The position numbers were made by a program, and so were the translations under genes. The notes under the pieces were generated by a model that saw nothing but the letters and a program-made list of their open reading frames with translations, did not search any database and was not told the origin of the DNA. DNA of 64,000 nt, taken from NCBI GenBank assembly GCA_965223665.1, contig OZ245011.1, positions 2,752,001 through 2,816,000 on the forward strand, read 5' to 3'. Source of the DNA: Nitrospinaceae bacterium (GTDB taxonomy: Bacteria > Nitrospinota > Nitrospinia > Nitrospinales > Nitrospinaceae). The number at the start of each line of letters is the position of its first letter. Position 1 is the stretch's first letter. Shown here piece by piece: positions 1 to 64,000 of the stretch.

Positions 1-1217
1 CCCGCCAACGCTATTGGGGAACGCCAGTTCCAATGATATTTTGTAGCCAGTGTGACATTGTTCCTGTTCCGTATGAACAATTACCTGTTGAGCTTCCGTT
101 AGATGTCCAATTGGATGAAAAAGGCCAATCCCCATTAAAAAACCTGGAGTCTTTCATTCAAGTGAATTGCCCTAAATGTAAGGGACCTGCAAAAAGAGAA
201 ACAGATACCTTGGATACATTTATTTGTTCTTCTTGGTATTTTGATCGATACACTACTCCTAAAAATTCTGAGCAACCATTTACCCAGGAAAATATTAAAT
301 ATTGGATGCCAGTGGATCAATATATTGGGGGAATAGAACATGCAATCTTACACCTTTTATACTCCCGATTTTTTCATCATGTGTTTAATGATATGCAACT
401 CGTTCATTCAAATGAGCCCTTTAAAAAGTTGTTAACCCAGGGAATGGTAATTAAAGACGGGGCAAAAATGTCCAAGTCGAAAGGAAATGTGGTAGACCCA
501 GACCATATCATAAACCAATATGGTGCGGATACCGCCAGATTATTTATTTTGTTTGCCGCTCCTCCTATTAAAGATTTAGAGTGGAGCGACCAGGGAGTCG
601 AAGGAAGTTCCAGATTTTTAAAACGTGTTTGGAGAATTTTTATAGACCATTTGGATTTCATAAAAGACGCTCCTTCTTCGGAAGAATTCAAAGAACCCAC
701 TGAAAAGGAATTGAAAGAGCTTCTTAGAATGACTCATATAACGATAAAGCGAGTCACTGAGGATATTGAAAAACGAACTCAATTTAATACTGCAATTGCA
801 GCAATTATGGAATTGGTAAACCACCTCTACACTTTTAGAGAATGGTGGGAAAACCAATCACATTCAATAGAGAGTAAAACTCTATTAAAACATTCTATAG
901 AAACCTTAATATTATTGCTTTCTCCCTTTGCACCTCATATTGCCGAAGAAATGTGGTCAATGCTTGGAAACTCCAAAACTACCAACCAGATTGATTGGCC
1001 AAGTTTTAATGAAAAGTATTTAAGTGCCGAGGAAATGTTAATTGTCGTCCAAATTAATGGCAAGGTTCGACAAAAAATAGCTTTCCCTCAGAAAATCAGT
1101 GAATACGACTTAAAATTGGAAATCCTAAAAGATTCTCGGATTCAGGAATGGATGCAAAATAAACCTGCCAAAAAAATTATTGTAGTACCCAAAAAGTTAG
1201 TCAATATTGTAGTCTGA
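1..1217 (+). CDS. leuS: Leucyl-tRNA synthetase, 3' part (5' end lies outside the window)
   Basis: Frame is open from position 3 (RQRYWGTPVP). Motifs ETDTLDTF, YIGGIEHAILHL, KMSKS and C-terminal VQINGK...KLVNIV. Confidence 0.97.
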   Translation, partial: RQRYWGTPVPMIFCSQCDIVPVPYEQLPVELPLDVQLDEKGQSPLKNLESFIQVNCPKCKGPAKRETDTLDTFICSSWYFDRYTTPKNSEQPFTQENIKYWMPVDQYIGGIEHAILHLLYSRFFHHVFNDMQLVHSNEPFKKLLTQGMVIKDGAKMSKSKGNVVDPDHIINQYGADTARLFILFAAPPIKDLEWSDQGVEGSSRFLKRVWRIFIDHLDFIKDAPSSEEFKEPTEKELKELLRMTHITIKRVTEDIEKRTQFNTAIAAIMELVNHLYTFREWWENQSHSIESKTLLKHSIETLILLLSPFAPHIAEEMWSMLGNSKTTNQIDWPSFNEKYLSAEEMLIVVQINGKVRQKIAFPQKISEYDLKLEILKDSRIQEWMQNKPAKKIIVVPKKLVNIVV

Positions 1218-1231
1218 GGCAAACAATTTAT

Positions 1232-1750
1232 ATGATCTTAAGACTTAAACTCGTAATAATTCTATTTTTAATTTTTGGTTTAAACTCCTGTGGTTATCAA
1301 TTGGCTGGAACTGGAACCGCAAAGCTTCCCGCTTATATAAAAACCATAACCATACCCGTATTCGAAAACCGATCACAAGAACCTACAATACAAAGGAATC
1401 TCACCACTGAAATTCGTAAAGCCTTCATTACGGATGGAAGATTAAAAGTAGTAAATCACCGCAAAGCAAACCTATTGATGAAGGGAGTACTCACAAAATA
1501 TTATATTCGCGCCGTTGCTTTTGATACAAGGGACGTTGCAACAGAATATTGGGTTTACTTGACGGTAGATATCAAAGTCCTGGACCAGGTCAAAAACCGC
1601 CCGCACTTAAACCAAACCCTTAATGTTCGTTGGGACTATCGACCCGGAAATGATGTAATTAATGCTGAAGCAGCCCGACAAGCCGCCTTCGATGAAGCTT
1701 ATCGAGTTTTATCCATACGATTGGTTAGTCTAGTCAATGACAAATTTTAA
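1232..1750 (+). CDS. lptE: LptE-family LPS assembly lipoprotein
   Basis: Lipobox LNSC-GY, 'IPVFENRS.EP' motif, and canonical position between leuS and holA. Confidence 0.85.
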   Translation: MILRLKLVIILFLIFGLNSCGYQLAGTGTAKLPAYIKTITIPVFENRSQEPTIQRNLTTEIRKAFITDGRLKVVNHRKANLLMKGVLTKYYIRAVAFDTRDVATEYWVYLTVDIKVLDQVKNRPHLNQTLNVRWDYRPGNDVINAEAARQAAFDEAYRVLSIRLVSLVNDKF

Positions 1751-1752
1751 CC

Positions 1753-2760
1753 ATGGCCACAAACGTAATTGACCTAATAAATAAGATAAAAAATCCGCTT
1801 CCTATATATTTCATATATGGAGAAGATCGGTTCTTGCAAACTGATTTTATTCAGTGTTTGAAACACTTACTAATTTCAGAAGAAAATCAAGATTTCAATT
1901 TTGAAACTTTTGAGGGAAAGTCTTCCTCAGTCTTGAATTGGATTGAAGCTGCGAAAATGATCTCCTTTCTGGGTGGAGACAAATTAGTGGTCGTACGTAA
2001 TATTGAAGATTCCGCTTGGAATGATTCAGGGATCAAAGATTTAATCAACTATACAAAACAACCTGTCAATGAAAGTTGCCTGGTTCTCACCGCAAATAAA
2101 GTTGATAGAAAACGAAAATTGTACAAGGAACTTTGCAAACTACCTGGTGCCGCGGAATCAAATTCTCCAAAAATTTCTTCTCTTCAAACCTGGCTACGTA
2201 ATCGATCCAAAGAACAAGGAGCAAACTTGACCCCATCCGGAATGGAAGCTTTATTAAATAGGGTAGGACCTAAACCAGGTTTATTGGCAAATGAGCTAGA
2301 AAAGGTGATTACCTTTGTAGGAAAATCCGCATCAATTGGTTCAAATGAGGTTGAAGCAGTTGTTGGAAAAATTAAAATGGAAAAGGTTTTCGCTTTAACC
2401 GATGCCATCAAAATGAATGAAGTGGGAAAAGCCTGGTTAATACTAAAAAATCAACTTAGCCATGGGGTGGAACCTCTGCAGCTATTAGGCACAATTGCAT
2501 GGCAATTTCGAATAATTTGGGAAGTAAAAGCCTGCCAGGACAATCAAATTCCAAAAAATCAAATCGCCCAAAACATTGGCGCCAATCCCTTTGTTGTGGA
2601 CCAGGCATTTTCCTATACAAGAAATTTTAGTGAGGAACGGCTCAGGAATTGTTTTAAAGAGTTGCTGAACACAGACAAGAAATTAAAAACCTCCAACCTA
2701 TCAGCAGAAGGCATATTAGAAGGCTTGATTTTAAAGTTGTGCTTAGCTGGAAGCGGATAG
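1753..2760 (+). CDS. holA: DNA polymerase III delta subunit
   Basis: IYFIYGEDRF start, NELEK and VFALTDA motifs; leuS-lptE-holA synteny. Confidence 0.93.
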   Translation: MATNVIDLINKIKNPLPIYFIYGEDRFLQTDFIQCLKHLLISEENQDFNFETFEGKSSSVLNWIEAAKMISFLGGDKLVVVRNIEDSAWNDSGIKDLINYTKQPVNESCLVLTANKVDRKRKLYKELCKLPGAAESNSPKISSLQTWLRNRSKEQGANLTPSGMEALLNRVGPKPGLLANELEKVITFVGKSASIGSNEVEAVVGKIKMEKVFALTDAIKMNEVGKAWLILKNQLSHGVEPLQLLGTIAWQFRIIWEVKACQDNQIPKNQIAQNIGANPFVVDQAFSYTRNFSEERLRNCFKELLNTDKKLKTSNLSAEGILEGLILKLCLAGSG

Positions 2761-3015
2761 TAGATGGACTTGGCGAGCTAATCCTGCAATTTTTCGAGAA
2801 GCTGACCGTTTGTGAATTACACCTTTACTTGCCACTTTACTAATTATGGTTGTGGCTTCTGCTAAAAACTTTTCAGAATTTTCTTTATTTTTTTCAGCAA
2901 CCGCGGTTAACACATTTTTAGTCGCATTTTTCATTCGTGTTCGATAGCCAGCGTTTCTATCTTTCCTTTTTTTATTCTGACGAATTCTTTTTAACGCTGA
3001 TTTATGATTTGCCAA
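2743..3015 (-). CDS. rpsT: 30S ribosomal protein S20
   Basis: ANHKSALKRIRQ and KGVIHK..ASRK motifs. Probable TTG start at 3015 preceded by GGAGG at 3021-3025. Confidence 0.96.
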   Translation of the reverse strand: MANHKSALKRIRQNKKRKDRNAGYRTRMKNATKNVLTAVAEKNKENSEKFLAEATTIISKVASKGVIHKRSASRKIAGLARQVHLLSASS

Positions 3016-3119
3016 AAAATCCTCCAAATTCAATAAATTTATTAGTCAATGGATTTTGATTGAATAGGTAGTTTTACAAGAACTTATCTAAAGGTGCAAG
3101 GAAATTTTTTCACCTTATT

Positions 3120-3503
3120 CTAGGAAGCTTTTTTCAATAAGGTCTCTATTTTTTCTAGGAGCCGAGGAAAATCAATAGGCTTTGTATCATAATCATCACA
3201 ACCTGCATTGAGGGCTTCTTCTTTTTCCTGGATCATAGCATGTGCGGAAAGCCCCAATATAGGAATAGTCTTAGCTTTTAAGGAAGACTTAATTTTCCGT
3301 GTAGCTTCCCAACCATCCAAAATTGGCAAACTCATATCCATAATTACTAAATCTGGTTGATCTGAAAGGGTTTTCTCGACACCTTCTGCCCCATCCACTG
3401 CAATTATTACCTCAAACCCTTTTTTCTTTAATCTCCTGGATAACATGTCTCGGTTGAGATCATTATCTTCAACTAACAACAATCGATAGACCATTAGATT
3501 CAC
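3120..3503 (-). CDS. Stand-alone CheY/DivK-like response regulator
   Basis: LLVEDN, PDLVIMD (phospho-acceptor Asp), DGWEAT and KP motifs; receiver domain only. Confidence 0.9.
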   Translation of the reverse strand: MNLMVYRLLLVEDNDLNRDMLSRRLKKKGFEVIIAVDGAEGVEKTLSDQPDLVIMDMSLPILDGWEATRKIKSSLKAKTIPILGLSAHAMIQEKEEALNAGCDDYDTKPIDFPRLLEKIETLLKKAS

Positions 3504-3697
3504 ACTAAATTTTCTTCATTTTATTGCTTCCCCTAAGGGAAAATTTTTGAGAGGAGCGCACGCCTGTTAAAAATAGATTAACTATTTAAATTCTTATTTT
3601 CAACTATTGGAAAACCAAAAATTTCATTGCAAAATTTTGAAAAATAAGGAAATATACATATCATCAGCGTATAAATTTTCATCCAACGCTTCCATTA

Positions 3698-3725
3698 TTG
3701 ACAAAATTTTTGACGCTTTTTTGAC
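3698..3725. promoter_or_regulatory. Three direct TTGAC repeats, possible OmpR/PhoB-type binding array
   Basis: TTGAC at 3698, 3710 and 3721 (12 and 11 nt spacing) in the divergent intergenic region. Confidence 0.3.
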
Positions 3726-4038
3726 GTAACTAGGGAAAAATTAATCATTTTTCGGATATGTGAAATTAAAAAATTAAAAATAACCAATTATTCTTTTAAG
3801 GGTAGTAAATATTTTTTCCCTATCTTTCAAGAGATAAAAAGTTACTTTTTTTTCGACTTTCTTAACTTAGTGTTACAGATTAGAAAATAATCGTAATTTC
3901 GAATAAATTTAGACTTATTTCTTTTGAAAAAATTTTTGAAAATGGTATCGTATGTAAAAAAAGAAATTCGTTTGGGGTATTTTTTGGTTATTTAAATGAC
4001 CTTTACGAGGTATATATAAATTGTTTGGAGGATAAATA

Positions 4039-7000
4039 ATGACCTTTTTGAAATTAACAAAAAATCGACATTGGACATTAATAATGTCCCTATGTTTTTT
4101 GATTTTTGGAAAAACTGCGTCAGCAGATTTAAATGACTGGGGTCCCTTCCTTCAAACTCTTACTCCAAACAGCGTTATTGTAAAATGGCGTGTTCCCGCT
4201 TCCGAGGATTTCAATAACAGTATTCATTTTGGAACCTCTCCGGGAAGTTTAACCACTATAGAAACCGACACAACAGCAGTGACCAAGTCATGCGGTTATT
4301 GTCCTGAAAGTTGGAGGGAATATGAAGTGACGCTCACCAGCTTGACTGCCGATACCCGTTATTATTATGCAGTTGGAACATCAACCACTCCTTCCACAGA
4401 ATCAAAGCATAATGGAACTTTTTTAACTCCACCAAATGCTGGAACGGCAAAGCCGACTCGAATCTGGGTTGTTGGAGATTCTGGTACCGGAGACACTCGT
4501 GCGCTAGTGGTGGGTGAACGATTTAAGAATTATACAAAAGACCGTGATCCGGATATCTGGTTGATGCTGGGAGACAATGCCTATGATGATGGTAATGACC
4601 GTAATCACCATGATGGTGTGTTTTTAATGTATCCGGAATTCTTAAGGAATGTATCGGTGTGGCCAACGTTTGGAAATCATGATGCACGAAGTGCAACGTC
4701 TGGAAATGAAACCGGGACCTATTTTGACATCTGGCAACTCCCTCGAGCGGCAGAAGCCGGTGGAGTGGCCTCGGGAACTGAGGCGTATTATTCGTTTGAT
4801 TACGGCAATATTCACTTTATTGTCTTGGATTCGTTTGGTCATCCTCGAGTAGCGCCTTCCTCAATGATCACCTGGTTGCAAAGTGATTTAGCGGCCAATG
4901 ATAAGGAATGGATCATTGCGTATTGGCACCATCCTCCTTATACCCGTGGTTCTCATAACTCTAATGCAGAGCAGATTTTAATCGAAATGCGTGAGAACAT
5001 TGTTCCTATTCTGGAAAGCAATGGAGTGGATTTAGTGTTGTCGGGTCACAGTCATTCTTATGAGCGGTCTTATTTTCTGAATGGACATTATGGAGATCAG
5101 ACGACTTTTAATCTGGGCACTCATGCCTTAGACAGTGGGAATGGTAAATCCGAACCGCTGCATATGTCAGATGGAGCATATTCTAAAACATTAAATCCAA
5201 ATGGGACCAAGGCAGGAAATGACGGCGCTGTTTATGCCGTGGCCGGAAGTTCAGGCAAAATTTCTGGAGGATTACTGAATCATCCAGCTATGTACCTTTC
5301 ATTAAACAAATTAGGTTCAATGGTATTGGATGTGTATGAGAATCGTCTGGAAGCGATCTTTATCGATTCCCTGGGTAAAATCGAAGACCAGTTTACGATT
5401 ACTCATGATTTGAATACCTTTCCTCCGGAGTTGTTTTCGGTGTATGCGCCGAATCCGTTGACATTAGAAGTACAGTTTTCGGAGCCTCTGGAAAAAGTGA
5501 GTGCCGAGAATGCAGGAAACTATGTATTAGATAATGGAGCCACCATTACGGCTGCAGAACTGTTGGATGATTATCGAACCGTGAGGTTACTGACTTCAGA
5601 ATTGAGTAACACAACGACGTACAACCTTACAGTGACCAACGTTCAGGATCATGAAAGTAATACAGCGATCCCGGCACCGGGAAGTCAGTTCAGTTTTACT
5701 CCGAGTTTTGTAGATCCACCTGTGTATTCAGCACACTTTCAGGATGGGACGTACCCTCACTCCGGATACAACGGAACCCGGGATACTTATATTTTTGAAG
5801 GGGCACCGGATACGAATTACGGAACCAAAGCAGAACTGATTGCACATGGACCTTTTGAAAATACGATAGAAGGTGACGCTCTGGTGTTGGTGTCCTGGGA
5901 TTTATCATCGATTCCATCGAATGCGACGATTCAATCGGCGACGGTTTATTTTGACCTGTATAATAGAAGTGAGACGTCTTATCATCTGCACCAGATTTTA
6001 ACAACCTGGACGGAAATCGGAGCGACCTGGAATTCATTAGGTGGAACCACAAATGTAAGCGGTACGATCATGGGAACCATCACACCCCAGAAGTTTGCAA
6101 TGAACACGATTCCATTGAATGCAGCTGGGATTAGTGTAGTTCAGGGTTGGGTGGACGGAACCATTACCAATAATGGATTGGCAGTGCAGAATGGTGGTCC
6201 AGGCGAACATACCAAATGGTGGAACGCAATTCGGTTTTTTTCCAGGCAAACGGACACACGTCCGCGGTTGTCTGTGACTTATACCTTGCCAACCGGTGCA
6301 GACAGTATTGCACCGTCAATCATTGCTCCACCGGATGTAGTGGTGGATTCTACCGGGGATCAAACTTCTGTGACTTTAGGGTCTGCGGTTGCGGTGGATG
6401 ATAATGGATCTCCAACAGTCACTAATGATGCGCCAGCAGGTGGGTTTCCTTTGGGAATGACTATAGTAACCTGGACGGCGACAGACGCTGCTGGTAATAC
6501 CGGAACGGACACACAAAAAGTAACTGTCAAAGTTCCGGAAAGCCTTTTGACACACACGATAAGTTTTCAAAACGGTGTAGAACCAAGTGCCTTTTATTTT
6601 GGAACTGAGGATTCTTCCTTAAGGGAATCATCCCCTCATAAAAATGAAGGGAATGACACCGAGCTATGGGGTGACGGAAACGCCCCTGACCCTGAAACCG
6701 GTCAATATGGTGAAGTAACATTTGTAACCAAATGGGATGTATCGGCTATTCCTTCAGACGCGGTTGTTACAGCAGTTGATGTTTCATATAACGTGTTTAA
6801 TGACTCTCCGGTGAATCATAACATATATGCGGTTGAAGCAGATTGGACGGAACCGGAAGTTACCTGGGAAATTATCAGCCATTCTACTACTGTGGGAAAT
6901 ACCATTTTAGGAGCCATTCCCCCCTTTACTTTTAATGAAAACATTGTCACTTTAAATCAAGCCGGGATAGATCTTGTGCAGGGCTGGATAAATGGCACCA

Positions 7001-9996
7001 TCCCCAACTATGGTTTTTATATCCAATCCTCAGGTAGTAATAACGGAATGGGTGTGCATTCCAGTGAGGCAACCACTGCAACTACCAGGCCTAAAATTAC
7101 AATTTCATATGTAATCCCAAATGGTGCAGATGTAATACCTCCAGTAGTAACAGCGCCACCTGATATTACAACTACAGATACCACACCTGATATAGGAACT
7201 GGAACCGCAATTGATAATGTAGATGGACCGTTGACCCCCACGAATGATTCCCCTGGGACGTTTCCGCTGGGAACCACGATAGTGACCTGGAGCGCTACGG
7301 ACGCAGCAGGGAATACTGGAACGGACACCCAATCGGTCACAGTTCAGGAAGCCCCTGGTGGTCCGGTAACGGTGAGTTTTCAGGAAGGAGTGTTACCGGA
7401 TGCGGGCTATGCAGGAACACAGGATAGTTTGTTAAGACAAACGTCTCCGGATCAAAATTTCGGAACCGATGTGCAACTGTTGTCTGATGCGGTTGCTCCG
7501 GATCCGAGTAACGGTTTATTTGGGGAAGTGATGTCGGTGGTGTCCTGGGATTTAACCTCAGTTCCTAATACGGCTGTGGTGTCCTCCGCCAGCATAACGA
7601 TGGATTTCTTTGATGCGAGTTCAGGTCCGTATAATTTCCTGCAGGCGTTGACCCCGTGGAATGAGGGAACCGTAACGTGGAACAGTTTTGGGGGTGGGTC
7701 TGCGAATGTGGGCACCGATATTATAGCCACGATTCCTGGATTTTCCTTCAATGAAACCGAGGTGAATTTAACGGCCGAGGGTCTGAGTTTAGTTCAGGGT
7801 TGGATTGATGGAAGTATTGCCAATAATGGATTGGTTCTGAAAACCGGTGGAAGCAATAATGGAGTTGGAGCGAATTCGAGTGAAGCGACCACGAATCGAC
7901 CTAAGATCACGATCACTTATTCGATACCTACCGGTGGTGATACGGAACCCCCTGTGGTGACAGCCCCGGCAGATATTGTGACGGTGTCTACAGGAGATCT
8001 GACTCCGGTGAGTTTAGGTACCGGTACCGCGAACGATAATGTGGATGGTCCATTAGTGCCGACCAATGATGCCCCGGCAGGCGGATTCCCGGTGGGTACA
8101 ACGGTTGTGACCTGGTCAGCTACAGACTCTTCAGGGAATACGGGTACAGATACGCAAAATGTAACGGTACAAATACCGGTATCTGGAGGAGTGGAAGCGG
8201 TGAGTTTCCAGGAGGGAGTGGAACCGAACCCGGCTTATGTGGGAGTGCAGGACAGTTATTTAAGACAGACCTCTCCGGATCAAAATGTGGGAACGGATGT
8301 GCAACTGTTGTCTGATGCAGTTGCTCCAGATCCGAGTAACGGTTTGTTTGGAGAAGTGATGACTGTAGTGAATTGGGATGTGTCGGGAATCCCAACGAAT
8401 GCGACGGTACAATCGGTGAGCATAACGATGGATTTCTTTGATGCGAGTTCAGGTCCGTATAATTTCCTGCAGGCGTTGACCCCGTGGAATGAGGGAACGG
8501 TAACCTGGAACAGTTTTGGGGGTGGGTCTGCGAATGTGGGCACCGATATTATAGCCACGATTCCTGGATTTTCCTTCGATGAAACCGAGGTCAACTTAAC
8601 GGCGCAGGGAATCAGTCTGGTTCAGGGTTGGATTGATGGCAGTATTCCTAATAACGGATTGGTTCTTAAAACTTCAGGCACTAACAACGGCGTCGGGGCT
8701 AACTCCAGTGAGGCAACCACTAACAGACCTAAACTTAATATTACTTTCTCAACACCAAGTGGTGGAGGAGATACGATTCCTCCAGTAGTAACTGCACCGG
8801 CGGATATTACAACCACAGACACAACACCCAACCTGGGAACCGGAACGGCCGTTGATAATGTGGATGGGACTTTAGTTCCAACGAATAATGCGCCGGCAGT
8901 CTTTCCATTAGGGACAACGATTGTAACCTGGAGCGCTACCGACTCTTCTGGAAATACCGGAACTGATAATCAATCGGTCACCATTACAGATCCGACATCC
9001 ACGGATACCACACCTCCTGTAGTGACCGCTCCGGCCGATATCACAACAGAAGCCACCGGGCCGACCACCAGCGTTTCTTTAGGCACCGGCACTGCCAATG
9101 ATAATGTCGATGGGCCTATAACTCCGACTAATGATGCACCTTCCGGGGGATTCCCTGTGGGGACCACCATAGTCACCTGGAGTGCTACGGATACCGCTGG
9201 TAATACAGGAACGGATACCCAATCCGTCACTATTACAGATACCACTGCACCAACAGTAACTGCACCAGCGGATATTACCACTACAGACACAACACCCAAT
9301 CTGGGAGCCGGAACGGCCAGTGATTTAGTAGATGGATCGATCACGCCAACGAATAATGCTCCGGGAACATTTCCAATTGGAACGACGATTGTTACATGGA
9401 GCGCCACGGATACCGCCGGCAACACTGGTACAGACACACAAAGTGTTACGGTGCAGTCTGGAGGTTCTACCACAGTGAACTTAACAAGTTCTAATGATAC
9501 TTTTATCCGGGAATACCAACCTTTCGATGTTAATGGTTTGATGACAACTCTGGAAGTGGATGCAGATCAATTAAACCCGCCCTCTGGTTTCAATGATGAG
9601 ATCTTCGCAGTGCTTGCCTGGAATGTTTCATCGATCCCGAGCACAGCCAATGTGCAATCAGTGACGATAACTTTTAATGTGACTAATACCAGTTCAGGAA
9701 CCTATGAGCTATTCCAAACATTGACTGCCTGGTCAGAGACCACAGCTAATTGGTATACTTTTTTACCACTTTCCACCTCTCTGGGAAGCAGTGTTCTGGG
9801 AACCTTTAATCCTACAGCAGGATCCAATGTGATCACTCTCAATGCTTCCGGAATTAATTTAGTTCAAGGTTGGATCAATGGTTCAATAACTAATAATGGA
9901 ATTGCCGTTCGTAGTGGAGGCACAACTGATAATACAATTTTTAATTCAAAAGAAGCGGCTTCTAACAAACCTCAAATTTCCATTACCTATAACTAG
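4039..9996 (+). CDS. Large secreted purple-acid-phosphatase-type metallophosphoesterase with an Ig-like domain, 5 DNRLRE-like and 6 HYR-like domains
   Basis: RBS GGAGG and signal peptide ending ASA. FN3-like PAP N-terminus (GPFLQ..TPNSV.VKW). Metal motifs GDSG, GDNAY, GNHD, YWHH, GHSH. Repeated D[ST].[IL]....P..N.G...W....P.[LI]...[YF] modules and TW[ST]ATD..GN modules. Confidence 0.88.
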   Translation: MTFLKLTKNRHWTLIMSLCFLIFGKTASADLNDWGPFLQTLTPNSVIVKWRVPASEDFNNSIHFGTSPGSLTTIETDTTAVTKSCGYCPESWREYEVTLTSLTADTRYYYAVGTSTTPSTESKHNGTFLTPPNAGTAKPTRIWVVGDSGTGDTRALVVGERFKNYTKDRDPDIWLMLGDNAYDDGNDRNHHDGVFLMYPEFLRNVSVWPTFGNHDARSATSGNETGTYFDIWQLPRAAEAGGVASGTEAYYSFDYGNIHFIVLDSFGHPRVAPSSMITWLQSDLAANDKEWIIAYWHHPPYTRGSHNSNAEQILIEMRENIVPILESNGVDLVLSGHSHSYERSYFLNGHYGDQTTFNLGTHALDSGNGKSEPLHMSDGAYSKTLNPNGTKAGNDGAVYAVAGSSGKISGGLLNHPAMYLSLNKLGSMVLDVYENRLEAIFIDSLGKIEDQFTITHDLNTFPPELFSVYAPNPLTLEVQFSEPLEKVSAENAGNYVLDNGATITAAELLDDYRTVRLLTSELSNTTTYNLTVTNVQDHESNTAIPAPGSQFSFTPSFVDPPVYSAHFQDGTYPHSGYNGTRDTYIFEGAPDTNYGTKAELIAHGPFENTIEGDALVLVSWDLSSIPSNATIQSATVYFDLYNRSETSYHLHQILTTWTEIGATWNSLGGTTNVSGTIMGTITPQKFAMNTIPLNAAGISVVQGWVDGTITNNGLAVQNGGPGEHTKWWNAIRFFSRQTDTRPRLSVTYTLPTGADSIAPSIIAPPDVVVDSTGDQTSVTLGSAVAVDDNGSPTVTNDAPAGGFPLGMTIVTWTATDAAGNTGTDTQKVTVKVPESLLTHTISFQNGVEPSAFYFGTEDSSLRESSPHKNEGNDTELWGDGNAPDPETGQYGEVTFVTKWDVSAIPSDAVVTAVDVSYNVFNDSPVNHNIYAVEADWTEPEVTWEIISHSTTVGNTILGAIPPFTFNENIVTLNQAGIDLVQGWINGTIPNYGFYIQSSGSNNGMGVHSSEATTATTRPKITISYVIPNGADVIPPVVTAPPDITTTDTTPDIGTGTAIDNVDGPLTPTNDSPGTFPLGTTIVTWSATDAAGNTGTDTQSVTVQEAPGGPVTVSFQEGVLPDAGYAGTQDSLLRQTSPDQNFGTDVQLLSDAVAPDPSNGLFGEVMSVVSWDLTSVPNTAVVSSASITMDFFDASSGPYNFLQALTPWNEGTVTWNSFGGGSANVGTDIIATIPGFSFNETEVNLTAEGLSLVQGWIDGSIANNGLVLKTGGSNNGVGANSSEATTNRPKITITYSIPTGGDTEPPVVTAPADIVTVSTGDLTPVSLGTGTANDNVDGPLVPTNDAPAGGFPVGTTVVTWSATDSSGNTGTDTQNVTVQIPVSGGVEAVSFQEGVEPNPAYVGVQDSYLRQTSPDQNVGTDVQLLSDAVAPDPSNGLFGEVMTVVNWDVSGIPTNATVQSVSITMDFFDASSGPYNFLQALTPWNEGTVTWNSFGGGSANVGTDIIATIPGFSFDETEVNLTAQGISLVQGWIDGSIPNNGLVLKTSGTNNGVGANSSEATTNRPKLNITFSTPSGGGDTIPPVVTAPADITTTDTTPNLGTGTAVDNVDGTLVPTNNAPAVFPLGTTIVTWSATDSSGNTGTDNQSVTITDPTSTDTTPPVVTAPADITTEATGPTTSVSLGTGTANDNVDGPITPTNDAPSGGFPVGTTIVTWSATDTAGNTGTDTQSVTITDTTAPTVTAPADITTTDTTPNLGAGTASDLVDGSITPTNNAPGTFPIGTTIVTWSATDTAGNTGTDTQSVTVQSGGSTTVNLTSSNDTFIREYQPFDVNGLMTTLEVDADQLNPPSGFNDEIFAVLAWNVSSIPSTANVQSVTITFNVTNTSSGTYELFQTLTAWSETTANWYTFLPLSTSLGSSVLGTFNPTAGSNVITLNASGINLVQGWINGSITNNGIAVRSGGTTDNTIFNSKEAASNKPQISITYN
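7591..7763 (+). repeat. Near-identical intragenic direct repeat, copy 1
   Basis: Matches 8419-8591 (offset 828 nt) with 3 mismatches seen by eye. Confidence 0.9.
8419..8591 (+). repeat. Near-identical intragenic direct repeat, copy 2
   Basis: Matches 7591-7763. Confidence 0.9.
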
Positions 9997-10067
9997 TCTT
10001 AAATATAAATAGGTAATCAAAAAATTTTGGTTTGTTAATTTTTTAAACTGTTTCGTAAAGGAATGGA

Positions 10068-10931
10068 GTGGCTTTAGTTAATATGAAACCGTCAAAATTG
10101 GGTTTGCTAATTAAAAAGCTTTGCATTATTCTTTTGTTTCCCTCATTGGTTTCGGCACATGGAGATTTACACCAACGCATCCAAATCTTAACTAATAAAA
10201 TAAAAATTGATAATAAAGATCCTGAGTTATTTTTAAAACGAGCTGAACTTTACCGGCAACATCAGGAATGGAATTCAGCAATTAGAGACTTTAAAAAGGT
10301 CCGTGAATTAAAACCCCAACACCCATTACTTTCTTATTTATTCGGAAAGTTATTAATTGAAGCAAATAAACCTCTTGAAGCTAAAAAAGAATTAGATCAA
10401 TTTATTAAACTTAATCCCAATCATGGACCCGCCTTTTTATATCGAGCACGAACCTGGGTTAAGTTGAAAAATAATAAAGAAGCTGAGAAAGATTATAATC
10501 AGGCCATTCAGTTTTTTACTCCTCCCGAACCCGATCTATATTTAGAGCGAGCCAATATTGTTTTCTCAATGGGAAAACCATTTAAAGAAAGAGCGGTACA
10601 GGGATTGGATGAAGGAATAAAAAACATAGGCCCCATTGTTACCTTAATTAATCAAGCCATCCAATTTGAAAGGGAAATCGGAAAATATAATCAGGCTATC
10701 CAACGAATCGAACTTTTGCCTGTAAAGTTAAAGTCCCATCCTTTTTGGCTGAACATCAAAGGTGATATATTAATTGAGGCGGGAAAAAACGAAGAAGCAA
10801 AACATACTTTTTCTTTAGCATTGGAAAAGATCAAAAATTTCTCTTCAAGGCGCAAACAAACCAAAGCAACCCAAAAACTTGAAGAAGAAATACAGCAAAA
10901 ATTAAAAAGCATAAACCCATCAAAAAAATAA
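10068..10931 (+). CDS. Secreted tetratricopeptide-repeat protein with predicted mature N-terminus HGDLH
   Basis: Signal peptide ending VSA followed by HGDLHQRI; several TPR-like helical pairs. Start could alternatively be the ATG at 10083. Confidence 0.85.
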   Translation: MALVNMKPSKLGLLIKKLCIILLFPSLVSAHGDLHQRIQILTNKIKIDNKDPELFLKRAELYRQHQEWNSAIRDFKKVRELKPQHPLLSYLFGKLLIEANKPLEAKKELDQFIKLNPNHGPAFLYRARTWVKLKNNKEAEKDYNQAIQFFTPPEPDLYLERANIVFSMGKPFKERAVQGLDEGIKNIGPIVTLINQAIQFEREIGKYNQAIQRIELLPVKLKSHPFWLNIKGDILIEAGKNEEAKHTFSLALEKIKNFSSRRKQTKATQKLEEEIQQKLKSINPSKK

Positions 10932-10932
10932 A

Positions 10933-12390
10933 ATGTCCTTGGATAACCCATCCAGCCCGGTAGTGCATCCCTATGAATTGTTAGGTCACTCCTTAAAAAG
11001 CGAGTACGATTATTATCCAGAAGTCGAAGGATCCCTTCCCAAGGAAATTCAAGGTAACCTTTATAGAAACGGCCCAGGGTTATTTGATCGTGATGGATAC
11101 TTTAAGCAACATTTGCTGGATGGAGATGGAATGATTCAAAAGTTCCATTTCCACAATAATCAAGTTCATTATCAAAATCGATTTGTAAAAACAGAAAAGT
11201 TTCATAAAGAAAATACCAAAGAAAAATTCCTTTTCCCCACTTGGACAACCTTAGCACCCAATTGGTTTAATAACCTTCCTGGATTTCCATCAAAATCACA
11301 AGCAGGAGTGACCACATTAGTAAAAAACAAAAGGTTACTCGCCTTTGATGAAGTCAACCCTCCCTATGAACTAGATCTTAATTCTCTGGAAACACTTGAG
11401 GAGTTTTTCCCCGATGTTGGTGATGTAAATTATCGTTACTCATTAAAAGCACATACAAAAACTGATGGGATTACCGGTGATTGGATTTTAGTGGGAGTAG
11501 AACCAAAGTTTTTTCATATCTTGATTAATGATAAATATGGAAAACTAAAAACTCACAAAATCGTCAAAACTCCACGATTGACTTATTTGCATGATTTTTT
11601 TGCAACTCCCAATTACGTGATATTCCTTTTACATCCAATAAAAATTTCTTTATTTAATTTTTTTTCAATCCTTACCGGCTTTAAAAGCCTAACGGATGGC
11701 CTTGAGTGGAAACCCGAACTGGGAAACTTGATAATGGTAGTACCAAAGGATGGGAAAGATTCTTTGAAAACTTTTGAGGCCTCATCTTCCTTCATGTGGC
11801 ATAGTCTTAATGCTTTTGAAAGAGAAGAAGAAATTTTTGCAGATTTTGTTGGATATGATAACCCTGATCATTTTATTGGATTAAAACCTCAACTAAAATC
11901 CATTATGACAGGTGAAATAGGAACTGCAAATTACTCTGGAAATTTTCGACGCTATAGAATTAACGTTAATTCTAATACCCTTCATGAGGAAATATTGGAC
12001 TCGGAAAACTTCGAATTTCCTTCCATTAATCCAAGGCGATCCTGCTACCAACATCCTTTTGGATACTTCACAACATCAAAAGTTTCCACAATATTTCATA
12101 ATGGATTGGCAAAAATAGACCTTAACACAGGAAAAAAAGATACTTTTTATTTTGACAATAAAACTCATGTTGGAGAGCCTATTTTTGTCCCGAAATCTAT
12201 AAAAAAAATACAACGTGAAGAACAAAATGATACTGGATGGATTTTTACCCTTGCTTTAGACGGGTTGACTCAAAAAAGTTTTTTGGCAGTTTTTGATGGG
12301 GATAATTTATCATCCGGACCTATTGCAAAAATTTTATTAACCCATCATACTCCTTTAAGTTTCCATGGATGGTGGGAACCCACATTTTAA
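10933..12390 (+). CDS. Carotenoid oxygenase / lignostilbene dioxygenase family (RPE65 superfamily)
   Basis: GNLYRNGPG, HLLDGDGM, EFPSIN and GEPIFVP motifs. Four Fe-ligand His in AHTK, LHDF, WHSLNAFE and FHGWW. Confidence 0.93.
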   Translation: MSLDNPSSPVVHPYELLGHSLKSEYDYYPEVEGSLPKEIQGNLYRNGPGLFDRDGYFKQHLLDGDGMIQKFHFHNNQVHYQNRFVKTEKFHKENTKEKFLFPTWTTLAPNWFNNLPGFPSKSQAGVTTLVKNKRLLAFDEVNPPYELDLNSLETLEEFFPDVGDVNYRYSLKAHTKTDGITGDWILVGVEPKFFHILINDKYGKLKTHKIVKTPRLTYLHDFFATPNYVIFLLHPIKISLFNFFSILTGFKSLTDGLEWKPELGNLIMVVPKDGKDSLKTFEASSSFMWHSLNAFEREEEIFADFVGYDNPDHFIGLKPQLKSIMTGEIGTANYSGNFRRYRINVNSNTLHEEILDSENFEFPSINPRRSCYQHPFGYFTTSKVSTIFHNGLAKIDLNTGKKDTFYFDNKTHVGEPIFVPKSIKKIQREEQNDTGWIFTLALDGLTQKSFLAVFDGDNLSSGPIAKILLTHHTPLSFHGWWEPTF

Positions 12391-12460
12391 CTTTAAAAAT
12401 TCGCTTATTAATTCAAAGACGTAAATTTTTTTTATAAACCCTTATTATTTTTTCTATGTT

Positions 12461-13567
12461 ATGACCAAACCATTAGTCACTGTTGATGCAAGGATGGTGG
12501 GAAATAAGACACATGGAATTTCTAAATTTGTTCAATACATCGCTCAAGGTTTAAGCCAACTAAACAGTATCAACCCTCTTAATTACCGATTACATTTTTT
12601 ATCGAATAAGAAAACTAACATTTCTGAGTTTTTTAATAATTTTGAATTTTCTTATATTGAAACTCCATTTCTAAATGTAAAAGAAATTTTTACCCTCCCA
12701 TCAGAAATAAAAAAATTGGGGACCCGACTATATCATTCTCCCAGCATTTCTAGCCTACTTTATAGTCCTTGTCCTTACATCCAAACCATTTATGATCTTA
12801 ATCATTTACATTTTGGAACTTTTACAAAAAAACTTTATTATCATACTTTATTAAAAAGATTTGCTAAAAATTCAAAAAAAATAATTACGGTTTCTGAAAC
12901 ATCAAGGACAGAAATTGAAGAATGGTTATGCATTCCTCCAGGTAAAATAAAAACTGTACCCTGCGCTTTAGAACAAAATTGGAAAAAATCCTCTCAAAAT
13001 GAAATTAACCATTACCTAAAATCGCTGGATCTTAAATTTGGTAAGTACTTTTTTTCCTTAGGAAATGAAAAAAACCATAAGAATTTTCCCTTTCTATTTA
13101 AATGCTTTGAAAACTTTTATAAGAAACACGAAAACCTGGAAATTTGGCCCCTTGTTACCAATTTAGAGACTCGCCTCGCCAAGGGAAAGAATATTATTTC
13201 TCTTACGGAATTGAGTGATTCTGAAGTACAGCTTTTAATGGCCGGAGCAGGTGCTTTTGTCGCTCCTTCTTTATATGAGGGATTCGGATTAACTCCCCTA
13301 GAAGCTGTACTTCAAGGAACTACCACAATTCTTTCCGATATTCCAAGTCATCGAGAAAGTTTACGTTCATTTGATGACCCGGGAATAATATTTTTAAATC
13401 CTAAAAATAATTTAGAGTGGGAAAAGACTTTTGAGAAAACTTTAATAGGAAAAATTCCCAAACCTCAACAAACAACTCTAGAAGGGATTCAGCAAAAATA
13501 TTCATTAAACAATTTTGCGAAATCTATAGATGGTATTTATCAGGAAGCATTATTTAATCTTGCTTAA
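12461..13567 (+). CDS. Glycosyltransferase family 4 (GT-B)
   Basis: DAR...HGI N-terminus, TIYDL, TVSE, HKN and PSLYEGFGL.PLEA motifs. Confidence 0.92.
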   Translation: MTKPLVTVDARMVGNKTHGISKFVQYIAQGLSQLNSINPLNYRLHFLSNKKTNISEFFNNFEFSYIETPFLNVKEIFTLPSEIKKLGTRLYHSPSISSLLYSPCPYIQTIYDLNHLHFGTFTKKLYYHTLLKRFAKNSKKIITVSETSRTEIEEWLCIPPGKIKTVPCALEQNWKKSSQNEINHYLKSLDLKFGKYFFSLGNEKNHKNFPFLFKCFENFYKKHENLEIWPLVTNLETRLAKGKNIISLTELSDSEVQLLMAGAGAFVAPSLYEGFGLTPLEAVLQGTTTILSDIPSHRESLRSFDDPGIIFLNPKNNLEWEKTFEKTLIGKIPKPQQTTLEGIQQKYSLNNFAKSIDGIYQEALFNLA

Positions 13568-13755
13568 CTAAAATAAAACTTTAAGAGTTTTACAACCCAT
13601 AAAATTAAAAAAGCCCAAAATCCTGCCACCGCAATTTTAAAAAAAATGTTCTCCCAGTATTTACTCAATGGTGAGATTAATAAAGCTACCAAAAACAATA
13701 AAAGGAGAACACCTGTAATATAATAGTTGGGGACATCCCAGCCAAATTCGGGCAT
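13564..13755 (-). CDS. Small hypothetical membrane protein (two hydrophobic helices)
   Basis: 63-aa ORF with two TM-like stretches filling the gap between genes. Confidence 0.5.
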   Translation of the reverse strand: MPEFGWDVPNYYITGVLLLLFLVALLISPLSKYWENIFFKIAVAGFWAFLILWVVKLLKFYFS

Positions 13756-13870
13756 AACAAATCATTATTGAATTTATCATTCAAAATACGCTGGGTTCAA
13801 TTTTACAGAAAACTATTTAGCAAAGGTGGGAAAATTAATTTATTTCATAGAGATTTATTGATTTTTGAAA

Positions 13871-14725
13871 CTATACATCATAGAAGTTTTTTAGAGTAAT
13901 ATCCAATTGTGATCTTACAAAAGATTGAATGTTTTCCAAATGCTTCCGATTCATTCCAGCGATTTTAATAGCTTTTTTATCTAATTCTGGAACTCCGGAT
14001 TCACCTGCTGTTCCCAATTTCATTTCATAAACAATAATATCAGCTAAATGAACTACGGATGCATGGAGAGAATGATTTTCGGCTTCGGAGGGTTTGTGAT
14101 GATAAAGAACAGCCTCCACAAGAGTAGAGGGCAAACCCCATTCTTCAAATATTCGCGCGCCAATTTCATTATGAGTGAATCCTAATATTTCTTTTTCAAT
14201 AGTTGCAATAGGCTTTTTTGATTCCCGACAGATAGATAGGACTTCCATGGCTTCATCTGGTAATTCCTTATAAATTATCAGACTTCCCACATCGTGAAAC
14301 AACCCAGCAAGATAATAGGGTTCTAATTGCCCTTCTTCTCTGGTTTGAGCTAGTGTTCGTGCAGCCAACGCACAGGCCACACTGTGCATCCAAAATGTTT
14401 GCATGTCCACAAGATTTCTTGAAATTCCATGGAATTGCTTTACCATAGTGGTCGCAAGAACAAGTTCGGTGAGATTATCAACACCAATAACGTTTATAGC
14501 ATGCGTAATGCTTTCAACTTTTGATTCAAAACTAAAAAAAGCGCTGTTGGCAATTCTCAGCAAACGAGCAGCAAGATTTGGGTCGGCTAGAATAATATCC
14601 GCAAAATCCTGAAAGGAAACTTCAGGATCTTCCAAGGCTTTTTGAAGTTTATAAAAAACAAGCGGAGGAGACCCGGCCCACTCAGACACTAATTCATTTA
14701 ATTTTATATTTGATGATGTTGTCAT
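13871..14725 (-). CDS. HDOD-domain signalling protein
   Basis: DPNLAARLLRIANSAFF, FWMHSVAC, GLFHDVG, GFTH..IG...EEWGLP motifs. Confidence 0.92.
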   Translation of the reverse strand: MTTSSNIKLNELVSEWAGSPPLVFYKLQKALEDPEVSFQDFADIILADPNLAARLLRIANSAFFSFESKVESITHAINVIGVDNLTELVLATTMVKQFHGISRNLVDMQTFWMHSVACALAARTLAQTREEGQLEPYYLAGLFHDVGSLIIYKELPDEAMEVLSICRESKKPIATIEKEILGFTHNEIGARIFEEWGLPSTLVEAVLYHHKPSEAENHSLHASVVHLADIIVYEMKLGTAGESGVPELDKKAIKIAGMNRKHLENIQSFVRSQLDITLKNFYDV

Positions 14726-14828
14726 GATTTAATAAGTACTTTTAGGATAACAGAATTTTTTCCAATGAAAATACCCTAAATTATCTATTTTATTGATTTT
14801 AAAGCAGTTAATCTAGTCAAAGATATTT

Positions 14829-15701
14829 ATGTTTGTATTAAAAGACCTTAAAAAAGGCCCTTCTAAATGGGTTTATATTTGGATTTCCATTTTTTATTTT
14901 TCCTTAAGTGGGACCATTTTTGCAAAAACCATTGGAGAAATTTCCCCTACAAAGGAGATTCCAAAAATGTCAATTATTTCTGGTGGAAGTTACTCTGCAG
15001 GATTTAACCCCAAATTGGCTTATCAACTATGCCAAAAACAACATCCGAATAATTGCAAATTAAAATGGTTTAAAGACGAAAAGCCTATTCGAAAAATTTT
15101 TATCTCCTCATTCTATATAGACCAATTCGAAGTAACACAAAAAGAATATTCTAAAATAATGGGGAAAAACCCCTCTTCAGTCAAAGGAGACAATTTACCC
15201 GTTCACAATGTGACATGGCATGAATCAAAGAAATATTGCCAAAAAGTTAATAAGAGGTTGCCTACCGAAGCCGAATGGGAAAAAGCTGCCAAGGGCGGAA
15301 CTGATTCTATATTTCCCTGGGGAAATGAGATGATTTCCTATCGCGCAAACTTTTGTGACAAAACTTGTCTAAAAAGATGGAATGAAGATAATTTCAATGA
15401 TGGTTTTGCACATGTCGCTCCAGTTGGAACTTTCCCTTCAAATAACTTCAATCTTTACGATATGGTTGGCAACGTGTATGAATGGGTAGAAGATTGGTAT
15501 TCTGCAGACTCTTATAATACTCGCCCAACCAAAAATCCATTAGGCCCCAAAAAAGGTTCTTATAAAGTTATGAGAGGGGGTTCATGGATTAATTATTCTG
15601 TGGGCACTCGTCCTGCTGACCGAACCGACACTAAACCCAATGAACGTTTGGATTTTGTTGGCTTTCGCTGCGCCAAGTCAATTACACAAAAGGATCAGTG
15701 A
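14829..15701 (+). CDS. Secreted formylglycine-generating-enzyme (SUMF1/FGE-sulfatase) family protein
   Basis: F.ID.FEVT, RLPTEAEWEKAA.GG, NLYDM.GNV.EW, RGGSW, GFRC motifs; N-terminal signal peptide. Confidence 0.9.
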   Translation: MFVLKDLKKGPSKWVYIWISIFYFSLSGTIFAKTIGEISPTKEIPKMSIISGGSYSAGFNPKLAYQLCQKQHPNNCKLKWFKDEKPIRKIFISSFYIDQFEVTQKEYSKIMGKNPSSVKGDNLPVHNVTWHESKKYCQKVNKRLPTEAEWEKAAKGGTDSIFPWGNEMISYRANFCDKTCLKRWNEDNFNDGFAHVAPVGTFPSNNFNLYDMVGNVYEWVEDWYSADSYNTRPTKNPLGPKKGSYKVMRGGSWINYSVGTRPADRTDTKPNERLDFVGFRCAKSITQKDQ

Positions 15702-16699
15702 AAAACTGCAGGACGCCGCAGATAAATAATCGTAACGAGAACCAAAAGAAAAAATACCCAGAAAAATATATATAAACTCATGGATTGACGAGCCTTCTTT
15801 TTTTCCAACCATGTACGCGGCTTGATTCCTTTTGCAAGAAACGCAACTTTTGCAGCCAGGTTTACCGAGACAATATTTGCTGCTAAAAGCAACCCTGCAT
15901 TTGTGGCTAAATCAAATTTTTGGGCTCCCAACATTATTCCCATCGTAGCCGTAGGGGGAAGCAACGCCACTGCGACCATCACTCCCACCAAAACACTAGG
16001 TAATCCAGTAGACATAGAAATTACGGCAGCAGCCCCAGAAGCCATAGCTAAAGCAATAGAGTCTAAGCCCACTTCGGTCCGGGATAGCAATTCACGGCTT
16101 TCAAGATGTAGAGGCCACAAGATTCCTATTATTACTGATAATACAAGCGCAATGGCCAAACCGGTCAACCCTGTTTTCAAGGATTTCCACATTAAATCCA
16201 TATCCCCTAAAGCAGTGGAAAAAGCTAAGGCAATGTTTGGCCCTAATAAAGGAGCAATTACCATAGCACCGATGACCACTGCCACATTATCCTCTAGTAA
16301 TCCAATGGCAACTACTATTGTGGATAAAATGACCAAAACTGTATAAGTATTATTTAGGTTAGAATTGGCTGCAATTTGGTTGTAGAGTTCTTCTCTTGTA
16401 GTAATAACGTTTTTACCTTTTTTGCCTTTTTTACCATTTTCTCCATTATTTTCCTCAAGGCGAGGCAAAGCCGCTTCTGGGGCCAAAACAATTATTTTAG
16501 CAGTTTGACTATTTCCCAACGCCCCCTGAAGAGCGTCCAGCAATTCTTGTCTTTTTTCGTTTCCCACTAAAATGCGAATATAGCAGGTACCATCCTCACT
16601 TTTATGCCCCGTCCAAACAAAAGCCACATCATGGTGCTCCGCAATTGTCGTAATAATGTCCTGGTAGCTAATGTCAGCAAACACTTCTACGATCTTCAT
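15695..16699 (-). CDS. TIGR00341/DUF389 family membrane protein
   Basis: VVIGAMVIAPLLGP and GVMVAVALLPP motifs. Confidence 0.88.
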   Translation of the reverse strand: MKIVEVFADISYQDIITTIAEHHDVAFVWTGHKSEDGTCYIRILVGNEKRQELLDALQGALGNSQTAKIIVLAPEAALPRLEENNGENGKKGKKGKNVITTREELYNQIAANSNLNNTYTVLVILSTIVVAIGLLEDNVAVVIGAMVIAPLLGPNIALAFSTALGDMDLMWKSLKTGLTGLAIALVLSVIIGILWPLHLESRELLSRTEVGLDSIALAMASGAAAVISMSTGLPSVLVGVMVAVALLPPTATMGIMLGAQKFDLATNAGLLLAANIVSVNLAAKVAFLAKGIKPRTWLEKKKARQSMSLYIFFWVFFLLVLVTIIYLRRPAVFH

Positions 16700-16803
16700 A
16701 AAACTCCTTCAATAACATTTGGCCAATAAGCGAACTAAGTTAGTACTCCTGACTGGCTATTTTAAAAGCAAAAATGTATTTTTGAAAATTAAAATTAGGG
16801 TAG

Positions 16804-16844
16804 AAAAAAATAAAAAACCAGGAGAGATAAATCTCTCCTGGTTT
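16804..16844 (-). terminator. Intrinsic terminator of the MCP gene
   Basis: Perfect inverted repeat AAACCAGGAGAGAT/ATCTCTCCTGGTTT (16815-16844) followed on the minus strand by a T-rich tract. Confidence 0.88.
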
Positions 16845-16878
16845 AATTAAAATGATCACCACTTTTGAAAAGTGATTA

Positions 16879-19629
16879 TTAAACTTTAAATCGACTCACC
16901 AATCTTTGTAGTTCACTGGCCATGGTTGATAAGTCTCCAGAAGCAACTTTTGTTTCGCCGGCACCTTCAGAGGTACTGCTGGCAGCTTTTGCCACACCCG
17001 CAATGTTTTGGGCGATTTCTCCACTACCTCGAGCTGCTTCAGAAACACTACGACTCATTTCTGCCGTGGTCGCCGTTTGTTCCTCTACCGAACTAGCAAT
17101 GGTGTTAGAGATATCATTGATCTGGTTAATAATGGAAGTGATTTCACCAATAGCATCTACGGACTCCTGAGTGCTTTGTTGAATGTCCTGTATTTTACTA
17201 CTAATGTCATCCGTAGCTTTGGCTGTCTGATTTGCTAATTCTTTTACCTCGTTGGCAACAACTGCAAATCCCTTACCTGCCTCACCAGCACGAGCCGCTT
17301 CGATAGTAGCATTTAAGGCAAGTAAATTAGTTTGCTCTGCAATCGAAGTGATCACCTTAATGACCTGTCCGATTTCTGAACTGCTTTCGCCAAGTTTTTG
17401 GATCGTATTATTAGTACTTTCTGCTAATTTGACCGCGGTAGAAACTACATGAGCAGCATCATTCGCATTTTTGGCAATTTCTTTAATACTGGCACTCATT
17501 TCCTCCGTTCCTGTAGCAACCGTATCTACATTTTTGCTCACTTCTTCTGAAGCAGCAGATACCACCGTTGCTTGAGATGAGGTTTCATCTGCATTAGCAA
17601 CCATTTGTTGACTCACTAATGATAATTGCTCAGAAGAGCCGGTTAAAGAAGTTGCGTTTTGATTAATTTTAGAAATGCTATCCCGAAGATCTGTGAAGAA
17701 AGTAGATAAACCTTCCCCAATTTTTCCGATAGCATCTTCACCTTTCACCGGAACATCTTGCGTCAAATCACCAGTAGCAGCTGCCTGAACGAAATCCAAC
17801 ATGTGGTCCACTTTAGTTTTAAGTTTCTCAGCCTCTTCTCTTTCTTTTTCAGCTCTTTCTTTTTGACGCTTTTCCTCAGCAACTTTCTCAGTAATTACTT
17901 CCCAAGCCATCATGGCACCCAGGTATTCCTGATTCTTGTCAAAAATAGGTGAAACCTCAATGGAAAGAATTTCTGGACCTAATTGAATGGTAGCTTCATG
18001 AGGTAAGTTAGATGGGTCTCCAACAATTTTGGCAATCCGATTCGGATCCTTATGAAACACATCCATAGATTGACCTACAATCTGATTAGATGGAACAGGT
18101 AGAAGCTTTTCTAAAGAACCTAAAGTCTTTTGTGCATAAGGATTCATATATTGTATTTTTCGATCCGTACCTGCAAAAAGAATATTAATTGGTGCATTTT
18201 CAACAATGGAATTGATCCTTGCCGCTTCACGGTCCGCCTCTTCTTTCGCTTTCGCTTGGTCCAACATACCTTCCAAAGAATTCTTGAAATCTCCTTCAAC
18301 ACCAAATTGAGTGACTTGGGTATTACCATTCAAAATATTCTCAGTATGTTTAATGAACTTTTGAAGTCCTTCAAGCAGTTCATTACAAGACCTGCTAAGC
18401 ACACCCATTTCATCCTGGGAATTCACCATTAAAGTATCTTGTCTCAAATCACCTTTGGAAGCACCCCCCAATACAGTAGATATTTTTTGGATAGGCTGAA
18501 TCATTACCTTGGTTAAAAAGAAGGCAATACCAATTAAAAGAACCATAGTAATGATGGTGGAAACGTTCACAGCCCAGCTAATGTTCTCTTGATTTTTGGC
18601 GGCAATGCCAGAGAAAATATCTACTAAATCGTTGGAAACTTTCCTCAATTTATTAGAACTATCCATCAATTCAGCTCGAGCCTCTCGATAGGGGGTGGAA
18701 TTCACTTCAGAGTTTAAAAGTTTATCCACAAACTGAGTGAAATGATTAAACTCTGTTTCAGCCGCAACAACAGAAGATTGAAACTCAGAGTGTTCTACCC
18801 TTTGAATGGATTTCTTTTCCGTCATTTTTAGATTTGCCGGATAAGAGCCACCTGATTTTACCGCACTTAATGTTTCTCCGAATATGGTTTTAGCAGTTTC
18901 ATATTCAGATAAATCGGCATTTAATTCACTTCTTCCAAACGCAATGTTTTCTGAAAATACCAACTGGTATCTTCGTATTCCTAAAATGTCACCCACCTTA
19001 AACTGGGTCCCCATCATTGCGGAATGACAACCAGCACAGGCTTTAACTACGGCTCGATCAGCGGTATATAATCCCATATAAAGCTTTCCTTTATCCTCAT
19101 AAAATTCGCTGAAAACTTTATCGGGATTTGCTTTTAGATATTTGTTTGCTTTTTGATCTAATGGGGTTTTTAGTTTTTGATTCTTATTAATAGGGTTTTC
19201 TGAAATAATTTGGACATTAAAATCTCTGCCTTTTCCAAATTTTTCATTCACCACCCGGGTGAAAGTAGCGGGAAAAGGAACTGCTGGGTGAGTTTCTTTA
19301 GAAGGATCCATACTGATCCCCAGGTCAATCTTTTTAGCTGTTTTGATAACCTGCTGGGTATAAGTTCCTCGCATTTTTGTAATGTAATTATCTAAGGAGG
19401 CAATTTGTTGTTCAATAGTTTTTACGCGGCTTTTTGCCGTTGAATATCCTAAGGCCGACTTTGCCATCGCTTGAGTAAGCATGCGTTGCCGACCCAAAAT
19501 GCTTGTTATTTTATTATCTTCACCAGCTGATTCCAATGAGTCCCGAATCACCCAGCCAGAAGCTAAAACAATAAGGAACATTACCGCAAACATTCCATAG
19601 ACTTTGTACTTGATTGACAAATTTTTCAC
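16879..19629 (-). CDS. Methyl-accepting chemotaxis protein with PilJ/NarX-like and heme-c (DUF3365-like) periplasmic sensor, HAMP and PAS
   Basis: Two TM helices; [16 protein letters not shown] with DVFHKDP; signalling hairpin [33 protein letters not shown] start at 19629 after an AGGGGG RBS-like site. Confidence 0.92.
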
Positions 19630-19784
19630 AAAAACCCCCTTCAAGTTTATAACGATCGAGCTATTTTCTTAATTAAATGACATATTTAAAACAAAATGGC
19701 CATTTAATCCCTATATTTTGAATTCAGAAATCAGAGTTCAAAAATTACTTTAAAAATTACGGAAATTGGGAAGCGATATAAACG

Positions 19785-19800
19785 TGCAAACTTTATTCCT
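19785..19800 (-). promoter_or_regulatory. Candidate sigma-54 (-24/-12) promoter for the MCP gene
   Basis: Minus strand reads aGGaataaagtttGCa (GG-N10-GC with TTGCA), about 155 nt upstream of the start. Confidence 0.35.
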
Positions 19801-20129
19801 TTTCCTAAGTTTATGGTTTTTGAAAAATTTTGTGTTTGGAGGACTTAAAATTAATTTCAGCACCTAATTTAGGGGATTGTAGGGAATTCCAAGATTATAA
19901 AAAATCCTCTATACGGGTTTCCGTGAAAATTAATGTAATTTAAGTAATTTCAATTCCCTTATTTTGCTCTAGAAAGTCAAGTAGTTAGACAAAGCTATTG
20001 GAGGGGTTCAAAATGTGGCTTTATTCTTTAAAACCAAATCTCTTTTCTAAATTAGAAATTTTGATGGGGCAGTAATTTTTATAAACTTCAAATTCAGAAT
20101 AAGGAATTTTATTTATTGGTTTTTTGAAA

Positions 20130-21011
20130 TTATATTGTTCCGATCCAGGTCTTCCAATTATCCCCAATCATTCCTTTTTCTCGATACCTTTGCATGGCTT
20201 TTTGGCAATCACATGACAATTCCGTACCAAGTAACAATTCGAACAATTGATTTAAAATTTTGGGAAACATTTGGATAGAATTATTCACCGTTTCTTTTTC
20301 TTCTTTTGTTTGCATCCCTTCAAACAATTGTCCAACCTTGAATTCTCTATCTTTAGTCCCTTCTGCATAGTTGGTTAAATAACAAATCGACGCATAACAC
20401 ATTTCCAATTCTCTGGCTAAAAACATTTCCGGGATTAGGGTCATACCGACTAAGTCCCCTCCCAGAATTCGAAACTTTCTAATTTCGGCAGGCGATTCTA
20501 AACGGGGTCCTTCTGTGCAAACATAGACTCCATTTTCATGGTGAGACAGGTTCAGATTATGAAATGATTCATGAAGACACCAACGGATACTAGGGCAAAA
20601 AGGTTCTTTTTGACGAATAAATCCATAACCCCTGTTTTTAAAAAAGGTAGTTTCACGTTTCTTGGTTTCATCAATTACATCATGAGGAATAATAAACTCT
20701 CCCGGTCGAAAGGTTGTATTTATTATTCCCGGACCAGACCAAGAAATAATGCGTTGGGCTCCACATTCTTTTAAGGCATAAATATTAGCTCGGTAATTTA
20801 CAAAAGGCGCTGTAAGAGAATAATCGGTTTCACCATGTCGAGAGAGAAAATAAAAGTTATGATTTTTAGATGCAAATTGATGAACGGGAGCACTTGGACC
20901 AAAAGGAGTCTCATAGGTCAAACAATTTGTTTCTTGGCCTAAGGATTGGGTTTTTAATAGATCGTATGCCCCACTACCTCCAATAACAGCTATTATTGGT
21001 TTTTCAGACAT
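20130..21011 (-). CDS. mtnP: MTAP-family purine nucleoside / methylthioadenosine phosphorylase
   Basis: IGGSG, TPFG.S, SRHG, NYRANI.AL, EGPRLESPAE, VGMT..PE..LARE motifs. Confidence 0.88.
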   Translation of the reverse strand: MSEKPIIAVIGGSGAYDLLKTQSLGQETNCLTYETPFGPSAPVHQFASKNHNFYFLSRHGETDYSLTAPFVNYRANIYALKECGAQRIISWSGPGIINTTFRPGEFIIPHDVIDETKKRETTFFKNRGYGFIRQKEPFCPSIRWCLHESFHNLNLSHHENGVYVCTEGPRLESPAEIRKFRILGGDLVGMTLIPEMFLARELEMCYASICYLTNYAEGTKDREFKVGQLFEGMQTKEEKETVNNSIQMFPKILNQLFELLLGTELSCDCQKAMQRYREKGMIGDNWKTWIGTI

Positions 21012-21037
21012 GATTTGGGTTAAGGAAAGAAAATGAT

Positions 21038-21547
21038 TTAATAATCCAAATAGGTTTCAATATCTGCAACATAGTTTGCAGCAGATTCTCGAATTCCTCG
21101 GCGTTCCTCTTCGGTAAGTTCTCTAGTCACCTTGCCAGGATGCCCCAATACCATACTTCCAGAGGGTATCTTGGAACCTGGAACAACAAGAGATCCAGCC
21201 CCTATAATGCAATTGTCCCCTACCTCGGCACCGTCCATGACAATGGCTCCCATTCCAATGAGACACTGATTGCCTATGGTGCATGCATGCAGAGTGACAT
21301 TGTGGCCCACAGTTACCTCATCTCCAATGTTGAGAGATAAAGTTCTTCTTGCAACATGCAAAACACATCCATCTTGAATATTTGTGCGCTTTCCAATTCG
21401 GATAGAATTGACATCCCCGCGGACCACTGCATTAAACCAGATACTGCTTTCCTCGCCGATGGAAACATCGCCAATCACTTGAGCACTTTCGGTTACCCAT
21501 GATGAAGAATGTATTTGAGGGCTTATCCCTTTAAATGAAAGAATCAT
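21038..21547 (-). CDS. Gamma carbonic anhydrase family protein (YrdA-like)
   Basis: VRGDVN.I.IG..TNIQDG..LH and TVGH...LH.C hexapeptide repeats. Confidence 0.93.
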   Translation of the reverse strand: MILSFKGISPQIHSSSWVTESAQVIGDVSIGEESSIWFNAVVRGDVNSIRIGKRTNIQDGCVLHVARRTLSLNIGDEVTVGHNVTLHACTIGNQCLIGMGAIVMDGAEVGDNCIIGAGSLVVPGSKIPSGSMVLGHPGKVTRELTEEERRGIRESAANYVADIETYLDY

Positions 21548-21717
21548 AAACCTATCCGTTAAATATTATTAAAGGTTCAAAAGACACAATGCCTTTTGGA
21601 CAGAATATTTTGAAAGGTGCATTGTATACCGACTTCTTGCAATTGGCAAAACCTACCCTTAACCTGAAAATAAGTTTAATTCAATCCTTATTAGAAAAAA
21701 CTCTCATAATGATATAA

Positions 21718-23568
21718 ATGTCAGGAAAAAACCTACTTCAAATAAACCATTCTGAGGAATCAATCCTTCCAAACTTTAAATCCGAATACTGGGGTCCCAT
21801 AGCTATAGTTTTATTGGGATTGTTTATGGCCACGATCAGTTGGCAAAAATGGTCTGATTTAATTATTGATTATGGCCAGCAACTCTATATTCCCTGGCAA
21901 CTTTCTGAGGGGAAAGTTTTATACAAAGATATACATTATTTATACGGGCCCTTATCTTCCTATCTTCATGCTGGACTATTTAAAATTTTTGGAACCGGAA
22001 TAATAACTCTTGTCTGGTTTAATTTAATTTTAATTTGTTTGCTCACTTGGATAATTTACTATTTATTTCTAAAGATCTCAGACCAATTGACTGCGATGGT
22101 TGTTTGCTTAACTTTTGTAGGTATTTTTGCTTTTGGACAGTATGCTCTGGGTGGAAATTATAATTTTGTTTGTTCTTATGAATATGGCTTACCTCATGGA
22201 ATATTTCTCTCCTTCTTAGGCTTTTTAATTCTTGATCATTTCATAAAATTTGGAAAGTCAACTTCCTTAATGGGTTTAGGATTTATTCTAGGATTAATTT
22301 TTTTAACAAAACCAGAAGTTTTTCTGGCCGCTTTTTTTGCATTTATTTTAGGTTTGTTTCTTAATTACCCAGCCATTGATTCCCAAAAAATCAAAAAACC
22401 ATTTTTATTGTTCTTTCTTTTATTTTTAATACCCCCCTTGGTGACCCTTTTATTCCTTGCCCAATCTATGCCAATAATCGATGGCCTTAAATCATTATTC
22501 ATTCCTTGGGATTTAATTTTATTTTCTCCAATAAAATCATTACCTCTATACAAATGGGTATTTGGAACTGATGCATTAGGAGCAAACTTATCCAATGCAG
22601 CCATATTATTTATGACCTTCTCTTTTATATTTTTTTCCGTAATATATCTCAACATTTTGATCCATAAAATTAAAAGAAGTCAGATTTTATTGTCCATTAC
22701 AATATCCTTAACTCTATTTATTATATTATTAAAATATCAAGAACAAATACCCTTGTTAGAATTAGCTGCCCCCTGGCCAATATTTTTGATTTTTTATTTA
22801 GGTTTTTATTCAGCTAAACGGAGTCCATTAAAACAAATTCAAACAATCGATGTAACTTTAACTCTGTTCTCTCTTTTATTATTATTAAAAATATTTTTTA
22901 AAGTTCATTTATACCATTATGGATTTGCCTTGGCATTACCAGCAACTTTAGTTTTAATTAAAATAATTTTATTTAACATCCCAACTTGGGTTTCTCAAAA
23001 ATTTAACAAAGTAGCTTTTTATAGGACAACTACTCTAACGTTAGTTTTCGCCTTTATATATTTACATGTTGAGTTTTCTAATAAAATATATTCCCTAAAA
23101 GGTTTCACAGTGGCCTCTGGCTCAGACAAGATCATCGATTACTATCCTGAATATGACAATAGAGGGGTTATTTTTAATGAAGCTCAAAGGTACGTAAACG
23201 AAAATCTTTCAAATACAAATTATCTCTTATCCCTTCCAGATGCGGTGATTTTTAATTACCTAACAAAAAAGCAATCTCCCATAGGATATATAAATTTAAA
23301 TCCAGCCGTATGGTTAGCTATCGGAGAAAATAAAATCCATAAACAAATCAAATCAAGTATTTCGGATTATATTGTACTTGTAGATCAAGAGTTTCCCTAT
23401 TTTGGAGCAAAACATTTTGGAAAGGACTTTGGCAAACCAACTTTTGATTGGATAAAAAATAATTACAAACTTGAAAAACAATTTGGTGAGGTCCCGTTTA
23501 CTGGCAATGGGTTTGGGATTCAAATTTTAAAACGCAGGGAGGACAACACTCAAACTCATGTTGGCTAA
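21718..23568 (+). CDS. GT-C-type (ArnT/PMT-like) polytopic glycosyltransferase, paralog 1
   Basis: Acidic loop W.D..IDYG..LY..W..SEG..LYKD..Y.YGP after the first TM; TKPE motif; many TM helices and a soluble C-terminal domain. Confidence 0.7.
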   Translation: MSGKNLLQINHSEESILPNFKSEYWGPIAIVLLGLFMATISWQKWSDLIIDYGQQLYIPWQLSEGKVLYKDIHYLYGPLSSYLHAGLFKIFGTGIITLVWFNLILICLLTWIIYYLFLKISDQLTAMVVCLTFVGIFAFGQYALGGNYNFVCSYEYGLPHGIFLSFLGFLILDHFIKFGKSTSLMGLGFILGLIFLTKPEVFLAAFFAFILGLFLNYPAIDSQKIKKPFLLFFLLFLIPPLVTLLFLAQSMPIIDGLKSLFIPWDLILFSPIKSLPLYKWVFGTDALGANLSNAAILFMTFSFIFFSVIYLNILIHKIKRSQILLSITISLTLFIILLKYQEQIPLLELAAPWPIFLIFYLGFYSAKRSPLKQIQTIDVTLTLFSLLLLLKIFFKVHLYHYGFALALPATLVLIKIILFNIPTWVSQKFNKVAFYRTTTLTLVFAFIYLHVEFSNKIYSLKGFTVASGSDKIIDYYPEYDNRGVIFNEAQRYVNENLSNTNYLLSLPDAVIFNYLTKKQSPIGYINLNPAVWLAIGENKIHKQIKSSISDYIVLVDQEFPYFGAKHFGKDFGKPTFDWIKNNYKLEKQFGEVPFTGNGFGIQILKRREDNTQTHVG

Positions 23569-25420
23569 TTTAAATAATTCTTACCAAAATAATTCAAATA
23601 TTTTTAATTCAAAACTCTGGTATTTAATAACTATCTTAAGTTCAGTCTTATTTATGGCCAGTATTAGTTGGTTTAAATGGCCAGATTTACTCATTGATTT
23701 TGGTCCTCAAGTATATATTCCATGGCAAGTATCAGAGGGGAAAATACTTTATAAAGATGTTCTCTATTTGTATGGACCATTTTCTGTTTATCTTCACTCC
23801 TTTTTATTTAAGATCTTTGGACCCGGTGTTTCAGTCGTAATATACTTCAATCTATTGGTGGTTTTACTTTTTTCCTATTTGATATTCATTTTATTTAAAA
23901 ACCTCTCTAACCATTTTTCAGCCACGGTAATTTGCATATTGTTCATCACAGTATTTGCTATGGGTCAATACAATGTGATGGGAAACTTCAATTTTATTTG
24001 TGCCTATGTTTATGAACTTCCCCACGGTTTAATTTTAAGTTTCTTGGCGATTTATATTTTTAATAAATATGTATCCAAACCTAAATTTAATAAAGTTTTC
24101 TTATTAGGGTTTATTTCGGGCTTAGTACTTTTAACAAAGATTGAAGTATCTGTTGCTCTAGTTTGTGCTTTAATTTTAGGATTGCTTTATTATCAGATTC
24201 TTTATTCCACGTCCCAAGTTTGCAGGATTAAAACTTTCTCGCTATTCAGTCTCGGAATTCTTCTTCCACTTTTATTATTTTTAATATATTTATGCTCTCA
24301 TTTATCATTTACGCAAGCATTAAGTGCAATTTTTTCTCCCATAAAATATGCTCTCAATGATCAACTTAGGGCTCTTCCTTTATATCAATGGGTTTCTGGT
24401 ACTAGCGCATTATCAAAAAATCTAATAAATATTACTTTGGGTCTAATTTCTCTGACATTTATTTTTTCATTCATCGCAATGGTTTCTTATAGTCGAATTC
24501 CTTTTCTTAAAAGTCACACCAATTTACCTATAATTTTTATCATTTCTTTATTTTCAATAATTCTATTATTTAATAATCAAATATCATGGAAAGAAATCAT
24601 TAAACCACTTCCGGTGTTTCTTTTAATCTTAACCTTTTACTTTATTAAAAAAATAAATGAATCTCCTAGATCTTCTAATAATATCAGTCATTATTTTACT
24701 CAGTTAATCTTTTCAATTTTTTCATTTATTCTTCTTTTGAAAATTATATTTAATGTTCATTCATTTCATTACGGGTTTGCCTTAGCACTTCCGGGAACCT
24801 TAATTCTAGTAAAATTTTTTCTAAATGATTTTCCAAAATGGTTTTCAAAAAACGTAGTTATTTCACCCTTATATATAAATTCTTGCATGGGGTTGATCCT
24901 GATTTATATTTTTAACCACATTTATATTTCCAAAGAATTTTATGAATTGAAAAACTACCCAGTGCAACTCGAAAATAACAAAATAATGACTTATTTTCCC
25001 AATTTAGATCCTCGCGGAAAGATTGTACAAGAGGCATTAAATTTTATAGATACAAAAATTGAAAAGGATGTTCCAATAGCTCCGATACCCTATGGTCTTA
25101 TGATTAACTTTTTCACTAAACATCCTAATTCCTTAGTATCTTCAACCTATAATCCAGGCGAAGCCTTAATTTTTTCCGAAAAAAAATATTTATCAGACCT
25201 TAAGGAAAAATCTCCGCCATATATTTTACTTTTAGAGGTTGACTCTCAAATTTTAGGTGCCAGATATTTTGGGCAGGATTATGCTAAGACAATTTACAAA
25301 TGGATTCTAGGTAACTACACTCTTATTAAACAGTTTGGAGAAACTCCTTTTACCGGAAAAGGATTTGGTATTCAGATTTTAAAGCGGAAGGAAAACAATC
25401 AAAAAACCAATGTTAGTTAG
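23558..25420 (+). CDS. GT-C-type polytopic glycosyltransferase, paralog 2
   Basis: Same motifs as paralog 1 (WPDLLIDFG..., LYKD..Y.YGP, HYGFALALPG). Confidence 0.7.
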   Translation: MLANLNNSYQNNSNIFNSKLWYLITILSSVLFMASISWFKWPDLLIDFGPQVYIPWQVSEGKILYKDVLYLYGPFSVYLHSFLFKIFGPGVSVVIYFNLLVVLLFSYLIFILFKNLSNHFSATVICILFITVFAMGQYNVMGNFNFICAYVYELPHGLILSFLAIYIFNKYVSKPKFNKVFLLGFISGLVLLTKIEVSVALVCALILGLLYYQILYSTSQVCRIKTFSLFSLGILLPLLLFLIYLCSHLSFTQALSAIFSPIKYALNDQLRALPLYQWVSGTSALSKNLINITLGLISLTFIFSFIAMVSYSRIPFLKSHTNLPIIFIISLFSIILLFNNQISWKEIIKPLPVFLLILTFYFIKKINESPRSSNNISHYFTQLIFSIFSFILLLKIIFNVHSFHYGFALALPGTLILVKFFLNDFPKWFSKNVVISPLYINSCMGLILIYIFNHIYISKEFYELKNYPVQLENNKIMTYFPNLDPRGKIVQEALNFIDTKIEKDVPIAPIPYGLMINFFTKHPNSLVSSTYNPGEALIFSEKKYLSDLKEKSPPYILLLEVDSQILGARYFGQDYAKTIYKWILGNYTLIKQFGETPFTGKGFGIQILKRKENNQKTNVS

Positions 25421-27284
25421 TTTAAATATTTTAAAATCCTCAATTCCTATAACTCAAAATAATAAATTTTGGTGCTGTCTTTTTATTTGGATAATGGGTT
25501 TATTTATGGCATGGATAAGCTGGCTCAAGTGGCCAGATTTAACTATAGATTTTGGGGAACAGCTTTATATCGCCTGGAGACTTTCAGAAGGCGAGGTTTT
25601 ATATAAAGATATAAATTATTTTTATGGTCCCTTATCATCATATCTTCATGCAATTCTTTTCAAGCTATTTGGGGTAAACTTTTTAATAATTGTAAGCTTT
25701 AATATATTCTTAGTTGTGTTAACCGCATGGTTAATTTTTAGAATTTTCGCTTCAATTGGAACCAATATCTCAGCCTTCTTTTCCTCTCTAATTTTTGTGA
25801 CAGTTTTCGCTTTTTCTCAATACCTATGGATGGGTAACCATAATTTCGTTTGTTCCTATGTTTACGATATTACACACGGTATATTATTAACGTTTGCCTC
25901 TATATACCAATTAATAAAGTTAGTTAAAAACCAGAAAACTAAAAATTTATTTTTTTTGGGCTTACTTACCGGTTTGGTTTTTCTGACAAAATTTGAAGTC
26001 GCCCTTGCCTGGGGCATCACGGTAATAACAATATTATCTTATTATTTTTATCATCATGTTCCAGTTCAAAAAAGTAAAATTAGAGAAGTCCTGATTTTCA
26101 TTCTCTCTTCACTACTTCCACTAGCAATATTCTTTTTCTATTTTTCATTTCACTTATCTTTTACAGAAGCATTTTTTACCTTATTAAAACCCTGGGCCTA
26201 TGCATTTAACCCCTTAATTAGAGACCTTCCTTTTTACAAATCTGTAATGGGAATCAATCAGCTTAAAGAAAATATTTTAATTAACGTTAAGTTTGCCAGT
26301 CTGGGGGTTGCATTAATATTAACCCTGTTTTTCATCAACTACAAACTTCTAAAAAATAAGAAAAATAATTACTTACATTATGTATCTTCTATAATTTTTT
26401 TATTAGGATTTCATTTTTTATTTTTTAATACAATTCCCTGGCTTGAAACTTTAAGACCAGTTCCATTATTTATAATTTCTGCATTTCTTATTTTTTTAAT
26501 CAAGTACCACAAAGAAACAAATTTAAATAAAAAAAAATTATTACCATTAATTGCCTTTAGTTTATTTTCTCTTTTATTACTTATAAAAATAATTTTTAAA
26601 ACTCATGTATATCACTATGGGGTTGCTCTAGCACTCCCCGGGACTTTACTTTTAACTAAGTTTATTATTGACGATATTCCAATGTGGATTCAAAAAAGAG
26701 GAGTCCACAATTTATTTTTTAAAACTTCCATATATGGGATATTGGCATTATTTATTTTTGTCCATATAAAAATTTCTTATTCTTATTATGAAAAGAAAAT
26801 TCTTCCAGTAAATCAAAATGAAGATTTATTAATAGGTTATTCCCCTTATGTAACACCTCGAGATATGAATTTTAAAATCGCCTTAAGCTTTATTGAGGAA
26901 ATCATTGAACCTGACCAGGAGTTATATTCTTTTCCCACGGGCACACTTCTAAACTTTCTAGCAAGAAGAAAGAATTCTAATCCCAATATAAGTTTTAATC
27001 CGGGAACTTGGAAATTGGTCGGAGAGAATATTATATTAAATTCTTTAAAAGATTCCCCTCCTCATTTTATAGTCATTGTTTTTCACGATTATCTTGAATT
27101 TAAATATAGATTTTTTGGAGTAGATTTTGGGCAAAATATATATCAATGGATCCAAAAAAATTATCAATCAATTCACCAAATTGGCAACCACCCAGTAAAG
27201 GACAAGAAAGAAGGAATTATTATTTTTAAAAAGAAGCCCTTCAACCCAGGAGAGAACAAACTAACTGAATTTCCCAGAACTTAA
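25410..27284 (+). CDS. GT-C-type polytopic glycosyltransferase, paralog 3
   Basis: Same motifs (WPDLTIDFGEQLY, LYKDINYFYGP, HYGVALALPG). Confidence 0.7.
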   Translation: MLVSLNILKSSIPITQNNKFWCCLFIWIMGLFMAWISWLKWPDLTIDFGEQLYIAWRLSEGEVLYKDINYFYGPLSSYLHAILFKLFGVNFLIIVSFNIFLVVLTAWLIFRIFASIGTNISAFFSSLIFVTVFAFSQYLWMGNHNFVCSYVYDITHGILLTFASIYQLIKLVKNQKTKNLFFLGLLTGLVFLTKFEVALAWGITVITILSYYFYHHVPVQKSKIREVLIFILSSLLPLAIFFFYFSFHLSFTEAFFTLLKPWAYAFNPLIRDLPFYKSVMGINQLKENILINVKFASLGVALILTLFFINYKLLKNKKNNYLHYVSSIIFLLGFHFLFFNTIPWLETLRPVPLFIISAFLIFLIKYHKETNLNKKKLLPLIAFSLFSLLLLIKIIFKTHVYHYGVALALPGTLLLTKFIIDDIPMWIQKRGVHNLFFKTSIYGILALFIFVHIKISYSYYEKKILPVNQNEDLLIGYSPYVTPRDMNFKIALSFIEEIIEPDQELYSFPTGTLLNFLARRKNSNPNISFNPGTWKLVGENIILNSLKDSPPHFIVIVFHDYLEFKYRFFGVDFGQNIYQWIQKNYQSIHQIGNHPVKDKKEGIIIFKKKPFNPGENKLTEFPRT

Positions 27285-28034
27285 ACAAAATTCAATATAA
27301 GTTTGATTTTTTTCCTCAATTAATTTTTGACTTTTTGAAGCAAGTAATCGTCGGTCGGCCTCCTGGAGGGAAGGAAGAATTGTTATGGTTAGTAAGAGTT
27401 CTTTATTTTTTAACAAACGATATAGGTGTTGAGAAAATGTAATGTGTCTCCAGCAGGCTACAGAAGGTTTTTGATTATCCAGGTAAGTTATTAATACCGG
27501 CTGAACGTGTGAATGTGTTTTTGCTGCCGCTTCAAATGCTGATGACTTAAAGGGTTGGATTTCATCGTTAGGGGAAACTCCTCCTTCAGGAAACAGGGTA
27601 ACCGAAAAACCACAGACCAATCTTCTTTCAATCTCCCTAACCATATCTTTAACAGCTAACTTTTTGGTTCGATTGATAAAAATTGTTCCTCCCAATGCAG
27701 CCATTTTCCCGATCATTGGCCAGGACCCAATTCCAAACTTAGATACAAAAAATGTTTCAAAACAGCTAGCCAACACAAATATATCCGGTGTACCTACATG
27801 ATTCGCTACTATTAAGGAACCTACTTTTCTATTCTCATTTCCCTCAATCTTAATTTTAAAATTTAATATCCAGCAGCATAAAATTCCCCAATAACGGGTG
27901 TAGCGTATTACAAGGTGCCAATGCTTTTTTTGGTTTCTAGAATAAAGTAAATATAAAATTAATCCCGTAGAAAATGCCCATACCTGTATTAAAAGAAGGC
28001 CTATTAACCTGTAACCAACTCTTACCCATCCCAT
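27261..28034 (-). CDS. Lysophospholipid acyltransferase (PlsC family)
   Basis: NHVGTPD (HX4D), FINR and LFPEG motifs. Confidence 0.9.
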   Translation of the reverse strand: MGWVRVGYRLIGLLLIQVWAFSTGLILYLLYSRNQKKHWHLVIRYTRYWGILCCWILNFKIKIEGNENRKVGSLIVANHVGTPDIFVLASCFETFFVSKFGIGSWPMIGKMAALGGTIFINRTKKLAVKDMVREIERRLVCGFSVTLFPEGGVSPNDEIQPFKSSAFEAAAKTHSHVQPVLITYLDNQKPSVACWRHITFSQHLYRLLKNKELLLTITILPSLQEADRRLLASKSQKLIEEKNQTYIEFCLSSGKFS

Positions 28035-28038
28035 AGCT

Positions 28039-28842
28039 TCAATAAAAATTTTCCTGATTCTCTTTTGTTAATTTAAATAGATCCTTAGTAACCCAACGAA
28101 AAAAATTGCTTTGGTAGGATCTGATTATATCCAGAAAATGAATTTTCCGGTTAGACGAGATTCTCATTTTTTCCAAAATTTTCCTTCCAATTGCAGTCCA
28201 TGCCTCAGGAGCTTTAAACAATCCATAATGAACCTTGTCCCAGCCTAAAAAGGAATCGAGAGAAGATATTTTGAATACATTTTTATTTGCTAAGGTCTCC
28301 AAAAACTTGTTGATATCCTTAACACTATTCTTAACAGATCCTGCAGAAACCTTAGATTTTGGATATAGCATCGATCTAACCGTAACAAAAAACCAATTCG
28401 GCAATGGGTTCTCAAAAGCTTTTGGGAGAGTGGTAAAAAAAATAACAGAATTTAAACTTTTTAATTTTTCAATTATGGACTGAATACTTTCTTTAATTTC
28501 GTTAGGGGTTTTATTATAAAGAATATCATTACCAATGTCCGTCATTAAACATATGACTTGAAAACCTTGGCCTGCTTTTTTTTTTGCAAGTGGATACCAT
28601 TCGCAAGAAGCAATAGGGGAGTAAATGGCGGTAAAAATTCCTCCATAAGCACAATATCCTCTTCCTGGGCCCATGGCAGAAATTATATCAATTTTACGGT
28701 TGGATAAATGTTTTTTCAAAAACCGAACTAAGGCATCGTGACCTCTACCTAAATTGCTGGCTCCTAAAAGGATCAATAGAATAGGCTTTGGAGAGGAATC
28801 GAGAGAAAAGTTCTCTGAACTCTTCTTCATTTCACTTTTCAT
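28039..28842 (-). CDS. SGNH/GDSL-hydrolase-like hypothetical protein
   Basis: LLGASN (block I-like), DIGND (block III) and D.VH (block V). Confidence 0.6.
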   Translation of the reverse strand: MKSEMKKSSENFSLDSSPKPILLILLGASNLGRGHDALVRFLKKHLSNRKIDIISAMGPGRGYCAYGGIFTAIYSPIASCEWYPLAKKKAGQGFQVICLMTDIGNDILYNKTPNEIKESIQSIIEKLKSLNSVIFFTTLPKAFENPLPNWFFVTVRSMLYPKSKVSAGSVKNSVKDINKFLETLANKNVFKISSLDSFLGWDKVHYGLFKAPEAWTAIGRKILEKMRISSNRKIHFLDIIRSYQSNFFRWVTKDLFKLTKENQENFY

Positions 28843-28851
28843 GGAAATGAG

Positions 28852-29751
28852 TTAAGGATAAGATCGGTATTTTTTTGGCAAACCGGCTCGATCAGCCCGC
28901 TGCTCTAATGCCTTATGAAGTTTCTCATAATATTTTACCATTTTTTTCGCATCTTTCACCCTTTTGGATTGACCTCTTACCATATGCTGAAATCTTTGGT
29001 ATTGACGAATGGAATTGGTATAACCATCATATTTTGTTTTCCACCATTTGGCAGTGTGCCCATCCCAAAGAGGTTCTCCATTACTCTTTTGGCGTTTGAG
29101 GACCAATTCATTTGAAGAAGAGCGCACCTCTATTTGGTATTCACTAAGAAAAGACATCCCCAACAAACCATCCATCATACCCATATGGGGATTGATACTT
29201 GCTTCAACATTTTTTACAATTGCCGACCCAACTTGTACTTTCTTTAAAATAAGTAAAGGTGAGGAAATAGTTCCCCCTGCAGTTGAAAACTGCATATGGG
29301 GTCCTTTATCGAGATTTCTAAATTTTAGAAGCTTAGCAATACGATCAGACAAAATTACTAAAGAAGCTCCCGTATCCAGCATTAAATCCGCTCTAACATT
29401 TCCATTGATAATCGTTTCCACAGAATAGTTTCCCCCACTTACTTGCTTAAGAGGAATTATATGTTTTCCTCCACTTCTGCGAACGGTAGGAAAATTGATT
29501 GAAACCGGAACCGTTATATTATCGGGAGGACCTCCCCTTACAGTTTCTAAATTGCTACCTTTTTTATTATATTGTTTTGGAATTTTGGAAGGATTATCAG
29601 TGTAATGAGTCTTACCGTTTTCGTCTTTCCATTTATAGATTTTTGCAAAAACAGAATTAGGAAACAGAAGTATAAATACAACAAAAAAACAAAATAAATT
29701 CTTAGTCCATAGAAATCGGTTTAACAAAAACTTCTCTTGGTTTAATTCCAT
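28852..29751 (-). CDS. DUF4124 plus retropepsin-like (clan AA) aspartic protease, secreted
   Basis: IYKWKDENG..HYTD, LDTGAS and GLLGMSFL motifs. Start uncertain because it overlaps ftsK. Confidence 0.88.
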   Translation of the reverse strand: MELNQEKFLLNRFLWTKNLFCFFVVFILLFPNSVFAKIYKWKDENGKTHYTDNPSKIPKQYNKKGSNLETVRGGPPDNITVPVSINFPTVRRSGGKHIIPLKQVSGGNYSVETIINGNVRADLMLDTGASLVILSDRIAKLLKFRNLDKGPHMQFSTAGGTISSPLLILKKVQVGSAIVKNVEASINPHMGMMDGLLGMSFLSEYQIEVRSSSNELVLKRQKSNGEPLWDGHTAKWWKTKYDGYTNSIRQYQRFQHMVRGQSKRVKDAKKMVKYYEKLHKALEQRADRAGLPKKYRSYP

Positions 29752-32065
29752 CTGATCTTCCTACAACTCCCTCCCTCTCCATTATTTCAATCATTCGGGC
29801 AGCCCGATTGTAACCCACTCGCAGTTTCCTCTGAACCATTGAGATGGAAGCCTGCTGTTCTCTCGCAACCAGGGCTACTGCCTCATCATACTTCTCATCG
29901 TATTCTTCATCTCCCTCTTCCTGATCTTTTTGATCAGCTACTACTTGAAAAACGTCTTCAGAGAACTCGGGACCAGATCCCTGTTCTTTAATAAATTTTA
30001 AAATACGATTGATCTCTTCATCGCTCACCAAAGCTCCATGAATTCTTTGTAGTCTCGAGGTACCGGGAGGCAAAAACAGCATGTCACCCTTGCCCAGCAG
30101 CTTTTCCGCGCCCATACTATCCAAGATAGTTCTGGAATCTACCCTGGATGTCACCTGATACGAAATTCGCGCAGGGAAATTTGCTTTAATAATACCCGTT
30201 AACACATCAACCGAGGGTCGCTGTGTAGCAACAATCAGATGAATGCCAGCAGCTCTGGCCATTTGAGCTAACCTTGTTAATGATTCTTCAACTCCTCGGG
30301 AAGAAACCATCATCAGATCCGCCAACTCATCAATTATAATTACAATATAAGGAAGCTTAGATGGCCGCTTATCTTCTTCACTTATATTCTCTGCCTCAAA
30401 ATCATCGTCTAAAAACTCTGAAGTACTGGGCGAGGGTTTTTTTAGTTTCGATTGCTTTCGGCTTTCAATATCATGTTCGCTTTGTAATTTTTCTATTCTA
30501 TTATTATAACCAGAAATATTCCGAACCGCCAACTCCGCCATCAATTTATAACGTCGCTCCATTTCCGAAACGGCCCATTGTAATGCAGCTGCTGCTTTTT
30601 TGGGATTCGTCACTACGGGAGAAATTAAATGAGGAATTCCATCATACATTGACAATTCAAGCATTTTGGGATCAATCATTATCATTTTTACTTCATCAGG
30701 ACTCGCATTTAAAAGTAAACTACAGATCATAGAATTGATTCCCACTGATTTTCCAGAGCCTGTAGAACCTGCTAACAATAAATGAGGAACTTGTGCCAAA
30801 TCTTGAACAATTGGCTGACCAATATTATCTTTCCCAACGGCTAGTGCCAATTTTGAATGCGCATCTTGAAAATCCTCAGAACTGAGGATTTCCTTTAAGA
30901 ATACGGTCTCCCGTTTGGGATTTGGCAACTCAATTCCCACCACAGGTTTTCCTGGAACCGGAGCTAAAATTCTAACGCTAGGGGCACGCATGGCTAATGA
31001 TAAATCATCAGTTAGAGACATAATACGACTCACTTTAATGCCTGGAGCCGGTTCAAATTCATAAAGGGTGATTACTGGTCCAGGAAGCACCTGCACCACT
31101 CGTCCTTCAATTCCAAAATCTAATAATTTTTTTTCTAAGATGGTTGAGTTGAGAATTATTTCCTGTTTCAATTTTTCAACATTTCTGATTTTTGAGGGAT
31201 CATTTAATAAATCCAAAGGAGGTACTTGATAATTCTCAGAATCTTTCATAAATGGGAAGTCTTCCTGAATGGCAAAATCTGCTTTATCTTTTTTCTCTTT
31301 ACTCTTTTTTTCAGGTAGGTCAAACTTTTTGGGAACTGGAGTCATGAGTTCATTTGATATTATTACGGGCTCACTTAATTTATGTTTTTTCACTTTCCCT
31401 TTATTTGTGGTTTTCCAAATATTCCAAGACTCTATCATCCAGGACTTAAAACCTTTAACCACTTCCAATCCCCATTGCAACCCCTGAATCAAACTTCGAA
31501 ATACAAACCGAACAGTCCTTTTTATAAAATTTCCAGTAATATCAATAAGGGTACTGATAGGCACGCCAAACATAGCAAACATGGAAATAAAAATAAGGGT
31601 GACCAAAAGCAATTGAGTTCCTACCGGGTTCAACCAAAGAACCAACCAGTTTGCCACCCATTTTCCAAGAAGGCCCCCAGATTGTGCCGCAATTCCGAAA
31701 AACAAATCATCCTTATATTGGATGGCCAACAGAGCACAAAAAGCAATTAAAAATAATGAACCGAAACCCAGTGCCACTGGCCACCGATAAAACTCTCTTC
31801 CTCGTATTAAAGCCCATCCCACCAGTAAAGTTACCAAGGGAAAAATAAATGCGCCCGTTCCCAAAGATTGCACTAATAAATCAGATAAAAATGCCCCAAT
31901 TTTTCCTCCCATATTGTTGACTTTTTCTACACCGGAAGAAAACTTATTAAATGAAGGATCTTTTGGCGAAAAAGTCACCAAAGCCATTAAGGTATACAAA
32001 GTAAAACCAATGGCAGAAATTCCAAATATATCTCGCGTTAAATGTGATGATGTATTTTCATTCAT
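29702..32065 (-). CDS. ftsK: DNA translocase FtsK
   Basis: 4-TM N-terminus, PHLLLAGSTGSGKS, IDELADLMM, ATQRPSVDV, gamma domain QRKLRVGYNRAAR. Confidence 0.97.
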   Translation of the reverse strand: MNENTSSHLTRDIFGISAIGFTLYTLMALVTFSPKDPSFNKFSSGVEKVNNMGGKIGAFLSDLLVQSLGTGAFIFPLVTLLVGWALIRGREFYRWPVALGFGSLFLIAFCALLAIQYKDDLFFGIAAQSGGLLGKWVANWLVLWLNPVGTQLLLVTLIFISMFAMFGVPISTLIDITGNFIKRTVRFVFRSLIQGLQWGLEVVKGFKSWMIESWNIWKTTNKGKVKKHKLSEPVIISNELMTPVPKKFDLPEKKSKEKKDKADFAIQEDFPFMKDSENYQVPPLDLLNDPSKIRNVEKLKQEIILNSTILEKKLLDFGIEGRVVQVLPGPVITLYEFEPAPGIKVSRIMSLTDDLSLAMRAPSVRILAPVPGKPVVGIELPNPKRETVFLKEILSSEDFQDAHSKLALAVGKDNIGQPIVQDLAQVPHLLLAGSTGSGKSVGINSMICSLLLNASPDEVKMIMIDPKMLELSMYDGIPHLISPVVTNPKKAAAALQWAVSEMERRYKLMAELAVRNISGYNNRIEKLQSEHDIESRKQSKLKKPSPSTSEFLDDDFEAENISEEDKRPSKLPYIVIIIDELADLMMVSSRGVEESLTRLAQMARAAGIHLIVATQRPSVDVLTGIIKANFPARISYQVTSRVDSRTILDSMGAEKLLGKGDMLFLPPGTSRLQRIHGALVSDEEINRILKFIKEQGSGPEFSEDVFQVVADQKDQEEGDEEYDEKYDEAVALVAREQQASISMVQRKLRVGYNRAARMIEIMEREGVVGRSDGIKPREVFVKPISMD

Positions 32066-33720
32066 GGTTTGTAAACCTGAGGGTCTTTTGATGTTATTAA
32101 TCGTTGAGTTTCATCCCAAAGTATTGTGTCCTTATTTTGGGTCTCGTCATTTTTGTCAGGATAATCGAGGTTATAATGAAGGCCTCGGCTTTCTTTTCTC
32201 TTTAGCGCTCCTTCAATAATTAATTGAGCTGTGATTGCCAGATTTCTTAATTCCAAGGTATCTTTCGTAATTTTAAAATCCCAGTAATATTCTTTTATTT
32301 CTTCCAACAAAAGTTCAATTCGCCTTTTAGCCCGGTAAAGTCTTTTATTGGAACGAACAATACCTACATAGTTCCACATCAATCGTCTAATCTCATCCCA
32401 ATTGTGAGAAACAATAACAGATTCATCACTTTTGACCGCGTCCCCACTATCCCAATCTGGAATCCGTGATTGGATAGAATCTAAATCCGAGGTAACTTTT
32501 GAAAACTCTATTGCCTTTGAGACAGCTCGATGTGAAAGAACTAAACCTTCTAATAACGAATTGCTGGCTAAACGATTGGCACCATGAAGTCCCGAGTAAC
32601 AAACTTCTCCTGATGCAAATAGTCGGTTAATATTAGTTTGCCCATTTAAATCCACCATCACCCCACCACACATATAATGTGCGGCTGGCACCACAGGAAT
32701 GGGTTCCTTCGTCATATCGTAGCCAAAAGATAGACAGGTTTTATAAATATTCGGAAATCGTTCACGTGTTCGATAACCTTCCAGGTGAGTCATATCCAAA
32801 TAAACACAATCGTCTCCGCTTTTCTTCAATTCATAATCAATGGCTCGAGCTACAACATCTCGAGGAGCCAGGCATCCCATAGGATGATAACTCTCCATGA
32901 AAGTCGCTCCATTTTTTAAATGAAGAATACCTCCCTCACCACGAACCGCTTCAGAAATTAAAAATGATTTTGCTTCAGGATGATAAAGACAGGTGGGGTG
33001 AAATTGAAAAAATTCCATATTGGCAATTTTTGCTCCAGCTCGATATGCTAAAGCAATTCCGTCCCCGGACGCAATATCTGGATTCGAAGTATAAAGATAA
33101 GCCTTACCTGCTCCACCTGTAGCAAGTAAAATAGCTTTTCCTAAAAAAGTAATAACCTCACCGGTTTCCTCATTTAAGACATACAGACCTAATGCTTCAT
33201 CCTCAATGCTTCCTGGAATTATCTTAGAATCGAGGTTGGCACGTGTGATTATATCCACTGCCATATGTTTGGGATAACATTCGATATTGGGTTTATTACC
33301 TACAGCATCTATTAGTGTACGCTCAATTTCTAATCCGGTAAAATCATCCGCATGTAAAATACGATGCTTTGAATGTCCTCCTTCGCGCGTTAAATGATAA
33401 GTATCTTCTTGCGTACGAGTAAACTTGGCACCCAATTCAACCAATTCACGCACCAAAGCAGGACCCTCACGAATAATACATCGCACAACATCTTCTTTAC
33501 ACAAACCCCGCCCTGCTTCCATGGTGTCAGCAACATGAAGATCAAAGGAATCATCCGCAGCCATCACCGAAGCAATACCCCCTTGGGCATATTTGGTAGC
33601 AGATTCTTCTATCGCATCCTTAGTGATTAGGGCCACAGATCCAAACTCAGCAACCTTGAGGGCAAACGTCAATCCTGCCAAACCACTTCCAATCACAATA
33701 AAATCTTTTGAGACCTTCAT
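32062..33720 (-). CDS. nadB: L-aspartate oxidase
   Basis: GSGLAG, AQGGIA, REGGHS..RILH, QFHPT, HYMCGG and GLHGANRLASNSLLE motifs. Confidence 0.96.
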   Translation of the reverse strand: MKVSKDFIVIGSGLAGLTFALKVAEFGSVALITKDAIEESATKYAQGGIASVMAADDSFDLHVADTMEAGRGLCKEDVVRCIIREGPALVRELVELGAKFTRTQEDTYHLTREGGHSKHRILHADDFTGLEIERTLIDAVGNKPNIECYPKHMAVDIITRANLDSKIIPGSIEDEALGLYVLNEETGEVITFLGKAILLATGGAGKAYLYTSNPDIASGDGIALAYRAGAKIANMEFFQFHPTCLYHPEAKSFLISEAVRGEGGILHLKNGATFMESYHPMGCLAPRDVVARAIDYELKKSGDDCVYLDMTHLEGYRTRERFPNIYKTCLSFGYDMTKEPIPVVPAAHYMCGGVMVDLNGQTNINRLFASGEVCYSGLHGANRLASNSLLEGLVLSHRAVSKAIEFSKVTSDLDSIQSRIPDWDSGDAVKSDESVIVSHNWDEIRRLMWNYVGIVRSNKRLYRAKRRIELLLEEIKEYYWDFKITKDTLELRNLAITAQLIIEGALKRKESRGLHYNLDYPDKNDETQNKDTILWDETQRLITSKDPQVYKP

Positions 33721-33903
33721 AGCTTGGGATTATATGACTTTAACCCTTTAAAATCAATGGGATAATAGGAGCAAATCAATACGGGGTTTTCTAGAATTTT
33801 TTCTTAAAAAATGAAACCTGTTAGGCGTAAGGGGTTAGGTAGGTTAAATAAATGAGCCCTGGCAATGGGAAAGAATCAATATTTTCGAAAATACGAGATT
33901 ATT

Positions 33904-35061
33904 TTAAGCTTGCGAGGCAACAGATATGAGTTTACGTGTTTCCTCACGTGCCCAACGATCTGCATTTAAAACATCTTCCAGGGAATTCAATTTATGGCTC
34001 TTATGGTTCTGCATGGTAAGTCGTATTATTTCGGCAATATCTTTATAAGGTATCAGTTGATCCAAAAATGCAGCGACAGCAATTTCATTAGCCGCATTTA
34101 AAACCGCTGGCATGGTATCACCCACTTCCAATGCATCTTTAGCAAGTTGCAGGCAAGGAAAACGTTTAAAATCGGGAGGTTCAAAAGTTAAATTCGACAT
34201 TTCGGCCAAATCTAATGAAGGCAAATCGCACTCCACCCGGTCCGGGTAGGATAACGCATAAGCAATCGGGACTCGCATATCCGGAATTCCCAGTTGAGCC
34301 ATAATGGAAGTATCAACAAATTCAATCATTGAATGAATAATACTTTGAGCGTGAACAATTATATCTACCGGGGTGTCCAACCCAAATAACCATTTAGCCT
34401 CGATATATTCCAATCCTTTATTCATCATGGTTGAAGAATCAATGGTAATTTTATTTCCCATAATCCAATTGGGATGATTTAGAGCTTCCTTGACCGTTAC
34501 TGTTTCCATTTGCTCAGTAGTAAATGTTCTAAAGGGGCCTCCAGATGCGGTAAGAATAATTCGTCTTACACGGTCGCGGTTTTCTCCATTGAGTGCTTGA
34601 AAAATAGCACTGTGCTCACTGTCAATCGGAATAATATAAGAACCATCCCTAACAGCCTCTACCATAAGCTTGCCTGCGGCCACTAAAGTCTCTTTATTTG
34701 CAAGGGCAATAGTTTTTCCCGATTGTGCCGCGGCATAGGTGGGAACTAATCCTGCAAATCCAACCATCCCGGAAACCACCAAATCAACCTCAGGGAGTGT
34801 GGCTGCAATTACCGAACCTGCTTCTCCAGTCAGAATTTCAACCGGAATTCCATTTAATAATTGCCGAAGCTCTTTAGCTTTATTTTCATCAAAAAGGGAA
34901 ACAACTTTAGGTTGGAATTTTTTGACCTGACCTGCAAGAACCTCCACATTACTTCCTGCAGCTAAGCTTAAAATTTGAAATTTTTCAGGATTGCGGGCAA
35001 CCACGTCAAGTGTATTTACCCCAATGGAACCGGTAGAACCTAAAATGGACAATGTTTTCAT
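33904..35061 (-). CDS. dxr: 1-deoxy-D-xylulose-5-phosphate reductoisomerase
   Basis: LGSTGSIG, LANKETLV, PIDSEH and TASGGPF motifs; probable start MKTLSILG at 35061. Confidence 0.97.
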   Translation of the reverse strand: MKTLSILGSTGSIGVNTLDVVARNPEKFQILSLAAGSNVEVLAGQVKKFQPKVVSLFDENKAKELRQLLNGIPVEILTGEAGSVIAATLPEVDLVVSGMVGFAGLVPTYAAAQSGKTIALANKETLVAAGKLMVEAVRDGSYIIPIDSEHSAIFQALNGENRDRVRRIILTASGGPFRTFTTEQMETVTVKEALNHPNWIMGNKITIDSSTMMNKGLEYIEAKWLFGLDTPVDIIVHAQSIIHSMIEFVDTSIMAQLGIPDMRVPIAYALSYPDRVECDLPSLDLAEMSNLTFEPPDFKRFPCLQLAKDALEVGDTMPAVLNAANEIAVAAFLDQLIPYKDIAEIIRLTMQNHKSHKLNSLEDVLNADRWAREETRKLISVASQA

Positions 35062-35332
35062 AAGCATCCACAACGAACAAATTAGTTTCAAAATTAATAG
35101 AAAGATGAAACTAAATTAATTATCCGCCCGGTTAGAGTCGTATAGACTAACATTTTTGATGGTCTTAAAAACGGTTGCCTACAAAACCATAATAAAAATG
35201 TTTTTTGTAATTATTTCTAAAAAAGTGGAAGAGCACTTACCACCTTCAAAAATCAAACTTTGAAACAATAGTTAAAACTCAAAGAAAAATTACCTCTACA
35301 CTAATCTGTCACTTTAACAGAAAAATGAAAGC

Positions 35333-36148
35333 TCAAAAAAATAGTCTTTGATAGCAATACAAAGCTGGACCTGCAAACATTAAGCTATCTAGTCGATCTA
35401 ATATTCCTCCGTGTCCGGGGATAAGAGAGCCAGAGTCTTTAACATTAGCACTTCGCTTTAATAGTGATTCAGCGATATCCCCAATTTGACCGATGATACC
35501 GCATAAAAGGGATATAATCAAACAATGCGTTATAGAAATTCCCTTAAGAAACCATAGGTTAGATAAAACACCTGCAAGCAACGCACCCCCAATTCCTCCG
35601 ATAGCACCTTCCACTGTTTTACCAGGGCTTATATTGGGAACCAAAGCAGTGACACCTAAAGTTTTACCTACAAAGAAAGCAACCGAATCACTTAACCAGA
35701 TTATTAAAAACAAAAATAATATGATTTGAGGTCCCTGAGGTTGATCGCGAATCAAAAGAAAATAACCCATTAAACCTGCCACAAAAACTACACCTAAGAA
35801 TGTATATGCTAATGGGTCTAATCCATCTCTAAAACTTTTAAAAGAATTTATCCAGGTAACGAATAACAAAAAAATTGCAAAGAATAACCACAATAAAAAA
35901 TAATCATTCATAAAAAAACACAATAACAGTAGAACGCATAACACACTACCAGTCAAAGGAAAGCCTTCAATACCCATGCTTCGTATTAAGTGAAAGTATT
36001 CATAAAATCCACCTAATGCTACCGCTAAGATCAAAACAAAAAATAAGTGCGCCGACCCGTATAAAAGAATACCCAAAGTTACAGGTATTAAAATTACAGC
36101 ACTGATTATTCGCTTAAACGTATTTTCAGTAAGTAAATTAGCTTTCAC
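35333..36148 (-). CDS. cdsA: Phosphatidate cytidylyltransferase
   Basis: ISPGKTVEG and GD..ES.LKR...VKDSG..IPGHGGILDR.DS motifs. Confidence 0.95.
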   Translation of the reverse strand: MKANLLTENTFKRIISAVILIPVTLGILLYGSAHLFFVLILAVALGGFYEYFHLIRSMGIEGFPLTGSVLCVLLLLCFFMNDYFLLWLFFAIFLLFVTWINSFKSFRDGLDPLAYTFLGVVFVAGLMGYFLLIRDQPQGPQIILFLFLIIWLSDSVAFFVGKTLGVTALVPNISPGKTVEGAIGGIGGALLAGVLSNLWFLKGISITHCLIISLLCGIIGQIGDIAESLLKRSANVKDSGSLIPGHGGILDRLDSLMFAGPALYCYQRLFF

Positions 36149-36179
36149 TATTTAGTAGTCAATGTAAATTTAGAATCGG

Positions 36180-36935
36180 TTAAGCCTTTACAATTTGTTC
36201 CTGAATAAGACCAAACCTTCTTTCTCTTTTTTGGAAATCAATGATAGCGGTAAGAAAATCTTCTTCTTTAAAATCAGGCCAAAGCACTTGAGTGTAATGC
36301 AGTTCGGTGTAGGCAATTTGATAAAGAAGAAAGTTACTAATACGTAGTTCTCCACTTGTCCTAATTAATAAATCAGGATCTGGAAGACCATGAGTGGAAA
36401 GTCCGTTTTCAAATTCCGGAAAATCAATGTCCTCGATGTGTAATCGTCCATCCAACACTTTTTGGGCAGTCTTTTTTACTGCATCAATAATTTCTTGCCG
36501 TCCCCCGTAACTGAGGGCTAAAGTTAATACCAACCCTGTATTATCACGGGTAAAATCTTTTGCGTGTTGGATAAGGTCTTGAATAGGACCTGGAAGTTCA
36601 TAAACACGGCCAATGGTATTAAATCTAATATTTTCCTTTTTCATTCGATCTAATTCCTTACGTAGAAATTGATCTAAAATTTTCATCAAAGCTTCAATTT
36701 CCGGCCGAGGACGATTCCAATTTTCATCAGAAAAAGAATATAAGGTAAGAGCTTCTATTTTCATTTTTGTAGCAAGGGTTACAATTCGATCTACAGACTT
36801 GACTCCCATACGATGTCCTTCAACGCGGGGCATAAAATTCTTTTTAGCCCAGCGACCATTTCCATCCATAATAATTGCTACATGTCGAGGTAATCTTTTC
36901 GGATTAATTTTTTGCATTAATGAGGTATTTGACAA
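36180..36935 (-). CDS. uppS: Undecaprenyl diphosphate synthase
   Basis: HVAIIMDGNGRWA, FS.ENW.RP and DLLIRTSGE.RISNFLL motifs. Confidence 0.96.
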   Translation of the reverse strand: MSNTSLMQKINPKRLPRHVAIIMDGNGRWAKKNFMPRVEGHRMGVKSVDRIVTLATKMKIEALTLYSFSDENWNRPRPEIEALMKILDQFLRKELDRMKKENIRFNTIGRVYELPGPIQDLIQHAKDFTRDNTGLVLTLALSYGGRQEIIDAVKKTAQKVLDGRLHIEDIDFPEFENGLSTHGLPDPDLLIRTSGELRISNFLLYQIAYTELHYTQVLWPDFKEEDFLTAIIDFQKRERRFGLIQEQIVKA

Positions 36936-37032
36936 GGTAGGATCTCCAAAGCATGGGAATAAATTTTAACCTACTACCCTAATGACGATAGTGGAGCAAA
37001 TTCAAATATTACTTAATATTATAAGGGAATAA

Positions 37033-37587
37033 TTATACTTCGAGGACATCTTTTTCTTTAATTGCGGCAATCTTATCAGCTTCCTCAATAAATTGGTCTG
37101 TCAATTTTTGAATCTTTTCATGCCCCTTGTGCTCATCATCTTTTGAAATTTCATGATTTTTTTCCATCACCTTGATCTTATCGTTAAAATCTCTTCGAAT
37201 ATTACGAATAGCCACCCGACAATCTTCGGTATATTTTTTTACAACTTTAGATAACTGCTGTCTACGTTCTTGAGTTAAGGGTGGAATACTCAGACGAATG
37301 ACTTTACCATCATTCGAAGGATTTAACCCTAGATCAGAAGATTGAATGGCTTTTTCAATTACAGGAAGGAGAGTAGCATCCCAAGGGGTAATAGTAATTG
37401 TTTTGCTATCAGGTACCCCCAGGGTTGAAGCTTGAGCTAAAGGGGTAGGGGTTCCATAATAATCCACTTTAATATCTTCAACTAATGAAACCGATGCTCG
37501 ACCAGTACGAATTTTTCCAAATTCTACGTGCAGGTGGTCAATGGAGGCTTTCATTTTTCGTTCTGATTCTTTTAATAATTCATCCAT
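37033..37587 (-). CDS. frr: Ribosome recycling factor
   Basis: IRTGRAS, VDYYG and RVAIRNIRRD motifs. Confidence 0.97.
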   Translation of the reverse strand: MDELLKESERKMKASIDHLHVEFGKIRTGRASVSLVEDIKVDYYGTPTPLAQASTLGVPDSKTITITPWDATLLPVIEKAIQSSDLGLNPSNDGKVIRLSIPPLTQERRQQLSKVVKKYTEDCRVAIRNIRRDFNDKIKVMEKNHEISKDDEHKGHEKIQKLTDQFIEEADKIAAIKEKDVLEV

Positions 37588-37588
37588 T

Positions 37589-38311
37589 TTAATTGGCTCC
37601 CACAGTGGTTCCTATTTTTTCACCTAAAATGGCTCTTTTGATACTATTTTTTTCACGGAAATTAAAAATCATCATTGGAAGCTTATTATCCATGCATAAG
37701 GAAACAGATGTCGAATCCATTACCTTGAGCCCCTTATTTAATACATCTATATAAGAAAGTTCTTGATACTTAGTGGCATTAGAATCCAGTTTAGGATCGG
37801 CTGAATAGACTCCGTCCACTTTGGTCGCTTTAAAAATGACTTCCGCTTCCACCTCGATAGCTCTTAAAGATGCTGCCGTATCAGTGGTGAAATACGGATT
37901 TCCCGTCCCAGCAGCAAAAATGACAACTCGATCTTTTTCTAAATGGCGAATTGCGCGGCGACGAACATAGGGCTCCGCAACCTGACGTATTTCTAATGCT
38001 GTCAAAACTCGAGTAGGAACTCCTTGCATTTCTAAAGCATTTTGCAAGGCTAAAGAATTAATGACCGTCGCTAGCATTCCCATATAATCTGCGGTAACTC
38101 GTTCCATTCCTAAATTGCTAACGGTGGCACCCCGCAAAATATTTCCACCCCCAATAACAATTGCAATTTGAACTCCTAAGTTTTTAGCTTCCAATATTTC
38201 AGTGGCAATGGAAGTAATAGCCACTTGGTCAATACCAAATCCACCTTCTTCGGCAGCTACACTTTCACCACCCAGCTTTAATAAAATCCTTCGGTACTTA
38301 GGTTGATCCAA
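37589..38311 (-). CDS. pyrH: UMP kinase
   Basis: [16 protein letters not shown] and [10 protein letters not shown] motifs. Confidence 0.97.
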
Positions 38312-38325
38312 AATGCTCTCCTCAA

Positions 38326-38922
38326 TTACTTGGAAATTTCCATCCGATGAAATTCACCCACTGTAATATTTTCCCCTAATTTGGCAATTTTTTGTTTTAT
38401 CAATTCTTCAATTGTCAAACTAGTATCTTTAATAAAGGCTTGGTTCAACAGGCAATTTTCTTCATAAAATTTATCCATTTTCCCTTGGACAATTTTATCA
38501 ATGACTTTTTCAGGCTTTCCAGATTCTCGAGCTTGATGGGCAAAGATTTCTCGCTCTTTATCTAAAACTTCCTGAGTCACTTCTTCTCGTGATTTAAATC
38601 GTGGTTTAGATGCCGCTATATGCATGGCAATGTCACGTAATAAATCACGAAAATCATCTGTATTAGCAACAAAATCGGTTTCGCAATTTAATTTAACTAA
38701 AACTCCAATTTTGTTTCCTGCATGAATATAAGAACCTACAGAGCCGTCACCTGTTTCACGATCACCCTTTTTTTCTGCTTTCGCTATACCTCGCTTACGC
38801 AGGTAGGTCATTGCATCGTCTAAATTTCCTTCGTTCTCCTTAAGAGCGTTCTTACACTCCATAATTCCGGCACCTGATTTTTCGCGCAACTCTTTAACCA
38901 TTGCCGCTGTAACCTCTACCAT
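38326..38922 (-). CDS. tsf: Elongation factor Ts (short form)
   Basis: VKELRE.SGAG.MECK and NCETDFVA motifs. Confidence 0.97.
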
Positions 38923-38959
38923 TCTAAATTTCTCCTTTTCTTTCTTTACAAACAGAAAC

Positions 38960-39003
38960 CTTAAGGGAAACCTTTCCGAATAAAGTAGGAAAAGTACCCT
39001 TAA
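38960..39003 (-). other. Imperfect hairpin between rpsB and tsf (possible attenuator or processing signal)
   Basis: TAAGGG..CTTTCC / GGAAAAG..CCCTTA inverted repeat. Confidence 0.45.
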
Positions 39004-39063
39004 AAAATTTGAATTCTCAATTCGTTAATTAATAAAAACTGGATTACAAGCAAAACCTTTAAG

Positions 39064-39906
39064 CTATTCTTCTTTTTTCAATTCAGAATCCGTTTCTCCA
39101 GATGAAACATCAGCTTCAACTTCATCGGGCACCTTTGAAGGTTCTGTTTCTGTAGCCTCTGTAAATTCTTGCTTGGTATTGGAAGGCTCCTGCTCTTCTT
39201 GTTTATCTTTTTTGGAAGCCTTATACAACTCTTGACCTTCTAAACAAATATCAGCTAGGCGGGTGGTGAACAATCCAATAGAACGGATAGCATCATCATT
39301 CCCCGGAATTATATAATCAATTCCTTCGGGGTCACAGTTCGTATCTACAATGGCAATAACCTTAATACCTAACTTAACGGCTTCTAGTAAGGCAATACGT
39401 TCTTTTCTAGTATCAATAATAAATACAGCATCAGGAAGATCCCGCATTTGTTTAATACCGCTTAAAAACTTATTGAGTTTTGCAATTTCTTTTCGTTTTT
39501 GTTGAGCTTCTTTCTTGTGGAGTTGCTCAAAATTAGTCTCTTCTTCCATTTTTTCCAACTCCAAAAGACGGTCTATACTACGCCGTATAGTGGAAAAGTT
39601 TGTCATGGTTCCACCAAGCCAACGCTGATTCACATAATACATGCCACAACGTTGAGCTTGCTCAGCCACCAATTCCTGAGCCTGCTTTTTTGTAGCAACA
39701 AATAGTATTTTCTTCCCCTCCTGCGCTAGAGAACGAACATAATTTTCTGCTTCTTTGCATTTTGTTAGGGTTTTTTGTAAATTTACAATATGGATCCCGT
39801 TACGTGCTCCATATATATACGACCTCATTTTGGGATTCCACCGAGTAGTCTGGTGACCAAAATGAACCCCCGACTCTAACAGTTCTTTCATGGTAATTTC
39901 TGACAT
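39064..39906 (-). CDS. rpsB: 30S ribosomal protein S2
   Basis: [25 protein letters not shown] and PGNDDAIRS motifs. Confidence 0.98.
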
Positions 39907-39929
39907 TAAATTCTCCTAAAAAACAAAAT

Positions 39930-40006
39930 TGGTTAATCCGCCGCCTAGTTCATCCCAAACCAAGAACCCGAAGGCCACCCTTGGTCCAGTCCATAGACGT
40001 GTGTAT
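39930..40006 (-). promoter_or_regulatory. rpsB 5' leader (S2 autoregulatory RNA element)
   Basis: Minus strand ACACACGT...GGGTG..CC...TGGGAT...GGCGGATTAACC resembles the conserved rpsB leader, directly upstream of the AGGAG RBS. Confidence 0.65.
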
Positions 40007-40229
40007 TGATAAATAATTAAAAACAGGTAAGTTATGCACTACAAGGTCATAAGATGCTGTGGCGAAAGTTTAACATATCCCTAATTCTCAGGCAAGGATT
40101 TACCATAATTACATGGGGTAATTATCCAATATAACTAAAGAAACGGAATTTCCACAAATATTTATAATTTTAGGAACTTTTCAGGACCAATGAATGAAGG
40201 ATAGGGTTTTTCAATCAGGTTAAAGTCTT

Positions 40230-41324
40230 TTATCTTCCAAAGGTGATACCAATAGATTCGGCCGATCTAATAAGTTGCGAATTAAGCGGTACTTGTCGTA
40301 CTTTTCCGGCTAATTTTTCCAAGGGAACCAGCACCAATTCGGGGGTTTTTAGAGCCACCATATTTCCAAAGCGTCCCTTAACTGCAGCATGGAGCGCGAA
40401 TGAACCCAAACGGGTGCCGAACACCCTATCAAATGAGTTAGGGGTCCCCCCCCTTTGTATATGTCCTAGTACCGTACATCTTACTTCGGAATCAATTTCC
40501 TTAACTAATTGATGGGCAATAAAATCTCCTACGCCTCCAAGTTTATCAACCCCTTGGAGTCTATTACCTGCAACTTCACTGGTAATTGGATTTCCCCCTT
40601 CTTCTACTGCCCCTTCAGCAACAACTATAATGGTAAATGGCCATCCATTTTCTTGCCGCCAGCGAATTTTATCCAACACCAAATTTAGATTATAAGGAAT
40701 TTCAGGAATCAATATTACATGCGCCCCACCTGATAATCCTGATTCCAAAGCAATCCAACCTGAATGTCTCCCCATTACTTCGAGAATCATAACTCTGGAA
40801 TGGCTTCGACCTGTGGTTTGCAATCTATCCAAGGCATCACTCGCTACTTGAACTGCAGTTTGGTATCCAAACGAATAATCTGTGCCATACAAATCGTTAT
40901 CAATGGTTTTGGGAACTCCAATTACAGGCATTCCTCTTTTTGAAAACTCGTTAGCAATTTGGAGGGTACCCTCTCCTCCAACGACAAATAAACAATCTAT
41001 TTGAAGTTGATCAAAGTTTTTTAGAACTCTTTCAGAATAATCATGAGTATTAATTTTTCCGTGTTCATCCTGTTCCTTGAAGGCAAAAGGGTTGCCTTTA
41101 TTAGAGGCTCCTAAAATTGTACCTCCCAATGTTAGAATGTCCCGAACACTTCGGGCAGTTAACTCTTGAGTGCGGTTAAAAATTAATCCTTCAAATCCTT
41201 CCTGAATTCCAATGACTGTCATGTCATGCTTCTGAATTGCAGCAAGAGTTATCCCGCGGATGACTGCGTTTAGACCTGAACAGTCTCCTCCTCCAGTTAA
41301 TATTCCAACTCTTTTAACTTTCAT
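40230..41324 (-). CDS. pfkA: 6-phosphofructokinase (PfkA family)
   Basis: TGGGD..GLNA, GGEGT, PKTIDND, EVMGR and LGHIQRGG motifs. Confidence 0.93.
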   Translation of the reverse strand: MKVKRVGILTGGGDCSGLNAVIRGITLAAIQKHDMTVIGIQEGFEGLIFNRTQELTARSVRDILTLGGTILGASNKGNPFAFKEQDEHGKINTHDYSERVLKNFDQLQIDCLFVVGGEGTLQIANEFSKRGMPVIGVPKTIDNDLYGTDYSFGYQTAVQVASDALDRLQTTGRSHSRVMILEVMGRHSGWIALESGLSGGAHVILIPEIPYNLNLVLDKIRWRQENGWPFTIIVVAEGAVEEGGNPITSEVAGNRLQGVDKLGGVGDFIAHQLVKEIDSEVRCTVLGHIQRGGTPNSFDRVFGTRLGSFALHAAVKGRFGNMVALKTPELVLVPLEKLAGKVRQVPLNSQLIRSAESIGITFGR

Positions 41325-41347
41325 GGAATGAATAGTTTCTAGTTTCC

Positions 41348-42679
41348 TTAATTTTCAAAATTGTTAGTAGCAATTAAATCATAATCCAAACTACCAATAA
41401 TTTTCATTGGAACGATTTGGCCAGGTTCAACAGGGCTATTCTCAATAATTATTTGACCGTCTATTTCAGGGGCCTGAAAAGGCATTCGACCCGTTAAAAG
41501 CATCGAGTCTTCTTCTAACTCTTCAATCAAAACCGGGTGGATTTGACCTAATCGAAGGGAATGGTTTTCTTTAACAATTTTGTTTTGCGCTTCCATTAAA
41601 ATTGAACGTCTTTCATCTCCTATGCGATTTTCTACTTTATCAGGATAATTAAAAGCTGTAGTTCCTGGTTCATCGGAATATGCAAAGGCACCTAAATGAT
41701 CAAATCGCATTTCTTCCACAAACTTAAGCATGTGTTGAAAGTGATAATCTTTTTCTCCTGGAAAACCGGTGATCATAGTGGTTCGAAGAGTAATACCAGG
41801 AATTTGGGTTCTCATTTGTTCAATCATTTCGCGTACCCCTTTTTCACGTTCTTGCCGTTTCATGTGTTGCAACATTTCATCATGGGTATGCTGTAGGGGA
41901 ACATCAATATATTTACAAACCGAATCAATGCGTTGAATTGCATTTATTAGGGCTGAATTGATAGTAGTTGGGTAGCAATAGAGCAGGCGAATCCATTCTA
42001 CTCCTTCAACTTCTGCCAAGGACTCTAACAAGCGAACTAAACCATCCTTCATACGAATATCGTAACCGTAAAGAGTGGTGTCCTGTGATATTAAATTAAA
42101 TTCGCGAACGCCTTGAACAGCCAATTGACGAACTTCCTGGACAATGGATTCCAAAGGACGACTTTGAATAGGGCCTCTCAGTTGCGGAATAATGCAAAAC
42201 GCACATTTGTTAGAACACCCTTCTGAAATTTTTACATACGCCGAGTAAAAAGGTGTGGTTAATACCCGATTGTGATAATCCTCAAAATATTGAGCCGGCT
42301 CATGTACCAGGTTTTTCTTTTTTGATGTTTGGCACCCATTTAATAGTTTTCTTAACATCGGATACTGCTTTGTTCCTAATAAATGATCAATTTCAGGAAT
42401 TTCTTTGAGTAATTCTTCTGGGTGCCGCTCTGCCAGGCATCCGGTCACCACTAATTGCTGACATTTGCCCTCTGTTTTGTGTTGGGCCATTTCTAGAATG
42501 GTATCAATAGATTCTTTAACTGAAGATTGTAAGAATCCGCAGGTATTAACAATTAGAACATCTGCTTCTTCTTTGTCTGGAGTCATTTCATAACCCTGAC
42601 TCTTTAAATCACCCAATAAATTTTCAGTGTCCACCAAGTTTTTAGGACACCCCAAACTGACCATTCCAATTTTTTTCAT
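41348..42679 (-). CDS. rimO: Ribosomal protein S12 methylthiotransferase
   Basis: SLGCPKNLVD, NTCGF, CSNKCAFC and QAPEIDG (TRAM) motifs. Confidence 0.96.
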   Translation of the reverse strand: MKKIGMVSLGCPKNLVDTENLLGDLKSQGYEMTPDKEEADVLIVNTCGFLQSSVKESIDTILEMAQHKTEGKCQQLVVTGCLAERHPEELLKEIPEIDHLLGTKQYPMLRKLLNGCQTSKKKNLVHEPAQYFEDYHNRVLTTPFYSAYVKISEGCSNKCAFCIIPQLRGPIQSRPLESIVQEVRQLAVQGVREFNLISQDTTLYGYDIRMKDGLVRLLESLAEVEGVEWIRLLYCYPTTINSALINAIQRIDSVCKYIDVPLQHTHDEMLQHMKRQEREKGVREMIEQMRTQIPGITLRTTMITGFPGEKDYHFQHMLKFVEEMRFDHLGAFAYSDEPGTTAFNYPDKVENRIGDERRSILMEAQNKIVKENHSLRLGQIHPVLIEELEEDSMLLTGRMPFQAPEIDGQIIIENSPVEPGQIVPMKIIGSLDYDLIATNNFEN

Positions 42680-42806
42680 AAGTAAAAAATATTAGTGTTG
42701 TTTAATTGCCTATATTTACCACCAGCCACATTGAGCCCTGCGAAACATAAAGGGATAATAAATATATAAGTTAATTTTATATTACAAAATGAGAGGTAGG
42801 ATTATA

Positions 42807-43427
42807 TTAGCCTTTTTTAGCTTTGTTCAATTTTTTTTCCATTTGCCTTAATAAATCAGAAAAATTCTTTTTTTTAAGAATTCTTCGAAATTGCGAACGC
42901 AAATTATTTCGCATACTCACCCCATCTAAAATAACATCTAGAACTAACCAACGATTCTTTTTTTGATGAAGAACAAAGTCAATTCCAACTTCTCCCTCTT
43001 CTTCGTGCATTACTTTTAAAGGAACTACCGTTTTCTCGTCTTTCGTTTCACTGGTTCCATAGTCAATTTTTAGTTTTTTAAAAAATTTTGCCGAATTCGG
43101 GAACGCCACATACATAAATAGTTCCCTTAACAAAGAAGTAAATTGTTTTTGATCCTTGGCATTTACCTTTTTCCAGTATTTTCCAAGCGATTTTTGGCTT
43201 ATCTGAGCCACATCTAAGAACTGAATGGCCTCCTCAAATATCTTTTTGTTTGTATTTCCTTCTTCTGTAGAAAGGACATCTCCCTGGACAGTCATTTTTA
43301 TTTTATCAATAAGTCGGTGAACCGAATCTTGAGCACTAATTTGATCTGCTAAAGTCGATTCACTCAAAATAATGAACAAAAATACACAAAAATTTATTAA
43401 AATTGGGACAAATCTAATTTGAGCCAT
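42807..43427 (-). CDS. MlaC/Ttg2D-family phospholipid-binding periplasmic protein
   Basis: Signal peptide; LGKYW....Q..QF and W...DV..DGVS...N.RSQF motifs. Confidence 0.85.
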   Translation of the reverse strand: MAQIRFVPILINFCVFLFIILSESTLADQISAQDSVHRLIDKIKMTVQGDVLSTEEGNTNKKIFEEAIQFLDVAQISQKSLGKYWKKVNAKDQKQFTSLLRELFMYVAFPNSAKFFKKLKIDYGTSETKDEKTVVPLKVMHEEEGEVGIDFVLHQKKNRWLVLDVILDGVSMRNNLRSQFRRILKKKNFSDLLRQMEKKLNKAKKG

Positions 43428-43527
43428 CGCGGTTCGCTATTTTTTGATAAATGAAATGTTTATATTATACCGGAATTCTTAATGGAATCTTATAGGGATT
43501 ATTAGAATTAAATTTTTCTAAAATATC

Positions 43528-44307
43528 ATGATTAATGCTCGATTGAATAAATTTCAAACCATTTGTTTTTTTCAAATAGGGATTTTGGTTTTCACATTAC
43601 TGATTTCGACCCAATCAAGTCTGGCAGATAGCCCTGAAAAAAAATTTTCGTGTCATTTTTATGAGGGTGAAGATTCTGCCCATCAATTACAGTTAAGAGA
43701 AGAAATACTTTTAAATAAAGAACGTCCTTTTCCTGGAAAAAATAACCAAGACTATTGTGAATTAGCACATATCAATTATCGTTTAGCAAAAAAGGAAGGT
43801 TTCCCTAAGAAACAACTATTGGAACGCTGTATTACCTTTTCTCAAAAAGCTATTAATGAAAATTCTAAATCGGGACTGAGTTATTTTCTAAAAGGTTTAT
43901 GCTTAGGTAAGTTAGGGGAAATGAAAGGAATTTGGGCCAGTCTCCAAATCATAAATCCTTTTAAAGAAAATATGAAAAAAGCAATGTTATTATCGCCAAA
44001 GGTAGATCAAGGAGGGCCACATCGCGCTTTGGGAAAAATGTATTATGAGCTTCCATTTTTTTTAGGAGGAAGTATTTCAAAATCTATCTACCATTTGGAG
44101 CAAGCGGTCACCCTGGGTCCCCTCTATTGGGAAAATCACTATTTTCTCGGGCAATCCTATATTAAGAAAGGCCGATATCAAGAGGCACAACAGGCATTAA
44201 CAAAAGCAAAAAATCTCCACCCAAGCGACAACAATTCTTACAAAAAAAATACACAATTGGCTGAAATAAACGGTCTAATAAAAAGTATCGAACCCCACAT
44301 TCAATAA
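43528..44307 (+). CDS. Secreted TPR protein (TatT-like appearance)
   Basis: Signal peptide; GGPHRALG.MY..LP...GG motif; TPR helices. Confidence 0.7.
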   Translation: MINARLNKFQTICFFQIGILVFTLLISTQSSLADSPEKKFSCHFYEGEDSAHQLQLREEILLNKERPFPGKNNQDYCELAHINYRLAKKEGFPKKQLLERCITFSQKAINENSKSGLSYFLKGLCLGKLGEMKGIWASLQIINPFKENMKKAMLLSPKVDQGGPHRALGKMYYELPFFLGGSISKSIYHLEQAVTLGPLYWENHYFLGQSYIKKGRYQEAQQALTKAKNLHPSDNNSYKKNTQLAEINGLIKSIEPHIQ

Positions 44308-44317
44308 AACTTTCAAA

Positions 44318-46009
44318 ATGATTCAAGAATTAAGAATCGAGAATTTAGCAATTATTGACAACCTAACTGTCAGCTTCGGCAATGGACTCAATGTATTAAC
44401 TGGAGAAACAGGAGCCGGTAAATCCATTATTATGGATGCTTTAAATTTAATTTTAGGGGGAAGAGCTGATACCGATTTAATTCGATCTTCTAAAGACACT
44501 GCCTCTGTTCAGGCCTTAATTTGCATCACAAATCCAAAAACCACAGAAATGATCCGTGATCTTGGGATGGAAGTTGAAGATGACACAATTTTTATAAAAC
44601 GTACAGTTTCCTCAAAAGAAAAAAATCGAACTCTGTTAAACAATACAAATTTAACAGTTTCTACACTTGCTAAAATTGGAGAACGTCTTGTTGACATTCA
44701 TGGGCAACATGATCATCAAACCCTATTATATCCAGAATATCATGGTGACATTCTTGATGCTTATGGAAACCTTCAAGAAGAGCGGGACCAATTCAGGGAT
44801 CTTTTTAATCAATATCAAAAAAAATTGCAGACATTGAATCAAATTTTAAAACATCAGGGAGATCTTTTACAAAGACAAGATTTATTAAATTTTCAAATTC
44901 AGGAAATTGACCAAGCCAACCTGCAACCGGATGAAGAAGATAATTTAAGGACTGAAAAAAATAAGATGCAAAATGCTGAACAACTGAATGATTCCTTACG
45001 AAACGCTCTGGGTTTATTAGTAGAATCCGAAGGGGCTATCCTGGAACAATTAGGTCGTGTCCAAAATGATTTAAACCGTTTAATTGATCTAGATCCAAAA
45101 TTAAGCTCTCAATCACAAAGAGGTGAAAACGCTTTCTATGAAATAGAGGAGCTAGTAGAAGAATTAAGAGAATATGAAAAAGGAATCGAATTCAGTCCTG
45201 AACGTTTGGAAGAAATTGATGATAGGCTGGCAGAAATTAATGGATTAAAAAGGAAATACGGTAATAGTGTATCCATTATTTTGGAATATCGAGAACAAAT
45301 TGGAGAAGAGCTAAAAACTCTTACCCAAGGCGAAGAATCTTTGGATATCCTCAAAAAAGAAATTCAAGAGTTTGAAGAGGAGCTTTCTAAGCTTGCTATA
45401 AACTTAGCCAAAAAACGAAAAACAATTGCTAAAGATTTTAAATCAGTGGTGGAAAAAGAATTAAAAGACTTAAGCATGAAACATGTCCAATTTGGAGTCC
45501 GATTTGATTTTCCCGAAGATCCCAATGGATTTACTATCTTTAATAAAACCCCTGTAAAAACGCACGAAAAAGGAATTGGCTATTCCGAGTTTTTATTTTC
45601 TCCTAACCCTGGTGAGGACCTTCGGCCTTTAGCTAAAATCGCTTCTGGCGGGGAATTATCCAGAGTCATGTTGGCATTAAAGACCATATTAAACCATCAG
45701 GACTTAGTGCCTGTAATGGTTTTTGATGAAGTGGACTCGGGCATTAGCGGAAAAGTGGCTGAAAAAGTAGGACAAAAATTAAAATCTATTGCCAACGATA
45801 AACAAGTGTTTTGCATTACTCATCTCCCTCAAATTGCAGGATTCGCAAATTACCATTATCGAGTACAAAAAAAAGTTTCAGGAAAAAGAACTCAAACCGT
45901 AATTACAGAACTTAATATGGAGGAGCGTATTGAAGAAATTGCACGCATGTCCAGCGGGGAGAATATAACCGAAATCACCCTTCAATATGCTCGAGAAATG
46001 ATTAAATAA
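44318..46009 (+). CDS. recN: DNA repair protein RecN
   Basis: TGETGAGKS, IHGQH, ASGGELSR, FDEVDSGI and ITHLPQIA motifs. Confidence 0.97.
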   Translation: MIQELRIENLAIIDNLTVSFGNGLNVLTGETGAGKSIIMDALNLILGGRADTDLIRSSKDTASVQALICITNPKTTEMIRDLGMEVEDDTIFIKRTVSSKEKNRTLLNNTNLTVSTLAKIGERLVDIHGQHDHQTLLYPEYHGDILDAYGNLQEERDQFRDLFNQYQKKLQTLNQILKHQGDLLQRQDLLNFQIQEIDQANLQPDEEDNLRTEKNKMQNAEQLNDSLRNALGLLVESEGAILEQLGRVQNDLNRLIDLDPKLSSQSQRGENAFYEIEELVEELREYEKGIEFSPERLEEIDDRLAEINGLKRKYGNSVSIILEYREQIGEELKTLTQGEESLDILKKEIQEFEEELSKLAINLAKKRKTIAKDFKSVVEKELKDLSMKHVQFGVRFDFPEDPNGFTIFNKTPVKTHEKGIGYSEFLFSPNPGEDLRPLAKIASGGELSRVMLALKTILNHQDLVPVMVFDEVDSGISGKVAEKVGQKLKSIANDKQVFCITHLPQIAGFANYHYRVQKKVSGKRTQTVITELNMEERIEEIARMSSGENITEITLQYAREMIK

Positions 46010-46015
46010 AACTAT

Positions 46016-46921
46016 ATGCATCTTCTATTTTTTTATTTATTCAAATTCAACCGTCTGTTCTTTTTCGCACTTACCTTATTCAGCTTATTCATTTCTGAAA
46101 ACTTAGTTGCAAAAACTATTTCAAGTAATGAAAACTCAAAAACCAATTCTGCTTCTAATTCTCTTCATTTAAATAAAAATTCTAGTGAACTAAAGGTTTC
46201 AAATTCAAGAGCGGAGGCATTGTTTTCATTGAATGTGGGAAAACGGGCCTTGAAGGCAGGTCATTATCAAATTGCAATCCAACATTTTAAGCGGGCGGTT
46301 CGTCTTTCATCAAATTTTGATTTAGCCCATTATCTGTTAGGCGAAACATATAGAATGATTGGTAAAAATGAATTAGCATTTAACTCCTTAACCAAATCTA
46401 TAAAGTTGAACAAAAATTTATGGGAAAGTCATTTTTCCCTGGGAAAGCTTTATGATCAAACCAACAAACCTGAATTAGCCATCCATCATTTATCTAAGGC
46501 TGTGAAAATTAATCCGGAGAATGTTGAAGGACATTTATTGTTAGGTGCTCTATTAGATAATTTTCAAAATTTTGAAGGTGCACTAAGTGAATATAAGAAG
46601 GTTGTGGAAATCTGGCCAGATGCTTATGAGGGATGGTTTAATTTGGGAAGGAGTTATGGCCAACTAGGGGATTATAAAAATGCTGTTGAAGCATTTCAAA
46701 AATCTCAAAACTTAAATCCCCAGCATCCTGATACAAGTTGGGGTTTGGGAATGGCTTATATTGGCCTGAATGAAATGCAAAAAGCTATGAGTTGGTTATT
46801 AAAAGCAGAAAAGCTTTTTAAAAAAAATAATCAGAACTACAATGCTAAATTAGTTGAAAAACAACTCGAACTAATCCAAAAAATAAATCTTACAAAAACT
46901 TTACCAAAAAAAAATAAATAA
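46016..46921 (+). CDS. Secreted TPR protein
   Basis: Hydrophobic N-terminus and about six canonical TPR repeats. Confidence 0.85.
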   Translation: MHLLFFYLFKFNRLFFFALTLFSLFISENLVAKTISSNENSKTNSASNSLHLNKNSSELKVSNSRAEALFSLNVGKRALKAGHYQIAIQHFKRAVRLSSNFDLAHYLLGETYRMIGKNELAFNSLTKSIKLNKNLWESHFSLGKLYDQTNKPELAIHHLSKAVKINPENVEGHLLLGALLDNFQNFEGALSEYKKVVEIWPDAYEGWFNLGRSYGQLGDYKNAVEAFQKSQNLNPQHPDTSWGLGMAYIGLNEMQKAMSWLLKAEKLFKKNNQNYNAKLVEKQLELIQKINLTKTLPKKNK

Positions 46922-46928
46922 TTCTTTT

Positions 46929-47681
46929 CTATTTTTTTCCGCTCCCAGCTTGTTGTGCTACTGCTTCTGCAGCTTTTTTTGCTGCTTCCGGATCACCGAG
47001 GTAATAATTTTTAATCGGGCTTAGTTCTTTATCCAATTCATAAACCAATGGAATGCCAGTAGGAATATTGAGTTCACTTATATCTTGATCACTAATACCA
47101 TCTAAATGCTTTACTAAGGCCCGCAAACTATTCCCATGAGCACAAATTAAAACTCGTTTTCCGGATTTTATTGTAGGAACAATTTCATCAAACCAAAAAG
47201 GAAGGAAACGACTTATTGTTTCTTTTAAAGATTCTGTAAAGGGAAGTTGATTCGTTTCAACATTAGAATATCTTGGATCTTTATGGGGTACCCCTTCATC
47301 ATTAATATTTAAAGAAGGGGGAGGGATATCAAAACTTCTTCGCCATATCTTAACTTGGTCAGCTCCATGTTTTTCGGCTGTTTCAGTTTTGTTCAGCCCT
47401 TGTAAGGCACCATAATGCCTTTCATTTAAACGCCAAGAACGGTGAACTGGAAGCCACATGAGATCCATTTCATCTAAGGTTATCCATAATGTTCGAATGG
47501 CTCTTTTTAATACTGAGGTATAGGCTATATCAAATGATAAATCAGCATCCAAAATCATTTGAGCCCCTGCTTTGGCTTCTTTTCGCCCCTGATCGGTTAA
47601 ATCGACATCTACCCATCCGGTAAACCGATTTTCTAAATTCCAAATACTTTGTCCATGCCGCATTAAAACCAATTTGTACAT
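46929..47681 (-). CDS. gpmA: 2,3-bisphosphoglycerate-dependent phosphoglycerate mutase
   Basis: [25 protein letters not shown] and AHGNSLR motifs. Confidence 0.97.
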
Positions 47682-47885
47682 TATTTTTACCTCAGAAGTT
47701 TATTCACCCCAAAAATAAGGGGCAATTTTAACTTATTCCCCCCTAAAAGGCGACAGATAAACATGCACTCCTATTGACCTTTAGAATTTGCATGCTTACC
47801 ATAGAATTATAATACAGGTAAATTTATCACATTTACTTCTACCATTAAAAAAGTGATTTTTATTAAAAGGTGATTTAGATTTTTT

Positions 47886-48851
47886 ATGGCAGATTCGATT
47901 GCTCAATATTTTAAACCCATTGATCACAACTTCCTGGATAAAGAGTGGGAGCAGGGATTTGAAGTATTTTATCAAGCGGGTTCGGGAGATAAAATTCAAT
48001 ACTTGAAATTTGCCGATTACACCCCTAACGAATATTCTCGGTTGTACCAAATCATGGAAGAAAAAGATCGTCAGAACTTTTTTATCCATGAAAATGATTT
48101 ATACAGATATTACAAGGAATTGGTATTAAAAAAATTAGATTTGTATTTATATCAAGACAATCCTGTTAAAGAAAAAACAAAAAGGATTTATTCAGCCGCA
48201 AACCGAATTCTAAGTGATTATCTTGAAATAAAAACATCTGAAAAAATATTAACCTTGTTAGACGATCTACCTGTAAGTTTGGTCGAGATATTTAATGAAA
48301 CACCTCTATCCTTTCCTGAACTACACAGTATTGCCAATAAAGAAGGTTTTGTTCATACGCATTGTGTGAACGTTGGATTTTCTTGTCTGTCCATGGGATA
48401 TGTTTTAAAACTCCCTGAAAAAGAATTGTGCGATCTATTTTTAGGTGGGATGTTTTCTGACATAGGAAAAAAATTTATTTCTCAAGAAGTTTTAGAAAAA
48501 AAAGGACCATTAGTAGACGAAGATTTAAAAGCAATACGTAAACATTGTTCCTATGGAAGAAAAATTTTAAATGACACTAAACGATACTCGGAAATAGTAT
48601 TAAGGATGGTAGGTGAACATCATGAAAATTTTGATGGTACTGGTTATCCCTTTGGTTACGCAGGTGAAAAGATTTCTTTTCATGGGCGAATTTGCAAAAT
48701 AATGGATGTGTTCAATGCGCTCACCAGTAAACGATCTTACCGTGAAAGATTAAATCCGGTGCAAGCTTTATCTATCATGAAAAATGATATGGTGGGACAA
48801 TTTGACCAAAACTTATTAATGACCTTCCTAAACTCACTAGCTCATAAATAA
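47886..48851 (+). CDS. HD-GYP domain protein with degenerate HD motif
   Basis: HHENFDGTGYP present; the usual HDIGK reads SDIGK. Confidence 0.88.
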   Translation: MADSIAQYFKPIDHNFLDKEWEQGFEVFYQAGSGDKIQYLKFADYTPNEYSRLYQIMEEKDRQNFFIHENDLYRYYKELVLKKLDLYLYQDNPVKEKTKRIYSAANRILSDYLEIKTSEKILTLLDDLPVSLVEIFNETPLSFPELHSIANKEGFVHTHCVNVGFSCLSMGYVLKLPEKELCDLFLGGMFSDIGKKFISQEVLEKKGPLVDEDLKAIRKHCSYGRKILNDTKRYSEIVLRMVGEHHENFDGTGYPFGYAGEKISFHGRICKIMDVFNALTSKRSYRERLNPVQALSIMKNDMVGQFDQNLLMTFLNSLAHK

Positions 48852-48855
48852 AGTT

Positions 48856-49428
48856 TCAACCTTTCGCATCTTTTTGTTCCATAAACATTCTACCGATGCG
48901 CTCTTCGGGTTCACTTGACACTTCTTCAAATAGCAATTGGCAAATTCGTGTTTTTTCAGGAGTGGCTTCTAAAATAAAGGGTCCATGATTAAAAATTTCC
49001 AAGGTTATTATTCCAAGCCCAGTCCCACAATGAATCATTGGGGCAGTCATATGAACTACCAAACCTAAACGGGCTAAACTACTTTTTCCTTCAACTCGAC
49101 CCGCTAAACAAGAACCTGCAGGAAATTGGACTTTCTCATATGTAGAAGTTAAATACACTTGCTGCGGTTTAATTTGGTATTTTCCTGAGTGGTCTTTTGG
49201 GACTTCGACCAAATTTTTTTTAGAAAATTGAGGGTAATTGTATTCTTCCAGATTGATTCGAAAGGGATCTTTTTGATTTGAGTTTAAATCAGGGTTCCAA
49301 ACCCACATGGGTTCTCCAATATGTAAATCGATTGAGGTGGTATCAATTGCATCTTTTGAAGGGGCAGGCTCAATCACAACTCGTCCTTCGTCTAACGCTT
49401 TTTGAATATCATTACCGCTCAAAATCAT
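48856..49428 (-). CDS. dcd: dCTP deaminase
   Basis: MILS..DI, SIDL, T.E, EGKSSLARLGL.VH, ITLEI.N and RICQL.F motifs. Confidence 0.88.
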   Translation of the reverse strand: MILSGNDIQKALDEGRVVIEPAPSKDAIDTTSIDLHIGEPMWVWNPDLNSNQKDPFRINLEEYNYPQFSKKNLVEVPKDHSGKYQIKPQQVYLTSTYEKVQFPAGSCLAGRVEGKSSLARLGLVVHMTAPMIHCGTGLGIITLEIFNHGPFILEATPEKTRICQLLFEEVSSEPEERIGRMFMEQKDAKG

Positions 49429-50236
49429 AGATTCAAAACCTCCTCAACCGTTTCAAGAAATACAGGTTTGCCATATCCTTTTTGTTTTGCATGAATTAAA
49501 TACTCAACGTTTCCCTTCTGTCCTTTAATTGGAGAGGAAGTCCATCCAGAAACGATCCAATCGCTAAATTCAATAAATTTATAAATATCCATTAAAACTT
49601 TTCTATGCTTACTTCGACTTAAAATGACACCTTTATTTTCAACCTCACCTTTTCCAACTTCGAATTGAGGTTTCACTAATCCAATTAAATCACTATTAGG
49701 ATGGAGTAGTTTAAAAACTGAAGGTAATATTAATTTCAAAGAGATAAATGAAACATCAATCACAGCTAAATCTATGGAATCACGATTAATATCTTCAGAA
49801 ACTAAGTACCTGGCATTTTTACGGTCCAAAACTACGACTCGACTATCAGACTGAATTTTCCAATCAAGCTGACCGTAACCTACATCAACAGAATAAACTT
49901 TTTTACCTCCATGTTGAAGTAAACAATCAGTAAACCCACCAGTTGATGCACCAATATCAAGAATTATCTTATTAGATGGATCGATTTGAAACGCACGGAG
50001 AGCATGCTCTAACTTTAAACCACCCCGACTTACATAAGGATTTGAATCTTCAAGTAAGGTAAGTTCAACAGATTCATCAACGAGCTTTCCAGGCTTATCT
50101 ATAGTAAGATCGCCTAACCTGATTCTGCCAGCTAATATCAGGCTTTGTGCTCTTTCACGGGAAGGAACAATTTTTTTTTTACAAGGAGTTGGTCAAGACG
50201 AATTTTTTTATTCTTCAGGTTCTTCTTCATTTTCAT
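49425..50236 (-). pseudogene. tlyA: TlyA-family rRNA 2'-O-methyltransferase, frameshifted at an A10 run (or a sequencing error)
   Basis: N-terminus MKMKKNLKNKKIRLDQLLVKKK is in one frame; the continuation IVPSRERAQSLILAG...YVSRGGLKL...DIGASTGGFTD...DVGYGQL...LVKPQFE is in another. The junction is the T10 run at 50171-50180. Confidence 0.85.
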
Positions 50237-50456
50237 CTACTGGAAATAATTCTGCAATGAGTTCGCCTTTTTTATTTTTTGTAAGTATTTCGATTTTCTT
50301 TTCGGCCTCATTTAATTTTTTTGAACAGACTCTGGACATTTTTATACCTTCCTCAAAAATTTGAAGAGACTTATCAATATCCAATTCTCCTTTTTCCAAT
50401 TCATTTACAATATTTTCTAACCGCCGCATTGCAGTCTCAAATTTTATTTCTGCCAT
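50208..50456 (-). CDS. xseB: Exodeoxyribonuclease VII small subunit
   Basis: FETAM..LE.IV..LE.G and FEEG.......KL..AE motifs. Confidence 0.95.
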   Translation of the reverse strand: MAEIKFETAMRRLENIVNELEKGELDIDKSLQIFEEGIKMSRVCSKKLNEAEKKIEILTKNKKGELIAELFPVDENEEEPEE

Positions 50457-50471
50457 AATAGATACTCCATA

Positions 50472-51851
50472 TTACTCAAAAGTTTCGTCAACTGTGCAGT
50501 TTAATTTTCCTTTGGACAATCTTATTTCCAAAGAGTCTGCTTTCTTAATCGCTTGACTCGTTTTTACAACTTTCCCGGTTTTTTTGTTTATTGCAATACT
50601 ATATCCTCTGTCCAATACCGAGAGTGGACTTAGAGAATTTAAATTTTGCGCTAATCCTTCAAATTGTTTTTGTGCTAGTTTCAGTTGCGATTGTATTTTC
50701 TGGACCATTCTATGGTTTAAATCTGTTTGTCTTTCTTTCCAATGAATTAAGTTTTTTTCAGGGCTGGCCTGAAGCAATTGATGAATCATATTTTTGAACT
50801 TTTGTTTTTGCATCGCCAATCCCTGGTCCAGTCCTCTAAACAATCTTTGAGAGAGTTCATCTAACCTTTGGGAAGGAGTTTCTAAAATTTGATGCGGTTC
50901 ACGGAAAAATCTACGATCCATCAAATAACGCAGTTGATCTCTGTAATCATCAATCATCCCCAATACATTTTCTAAAGATTGAATGGTTAAAGCTGCCAAA
51001 TCTTCTTCTATATCTTCCAGAAGAGGGACCGCTAATTCAATTGCCGCTGAAGGCGTGGGAGCACGTAAATCCGCAACAAAATCTGAAATGGTGTAATCAA
51101 TTTCATGACCAATTGCAGATACTACCGGCAATCGAGATTTATAAATAGCGCGAGCAACAATTTCTTCATTAAAAGCCCATAGATCCTCAATGGATCCACC
51201 TCCTCGGCCTATAATTATCAAATCTAAATCTTTAAACCGATTCATTTCTTGAATAGCATTAGCAATTTCCTCTGCCGCACCCTGTCCCTGGACCTTAACC
51301 GGATTTAATAAAACAGAAACTTTTGAGTTTCTTCTGTTCAGAACATTAATCATGTCTCGGATAGCAGCTCCAGTAGGTGAAGTGACTATACCGATTTTCC
51401 AAGGATACTCAGGAAGATCTTTCTTTTTTTCTTCATCGAATAAACCTTCCTTCGATAGTTTTTCCTTTAATTGCTCAAATGCTTTTTGTAGAGCTCCCAG
51501 GCCACGCGGTTCCATGGATTCCACAATCACCTGATAATCACCCCGAGCTTCATATACGGTGACCCGCCCTAACAAGACCACTTGGTCTCCATCTTGAGGA
51601 GTAAACTTTAAACCTGATTTTTGATTCCGAAATAAAACACAACGAATTTGTGCGTTATTATCTTTCAAAATAAAATAAGCATGTTGTGAAGCTGCAACGC
51701 GGAAATTGGATATCTCACCTTCGATCCATACGGTTTCAAAAGCTGCTTCTAAAATCGCTTTTACATCCCTTGTAACTTCAGAAACCGAATAAACATGAAA
51801 CTCCTCTTCATCCATACTTGGATTTTGGGTTGTTAAGTTTTTTGTGGGCAT
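50472..51851 (-). CDS. xseA: Exodeoxyribonuclease VII large subunit
   Basis: WIEGEISN, TSPTGAAIRD, RGGGSIEDLWAFNEE and ADLRAPTPSAA motifs. Confidence 0.97.
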   Translation of the reverse strand: MPTKNLTTQNPSMDEEEFHVYSVSEVTRDVKAILEAAFETVWIEGEISNFRVAASQHAYFILKDNNAQIRCVLFRNQKSGLKFTPQDGDQVVLLGRVTVYEARGDYQVIVESMEPRGLGALQKAFEQLKEKLSKEGLFDEEKKKDLPEYPWKIGIVTSPTGAAIRDMINVLNRRNSKVSVLLNPVKVQGQGAAEEIANAIQEMNRFKDLDLIIIGRGGGSIEDLWAFNEEIVARAIYKSRLPVVSAIGHEIDYTISDFVADLRAPTPSAAIELAVPLLEDIEEDLAALTIQSLENVLGMIDDYRDQLRYLMDRRFFREPHQILETPSQRLDELSQRLFRGLDQGLAMQKQKFKNMIHQLLQASPEKNLIHWKERQTDLNHRMVQKIQSQLKLAQKQFEGLAQNLNSLSPLSVLDRGYSIAINKKTGKVVKTSQAIKKADSLEIRLSKGKLNCTVDETFE

Positions 51852-51884
51852 TGAGCTTAAGAGTTATAAACTTTTATGTAATTA

Positions 51885-52736
51885 TTAATTTATTGAATTT
51901 GCCATTTTAAATGCGGATAGCGTATTTTGCATGAGCATTGCGATTGTCATAGGACCCACTCCTCCAGGGACGGGTGTTAAATACCCAGCTTTTTCAGCCA
52001 CCTCGTTAAAAGATACATCTCCAACAAGTTTATCATCTACTCGATTGATACCAACATCAATAACCACCGCGCCAGGTTTCACCATTTCGGCTGTAACAAA
52101 ATTGGGTTTACCAATTGCCGCTACTAAAATGTCAGCAGATTGAGCAATATTCTGCAAATTTTTGGTTCTAGAATGGCATATGGTAACGGTAGCATTTTGT
52201 TTTAAAAGTAAAAAAGCCATGGGTTTGCCAACAATATTGCTTCGTCCCAATATCACAGCATGTTTACCTTCAATATCAATGTTGTAAAATTTTAACATTT
52301 CCATAATCCCTGCAGGAGTACAAGGAGTTAGAGGATTACCACCTCCCGCTAAGTGACCAAAATTGATTGGATGAAATCCATCTACATCTTTTTGAGGATC
52401 AATAAATTCCAATACTTTTTGAGAATTTATTTGAGAAGGTAAAGGCAATTGCACCAATATTCCGTTAACTGAGTTATTTTGATTCAGGGTTAGGATTATA
52501 TCCAACAATTCTTTCTCGGATGTATTTTCTGAGAGATGGTGAGAAAAGGATTCAAAACCCAACTTTTCACAAGTTTTGTTTTTGTTTCTGACGTAAACTG
52601 CAGATGCAGGGTCTTCACCTACAAGAACCACAGCCAATCCAGGAACTTTACCTGTATTTGATTTCAATTTTTCCACTTCCGCAGCGATTTTTGCCTTTAT
52701 CTCTGCAGATACTTTTTTTCCATCAATTAGAGTCAT
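51885..52736 (-). CDS. folD: Methylenetetrahydrofolate dehydrogenase/cyclohydrolase
   Basis: S..YV..K, ILVQLPLP, KDVDG, GRSNIVGKP and PGGVGPMT motifs. Confidence 0.97.
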   Translation of the reverse strand: MTLIDGKKVSAEIKAKIAAEVEKLKSNTGKVPGLAVVLVGEDPASAVYVRNKNKTCEKLGFESFSHHLSENTSEKELLDIILTLNQNNSVNGILVQLPLPSQINSQKVLEFIDPQKDVDGFHPINFGHLAGGGNPLTPCTPAGIMEMLKFYNIDIEGKHAVILGRSNIVGKPMAFLLLKQNATVTICHSRTKNLQNIAQSADILVAAIGKPNFVTAEMVKPGAVVIDVGINRVDDKLVGDVSFNEVAEKAGYLTPVPGGVGPMTIAMLMQNTLSAFKMANSIN

Positions 52737-52924
52737 CTAAACCTCGAAGCCGATTAACAATAGTTGCTAAATAGCACTTAATTGAAGGCTCATATTACCA
52801 GAACCGTAAACAAAAAGAAGGTAGATTTTAAACTCAAAAAGTTTTAATAAATGAAAATCTATAACATTATAGGGATCAGTAGCTTGGTAGGTTTAAACCA
52901 ACATTTGAAATTTGAAAGGACAAA

Positions 52925-53770
52925 CTAAAAAAACATATTCATTACACTTTTTAATTGCATGTCTACTTGGACGGAAATGGATTCTAAATCCTTCGGGTTT
53001 ATCCTTAGTTTTTCTAAACAATTCTTTTCCAATTCCGTTGTAGCAAACTCAGCATCAAATCCATTATTCATTTCATCAGTAATAAATTCAGCTAGGTGCA
53101 ATACTGAAGATTCAATCTGAAAGTTATTAGATTTCGCAGTTTGATGGTGTCCGGAAACCATTTCTATTAATCTCGCGGGCATTTCCCAGTTTTTTAGTAA
53201 TTCAGCGCTCATATCTGAATGATCAAACCCTAAAATCTTTTTTTCTGATAAATAAATACATTCATTCTCTCGCTTACTCATATCCAAACACTGCCGGGAT
53301 AAATCAGGTTCTAATTTTAAAAACACCAATATCCCTATATCATGGAGAATCCCACCTAGGTAGTATCTTTCACCATGCAGGTCATTGCAAAACTTTGCTA
53401 TGGTTTTTGCCGCTAATCCACAGGTAATACTATGTCGCCAAAATTTTTGCATATTGTAAATGCTACTAGGAATTCCTTTAAATTGATTGATGACTAAAGT
53501 TGAAAGTATCAAGTCAGACAATTGTTCCATACCAATAATTGAGATCGCATGAGAAATGGTTTCAACATTTCTTTCAAACCCATAAAAAGAACTATTTACA
53601 ATTTTTAATAATCGAGCAGAGAGACCTGGATCGCAACTTATTATCCACCCAAAATCTTGAAAGGTTTTTTCAGGATCTTTTAATGCGGATTGGAGTTCAA
53701 TAAAAATTTTTGGCAGGGAAAAAACTTCTGAATTAGTTTGAATTATCTCTCTTGGGCTCAATATACTCAT
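52925..53770 (-). CDS. HDOD-domain signalling protein
   Basis: DPGLSARLLKIVNSSFY, FWRHS and GILHDIG motifs; paralog of 13871-14725. Confidence 0.92.
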   Translation of the reverse strand: MSILSPREIIQTNSEVFSLPKIFIELQSALKDPEKTFQDFGWIISCDPGLSARLLKIVNSSFYGFERNVETISHAISIIGMEQLSDLILSTLVINQFKGIPSSIYNMQKFWRHSITCGLAAKTIAKFCNDLHGERYYLGGILHDIGILVFLKLEPDLSRQCLDMSKRENECIYLSEKKILGFDHSDMSAELLKNWEMPARLIEMVSGHHQTAKSNNFQIESSVLHLAEFITDEMNNGFDAEFATTELEKNCLEKLRINPKDLESISVQVDMQLKSVMNMFF

Positions 53771-53803
53771 AAAATCAGTACAAAGGAAATTATTGGGGAA
53801 AAA

Positions 53804-55315
53804 TTATTTTGTAATTGGCTTATCAATTTGTAGTTCTTTTATCAACCTGGATAGGTAGGAACGCTGCACTTCTAGAATTTTAGCAGCTTGAGTTCGGTTG
53901 CCTTTAGTGGATTTCAGAGTATTCGTAATAAAGGAACGGCGGAACACATCTGTTGCCTCTTTTAAAGTAGAACCCACAGTTATTTCAAAAGGTGCCTGAG
54001 TAGATTCAAAGGCAAATGAGTCTGGAGTGATTTCCTCTTTGTCCTCCAAAACAATAGCGCGTTCTACTGCATTTTCGAGTTGACGAATATTCCCTGGCCA
54101 ATTATATCCCTCTAAAAATGGAATTAAACCTTTTTGCAAAACCTTGGGAGTCTGTCCCTCCGGAGTATGCTTTCTAATAAAAAAGTTAATTAAGTCAGGA
54201 ATATCTTCCTTTCTTTCTCTTAAGGGAGGCAATGCAATATTAACTACATTGATTCTGTAATATAAATCCTGCCGAAAAGTCCCTTCGCTAACCATCTTAT
54301 CTAAATCTTGATTGGTCGCTGAAATAATACGAACATCAACATTAGTTGGTGTGGTGCCTCCCAGGCGGAGAAACGATTCCTCTTGTAATACCCGAAGCAG
54401 TTTGACTTGCATATCTAGGGGCATTTCTCCAATCTCATCAAGAAAAAGAGTTCCTCCATTAGCGGCTTCAAACAAACCGATTTTTCGACTATCTGCTCCT
54501 GTAAATGATCCTTTTTCATGTCCGAATAATTCTCTTTCCAAAATTGAGGCAGGTAACGCCCCACAGCTAACAGATACAAATGGTTTAGTTTGACGAGAAC
54601 TAAAGTCATGAATTAAATGAGCAAATAATTCTTTTCCTGTTCCGCTTTCTCCTGACAGTAGCACTGCGGCTTTAGAATTGGCTACTTTCTCGGATTGGCT
54701 GATACAAACCTTAATAGGAGGACTTTCTCCCACAATGGTGTACCGTTGCATATATTTTTGCTGCAGTCGGTCAAACTCCTCACCCAACATTTCGTTACTG
54801 CGAGCTACCTGAAAAAACATGGCCATCATATTTGAAAATCGATCCAAAATTTCGACATCCAATTCTGAAAAAATGGATCCGTCCATCTTATCTAAAAACT
54901 GTACTACCCCTATGACTTTGTTATGGTTCATTAGTGGAAGACAAGCAATGGATTGAACATCCATATCCGTCATTTCACTTACTTTACTCAACCAACGTCG
55001 ATCACTATGAACATTATTTGATACGATGGCTTCCCCGGTCTCCGCAACTGTACCGGCTAACCCAACACCTTGAGGAATTTCTACCATCTTCAATTGTTTC
55101 GAACTTAAACCCGAAGCTTGGTAAAACTGAAGTGATTTAGTAGACTCATTTAACATCAAAAGGGAGGCATTTTTGGCTCCCACAGTTTCAACAGCGCACT
55201 CCAAAGCAACACTAATTAATTCGTCTACTTCTTTAAAAGCTGTTTTAAAAAGGGTGGAAATTTTTCGAAGGGTTTGTATGTTGGCGTAACTATCAATTTG
55301 TTTCATATTTATCAA
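53804..55315 (-). CDS. Sigma-54-dependent transcriptional activator (GAF + AAA+ + Fis HTH)
   Basis: N-terminal GAF; GESGTGKE, ELFGHEKGSFTGA, FLDEIGE, WPGNIRQL; C-terminal GNRTQAAKIL HTH. Confidence 0.95.
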   Translation of the reverse strand: MINMKQIDSYANIQTLRKISTLFKTAFKEVDELISVALECAVETVGAKNASLLMLNESTKSLQFYQASGLSSKQLKMVEIPQGVGLAGTVAETGEAIVSNNVHSDRRWLSKVSEMTDMDVQSIACLPLMNHNKVIGVVQFLDKMDGSIFSELDVEILDRFSNMMAMFFQVARSNEMLGEEFDRLQQKYMQRYTIVGESPPIKVCISQSEKVANSKAAVLLSGESGTGKELFAHLIHDFSSRQTKPFVSVSCGALPASILERELFGHEKGSFTGADSRKIGLFEAANGGTLFLDEIGEMPLDMQVKLLRVLQEESFLRLGGTTPTNVDVRIISATNQDLDKMVSEGTFRQDLYYRINVVNIALPPLRERKEDIPDLINFFIRKHTPEGQTPKVLQKGLIPFLEGYNWPGNIRQLENAVERAIVLEDKEEITPDSFAFESTQAPFEITVGSTLKEATDVFRRSFITNTLKSTKGNRTQAAKILEVQRSYLSRLIKELQIDKPITK

Positions 55316-55344
55316 AGAAAAATGATTTGAAAACGCTAAAGCAA

Positions 55345-55387
55345 ATTGTATACATTTTTCAAATATATTGAAAGAACTGTATACAAT
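55345..55387. promoter_or_regulatory. Pair of TGTATACA palindromes upstream of the sigma-54 activator gene
   Basis: TGTATACA at 55347-55354 and 55378-55385, 31 nt apart. Confidence 0.5.
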
Positions 55388-55571
55388 ATTTTTTAATTTT
55401 TTATGAATTTGACAATTTATTGTTACCTTTACAGGTTAAATGAATTTTTTCAAAATAATAAAAAAATTTTTAACCACCACTCTAAAATTCTATAATCTCT
55501 AAGAATTGGGATATAATCAGACTAAATCGAAGCTAAAAAGTTCTTATTTTTAAACAAGTTATAGTAATTTA

Positions 55572-57530
55572 ATGAAAAAATCAGATTTTTTCAAATCTCA
55601 TTTAGGAAGTGTAATTTTTTTTACACTTTTAACCATATTTACCTATTGGGGAACTTTTCAGGTTCCATTCTTATATGACGATATTCACGCAATTGTCCAA
55701 AACCCTAAAATTCAAGACTTTTCACAAATTGGGAAATTATTAAATATTGAAAACCTGTTTAATAGGCCCATCCTCAACATTTCTTTTGCCATCAACCGGG
55801 ACTTAAACGGATTAAATGTATGGGGTTATCACATCGTGAATTTAGGAATCCACATTGGAGTGGGAATCCTTTTATATTTTTTTGCGGGAAAATGCTTACA
55901 GCTTATTCCCCATGAACGTAGAAGCAGTTACCGGTTTTTGCCTTTAACTGCAACACTGATCCATTTAATTCATCCATTAAATGTGCAAGCCGTGGTTTAC
56001 CTCTCCAGTCGCTCAGTACTTTTGGTCACCTTGTTTTATCTTAGTTCAACTTTAAGTTTTATAAAATTTTTCGAACAGTGGGACCGATCAACTTTTGACT
56101 CAAAATGTATATTTTGGCTATTACTGGGTCTTTTCCTTTTCTTTTTAGGTTGTGGAACGAAAGCCATCATAGTTACCCTACCTGTAATGGGTCTAATTTT
56201 TTACTATTTAAATTGCGACATTGAAAATAGAAAAATGGACTCCACCTTAATAATAATGATATTAGCTCCTCTTTTCTTTTACTTAATTTATCGAGGGCAT
56301 ACATTTGGAAATATTTTTGTTTTAACTACCGAGCATGAGTCCATGCAGATGTCGCGGATGCTTTATTTACTCACACAAATTAAAGCATTTATTTTTTACT
56401 ATTTGCTAAAATGGTTCTATCCCATCAATTTAAATTTCGAACCAGATTTTAGGTTGATAAATGGACCTGAAGACCCGCAGTTTATTGTTGCTGCCCTTAT
56501 ACTTCTGGTTGGAATAATAATTTTTTTAAAAAGCAAATCTCAAATATTAAAGTTTTTTTTCCTCTGGGCTTTAATCACCTTAGCACCCACCTCCAGTTTA
56601 GTTCCGTTAAAACAAATCGTCACCGAACACCGATTTTATTTACCTGGAATAGGAGTTTGTTTAGGAATTGGTATAGTTTTAGTTTCTGCAATGAATTATT
56701 CAAAAAAATTACTTTATCTAATTGGAATAGCCTTACTTTTCTTAATTATCCTTAACCAGGTAAGAAGTAGTGACTTTAAAGATTCTGTTTCAATATGGGC
56801 CGACACCGCAAAAAAGTCTCCCCAAAAAGCCTTGGTACATAATAATCTCGCCGCCGCTTATCTGGAAAAAAAAATGTTTAGCGAAGCGGAGCAGGCCTTA
56901 AAAACAACTCTGGTTTTAAACCCTAATAGTGATCATGCTCGTATCAACCTGGGTGTTTTATTGATTCAAAAAAAGAAATATCAAGAAGCTGTAGACGAGT
57001 TTTTTCAGGCCATAAAACTTGGAACTCGAGATCCCAACGCTTATTACAATGCAGGTTTAGCACTTTTAGAATTGGACCGAGCTGAAGAATCACTTCCTTA
57101 TCTTCGGGAGGCTGTAAAGCTCAAACCTCAATCTGCTCAATATCATTTTGATTATGGAAAGGCTCTACAAAAAAATAAATTGTTCGACGATGCACTTAAA
57201 GAATATAGAACAAGCCTAAATATCCAACCCAATAATTTTAAAGCTCATAATAATAGAGGCACTATTTTTTGGAATTTGAAATCATATTACTTTGCTGAAG
57301 CAGCCTTCCAACAAGCATATCTATTGAATAAACATTCAATTACAACGCTTAATAATTTAGCCAGTGCCAATTTGGTCCTTAAAGATTATGACGCCGCAAT
57401 CCGATACTTAAAAGAGACCCTTGCAATAGACCCCGAAAATGATAATGCCCGCCAAATGTTAATTGCGGCCAAAAGAATGAAAGAAAACTACAAAAATGAA
57501 CCCCCACCAAAAAGCAAAGGATTCCACTAA
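55572..57530 (+). CDS. TMTC-like GT-C membrane protein with C-terminal TPRs (putative protein O-mannosyltransferase)
   Basis: F.YDD..I..NP, RP, H..N...H, HP....AV.Y.S.R and EHR.YLP motifs, followed by TPRs. Confidence 0.85.
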   Translation: MKKSDFFKSHLGSVIFFTLLTIFTYWGTFQVPFLYDDIHAIVQNPKIQDFSQIGKLLNIENLFNRPILNISFAINRDLNGLNVWGYHIVNLGIHIGVGILLYFFAGKCLQLIPHERRSSYRFLPLTATLIHLIHPLNVQAVVYLSSRSVLLVTLFYLSSTLSFIKFFEQWDRSTFDSKCIFWLLLGLFLFFLGCGTKAIIVTLPVMGLIFYYLNCDIENRKMDSTLIIMILAPLFFYLIYRGHTFGNIFVLTTEHESMQMSRMLYLLTQIKAFIFYYLLKWFYPINLNFEPDFRLINGPEDPQFIVAALILLVGIIIFLKSKSQILKFFFLWALITLAPTSSLVPLKQIVTEHRFYLPGIGVCLGIGIVLVSAMNYSKKLLYLIGIALLFLIILNQVRSSDFKDSVSIWADTAKKSPQKALVHNNLAAAYLEKKMFSEAEQALKTTLVLNPNSDHARINLGVLLIQKKKYQEAVDEFFQAIKLGTRDPNAYYNAGLALLELDRAEESLPYLREAVKLKPQSAQYHFDYGKALQKNKLFDDALKEYRTSLNIQPNNFKAHNNRGTIFWNLKSYYFAEAAFQQAYLLNKHSITTLNNLASANLVLKDYDAAIRYLKETLAIDPENDNARQMLIAAKRMKENYKNEPPPKSKGFH

Positions 57531-59298
57531 TCCCTCATTTTGGAAAGAATGTTCTTTTATCTTTTTGTTGGGATTCGGAATTTATTATTCCCATCTCAAT
57601 TATCCATTTCAATTTGATAGCGTTCAATTCATTCCAGACAATCCGGTTTTTAGAAATTTGGACCAGGTTTTAAACCTAAATTATGTATTAAAAAACTTTT
57701 TTAACCGAGGAACATTGTTTTTGACCTTTGGATGGAATGTTCTTTGGGGTGCTTTTGATCCTTTTGGGTTTCATCTGTTTAATTTAGTTTTACATTTATA
57801 TAATTCAATTTTGATATTTTTTATCACTTGGCATTTTTGCCAATATTTTAAAATAACGGGAGTTTACGAAAATTCTTCCATAAAAAAATGGGTAAGCCTT
57901 GGAACCGCTCTCCTTTTTTTAGTCCATCCTATCCAAACGGAATCTGTAATTTTAGTAGTCAGCCGTTCCGAACTTTTAGCAGGATCCTTTTATCTTTCAG
58001 GGTTTTTAATTTTTCAAAAACTATTAACACCAAGAACTAATTCAAGCAATTTTTATCAAAAGATCGGGGTCTCCTTAATTATTTTATTGTGCTGGCTTAT
58101 AAGTTTTAGTTCAAAGCAATCCGCAATAACTCTTCCAGCAATTCTATTTGCCTATTATTTTTTGAGTCAACCCTCAAACTCTCCCGCACTTCAATGGTTA
58201 AAAATTTGGAAATGGAAGATCTTAGGCTTGGTTTTCATAGGATCAACTCTTCTTTTTTATAAACTTCTTACAGATGAATCCTTCCTGATTGGACCTTCTG
58301 TTGCCGGTGAAATTATCGGCCGGAAGAATTACATGTTAAGCCAACCAACGGTTATCGTCTTTTATTATTTAAAGTTGCTGTTGTTTCCCATTAATTTAAA
58401 TGTCGACCCAACGATGCCAATGATTCAATCTCTTGGATCATTTAAATTTTGGATTGCCTTATCAATACTCATTTCATCTTTTCTTGTTTCTCTAAAAATA
58501 AAATGGTCGAAGCCGGCTCTATTTTCTATTTCCTGGTTTCTTATTACACTTTCTCCTTCCTCCTCGATTATTACCCTACTGGATTTAGCCGCCGAACACA
58601 GAGTCTATTTAGCTTCATTCGGATTTTTTATTATTTTTGTTCTGGTTATTTTTTGGTTAAGCGATCAAATAAAAAAAACTGTAAGTGCAAAATCCTGTCA
58701 ACCCATCTTTGTTGCAATTTTGGTAAGCGTTTTAATTTTGAACTGTACCCTGACTATGAAAAGAACATCAGTTTGGTCTAGCGAAATTAATTTATGGCAT
58801 GATGCAGAAAAAAAATCTCCCCAAAAAGTCCGGCCGTTAGTGAATTTAGGCAGGGCTTACACTTTAATCGGACAACCGGAAAAAGCAATTGATTATTATG
58901 AAAGATCTCTTGCTAGAAACTCCGGATATTTTCAAACTCATTACAATGTTGCGGTTTTATACTTGAACAAAGGTCAAGAAGATAAAGCTTTAAACCATTT
59001 TCAAAAAGCTGCTGGTCTAAATCCAAATATTGCAGATACACATATCTATTTGGCCAATATTTTTTTGAAAAGAAAAGAGTTTCAAAAAACCACCCTACAC
59101 TTAAAAAAAGCCGTTGAGATAAACCCAAAAAACGCCGAAGCCTTTCGTACGTTAGGTGCCATTCATTTTTTTGAACTCAATCAAAAATCCGAAGGCGTTG
59201 CTTATTTTAAACGATCAATTTTCCTGAATCCCAACCAGCAGGGAGCCGACTTGATACAAAATTTAATTCAGCAGCATAATAAAAATCCAAATTCTTAA
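57496..59298 (+). CDS. TMTC-like GT-C membrane protein with C-terminal TPRs, paralog 2
   Basis: FQFDS..I.DNP, H..N..LH, HP.QTESV...SRSE and EHRVYL motifs, followed by TPRs. Confidence 0.85.
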   Translation: MNPHQKAKDSTNPSFWKECSFIFLLGFGIYYSHLNYPFQFDSVQFIPDNPVFRNLDQVLNLNYVLKNFFNRGTLFLTFGWNVLWGAFDPFGFHLFNLVLHLYNSILIFFITWHFCQYFKITGVYENSSIKKWVSLGTALLFLVHPIQTESVILVVSRSELLAGSFYLSGFLIFQKLLTPRTNSSNFYQKIGVSLIILLCWLISFSSKQSAITLPAILFAYYFLSQPSNSPALQWLKIWKWKILGLVFIGSTLLFYKLLTDESFLIGPSVAGEIIGRKNYMLSQPTVIVFYYLKLLLFPINLNVDPTMPMIQSLGSFKFWIALSILISSFLVSLKIKWSKPALFSISWFLITLSPSSSIITLLDLAAEHRVYLASFGFFIIFVLVIFWLSDQIKKTVSAKSCQPIFVAILVSVLILNCTLTMKRTSVWSSEINLWHDAEKKSPQKVRPLVNLGRAYTLIGQPEKAIDYYERSLARNSGYFQTHYNVAVLYLNKGQEDKALNHFQKAAGLNPNIADTHIYLANIFLKRKEFQKTTLHLKKAVEINPKNAEAFRTLGAIHFFELNQKSEGVAYFKRSIFLNPNQQGADLIQNLIQQHNKNPNS

Positions 59299-59371
59299 AG
59301 CACTAAAACAAAATTGTCCGCAAAAGGGAATTGTTCTTCCCTAAAGGTTATGGTACCTTTTGGAATCTAGT

Positions 59372-59455
59372 GCCGAAGTGGTGGAATTGGTAGACGCGCT
59401 GGATTCAAAATCCAGTGGGGGCAACCCCGTGAGAGTTCGAGTCTCTCCTTCGGCA
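59372..59455 (+). tRNA. tRNA-Leu (anticodon CAA); CCA end not encoded
   Basis: Acceptor stem GCCGAAG/CTTCGGC; D-loop GGTAGAC; anticodon arm CTGGA-TTCAAAA-TCCAG; long variable arm GGGGCAACCCC; T arm GAGAG-TTCGAGT-CTCTC. Confidence 0.97.
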
Positions 59456-59553
59456 CTCTTCCTTTTCCAATTCCAAAGAAAATATTTCCTTCCCTACAAA
59501 TTTAAAAAATAACCTAAACCATTATTTGACAAATATCTCTAAGGAAAGATTAT

Positions 59554-61863
59554 TTATTCTATTGTTGATTTAATATTGTTAGATTTAAAAAACGAGGCGT
59601 AAGATTTATCCACCACTTTGATATGATTATTAAGCCAGTCCTTAAGGAAATTGAGTAGTTTATCGTCTATTTCTGTGTTTCCTTCTTTATAGCTTTGGAC
59701 AAACTCTTGAACCTGACTTACCAACTTTCTATGTTTATCTTTGTGCTGGTCAGTTTCAGGGTAACCATATTTATCGAATAAACGTTCCTCACAGGAAAAG
59801 TGAGCCACTGTGTAATCGACAATGTCAGTTAACACTATATCTAATACTTGTTTACCTCTATTTTCTAATTTAGCTCGATAGAGCTTATTAATTAAATGAA
59901 ACAAAATCTTATGCTGTCTATCAAATAATTCAATCCCTGTAATATAGCTTTCATCAAAGGTAATGTATTCTGGAAAATCTTGTTCAAGTTTATATTTAGA
60001 AACAAAGTCATTAAGCTGTGTAGCAATTTTATTTAAATGCTTTAAGGAACTTTGAGTCTTATTTGCACCCTGATCAGTACTTTGAGCCGCTTCGGCTACC
60101 CCTGAAATATTTTCAGCTATTTCTCCTGTTCCACGGGCCGCCTCGCTAACGTTACGTCCAATTTCCTGTGTGGTTACAGATTGCTCTTCCACCGCACTGG
60201 CAATTGTATTGGAAAAGTCATTCACTTGATGAATCACATTGGAAATTTCCTCAATGGCCAAAACAGCTTCTTTTGTATCACTTTGAATAGTTTCAATTTT
60301 TAAGGAAATATTTTCTGTAGCTTTAGATGTTTCTTTGGCAAGTTCTTTAACTTCGTTGGCCACAACAGCAAATCCTTTTCCCGCTTCCCCGGCTCGCGCT
60401 GCTTCGATGGTGGCATTTAACGCTAACAAATTGGTTTGTTCCGCAATACTGTTAATGACCTTTATCACCTCGCCAATTTCAGCACTACTTTCGCCCAAGC
60501 GAGAAACGATCTCATTAGTGGTCTTTGCAAATTGAACAGCCTCCGTAACCACTTTCGCCGCATCAGTAGAATTTTTTGATATTTCCTTAATACTCGCACC
60601 CATCTGTTCAGATCCAGCGGCGACTGTTTGAACATTTTTACTAACTTCTTCCGCAGCGGAAGAAACCATATTGGCTTGCGTAGAGGTTTGTTCTGCATTA
60701 TTTGCCATTGTTTGGCTCACGTGCGTCAACTCATCTGCCGAATCAGCTAATAATTGGATGGTTGAAGTTATTTCCAGGATGTCATGTCTTAAATCTTTAA
60801 AAAACTGATTGAGATCGTTACCCATTCTTCCAACCGTATCTTCTCCTTCAACAGCAATTTTTGCTGTCAAGTCTCCATGACTCGCCGCAGTAATAGCTTC
60901 TAAGATATTATTTACTTTAATTTTATGGTCGGCTTCCCTAAGTTTTTCTTTTTCTTCTAAGTCAATTGTAATTTTTTCCTTATTAGCCAACTCAGTTATC
61001 AAATTCCAAGAAACAATTGGACCTAAATATTCTCCATCTCTATCCATCAAGGGATTTATTTCAATTTGAAGAATCTCCTTTCCTAATTGAATTTTAGAAC
61101 TGTGAGGAAGATTACTGGGATCAGACACAATTTTTTTAGCTTGTTGCGGATTTTTATGAAAAATATCAATTGAACTTCCAATAATTTCATCAACATCACA
61201 AGGTAAATTATTGGAAAGGTGTTTAAAATTATTCTTCGCAGAGGTATTTATATATTTTATTTCCAAATTTTTTCTGGCGTCTGCAAACATTATGTTGTTT
61301 GGTAATTCATCGATAAATGCTTTGGTAAATTCGACTTCTTTTTCAAGCTTATTTTTGGATTGAGCAAAATTTAAAATTTTCTTAAGAGCTTTTCCTAACT
61401 CTCCTTGGCACTCATCAATTTGGTTTTCAGAAATAATACCTTTCTCAATATTTTCTGTTACATTTAAGAAGCTATTTATTTGAGATTTTAATTTACTTAC
61501 TATCAGTTTTGCTTTTCCTAACTCATCTGTACGCGAAATTTCTTTATGTTCGGGTATGGTCATTCCATGGGAAAAAACTTCTTTTAATGAGGATGTAAAT
61601 TCCCGAATATTTTTTGAAATGGATTTTGCAAATAAATAACCTATCAAGGAAAGGATTCCAATAGTCATCCAGAGAATTAAAGACAAATCAGCCTCGAGTT
61701 CTGATATCTCATTAATCCACTGCATATTTTGCAAATTGAGGTTTTTAATTTTTTTCAAGTAAGAATTGAATGTGGAGGAAACAATCAAAGTTTGAGTAAA
61801 CCCCATTGCAAGTAAAAATAAAACCCACTTATTTGGTATGCTAAGATTTTTCCACCAATTCAT
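59554..61863 (-). CDS. Methyl-accepting chemotaxis protein with PAS and C-terminal bacteriohemerythrin
   Basis: Two closely spaced TMs; PAS with [11 protein letters not shown] hairpin; C-terminal D.QH..LF, HF..EE, H...H and WL..HI...D. ATG at 61863 with a GAGG RBS. Confidence 0.93.
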
Positions 61864-62113
61864 AGTTTGTCGCCTCTGGAAATTTAAAGAGATAAAAACT
61901 TGTATTATATTCAATGCAATATAAACAAGTTAAATGAGTTAGGTAATTTTTGTCAAAAGATTTTATTTTAAAAAGTGCCTAAAAAGACACCATAAAAAAA
62001 TAGATTTTTATTGGTATTTTTTTTGATTTTTTATTCCAAAAATATTTCCTTTTTTTCCTAAAACCACTATTATTATTAATTCTCAATTTTGTGATTTTTG
62101 CGTTTACAACCTT

Positions 62114-62992
62114 ATGCCTGAAATAAAAAAACCAAATTTACAAGAAATAGAATCTAAAAAAAGTCAATTAGAACGAGCCGATTTGAGCCTTTCGGATCTT
62201 AGAGGAATAGATCTTAGCCAGGGAAGTCTGAAAGAAGCAAAAATGAGTCGGTCCATTTTGAAAGGTGCTAATTTAAGTAAAGCGGGTTTAAATGGTGCCG
62301 ATTTCACGGGAAGTAATCTTATTCTAGTTAACTTTTCAGAAGCCCAACTGATCCGGGCAAACTTTAAAAAAGCTAATTTCAGTGGTAGTAATTTTTCAAA
62401 TACAGATCTCAGTGGTGCTTTCCTTAGCAAATCGCTGGGGCGAAAAGCTATTTTTACAAGAGCAAATTTAAACAGGTCGGACTTAAACCAGGCGCAACTC
62501 ATGGAAAGTAATTTTAGCTATACTCACTTGAGTAAATCAGACTTACGGGGCGCTCAATTTATGAAAGCAAGTTTAGAATTTGCCAAAATTCCCAAGTCAC
62601 ATTTAACTAAAGCCAATTTCTTTCAAACAAATATGGAAGGAGTGGATGTGAGTGGATGTAATCTCAGTACTTGTGATATGCGGGAGTCCCGTCTGGTTAA
62701 TATGGATTTTTCAGAAGCTATTGGAACCCGAATTTTGTTTAAAGGATCTGACTTGACTGGATCTAATTTCACAAAGGCCAGCCTGCGCGGAGCAGATTTT
62801 GCGGATGCGATCCTCGAAGGAGTAATTTTTTATGGTACCGATTTTTCCCTGGCCACCAATTTGACATGCGAACAATTAAGAACTGCCAAGATTGATAGAA
62901 AAACAAAGTTTCCTGAAAATATTCAAATCAATTGGATTTCAGAAAGTGAATTCGAATGCCAGGAAATCCCTCAAAATAAAGAGGGAGAATAA
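62114..62992 (+). CDS. Pentapeptide-repeat protein
   Basis: Continuous [AS][DN][LF]xx repeats over most of the protein. Confidence 0.95.
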   Translation: MPEIKKPNLQEIESKKSQLERADLSLSDLRGIDLSQGSLKEAKMSRSILKGANLSKAGLNGADFTGSNLILVNFSEAQLIRANFKKANFSGSNFSNTDLSGAFLSKSLGRKAIFTRANLNRSDLNQAQLMESNFSYTHLSKSDLRGAQFMKASLEFAKIPKSHLTKANFFQTNMEGVDVSGCNLSTCDMRESRLVNMDFSEAIGTRILFKGSDLTGSNFTKASLRGADFADAILEGVIFYGTDFSLATNLTCEQLRTAKIDRKTKFPENIQINWISESEFECQEIPQNKEGE

Positions 62993-63048
62993 AGTTTCAA
63001 TAACCCTTCTCCCCCAAACTTATTCCTGAATTAAAAAAATTGAAGTTT

Positions 63049-64000
63049 CTAATAATATTTCGTGGTAGCTTCTTCCGGGTAGGATTCGATTTTATGAATG
63101 GACAAATCAGATCCCTGAAGTTCATCATCTTTATCCAATCGAATCCCGAAAGCTTTATCCATAGCATAGTAAACAACAAAACCTACCGCCAGGGCCATTA
63201 CTACAGCGGCCAAGGAGCCTACCAGTTGTGCTACAAAGCTGACTTCCCCTAAACCACCTAAGGATTTCTGGCCAAAGATACCGCAAGCAATACCACCCCA
63301 GGTGCCAGAAATACCATGTAACGGCCACACACCTAATACATCATCCAGTTTCAGCTTCTCTTGTTCCCAGGTAAATCCTTTGACAAATATTACCGAAGCT
63401 ATTCCACCTATCACTAACGCACCAATGGGATGTACTTGGTCAGATCCAGCACAAATAGCTACTAATCCAGCCAGGGCACCATTATGGATAAACCCCGGAT
63501 CATTACGTGAAATAATCAAGGCAACCAAAATTCCACCTACCATTGCAAACAGGGAATTCATCGCCACCAGTCCACTTATTCCAGAAAAGGTAGCGGCTGA
63601 CATTACGTTAAAACCAAACCAGCCAACACATAACATCCAACTCCCTAAGGCTAAAAAGGGAATATTACTTACAGGAATGGGACGGCTTCTACCCTCCTTA
63701 TCCCATCGACCCAAACGAGGGCCCAATACTATTACTCCGGTAAGTGCAATCCAACCTCCCATAGAATGAACCACCACCGAACCTGCGAAATCATGAAAGG
63801 GAACTCCACCTGTTAAATTCGCTAACCAAGATCCATCTTGACCTAAGAATGAAATTTGCCCCCAGACCATCCCCTCGAAAACGGAATATCCAATCACCAC
63901 AAAAATGGCACCCGAAATAGCTTGTGTCCAAAACTTAGCCCGCTCGGCAATACCACCTGAAATGATTGCAGGAATTGCCGCAGCAAAAGTCAATAAAAAG
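63049..64000 (-). CDS. amt: Ammonium transporter (Amt family), 3' part (5' end lies outside the window)
   Basis: IISGGIAER, DFAGSVVVH, GWFGFN, NGALAGLVA and DD.LGVWPLHG motifs; twin His retained. Confidence 0.95.
   Translation of the reverse strand, partial: FLLTFAAAIPAIISGGIAERAKFWTQAISGAIFVVIGYSVFEGMVWGQISFLGQDGSWLANLTGGVPFHDFAGSVVVHSMGGWIALTGVIVLGPRLGRWDKEGRSRPIPVSNIPFLALGSWMLCVGWFGFNVMSAATFSGISGLVAMNSLFAMVGGILVALIISRNDPGFIHNGALAGLVAICAGSDQVHPIGALVIGGIASVIFVKGFTWEQEKLKLDDVLGVWPLHGISGTWGGIACGIFGQKSLGGLGEVSFVAQLVGSLAAVVMALAVGFVVYYAMDKAFGIRLDKDDELQGSDLSIHKIESYPEEATTKYY

Follow-up and report, generated by a model that had tools for sequence, protein, structure and literature searches.

What does a small exported tetratricopeptide repeat (TPR) protein do beside a giant secreted phosphatase? 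The question is raised by a locus of a Nitrospinaceae bacterium (GCA_965223665.1) in the window, that is, the whole stretch of 64,000 nucleotides analysed here (contig OZ245011.1, positions 2,752,001 to 2,816,000). The initial annotation had taken the TPR protein for a dedicated metallochaperone or maturation/export factor of a surface-displayed enzyme of the purple acid phosphatase (PAP) type. Sequence comparison places it in a widespread, apparently exported family whose genes neighbour those of secreted two-metal phosphatases across several phyla of bacteria. The features of the locus are collected in Table 1.

Table 1. Features of the phosphatase-TPR locus, in positions of the window
Feature	Position	Strand	Remarks
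Secreted modular PAP-like metallophosphoesterase	4039..9996	+	1985 aa; one of the genome's 11 paralogues
Predicted Sec signal peptide, residues 1-29	4039..4125	+	read by eye and from paralogue alignment
FN3-like N-domain and dimetal catalytic domain	4126..5418	+	all seven PAP ligand positions
Putatively Ig-like spacer domain, ~95 aa (461-555)	5419..5703	+	recurs in 11 paralogues
Stalk of 5 CBM96/DNRLRE and 6 HYR modules	5719..9993	+	lineage-specific, shuffled among paralogues
1465 nt identical to the paralogue head at G000:C1:2557857	4034..5498	+	sequence comparison
Main modelled TPR-binding surface, phosphatase residues ~220-329	4696..5025	+	co-fold interface
Exported His1-TPR protein	10068 (GTG) or 10083 (ATG)..10931	+	single copy in genome
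Predicted mature N-terminus His-Gly-Asp-Leu-His	10158..10172	+	His1 near-invariant, remainder variable
TPR C-terminal half, mature residues ~120-240, modelled docking surface	10515..10877	+	co-fold

By sequence, the phosphatase belongs with the PAPs: the five ligand blocks previously read from it, including the one with the tyrosine, were recovered by motif position and alignment (GDSG146, GDNAY178, GNHD212, YWHH295 and GHSH336), and the ligands are present at 7/7 positions (D147, D179, Y182, N213, H297, H337 and H339), the fourth block being A-Y-W-H (AxxH) and aligning with the histidine of the plant VxxH. The fold is predicted to agree, as the AF2 model of the catalytic head (pLDDT 89.5) combines an FN3-like N-domain with a calcineurin-like fold and comes closest in structure searches to PAPs from plants (TM ~0.7). 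The enzyme shares this two-domain plan and the five blocks with plant-type PAPs (kidney bean 1KBP/4DHL, sweet potato 1XZW, wheat phytase 6GIT), to which it compares at E-values of 7e-20 to 3e-13 and ~20% identity; unlike them, it represents a bacterial subfamily in which long stalks (CBM96/HYR or other), multiplication into paralogues, ligand-less copies among them, and a linked TPR partner are found. PAPs use iron together with a divalent ion. No comparable partner for any PAP was found in the literature searched, whose coverage of characterised bacterial PAPs is incomplete.

Pfam matches (Pur_ac_phosph_N at residues 40-118, Metallophos at 141-341, five CBM96 and six HYR), NCBIfam matches (five DNRLRE) and paralogue comparison reproduce the module order given earlier, PAP-[461-555]-CBM-HYR-CBM-HYR-CBM-HYR-CBM-HYR-HYR-HYR-CBM; the spacer 461-555, putatively Ig-like, has no match in the Pfam or NCBIfam library. 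The five stalk copies match PF24517 and NF033679 and so belong with the CBM96/DNRLRE modules, whose founder is Dp0100 TM6-N4 (PDB 7VBO). In PMC9971899, alginate binding is demonstrated for this founder only and its DNRLRE relatives are without known function; the module here lies outside the conserved phosphatase-TPR pair. The stalk was rejected as a component of the system, given that partner enzymes elsewhere bear fn3, Big, dockerin, Calx-beta or LamG domains in its place and that CBM96 is abundant genome-wide (113 occurrences among the 64 CBM96/HYR/PAP-bearing ORFs of the source genome). A crude PEP-CTERM scan showed no C-terminal anchor, which leaves the proposed surface display unsupported; the proposed scavenging of phosphorus is equally unsupported at this locus.

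The identity of 4034..5498 to a paralogue reads as a recent conversion or duplication; a contig begins exactly at 4034, where the identity starts, and the orthologue in the sister genome G001, in which the locus is syntenic, is ~85% identical. A short-read contig, probably from the sample that yielded the genome, covers 9267-10271 and joins both genes. The GTG start at 10068 lies 71 nt past the phosphatase stop, while the ATG at 10083 corresponds to the database's 282-aa call (P0003). No terminator-like site was found between the genes, as had been noted before, in a promoter and terminator scan whose sites were at chance level overall. A downstream carotenoid-oxygenase gene was considered as a third member and rejected, as it is interrupted in the G001 alignment and does not follow the TPR gene in genome G023.

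The TPR protein itself is modelled by AF2 as all-helical (pLDDT 92.7). A fold search returned generic TPRs only and the Atlas unnamed TPR clusters only, and 21/21 NCBIfam matches to named TPR families (PrsT, PilW, BamD, MamA, SycD and others) fall far below their cut-offs. Alignment of 143 family members places a histidine first after the predicted signal cleavage in 140, a count with some circularity, His1 members having been the basis of the profile; among 632 crudely predicted exported proteins of the source genome, 15 have such a His1. It is preceded by A, G, S or P in 142/143 members, with signal peptides judged by eye and alignment and the cleavage site read from the A-x-A pattern, and none of the 143 signal regions contains a Tat consensus. 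The position of His1 at the predicted mature N-terminus thus holds as first described, whereas conservation of the proposed H1/D3/H5 triad does not extend to Asp3 (82/143) or His5 (96/143), and HGDLH was rejected as a fixed motif. His35 and Glu30 are found in 124 and 123 members, respectively. The divergent B subfamily lacks both His5 and His35 (G023 also lacks His5) and retains His1 in all 8 members, so that a fixed multi-histidine site is not universal; His1, with R28 and D44, is alone invariant across A-type, B-type and class-4-linked members. One member lacks His1 and is joined to a multicopper oxidase, so that neither His1 nor a phosphatase is needed for the scaffold to persist.

A secreted metallophosphoesterase adjoins the TPR gene in 25/43 loci in GTDB, in 29 of 45 matches in an order sample of Verrucomicrobiota and, adjacent or fused, in 16/19 TPR carriers among 251 Acidobacteriota genomes, where the 16 pairs lie on one contig and one strand within 2.2 kb. 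The linkage to metallophosphoesterases that the initial annotation predicted therefore exists. Both gene orders are found, both genes occur in the identical 3 of 41 relatives, and the divergent TPR-B and PAP-B, each an 8-member clade with a support of 1.0, are found together. In metagenomes, the genes adjoin in 53/80 loci, and in 19/19 where both flanks reach at least 1.5 kb; these loci look mostly like one Pyrinomonadaceae-type clade and were left out as independent evidence. The pairing is not obligatory. At 18 of the 43 GTDB loci no phosphoesterase is adjacent, and in six genomes of these loci no PAP-type match was found, five also being without a close class-4 match. Conversely, no TPR-family member was found in 9/10 PAP-carrying Verrucomicrobiota draft genomes with intact ligands on targeted search, so that the protein does not always accompany the enzyme, or in 6/22 Acidobacteriota PAP genomes on a first search. 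The Mantel correlation of paired distances was 0.83 over 55 pairs and dropped to 0.31 (p 0.017) over the 27 A-type pairs left after removal of the B clade and redundant relatives; what remains is weak and expected from linkage alone.

Neither is the TPR protein dedicated to one enzyme gene. The source genome encodes 11 PAP paralogues and one TPR gene, and several other TPR genomes have 6-9 PAP copies; the pairing proposed as a two-gene system is real and at the same time not private. Six of the 11 paralogues lack the metal ligands and five are intact, with the TPR-docking residues retained in the six ligand-less copies. Across genomes, the partners comprise four enzyme classes, two of them without the PAP tyrosine, and carry unrelated accessory domains; what the linkage follows is the catalytic domain rather than the giant stalk, and it reaches non-PAP enzymes. 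At least three TPR-phosphatase fusions were found, a narrower fusion search having scored 8000 candidates; all keep His1 and TPR residues 1 to ~180 and lack the last ~70 residues of the C-terminal half.

Co-folding of the PAP domain with the TPR protein, the check suggested at the outset, gave a score of 0.67 against 0.00 for the best control, a mark that 116/157 solved complexes and 2/215 mismatched pairs reach; the runs share at least 63% of their contacts, with a partner pLDDT of at least 87. From the order of secondary structures in the AF2 model, the surface bound on the phosphatase would lie at strand ends away from the metals. The confidently placed interface contains neither His1 nor any metal ligand, absence from this list being no evidence against contact. 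Interface residues are not enriched in conservation (0.57 versus 0.63 for the rest of the PAP, 0.55 versus 0.54 for the rest of the TPR protein, the remainder including buried residues). With gene linkage and fusions on one side and the modelled binding on the other, the two proteins are very probably physical partners of some kind.

The reading that we prefer, with a probability of roughly 0.4, is that the TPR protein acts in the periplasm as a "caddie" shared among secreted calcineurin-like dimetal phosphoesterases, with a His1 that binds metal or delivers it. Export of both proteins through Sec, as their signals suggest, would mean that the enzyme folds and takes up its two metals outside the cytoplasm. 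Cleavage by signal peptidase at the conserved A-x-A|H site would expose His1. The C-terminal half would dock on a surface of the catalytic domain that lies away from its metals, and the N-terminal hairpin, where helix topology would bring His1 near His5 and His35 in most members, is a candidate for binding a metal ion and either handing it over or holding the site until loading is complete. A single TPR gene could serve many paralogues, and in fusions the covalent link would substitute for the docking helices while the His1 end is retained. Linkage, both gene orders, the pairing of the B clades, the four enzyme classes, the fusions, the co-fold, His1 conservation and the lack of a Tat consensus count for the caddie reading; the absence of His1 from the confidently placed interface residues, the loss of His5 and His35 in the B subfamily, PAPs with intact ligands in genomes where no TPR-family member was found, an interface no more conserved than the rest, the His1-less oxidase fusion and the partial circularity of the His1 count weigh against it. 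Its broader form is more doubtful, namely a general periplasmic metallochaperone in which docking is through the C-terminal repeats, metal is delivered from a His site at the N-terminus of an all-helical scaffold, and a single copy serves the maturation of an entire set of modular exoenzymes. Linkage, His1 position and modelled binding support the original interpretation; a dedicated partner, an invariant HGDLH and an obligatory link do not stand, and surface display is unsupported.

The caddie of Streptomyces tyrosinase, of the MelC1 type, is among the closest models. According to PMC6312201 and PMC10526336, this small dedicated partner binds a dinuclear metalloenzyme, aids metal loading (delivering copper to the dinuclear site, PMC6312201) and can block the site, and some tyrosinases lack a caddie or have a fused extension. 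The folds are unrelated, the tyrosinase metal is copper, and the TPR protein has its own Sec-type signal, a free His1 and several paralogues to serve, its role being proposed by analogy. A conserved His right after the signal peptide is shared with exported metal-binders (LPMO, CopC, YcnI, DUF4198, DUF6702 and anglerases; PMC12537917 and other literature). In PMC12537917, His1 binds transition metals and the families characterised bind Cu or Ni, which counts against the caddie reading given the metals of PAPs; DUF6702 and anglerases are beta-sandwiches there, unlike the all-helical TPR protein, and neither "TPR" nor "tetratricopeptide" was found in its main text.

Metal delivery is one of three live mechanisms, another being an inhibitor of the AprI kind, which the initial annotation did not weigh. 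AprI is a periplasmic serralysin inhibitor encoded beside aprA, whose N-terminal residue, freed by signal peptidase, is a functional group coordinated by the protease zinc (PMC4070987); adjacency, periplasmic location and a freed N-terminus would recur here as predicted features, although AprA is a one-zinc protease and AprI not a TPR protein. The TPR protein would dock through its C-terminal half and reach the dimetal site with His1, so that the phosphatase stays inactive in the periplasm up to its release, and would be a cleavable pro-domain in fusions. Invariance of His1, R28 and D44 alone agrees with a lone ligand that completes the metal site of a different protein, and caddies too block the active site (PMC10526336), which makes the two readings compatible. 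We nevertheless consider inhibition rather unlikely, as the model does not place the TPR N-terminus at the metals, the confident interface is without metal ligands, the product of one gene would need to suffice for titrating five intact paralogues, and uncleaved fusions would stay inhibited permanently. No better are the odds of a permanent accessory subunit, in which either the basic groove of the TPR protein or a metal held by His1 would catch polyanionic substrates (phytate, polyphosphate, nucleic acid or a phosphorylated polymer) or tether the enzyme, raising activity. The median pI of 9.4 for TPRs versus 5.4 for PAP domains, the arginines conserved at 90% or more (R28, R96, R98, R131, R183 and R210) and the fusions, which suit a positive and lasting role, speak for it; however, these arginines may be structural in TPRs or merely complement an acidic enzyme, one TPR gene per 11 enzyme genes suits a catalytic helper better, and one common substrate is unlikely for four partner classes.

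A foldase-like folding or export chaperone, with no metal role for His1, would explain a generic TPR superhelix, a modelled contact away from the active site, docking residues kept in ligand-less paralogues and the His1-less member, but it seems improbable in view of His1 in 140/143 members, all 8 B-type ones and all three fusions. Least probable of all is co-inheritance in a shared regulon or cassette without physical contact; the loci lacking an adjacent phosphoesterase, the six genomes lacking a PAP-type match and tree correlations that linkage alone can produce are in its favour, whereas the fusions, a co-fold that passes its controls and the recurrence of the pairing with four classes of enzyme and in either gene order oppose it.

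The TPR protein may be a helper of enzymes for which no such need is known, and is a small, concrete candidate for how Sec-exported dinuclear phosphatases acquire their metals or stay silent outside the cytoplasm. Were the metallochaperone reading true, it would be the first found for the calcineurin-like dimetal phosphoesterase superfamily within the literature searched, an all-helical fold would join the His1 metal-binders, and poor heterologous activity of bacterial PAP-like enzymes, if seen, could be accounted for. One "TPR protein" family thereby gains a specific predicted partner, and the candidate occurs in abundant soil and aquatic lineages.

The 1985-aa open reading frame, its five PAP blocks and its module order proved, in ORF and domain searches, to be as the initial annotation had described them, and the His-Gly-Asp-Leu-His motif of the TPR protein, encoded 71 nt downstream, lies where it had been placed (see the table). 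The head of the enzyme aligns in sequence to plant PAPs, and its predicted fold also matches them. The predicted structure of the TPR protein is all-helical, a fold search returned generic TPRs only, and the protein reached no family cut-off in NCBIfam. Enzyme and TPR protein both appear to carry Sec signal peptides, called from sequence pattern. An RPE65-type carotenoid-oxygenase gene, about 0.9 kb of which does not align to the sister genome G001, begins 1 nt past the TPR stop codon.

The source genome, G000, whose contig C1 contains the window at 2752001-2816000, encodes 11 PAP-headed paralogues and a single TPR protein of this family, so that the TPR is not 'dedicated' to one enzyme, as had been supposed. 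All ligands are kept in 5/11 heads and at least two are lost in 6/11, the latter being likely non-catalytic. Three segments of the window gene are identical or nearly so to different paralogues, and its G001 orthologue shares only about 85% identity with it, a sign of recent conversion between paralogues; this three-way mosaic suggests ongoing module shuffling. Short-read contigs are interrupted at 4034 and continuous over 9267-10271; the runs come from one sample and give no independent support. The genome contains 113 CBM96/DNRLRE modules across 64 ORFs in which CBM96, HYR or PAP domains occur; among these ORFs is a large family of secreted proteins of about 280-520 aa with a single N-terminal CBM96, clustered at 1.73-2.13 Mb. 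Small ORFs, one of them with a putatively RHS-core-like sequence, lie downstream of a 3665-aa ligand-less paralogue, and this locus is possibly polymorphic-toxin-like.

Coordinates of the enzyme and TPR genes and of associated features
Feature	Location	Strand	Remark
PAP-like enzyme gene	window 4039-9996	+	
His1-TPR gene	window 10068/10083-10931	+	
His-Gly-Asp-Leu-His	window 10158-10172	+	
Carotenoid-oxygenase gene	window 10933-12390		RPE65-type
Window-gene segment	window 4034-5498		identical to one G000 paralogue
Window-gene segment	window 7234-8808		99.9% identity to second paralogue
Window-gene segment	window 8764-9996		99.6% identity to third paralogue
Ligand-deficient PAP-headed ORF	G000:C1:1101747		
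Ligand-deficient PAP-headed ORF	G000:C1:3037717-3048714		3665 aa
Ligand-deficient PAP-headed ORF	G000:C1:3191951		
Ligand-deficient PAP-headed ORF	G000:C1:4144905		
Ligand-deficient PAP-headed ORF	G000:C1:4151084		
Ligand-deficient PAP-headed ORF	G000:C1:4161334		
TPR-multicopper oxidase fusion	L119:4134-6254	-	706 aa, His1-less
Region before PAP domain	L018:3227-3835		
Region before PAP domain	L031:10795-11400		

Genetic linkage between the two genes extends well beyond the window, as had been anticipated. A phosphoesterase adjoins the TPR gene in 25/43 GTDB loci (23 with a PAP-type gene, two with a different phosphoesterase), in both gene orders; these 25 come from Acidobacteriota, Verrucomicrobiota and Myxococcota. 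Where an adjacent PAP of the same subfamily is lacking (21 genomes), 13 genomes encode one elsewhere, often in 6-9 copies. Among 41 relatives the two genes co-occur in the same three genomes, and in G023, from another family, the PAP gene is immediately upstream of the TPR gene. A Verrucomicrobiota order sample of 101 genomes, four of them shared with the GTDB loci, gave both genes in 27, TPR only in 5, PAP only in 6 and neither in 63, with 29/45 TPR matches adjoining a phosphoesterase, and 251 Acidobacteriota genomes gave 16, 3, 6 and 226, respectively (Fisher p = 6e-14 and 9e-18, values that treat kin as independent). Among 251 Verrucomicrobiota genomes, two had both and six PAP only; each genome sample contains its positive seed genome. 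All 16 Acidobacteriota pairs share contig and strand at 2.2 kb or less, and in each of the three TPR-only cases a contig end is close by; this tally includes the unpublished genomes G555 (both) and G434 (PAP only), and without G555 15/18 TPR carriers are paired. Two of the 12 PAP-only Verrucomicrobiota genomes turned out to have an adjacent divergent His-TPR. In the other ten, all drafts, a wider profile found one member that is truncated and lies at a contig end, and no His1-TPR in 9/10, so the TPR does not turn up alongside every such enzyme.

TPR homologues numbered 17 by word search and 150 by profile search, and from the 165 distinct proteins the 143 of at most 360 aa were kept as the family; those left out were seven tandem doubles, one ORF that had been over-extended and a remainder of long generic TPRs. 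Within the proposed H1/D3/H5 motif, His1 is conserved (140/143, a partly circular count), but Asp3 (82/143) and His5 (96/143) are much less so; Gly2 occurs in 88/143, Arg33 in 134/143 and His35 in 124/143. By crude prediction, His occupies position +1 in 15/632 exported proteins of G000. The Tat consensus occurs in 0/143 signal regions. The TPR-B subfamily, scoring only about 90-115 bits in the profile search, retains His1 in 8/8 members and lacks His5 and His35. His1 would be freed at the mature N-terminus, and His1, His5 and His35 would form a cluster. The tandem doubles (P0021, P0025, P0026, P0029, P0042, P0046 and P0095; about 550 aa) carry His1 on the first, signal-proximal copy. One His1-less member is fused to a multicopper oxidase, and P0100 is a second member without His1.

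Four enzyme classes accompany the TPR: PAP-A, as in the window; PAP-B, which has GDMAY and GNHE blocks and forms a clade that TPR-B mirrors; an enzyme that bears LamG and lacks the Tyr; and an unrelated enzyme of calcineurin-like type whose blocks are LPDTQ, HLGDI, GNH and GH. Accessory domains differ among them, and the common element is a secreted dimetal phosphoesterase domain, neither the stalk nor the purple tyrosine. A secreted calcineurin-like enzyme of about 1000-1135 aa occurs at L104, L105, L115, L117, L120, L028, L054 and L106, with a copy on both sides of the TPR at L104; a Pfam scan of five full-length members missed its catalytic domain. In two Acidobacteriota genomes a single ORF joins about the first 180 residues of the His1-TPR, a linker rich in Pro and Ala, a domain of about 190 aa and an intact PAP. 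A third fusion, P0169, has the same layout, its TPR part being 70% identical to one and 59% to the other, and the three probably reflect one event; in all of them His1 is retained and the TPR stops ~70 residues short of its usual C-terminus. Many partners, like the fusions, have a region of about 190-200 aa without Pfam match ahead of the PAP domain.

The PAP head was co-folded with Fe, Zn and the mature TPR on paired alignments of 47 rows (the window pair plus 46 A-type pairs, drawn from the 54 of 104 that passed filtering). The complex scored 0.67 and the best control 0.00, and the model thus supports binding of the TPR to the PAP head; the absence of any physical contact is the least probable reading. 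That score was reached by 116/157 solved complexes and 2/215 mismatched pairs, counts that are only rough for runs with custom alignments and ligands. Contact agreement between runs was at least 63% and partner pLDDT at least 87. Binding would involve the C-terminal half of the TPR. The modelled interface covers TPR residues 91-240, and its contacts of lowest error are at 235-240, which the fusions are missing, and at 157-162, which they retain. On the enzyme, the interface segments precede strands that end in ligand histidines, so the TPR would probably dock on a face distant from the metals. Interface residues showed no enrichment over average conservation, and the six ligand-deficient paralogues retain the modelled docking residues.

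The TPR may be a metal-handling helper of secreted dimetal phosphoesterases, similar to the caddie partners of tyrosinases (PMC6312201, PMC10526336), a tentative reading with a probability of roughly 0.4. His1 is unplaced in the co-fold, and a foldase acting independently of this histidine is improbable, though less so than no contact. An inhibitor or pro-domain, like the periplasmic AprA inhibitor AprI (PMC4070987), and a permanent subunit of the enzyme are equally unlikely, each ranking above the foldase and below the caddie-like helper. The caddie-like and AprI-like readings are not mutually exclusive and may both hold.

A full-text literature search, with most subscription journals outside its scope, gave among the matches listed no paper about a PAP or other phosphoesterase paired with a His1-TPR. 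The supplementary source data of PMC12537917 contain at least 30 'TPR' matches, among which this family could be present. The logic resembles that of known enzyme-plus-accessory pairs, with parts that are new here. The partnership of the exported His1-TPR proteins with secreted dimetal phosphoesterases is real and, it appears, previously undescribed, and it is wider and less exclusive than initially proposed.

Follow-up and report, generated by a model that had tools for sequence, protein, structure and literature searches.

The chemoreceptor gene examined here lies on the minus strand of the window, the whole stretch of 64,000 nucleotides that was analysed. Its open frame spans 16879..19644, and the GTG at 19629 is the probable start of a 916-residue protein; a Shine-Dalgarno-like AAGGGGG lies upstream of this codon, and the N-termini of homologues (MKNLSIK.KVY...) agree with it. 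Scanning the whole protein against Pfam returned MCPsignal at residues 722–881 (E 1.7e-34), Tll0287-like at 69–218 (34.6 bits; cut-off 24.1) and HAMP at 371–423, the C-terminal signalling domain placing it among the PF00015 methyl-accepting chemotaxis proteins (MCPs). A crude hydrophobicity scan, rather than a dedicated topology predictor, set the heme-c module between hydrophobic segments at residues ~9–31 and ~352–376, consistent with an extracytoplasmic position. The motifs from which the original prediction had set out are all present in the translation: CAGCH exactly at 19024–19038, the GRQRMLTQ core region at 19471–19500 (residues 44–53), MDVFHKDP at 18043–18066 (residues 522–529), and MAWEV at residue 574. 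Architecture, nesting, motif conservation, fold similarity and the predicted dimer axis were computed directly, and we regard the order of domains mapped in Table 1 (periplasmic nested sensor, HAMP, PAS, HAMP and MCP output) as close to certain.

Table 1. Features of the receptor gene, with positions in the window and the basis of each assignment.
Feature	Position	Strand	Basis
Whole gene, MCP of 916 aa, GTG start, stop codon included	16879..19629	(-)	ORF list, translation, Pfam MCPsignal E 1.7e-34
TM1, about residues 9-31	19537..19605	(-)	19-residue hydrophobic windows beginning at residues 9-14
Bundle helix 1, residues 26-72, unbroken into Cache N-terminal helix to residue 100	19414..19554	(-)	AF2 helix 2-76 (domain numbering)
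N-box-like 12-mer with GRQRMLTQ, residues 42-53	19471..19506	(-)	R49 = McpN R61 counterpart; 7/10 specified positions
Nested Tll0287-like / sCache_heme module, residues 73-230	18940..19413	(-)	PF11845 at 69-218, 34.6 bits vs cut-off 24.1; Foldseek and VIA-align to 5b82
CAGCH heme-c attachment motif, residues 198-202 (C198, C201, H202)	19024..19038	(-)	Kept in 214/214 relatives
Bundle helices 2-4 and beta-hairpin with GG.YP motif, residues 231-351	18577..18939	(-)	AF2; alignment to insertion-less homologues
TM2, about residues 352-376	18502..18576	(-)	Hydrophobic windows beginning at residues 352-362
HAMP 1, residues 371-423	18361..18519	(-)	Pfam HAMP E 2.2e-7
Aer2-type PAS, residues 469-587, proposed heme-b ligand H526 (FHKDP), distal W576	17869..18225	(-)	phmmer and Foldseek vs PDB
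HAMP 2, about residues 615-649	17683..17787	(-)	Pfam HAMP on piece 590-700, E 0.0089, sub-cut-off alone
MCP signalling (kinase-control) domain, residues 722-881	16987..17466	(-)	Pfam PF00015 E 1.7e-34; PDB chemoreceptors from E 1.5e-28

Modelling the periplasmic region with AF2 (residues 25–365; domain numbering plus 24 gives protein numbering) yielded a structure of pLDDT 96.9 and pTM 0.88, in which one long helix leads into a Cache module that is followed by three return helices. Helix 1 is a single continuous helix of 75 residues, the heme-c module sits between helix 1 and helix 2 of a membrane-proximal bundle, and behind the insert come, in domain numbering, helix 217–235, a beta element at 237–251, and helices 257–282 and 288–340. 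The insertion is directly evident from 13 homologues that lack both it and CxxCH, since these align contiguously across the junction: query residues 25–72 correspond to target ~24–71 and residues 231–363 to target ~72–204.

Comparison of the model with 48,161 representative PDB chains by VIA-align ranked the ligand-binding domain of McpN (McpN-LBD, 6gcv) first, with all 126 of its 126 residues aligned and the insert skipped (Z 15.1, rmsd 2.0, 18% identity), while PilJ (8wdf) reached Z 12.5. The predicted fold is thus a four-helix bundle like that of McpN-LBD or PilJ, though four-helix bundles give a high background, other helical bundles reach Z 13–15 and ranks 2–6 score Z 13.3–14.9, so that McpN does not stand out by its fold. 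At the level of profiles, PilJ (PF13675) is absent from the whole-protein Pfam scan and obtains 18 bits (E 0.0032) on residues 25–100 against a cut-off of 26.6. Its relation to the query therefore runs through relatives, with the cut-off reached in 3 of the 6 composite relatives scanned (31–35 bits) and in 7 of the 13 insertion-less ones; a PilJ match adjoins Tll0287-like in 17 of the 120 homologues listed. A profile of the insertion-less homologues, searched against the PDB, matched NarQ through TM2 and HAMP only and PilJ (7zjr) weakly (E 0.0016). The NCBIfam NarX model covers residues 270–431 of the query (E 3.1e-7) with a score of 29 bits where its cut-off is 578, and the output domain is that of an MCP rather than the histidine kinase which, with a P-box sensor, defines NarX and NarQ. 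The original prediction had foreseen a DUF3365/Tll0287 module inserted into a helical PilJ-like bundle, and the Pfam match, the confidence of the AF2 model with its McpN-like insertion topology, and the contiguous homologues all bear this out; of the profiles it had expected, DUF3365/Tll0287-like lies above its cut-off, but PilJ falls short and PAS families score weakly.

Several lines of evidence identify the inserted module as a member of the sCache_heme family. Foldseek gave Tll0287 (5b82) as its best match (E 5e-4) and VIA-align superposed 142 residues on the same structure (Z 13.0, rmsd 3.5; model residues 44–205), so that a Cache-like fold resembling Tll0287 accompanies the PF11845 match; searching residues 60–235 against the PDB by phmmer gave nothing relevant, with SEC18 as sole match (E 0.3). 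CxxCH is described as the family-defining motif of sCache_heme proteins in a preprint (PMC12889525), and all 214 of the 214 relatives in the alignment have C198, C201 and H202, a conservation which, like that of the helix-1 motif, speaks against chance occurrence. Further motifs of the module begin at residues 118 (PFPATF), 144 (ENPIN) and 213 (GDILG), and the genome encodes cytochrome-c assembly genes. Judged by these likenesses, heme c is very probably attached covalently in the periplasm.

What this heme would sense is less clear-cut. The motif pair C198 and C201 are the sole cysteines of the periplasmic region, so that an axial Cys is absent, and 207 of the 214 relatives likewise have only this pair in their Cache region. 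Absence of the axial Cys together with fusion to HAMP and MCP domains marks the signalling class of the family ('Cluster 2') in PMC12889525, and the query has both features. The one signalling-type protein characterised there, also without the axial Cys, binds NO tightly and releases it slowly (koff 6e-4 per s), autoxidises fast and forms no stable O2 complex. For signalling-type relatives of the module, the published data point to NO rather than O2, in line with the original prediction.

A different proposal casts the periplasmic heme c as an energy-taxis sensor that follows the redox state of the cytochrome-c pool downstream of nitrite oxidation, and not as an NO sensor. The structural matches include GSU0935 (3b42), a heme-c chemoreceptor domain from Geobacter, which fits such a role. 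In this phylum, nitrite is oxidised in the periplasm and the reaction feeds into cytochromes c. An axial Cys was sought in the stand-alone Tll0287-like proteins of the same genome, which include double Tll0287-like forms, and none was present; its absence from the receptor is therefore not by itself proof of NO sensing. According to PMC12889525, the stand-alone family members behave as redox-type proteins, but the NO affinity and fast autoxidation of the sole characterised signalling-type member tell against the redox proposal, which we hold to be unlikely in this specific form. For the narrower question of whether the heme senses NO rather than redox, the likenesses to published proteins leave us evenly divided.

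We then turn to helix 1, which carries a motif resembling the N-box of the nitrate receptor McpN. The published N-box pattern reads [IVL]-[ND]-x-A-G-x-Q-R-M-L-[ST]-Q, and nitrate is contacted in McpN by G58, A59, R61 and M62. Of its 10 specified positions the query has 7, and so departs from the strict pattern; its equivalents of the contact residues are G46, R47, R49 and M50, such that the contacting Gly, Arg and Met are kept and R47 is an extra Arg where McpN has A59. All three deviations (T42, S43 and L45) fall outside the listed contacts. R49 is the counterpart of the nitrate-binding R61. Both the resemblance to the N-box and its imperfection (TSILG for IN.AG) had been recognised from the outset. 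Alignment of the relatives revealed the motif to be the best-conserved stretch of the periplasmic domain: G46, R47, Q48, R49, M50, L51 and Q53 are each kept in 198–211 of 214, R49 in 198, and the core G.QRML[ST]Q occurs in 172. In a six-frame translation of the genome, the N-box/P-box core motif has a single match.

The motif also lies on a predicted dimer axis. Homodimer prediction gave 0.81 against 0.00 for the best control, a mark attained in 20 of 30 cases by proteins solved as pairs and in 1 of 23 by those solved as single chains, though the job differed from the calibration of the tool and the predictor may be remembering receptor dimers of known structure. At least 86% of the contacts are common to the runs, with partner pLDDT of at least 86. 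The predicted interface, which may echo known receptor dimers, includes G46, R47, R49 and M50 (domain residues 22–23 and 25–26) and makes symmetric self-contacts along helix 1. M86 (domain residue 62) was considered as a distal heme ligand because 171 of 214 relatives conserve it and because it shows co-variation with Y188 and R219. The proposal was dropped; in this predicted dimer the residue meets its counterpart from the partner chain on the axis.

Does the motif bind an anion, or has it been retained for another reason? The GRQRML helix could be an inherited PilJ element for dimerisation and signal transmission that has lost anion binding, leaving the heme c and the PAS heme as the only inputs. 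Such a receptor is the most serious of the alternatives we weighed, if still on the unlikely side. It would account for the three positions at which the strict N-box is missed, for the full pattern occurring in only 29 of the 214 relatives with Leu instead of Ala at position 4 in 159, and for the sub-cut-off PilJ score; moreover, structural conservation alone would also be expected of residues on a dimer axis. It fits less well with the retention of the McpN contact residues, with a motif more conserved than the rest of the bundle, and with two observations on relatives: those without the insertion, which have no other evident periplasmic sensor site, retain the motif, and distant composite members from Proteobacteria carry an exact N-box. 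By analogy with McpN, binding of nitrate or nitrite by the N-box of the query is thus possible, and we lean slightly against it; because the strict pattern is missed at three positions and the PilJ score is under its cut-off, this is the weakest link of a three-input reading.

Downstream of TM2 and the first HAMP, the protein contains a PAS domain on which Pfam PAS families score only weakly. Searching the query against the PDB with phmmer recovered three Aer2 PAS structures, 3vol (E 4e-12), 4hi4 (E 3e-10) and 6ceq (E 5e-7), and the same three occupy Foldseek ranks 1–3 (4hi4 with rmsd 2.0 over 117 columns and TM 0.80; 6ceq with rmsd 1.6 over 105 columns and TM 0.82). H526 in MDVFHKDP aligns with the His of IDVFHKNP in PaAer2, and W576 aligns with the PaAer2 Trp, which upholds the earlier assignment of an Aer2-type PAS with a heme His and a distal Trp. 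FHK and Trp are kept in 9 of the 9 Aer2-type PAS domains of the genome. Among 23 homologues of the same architecture, His and Trp are both kept in 16 and both lost together in 7.

Other hallmarks of Aer2 are missing. Its H-beta Leu, which we take to be L264 by counting back from the Trp, is not kept, since an Ile aligns where FSLDV has its Leu, and of the DxT motif the query retains the Thr alone (VIT). Nor does the di-HAMP that follows the last PAS in the Aer2 core have a full equivalent: one HAMP-like unit lies between PAS and kinase-control module, where the model (pLDDT ~80; a degenerate second HAMP is possible) shows a helix at 580–618, a connector and a helix at 633–699.

By analogy with the Aer2 domains, the PAS probably binds heme b, and O2 is, by a smaller margin of confidence, its likely ligand. 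Sensing of NO, CO or redox in place of O2, or mere modulation of the periplasmic signals, seems to us quite improbable, even though the missing Leu and DxT, the single HAMP, and a position behind a transmembrane sensor with a HAMP on either side would all suit it, as would the multi-PAS Aer2 receptors, in which upstream PAS domains are modulators. Against these stand the E-eta His and I-beta Trp, both kept in the query and lost jointly in relatives, and the behaviour of the characterised PaAer2, VcAer2 and VvAer2 PAS domains, which signal upon O2 binding.

Together, these findings suggest a homodimeric transmembrane chemoreceptor with up to three sensory sites, an account we hold to be somewhat more likely than not; its heme attachment, ligand identities and signal integration are what we infer. 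The membrane-spanning homodimer would feed the single CheA and the flagellar pathway of the genome. At its membrane-distal tip, the sCache_heme module would hold heme c through C198 and C201, with H202 as a ligand; since it lacks the axial Cys of the redox-type stand-alone proteins, an exchangeable sixth site for NO is most likely, a periplasmic redox readout being the alternative. Closer to the membrane, the paired Arg49 residues on the predicted dimer axis could form a site for nitrate or nitrite after the manner of McpN and NarX/NarQ. Beyond TM2 and HAMP, the Aer2-type PAS would bind heme b via H526, with O2 stabilised by W576, and all three signals would converge via the second HAMP on the kinase-control module. 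A reading with three inputs (N-oxyanion, NO/redox and O2), as originally proposed, is plausible; that the three act together is rather doubtful. Yet more speculative, and in our judgement improbable, is a two-site coincidence sensor for nitrogen oxides, in which an NO or redox event at the distal c-heme, transmitted via helix 1, would gate nitrate/nitrite binding at the N-box, or the reverse, with the PAS adding O2.

The component parts of this receptor are already known; it is the nested combination that appears to be new. The sCache_heme systems Tll0287 (5b82), Geobacter GSU0582/GSU0935 and the Cache_heme-HAMP receptor of P. azotoformans share with it the Pfam match, CxxCH, the Cache-like fold and the extracytoplasmic position, and the query lacks the axial Cys, as does the NO-binding signalling class of PMC12889525. 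In those systems, however, the module is the whole periplasmic domain between the TM helices, whereas in the query it is nested in the turn between helix 1 and helix 2 and returns into helix 2, not TM2. With McpN of P. aeruginosa, its top structural match, and with NarX/NarQ, the query shares the membrane-proximal four-helix bundle, and of the McpN N-box it retains, on a predicted dimer axis, G, Q, R, M, L, T and Q, the nitrate-binding Arg among them; it differs in having T, S and L for [IVL], [ND] and A, an Arg for A59, an extra heme module of 158 residues, a beta-hairpin with GG.YP and, compared with the histidine kinases NarX/NarQ, an MCP output with PAS. With the Aer2 receptors (PaAer2, VcAer2, VvAer2 and the membrane-embedded LiAer2) it has 28–30% PAS identity, the FHK-type E-eta His and I-beta Trp, and a subsequent HAMP and kinase-control module in common. 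Unlike these, it combines a transmembrane layout with a sizeable sensor in the periplasm, and it has one HAMP instead of a di-HAMP, an H-beta Ile, and VIT for DxT.

The nested PilJ/heme-Cache architecture was not found in the searchable literature: no paper combining DUF3365 and PilJ was found, and searches for a Cache domain inserted in a four-helix-bundle chemoreceptor and for Nitrospina methyl-accepting chemotaxis with heme returned nothing relevant. In both versions of PMC12889525, PilJ, helix bundles and nitrate go unmentioned. If the coincidence-sensor reading were true, this would be the first chemoreceptor from a nitrite-oxidiser lineage for what nitrite oxidation consumes or produces, and the first described cofactor-bearing Cache module nested in a four-helix-bundle sensor. 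Substrate finding by chemolithotrophs on oxic-anoxic gradients has been little studied, and the nested module offers a compact, testable model for two extracytoplasmic sites in series on one transmembrane signal, as well as a new architecture for the newly described heme-Cache family.

Within its genome, the receptor is one of 8 MCPs that accompany 1 CheA and flagellin genes, and the only one of the 8 with an N-box-like site or a composite heme-c sensor module. The host is a marine bacterium of the nitrite-oxidiser type. Neither nitrate/nitrite genes nor che genes adjoin the receptor, and its neighbours (a PNP/MTAP-like phosphorylase, a hexapeptide protein, a DUF389 protein, an FGE-sulfatase-like protein and an HDOD protein) give no functional hint.

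Across the phylum, 45 of 120 genomes encode the nested PilJ/heme-Cache module, and at E 1e-10 or better it has matches in 161 sequence clusters; as it is so widespread, one biochemical study would annotate many proteins. On a tree built from the bundle columns, weakly supported overall (18 of 112 branches well supported), insertion-less forms are scattered among composite ones, with 12 changes on the best tree and well-supported branches requiring at least 3. The scatter suggests that the bundle works without the heme insert. Some Proteobacteria carry the nested architecture as well, with named members in Magnetococcales and Shewanella; the receptor family extends to magnetotactic and other gradient-dwelling Proteobacteria.

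The reading frame at 16879..19644 on the minus strand is open throughout. A GTG start at 19629, preceded by an AAGGGGG Shine-Dalgarno-like site, yields a 916-aa product whose N-terminus agrees with those of its homologues (MKNLSIK.KVY...). In the database gene model (P0002, 904 aa) the start lies 12 codons downstream of this GTG, which would clip TM1 (window 19594-19629); because of the Shine-Dalgarno-like site and the homologue N-termini, we favor the longer form. The motifs named in the original prediction were recovered in the translation where it placed them. Profile searches reproduced its domains in part: the Tll0287-like family exceeded its cut-off, but the PilJ score of the helix-1 piece stayed below threshold (18 bits vs a cut-off of 26.6) and PAS families scored weakly in the Pfam scan of the whole protein.

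Features of the 916-aa chemoreceptor
Feature	Residues	Window position	Strand	Source
[10 protein letters not shown]	44-53	19471-19500	-	motif lookup in translation
Tll0287-like	69-218		-	Pfam, 34.6 bits vs cut-off 24.1
CAGCH	198-202	19024-19038	-	motif lookup in translation
HAMP	371-423		-	Pfam
MDVFHKDP	522-529		-	motif lookup in translation
MAWEV	574		-	motif lookup in translation
MCPsignal	722-881		-	Pfam, E 1.7e-34

The membrane-distal turn between helix 1 and helix 2 of a PilJ-type bundle houses the Tll0287-type module (residues 73-230), bearing out the proposal that a heme-c DUF3365/Tll0287-like region is inserted into the helical periplasmic domain. Direct proof comes from 13 insertion-less homologues, which have the bundle alone: query residues 25-72 align to target residues ~24-71 and 231-363 to ~72-204, so that the alignment runs contiguously across the junction, and CxxCH is absent from all 13. 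The PilJ Pfam cut-off is reached by 7 of these proteins; among composite relatives, which carry both bundle and insert, 3 of 6 scanned score 31-35 bits, always over profile positions 1-64 of 114, and a precomputed PilJ match stands beside Tll0287-like in 17 among the 120 homologues listed. AlphaFold2, given 116 aligned sequences, modelled residues 25-365 with very high confidence (pLDDT 96.9, pTM 0.88) and placed the insert as anticipated: residues 26-100 form one unbroken helix, in which helix 1 is predicted to continue straight into the Cache N-terminal helix, followed by a beta/alpha Cache module with CAGCH within a short helix, and then by three return helices, the first and second of which flank a small beta-hairpin. 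A motif in this hairpin, F...TL..A...GG.YP.(D/N)L (residues 250-267, window ~18829-18882), keeps F250, G260 and G261 in 211-213 of the 214 composite proteins, and invariantly in the 13 insertion-less relatives.

Foldseek comparison of the periplasmic model with the PDB returned Tll0287 (5b82) as the best match (E 5e-4), then GSU0935 and ordinary Cache sensors. In a search of 48,161 representative chains, McpN-LBD (6gcv) ranked first (Z 15.1, rmsd 2.0, 126/126 residues, 18% identity) over model residues 11-321 with the insert skipped; Tll0287 scored Z 13.0 on model residues 44-205 and PilJ (8wdf) Z 12.5. Because other four-helix bundles score Z 13-15 in this search, the fold supports a bundle without singling out McpN, and the PilJ family assignment rests on sequence links (homologue alignments and PilJ matches in relatives) rather than on the fold.

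A word-index search with residues 25-365 found 200 proteins at E <=0.001; among the 120 matches listed, relatives with a named source are almost all Nitrospinota, with one from Magnetococcales. Among their outputs are plain MCPs, 6 MCPs ending in a hemerythrin (P0003, P0004, P0013, P0018, P0031 and P0086) and 9 histidine kinases; one homologue, P0016 (1173 aa), joins the same periplasmic domain to two PAS domains and a C-terminal bacterial-like globin. Searched exhaustively, the 50%-identity representatives yielded 675 matches at E <=0.001, 161 at <=1e-10 and 79 at <=1e-30. The 264 stored homologues comprise 213 that span the whole module with CxxCH, the 13 insertion-less proteins and 38 fragments or partial matches. 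A tree built solely on bundle columns (115 rows, 183 columns) disperses the insertion-less proteins among the composite ones: 12 changes are needed on the best tree, and at least 3 are forced by well-supported branches, which number only 18 of 112. This pattern hints at repeated loss or gain of the insert and at a bundle that is viable by itself. Within the phylum, 45 of the 120 genomes carry the composite module (27 of the 57 high-quality ones), as do 16 of 30 genera, at up to 4 copies per genome.

The architecture is thus shown; as to function, which is inferred, the protein is most likely a multi-input chemoreceptor with a periplasmic c-heme, a probable anion site at the N-box and a cytoplasmic O2-type heme PAS. 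The heme-c motif residues C198, C201 and H202 never vary among the 214 aligned members; the periplasmic region has no further Cys, and the Cache region of 207/214 relatives has two Cys only. The preprint text of Deshpande et al. renames DUF3365/Tll0287 'sCache_heme' and describes CxxCH as kept in at least 99% of the family, a Cys/His-ligated stand-alone member as behaving as a redox protein, and a signalling-type member, without axial Cys, as binding NO with a slow off-rate and forming no stable O2 complex (PMC12889525). Judged by these features, the present module, without an axial Cys, belongs to the signalling type. The distal c-heme would sense NO, or alternatively redox state; its module leads back into bundle helix 2 and not TM2. 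Cytochrome-c assembly genes are present in the genome. Three other Tll0287-type proteins are encoded there, stand-alone forms without the axial Cys described for Tll0287: two secreted-looking proteins of 368 aa (L001 and L002, at ~907 kb and ~3596 kb of C1), both of which hold a tandem pair of Tll0287-like domains and two CxxCH with no extra Cys, and one of 241 aa with a single CxxCH.

The anion site is probable and the least secure of the three inputs. The McpN N-box is described as [IVL]-[ND]-x-A-G-x-Q-R-M-L-[ST]-Q, where a single nitrate on the dimer axis accepts hydrogen bonds from R61 and is contacted by G58, A59 and M62 (PMC6381276). The predicted resemblance holds at 7 of 10 specified positions of the 12-mer [12 protein letters not shown], including the Arg (R49), but the full pattern is missed at T42, S43 and L45; these mismatches lie outside the listed McpN contact residues, whose equivalents are G46, R47, R49 and M50. 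Among 214 composite members, 29 have the full pattern, 172 the core G.QRML[ST]Q and 198 the Arg, and, with insertion-less members included, no stretch of the domain is more conserved than GRQRML.Q. Two subfamilies co-vary: M86/Y188/R219 with Leu at N-box position 4 (169-170/214, the studied protein among them), and D86/A188/L219 with the canonical Ala (30-31/214). The latter includes named proteins from Shewanella canadensis, one gammaproteobacterial MAG and one deltaproteobacterial MAG, and most of its inspected members carry an exact N-box beside CxxCH. When the domain was predicted as a homodimer, heme included, it scored 0.81 vs 0.00 for the best control, a mark attained by 20/30 proteins solved as pairs and 1/23 solved as single chains; the setup is unlike the tool's calibration, and the score may reflect the predictor's memory of solved receptor dimers. 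Runs share at least 86% of contacts with partner pLDDT of at least 86. The predicted interface follows helix 1, where self-contacts are symmetric, and includes domain residues 22-23 and 25-26 (G46, R47, R49 and M50). Scanning all six frames of the genome for G.[QL]RM[LQ][ST][QY] returned the studied gene only.

Residues 469-587 match the Aer2 PAS of P. aeruginosa (3vol, E 4e-12; 4hi4, E 3e-10) and V. cholerae (6ceq). MDVFHKDP aligns to IDVFHKNP and the Trp to the Aer2 Trp, as expected of the Aer2-type His and distal Trp in the original prediction. A model of residues 430-700 (pLDDT 79.9) retrieved three Aer2 PAS structures as best Foldseek matches (4hi4, rmsd 2.0 over 117 columns; 6ceq, 1.6 over 105). 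In the Aer2 work cited here, heme b has the E-eta His as its ligand, O2 is stabilised by the I-beta Trp, PAS, di-HAMP and kinase-control module together make up the conserved receptor core, and receptors are mostly soluble, LiAer2 being membrane-embedded (PMC10107281). The studied PAS keeps His and Trp; unlike Aer2, it has Ile for the H-beta Leu and VIT for DxT, and a single HAMP-like unit follows it in place of the di-HAMP. Such a PAS would add an O2-type input. A natural control exists among 23 same-architecture homologues: 16 keep both residues, and 7 (P0010, P0043, P0064, P0071, P0080, P0084 and P0089) have lost both together.

The genome (4.35 Mb, 98.6% complete) encodes one CheA, 8 MCPs, flagellin genes and one copy of the composite module. 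Nine Aer2-type PAS domains occur over 6 of the 8 MCPs, all nine with FHK and Trp, which makes this genome's commitment to heme-PAS sensing unusually heavy. These MCPs (G000, loci L004-L017) include a soluble tri-PAS receptor. A second MCP in the window (59554-61914, minus strand, 786 aa) has an Aer2-type PAS (~60973-61320) and a C-terminal hemerythrin domain, and may represent a further O2- or iron-linked receptor.

Each part of the receptor is already known. In the literature searched, we found neither a heme-Cache module nested in a PilJ bundle nor its combination with an Aer2 PAS, and no paper joining 'DUF3365' and 'PilJ'. The main text of both sCache_heme preprint versions does not mention PilJ, helix bundle, 4HB or nitrate, and PilJ, PF13675 and 4HB are absent from ten version-1 supplementary files; version-1 supplements do list Nitrospinota proteins with PF11845 (PMC12889525).

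No che, nitrate or nitrite genes were found near the studied gene, which stands alone. Elsewhere in the window, a 1985-aa protein (4039-9996, plus strand) has metallophosphatase, HYR and CBM96 domains; the stretch around it has a GC of 0.43-0.48 vs 0.30-0.40 in the surroundings, and may be acquired DNA. Three tandem ORFs of 616-624 aa (21718-27284, plus strand) lie in low-GC DNA (0.29-0.31); the first looks from its translation like a polytopic membrane protein, and the third alone has a Pfam match (PMT_2).
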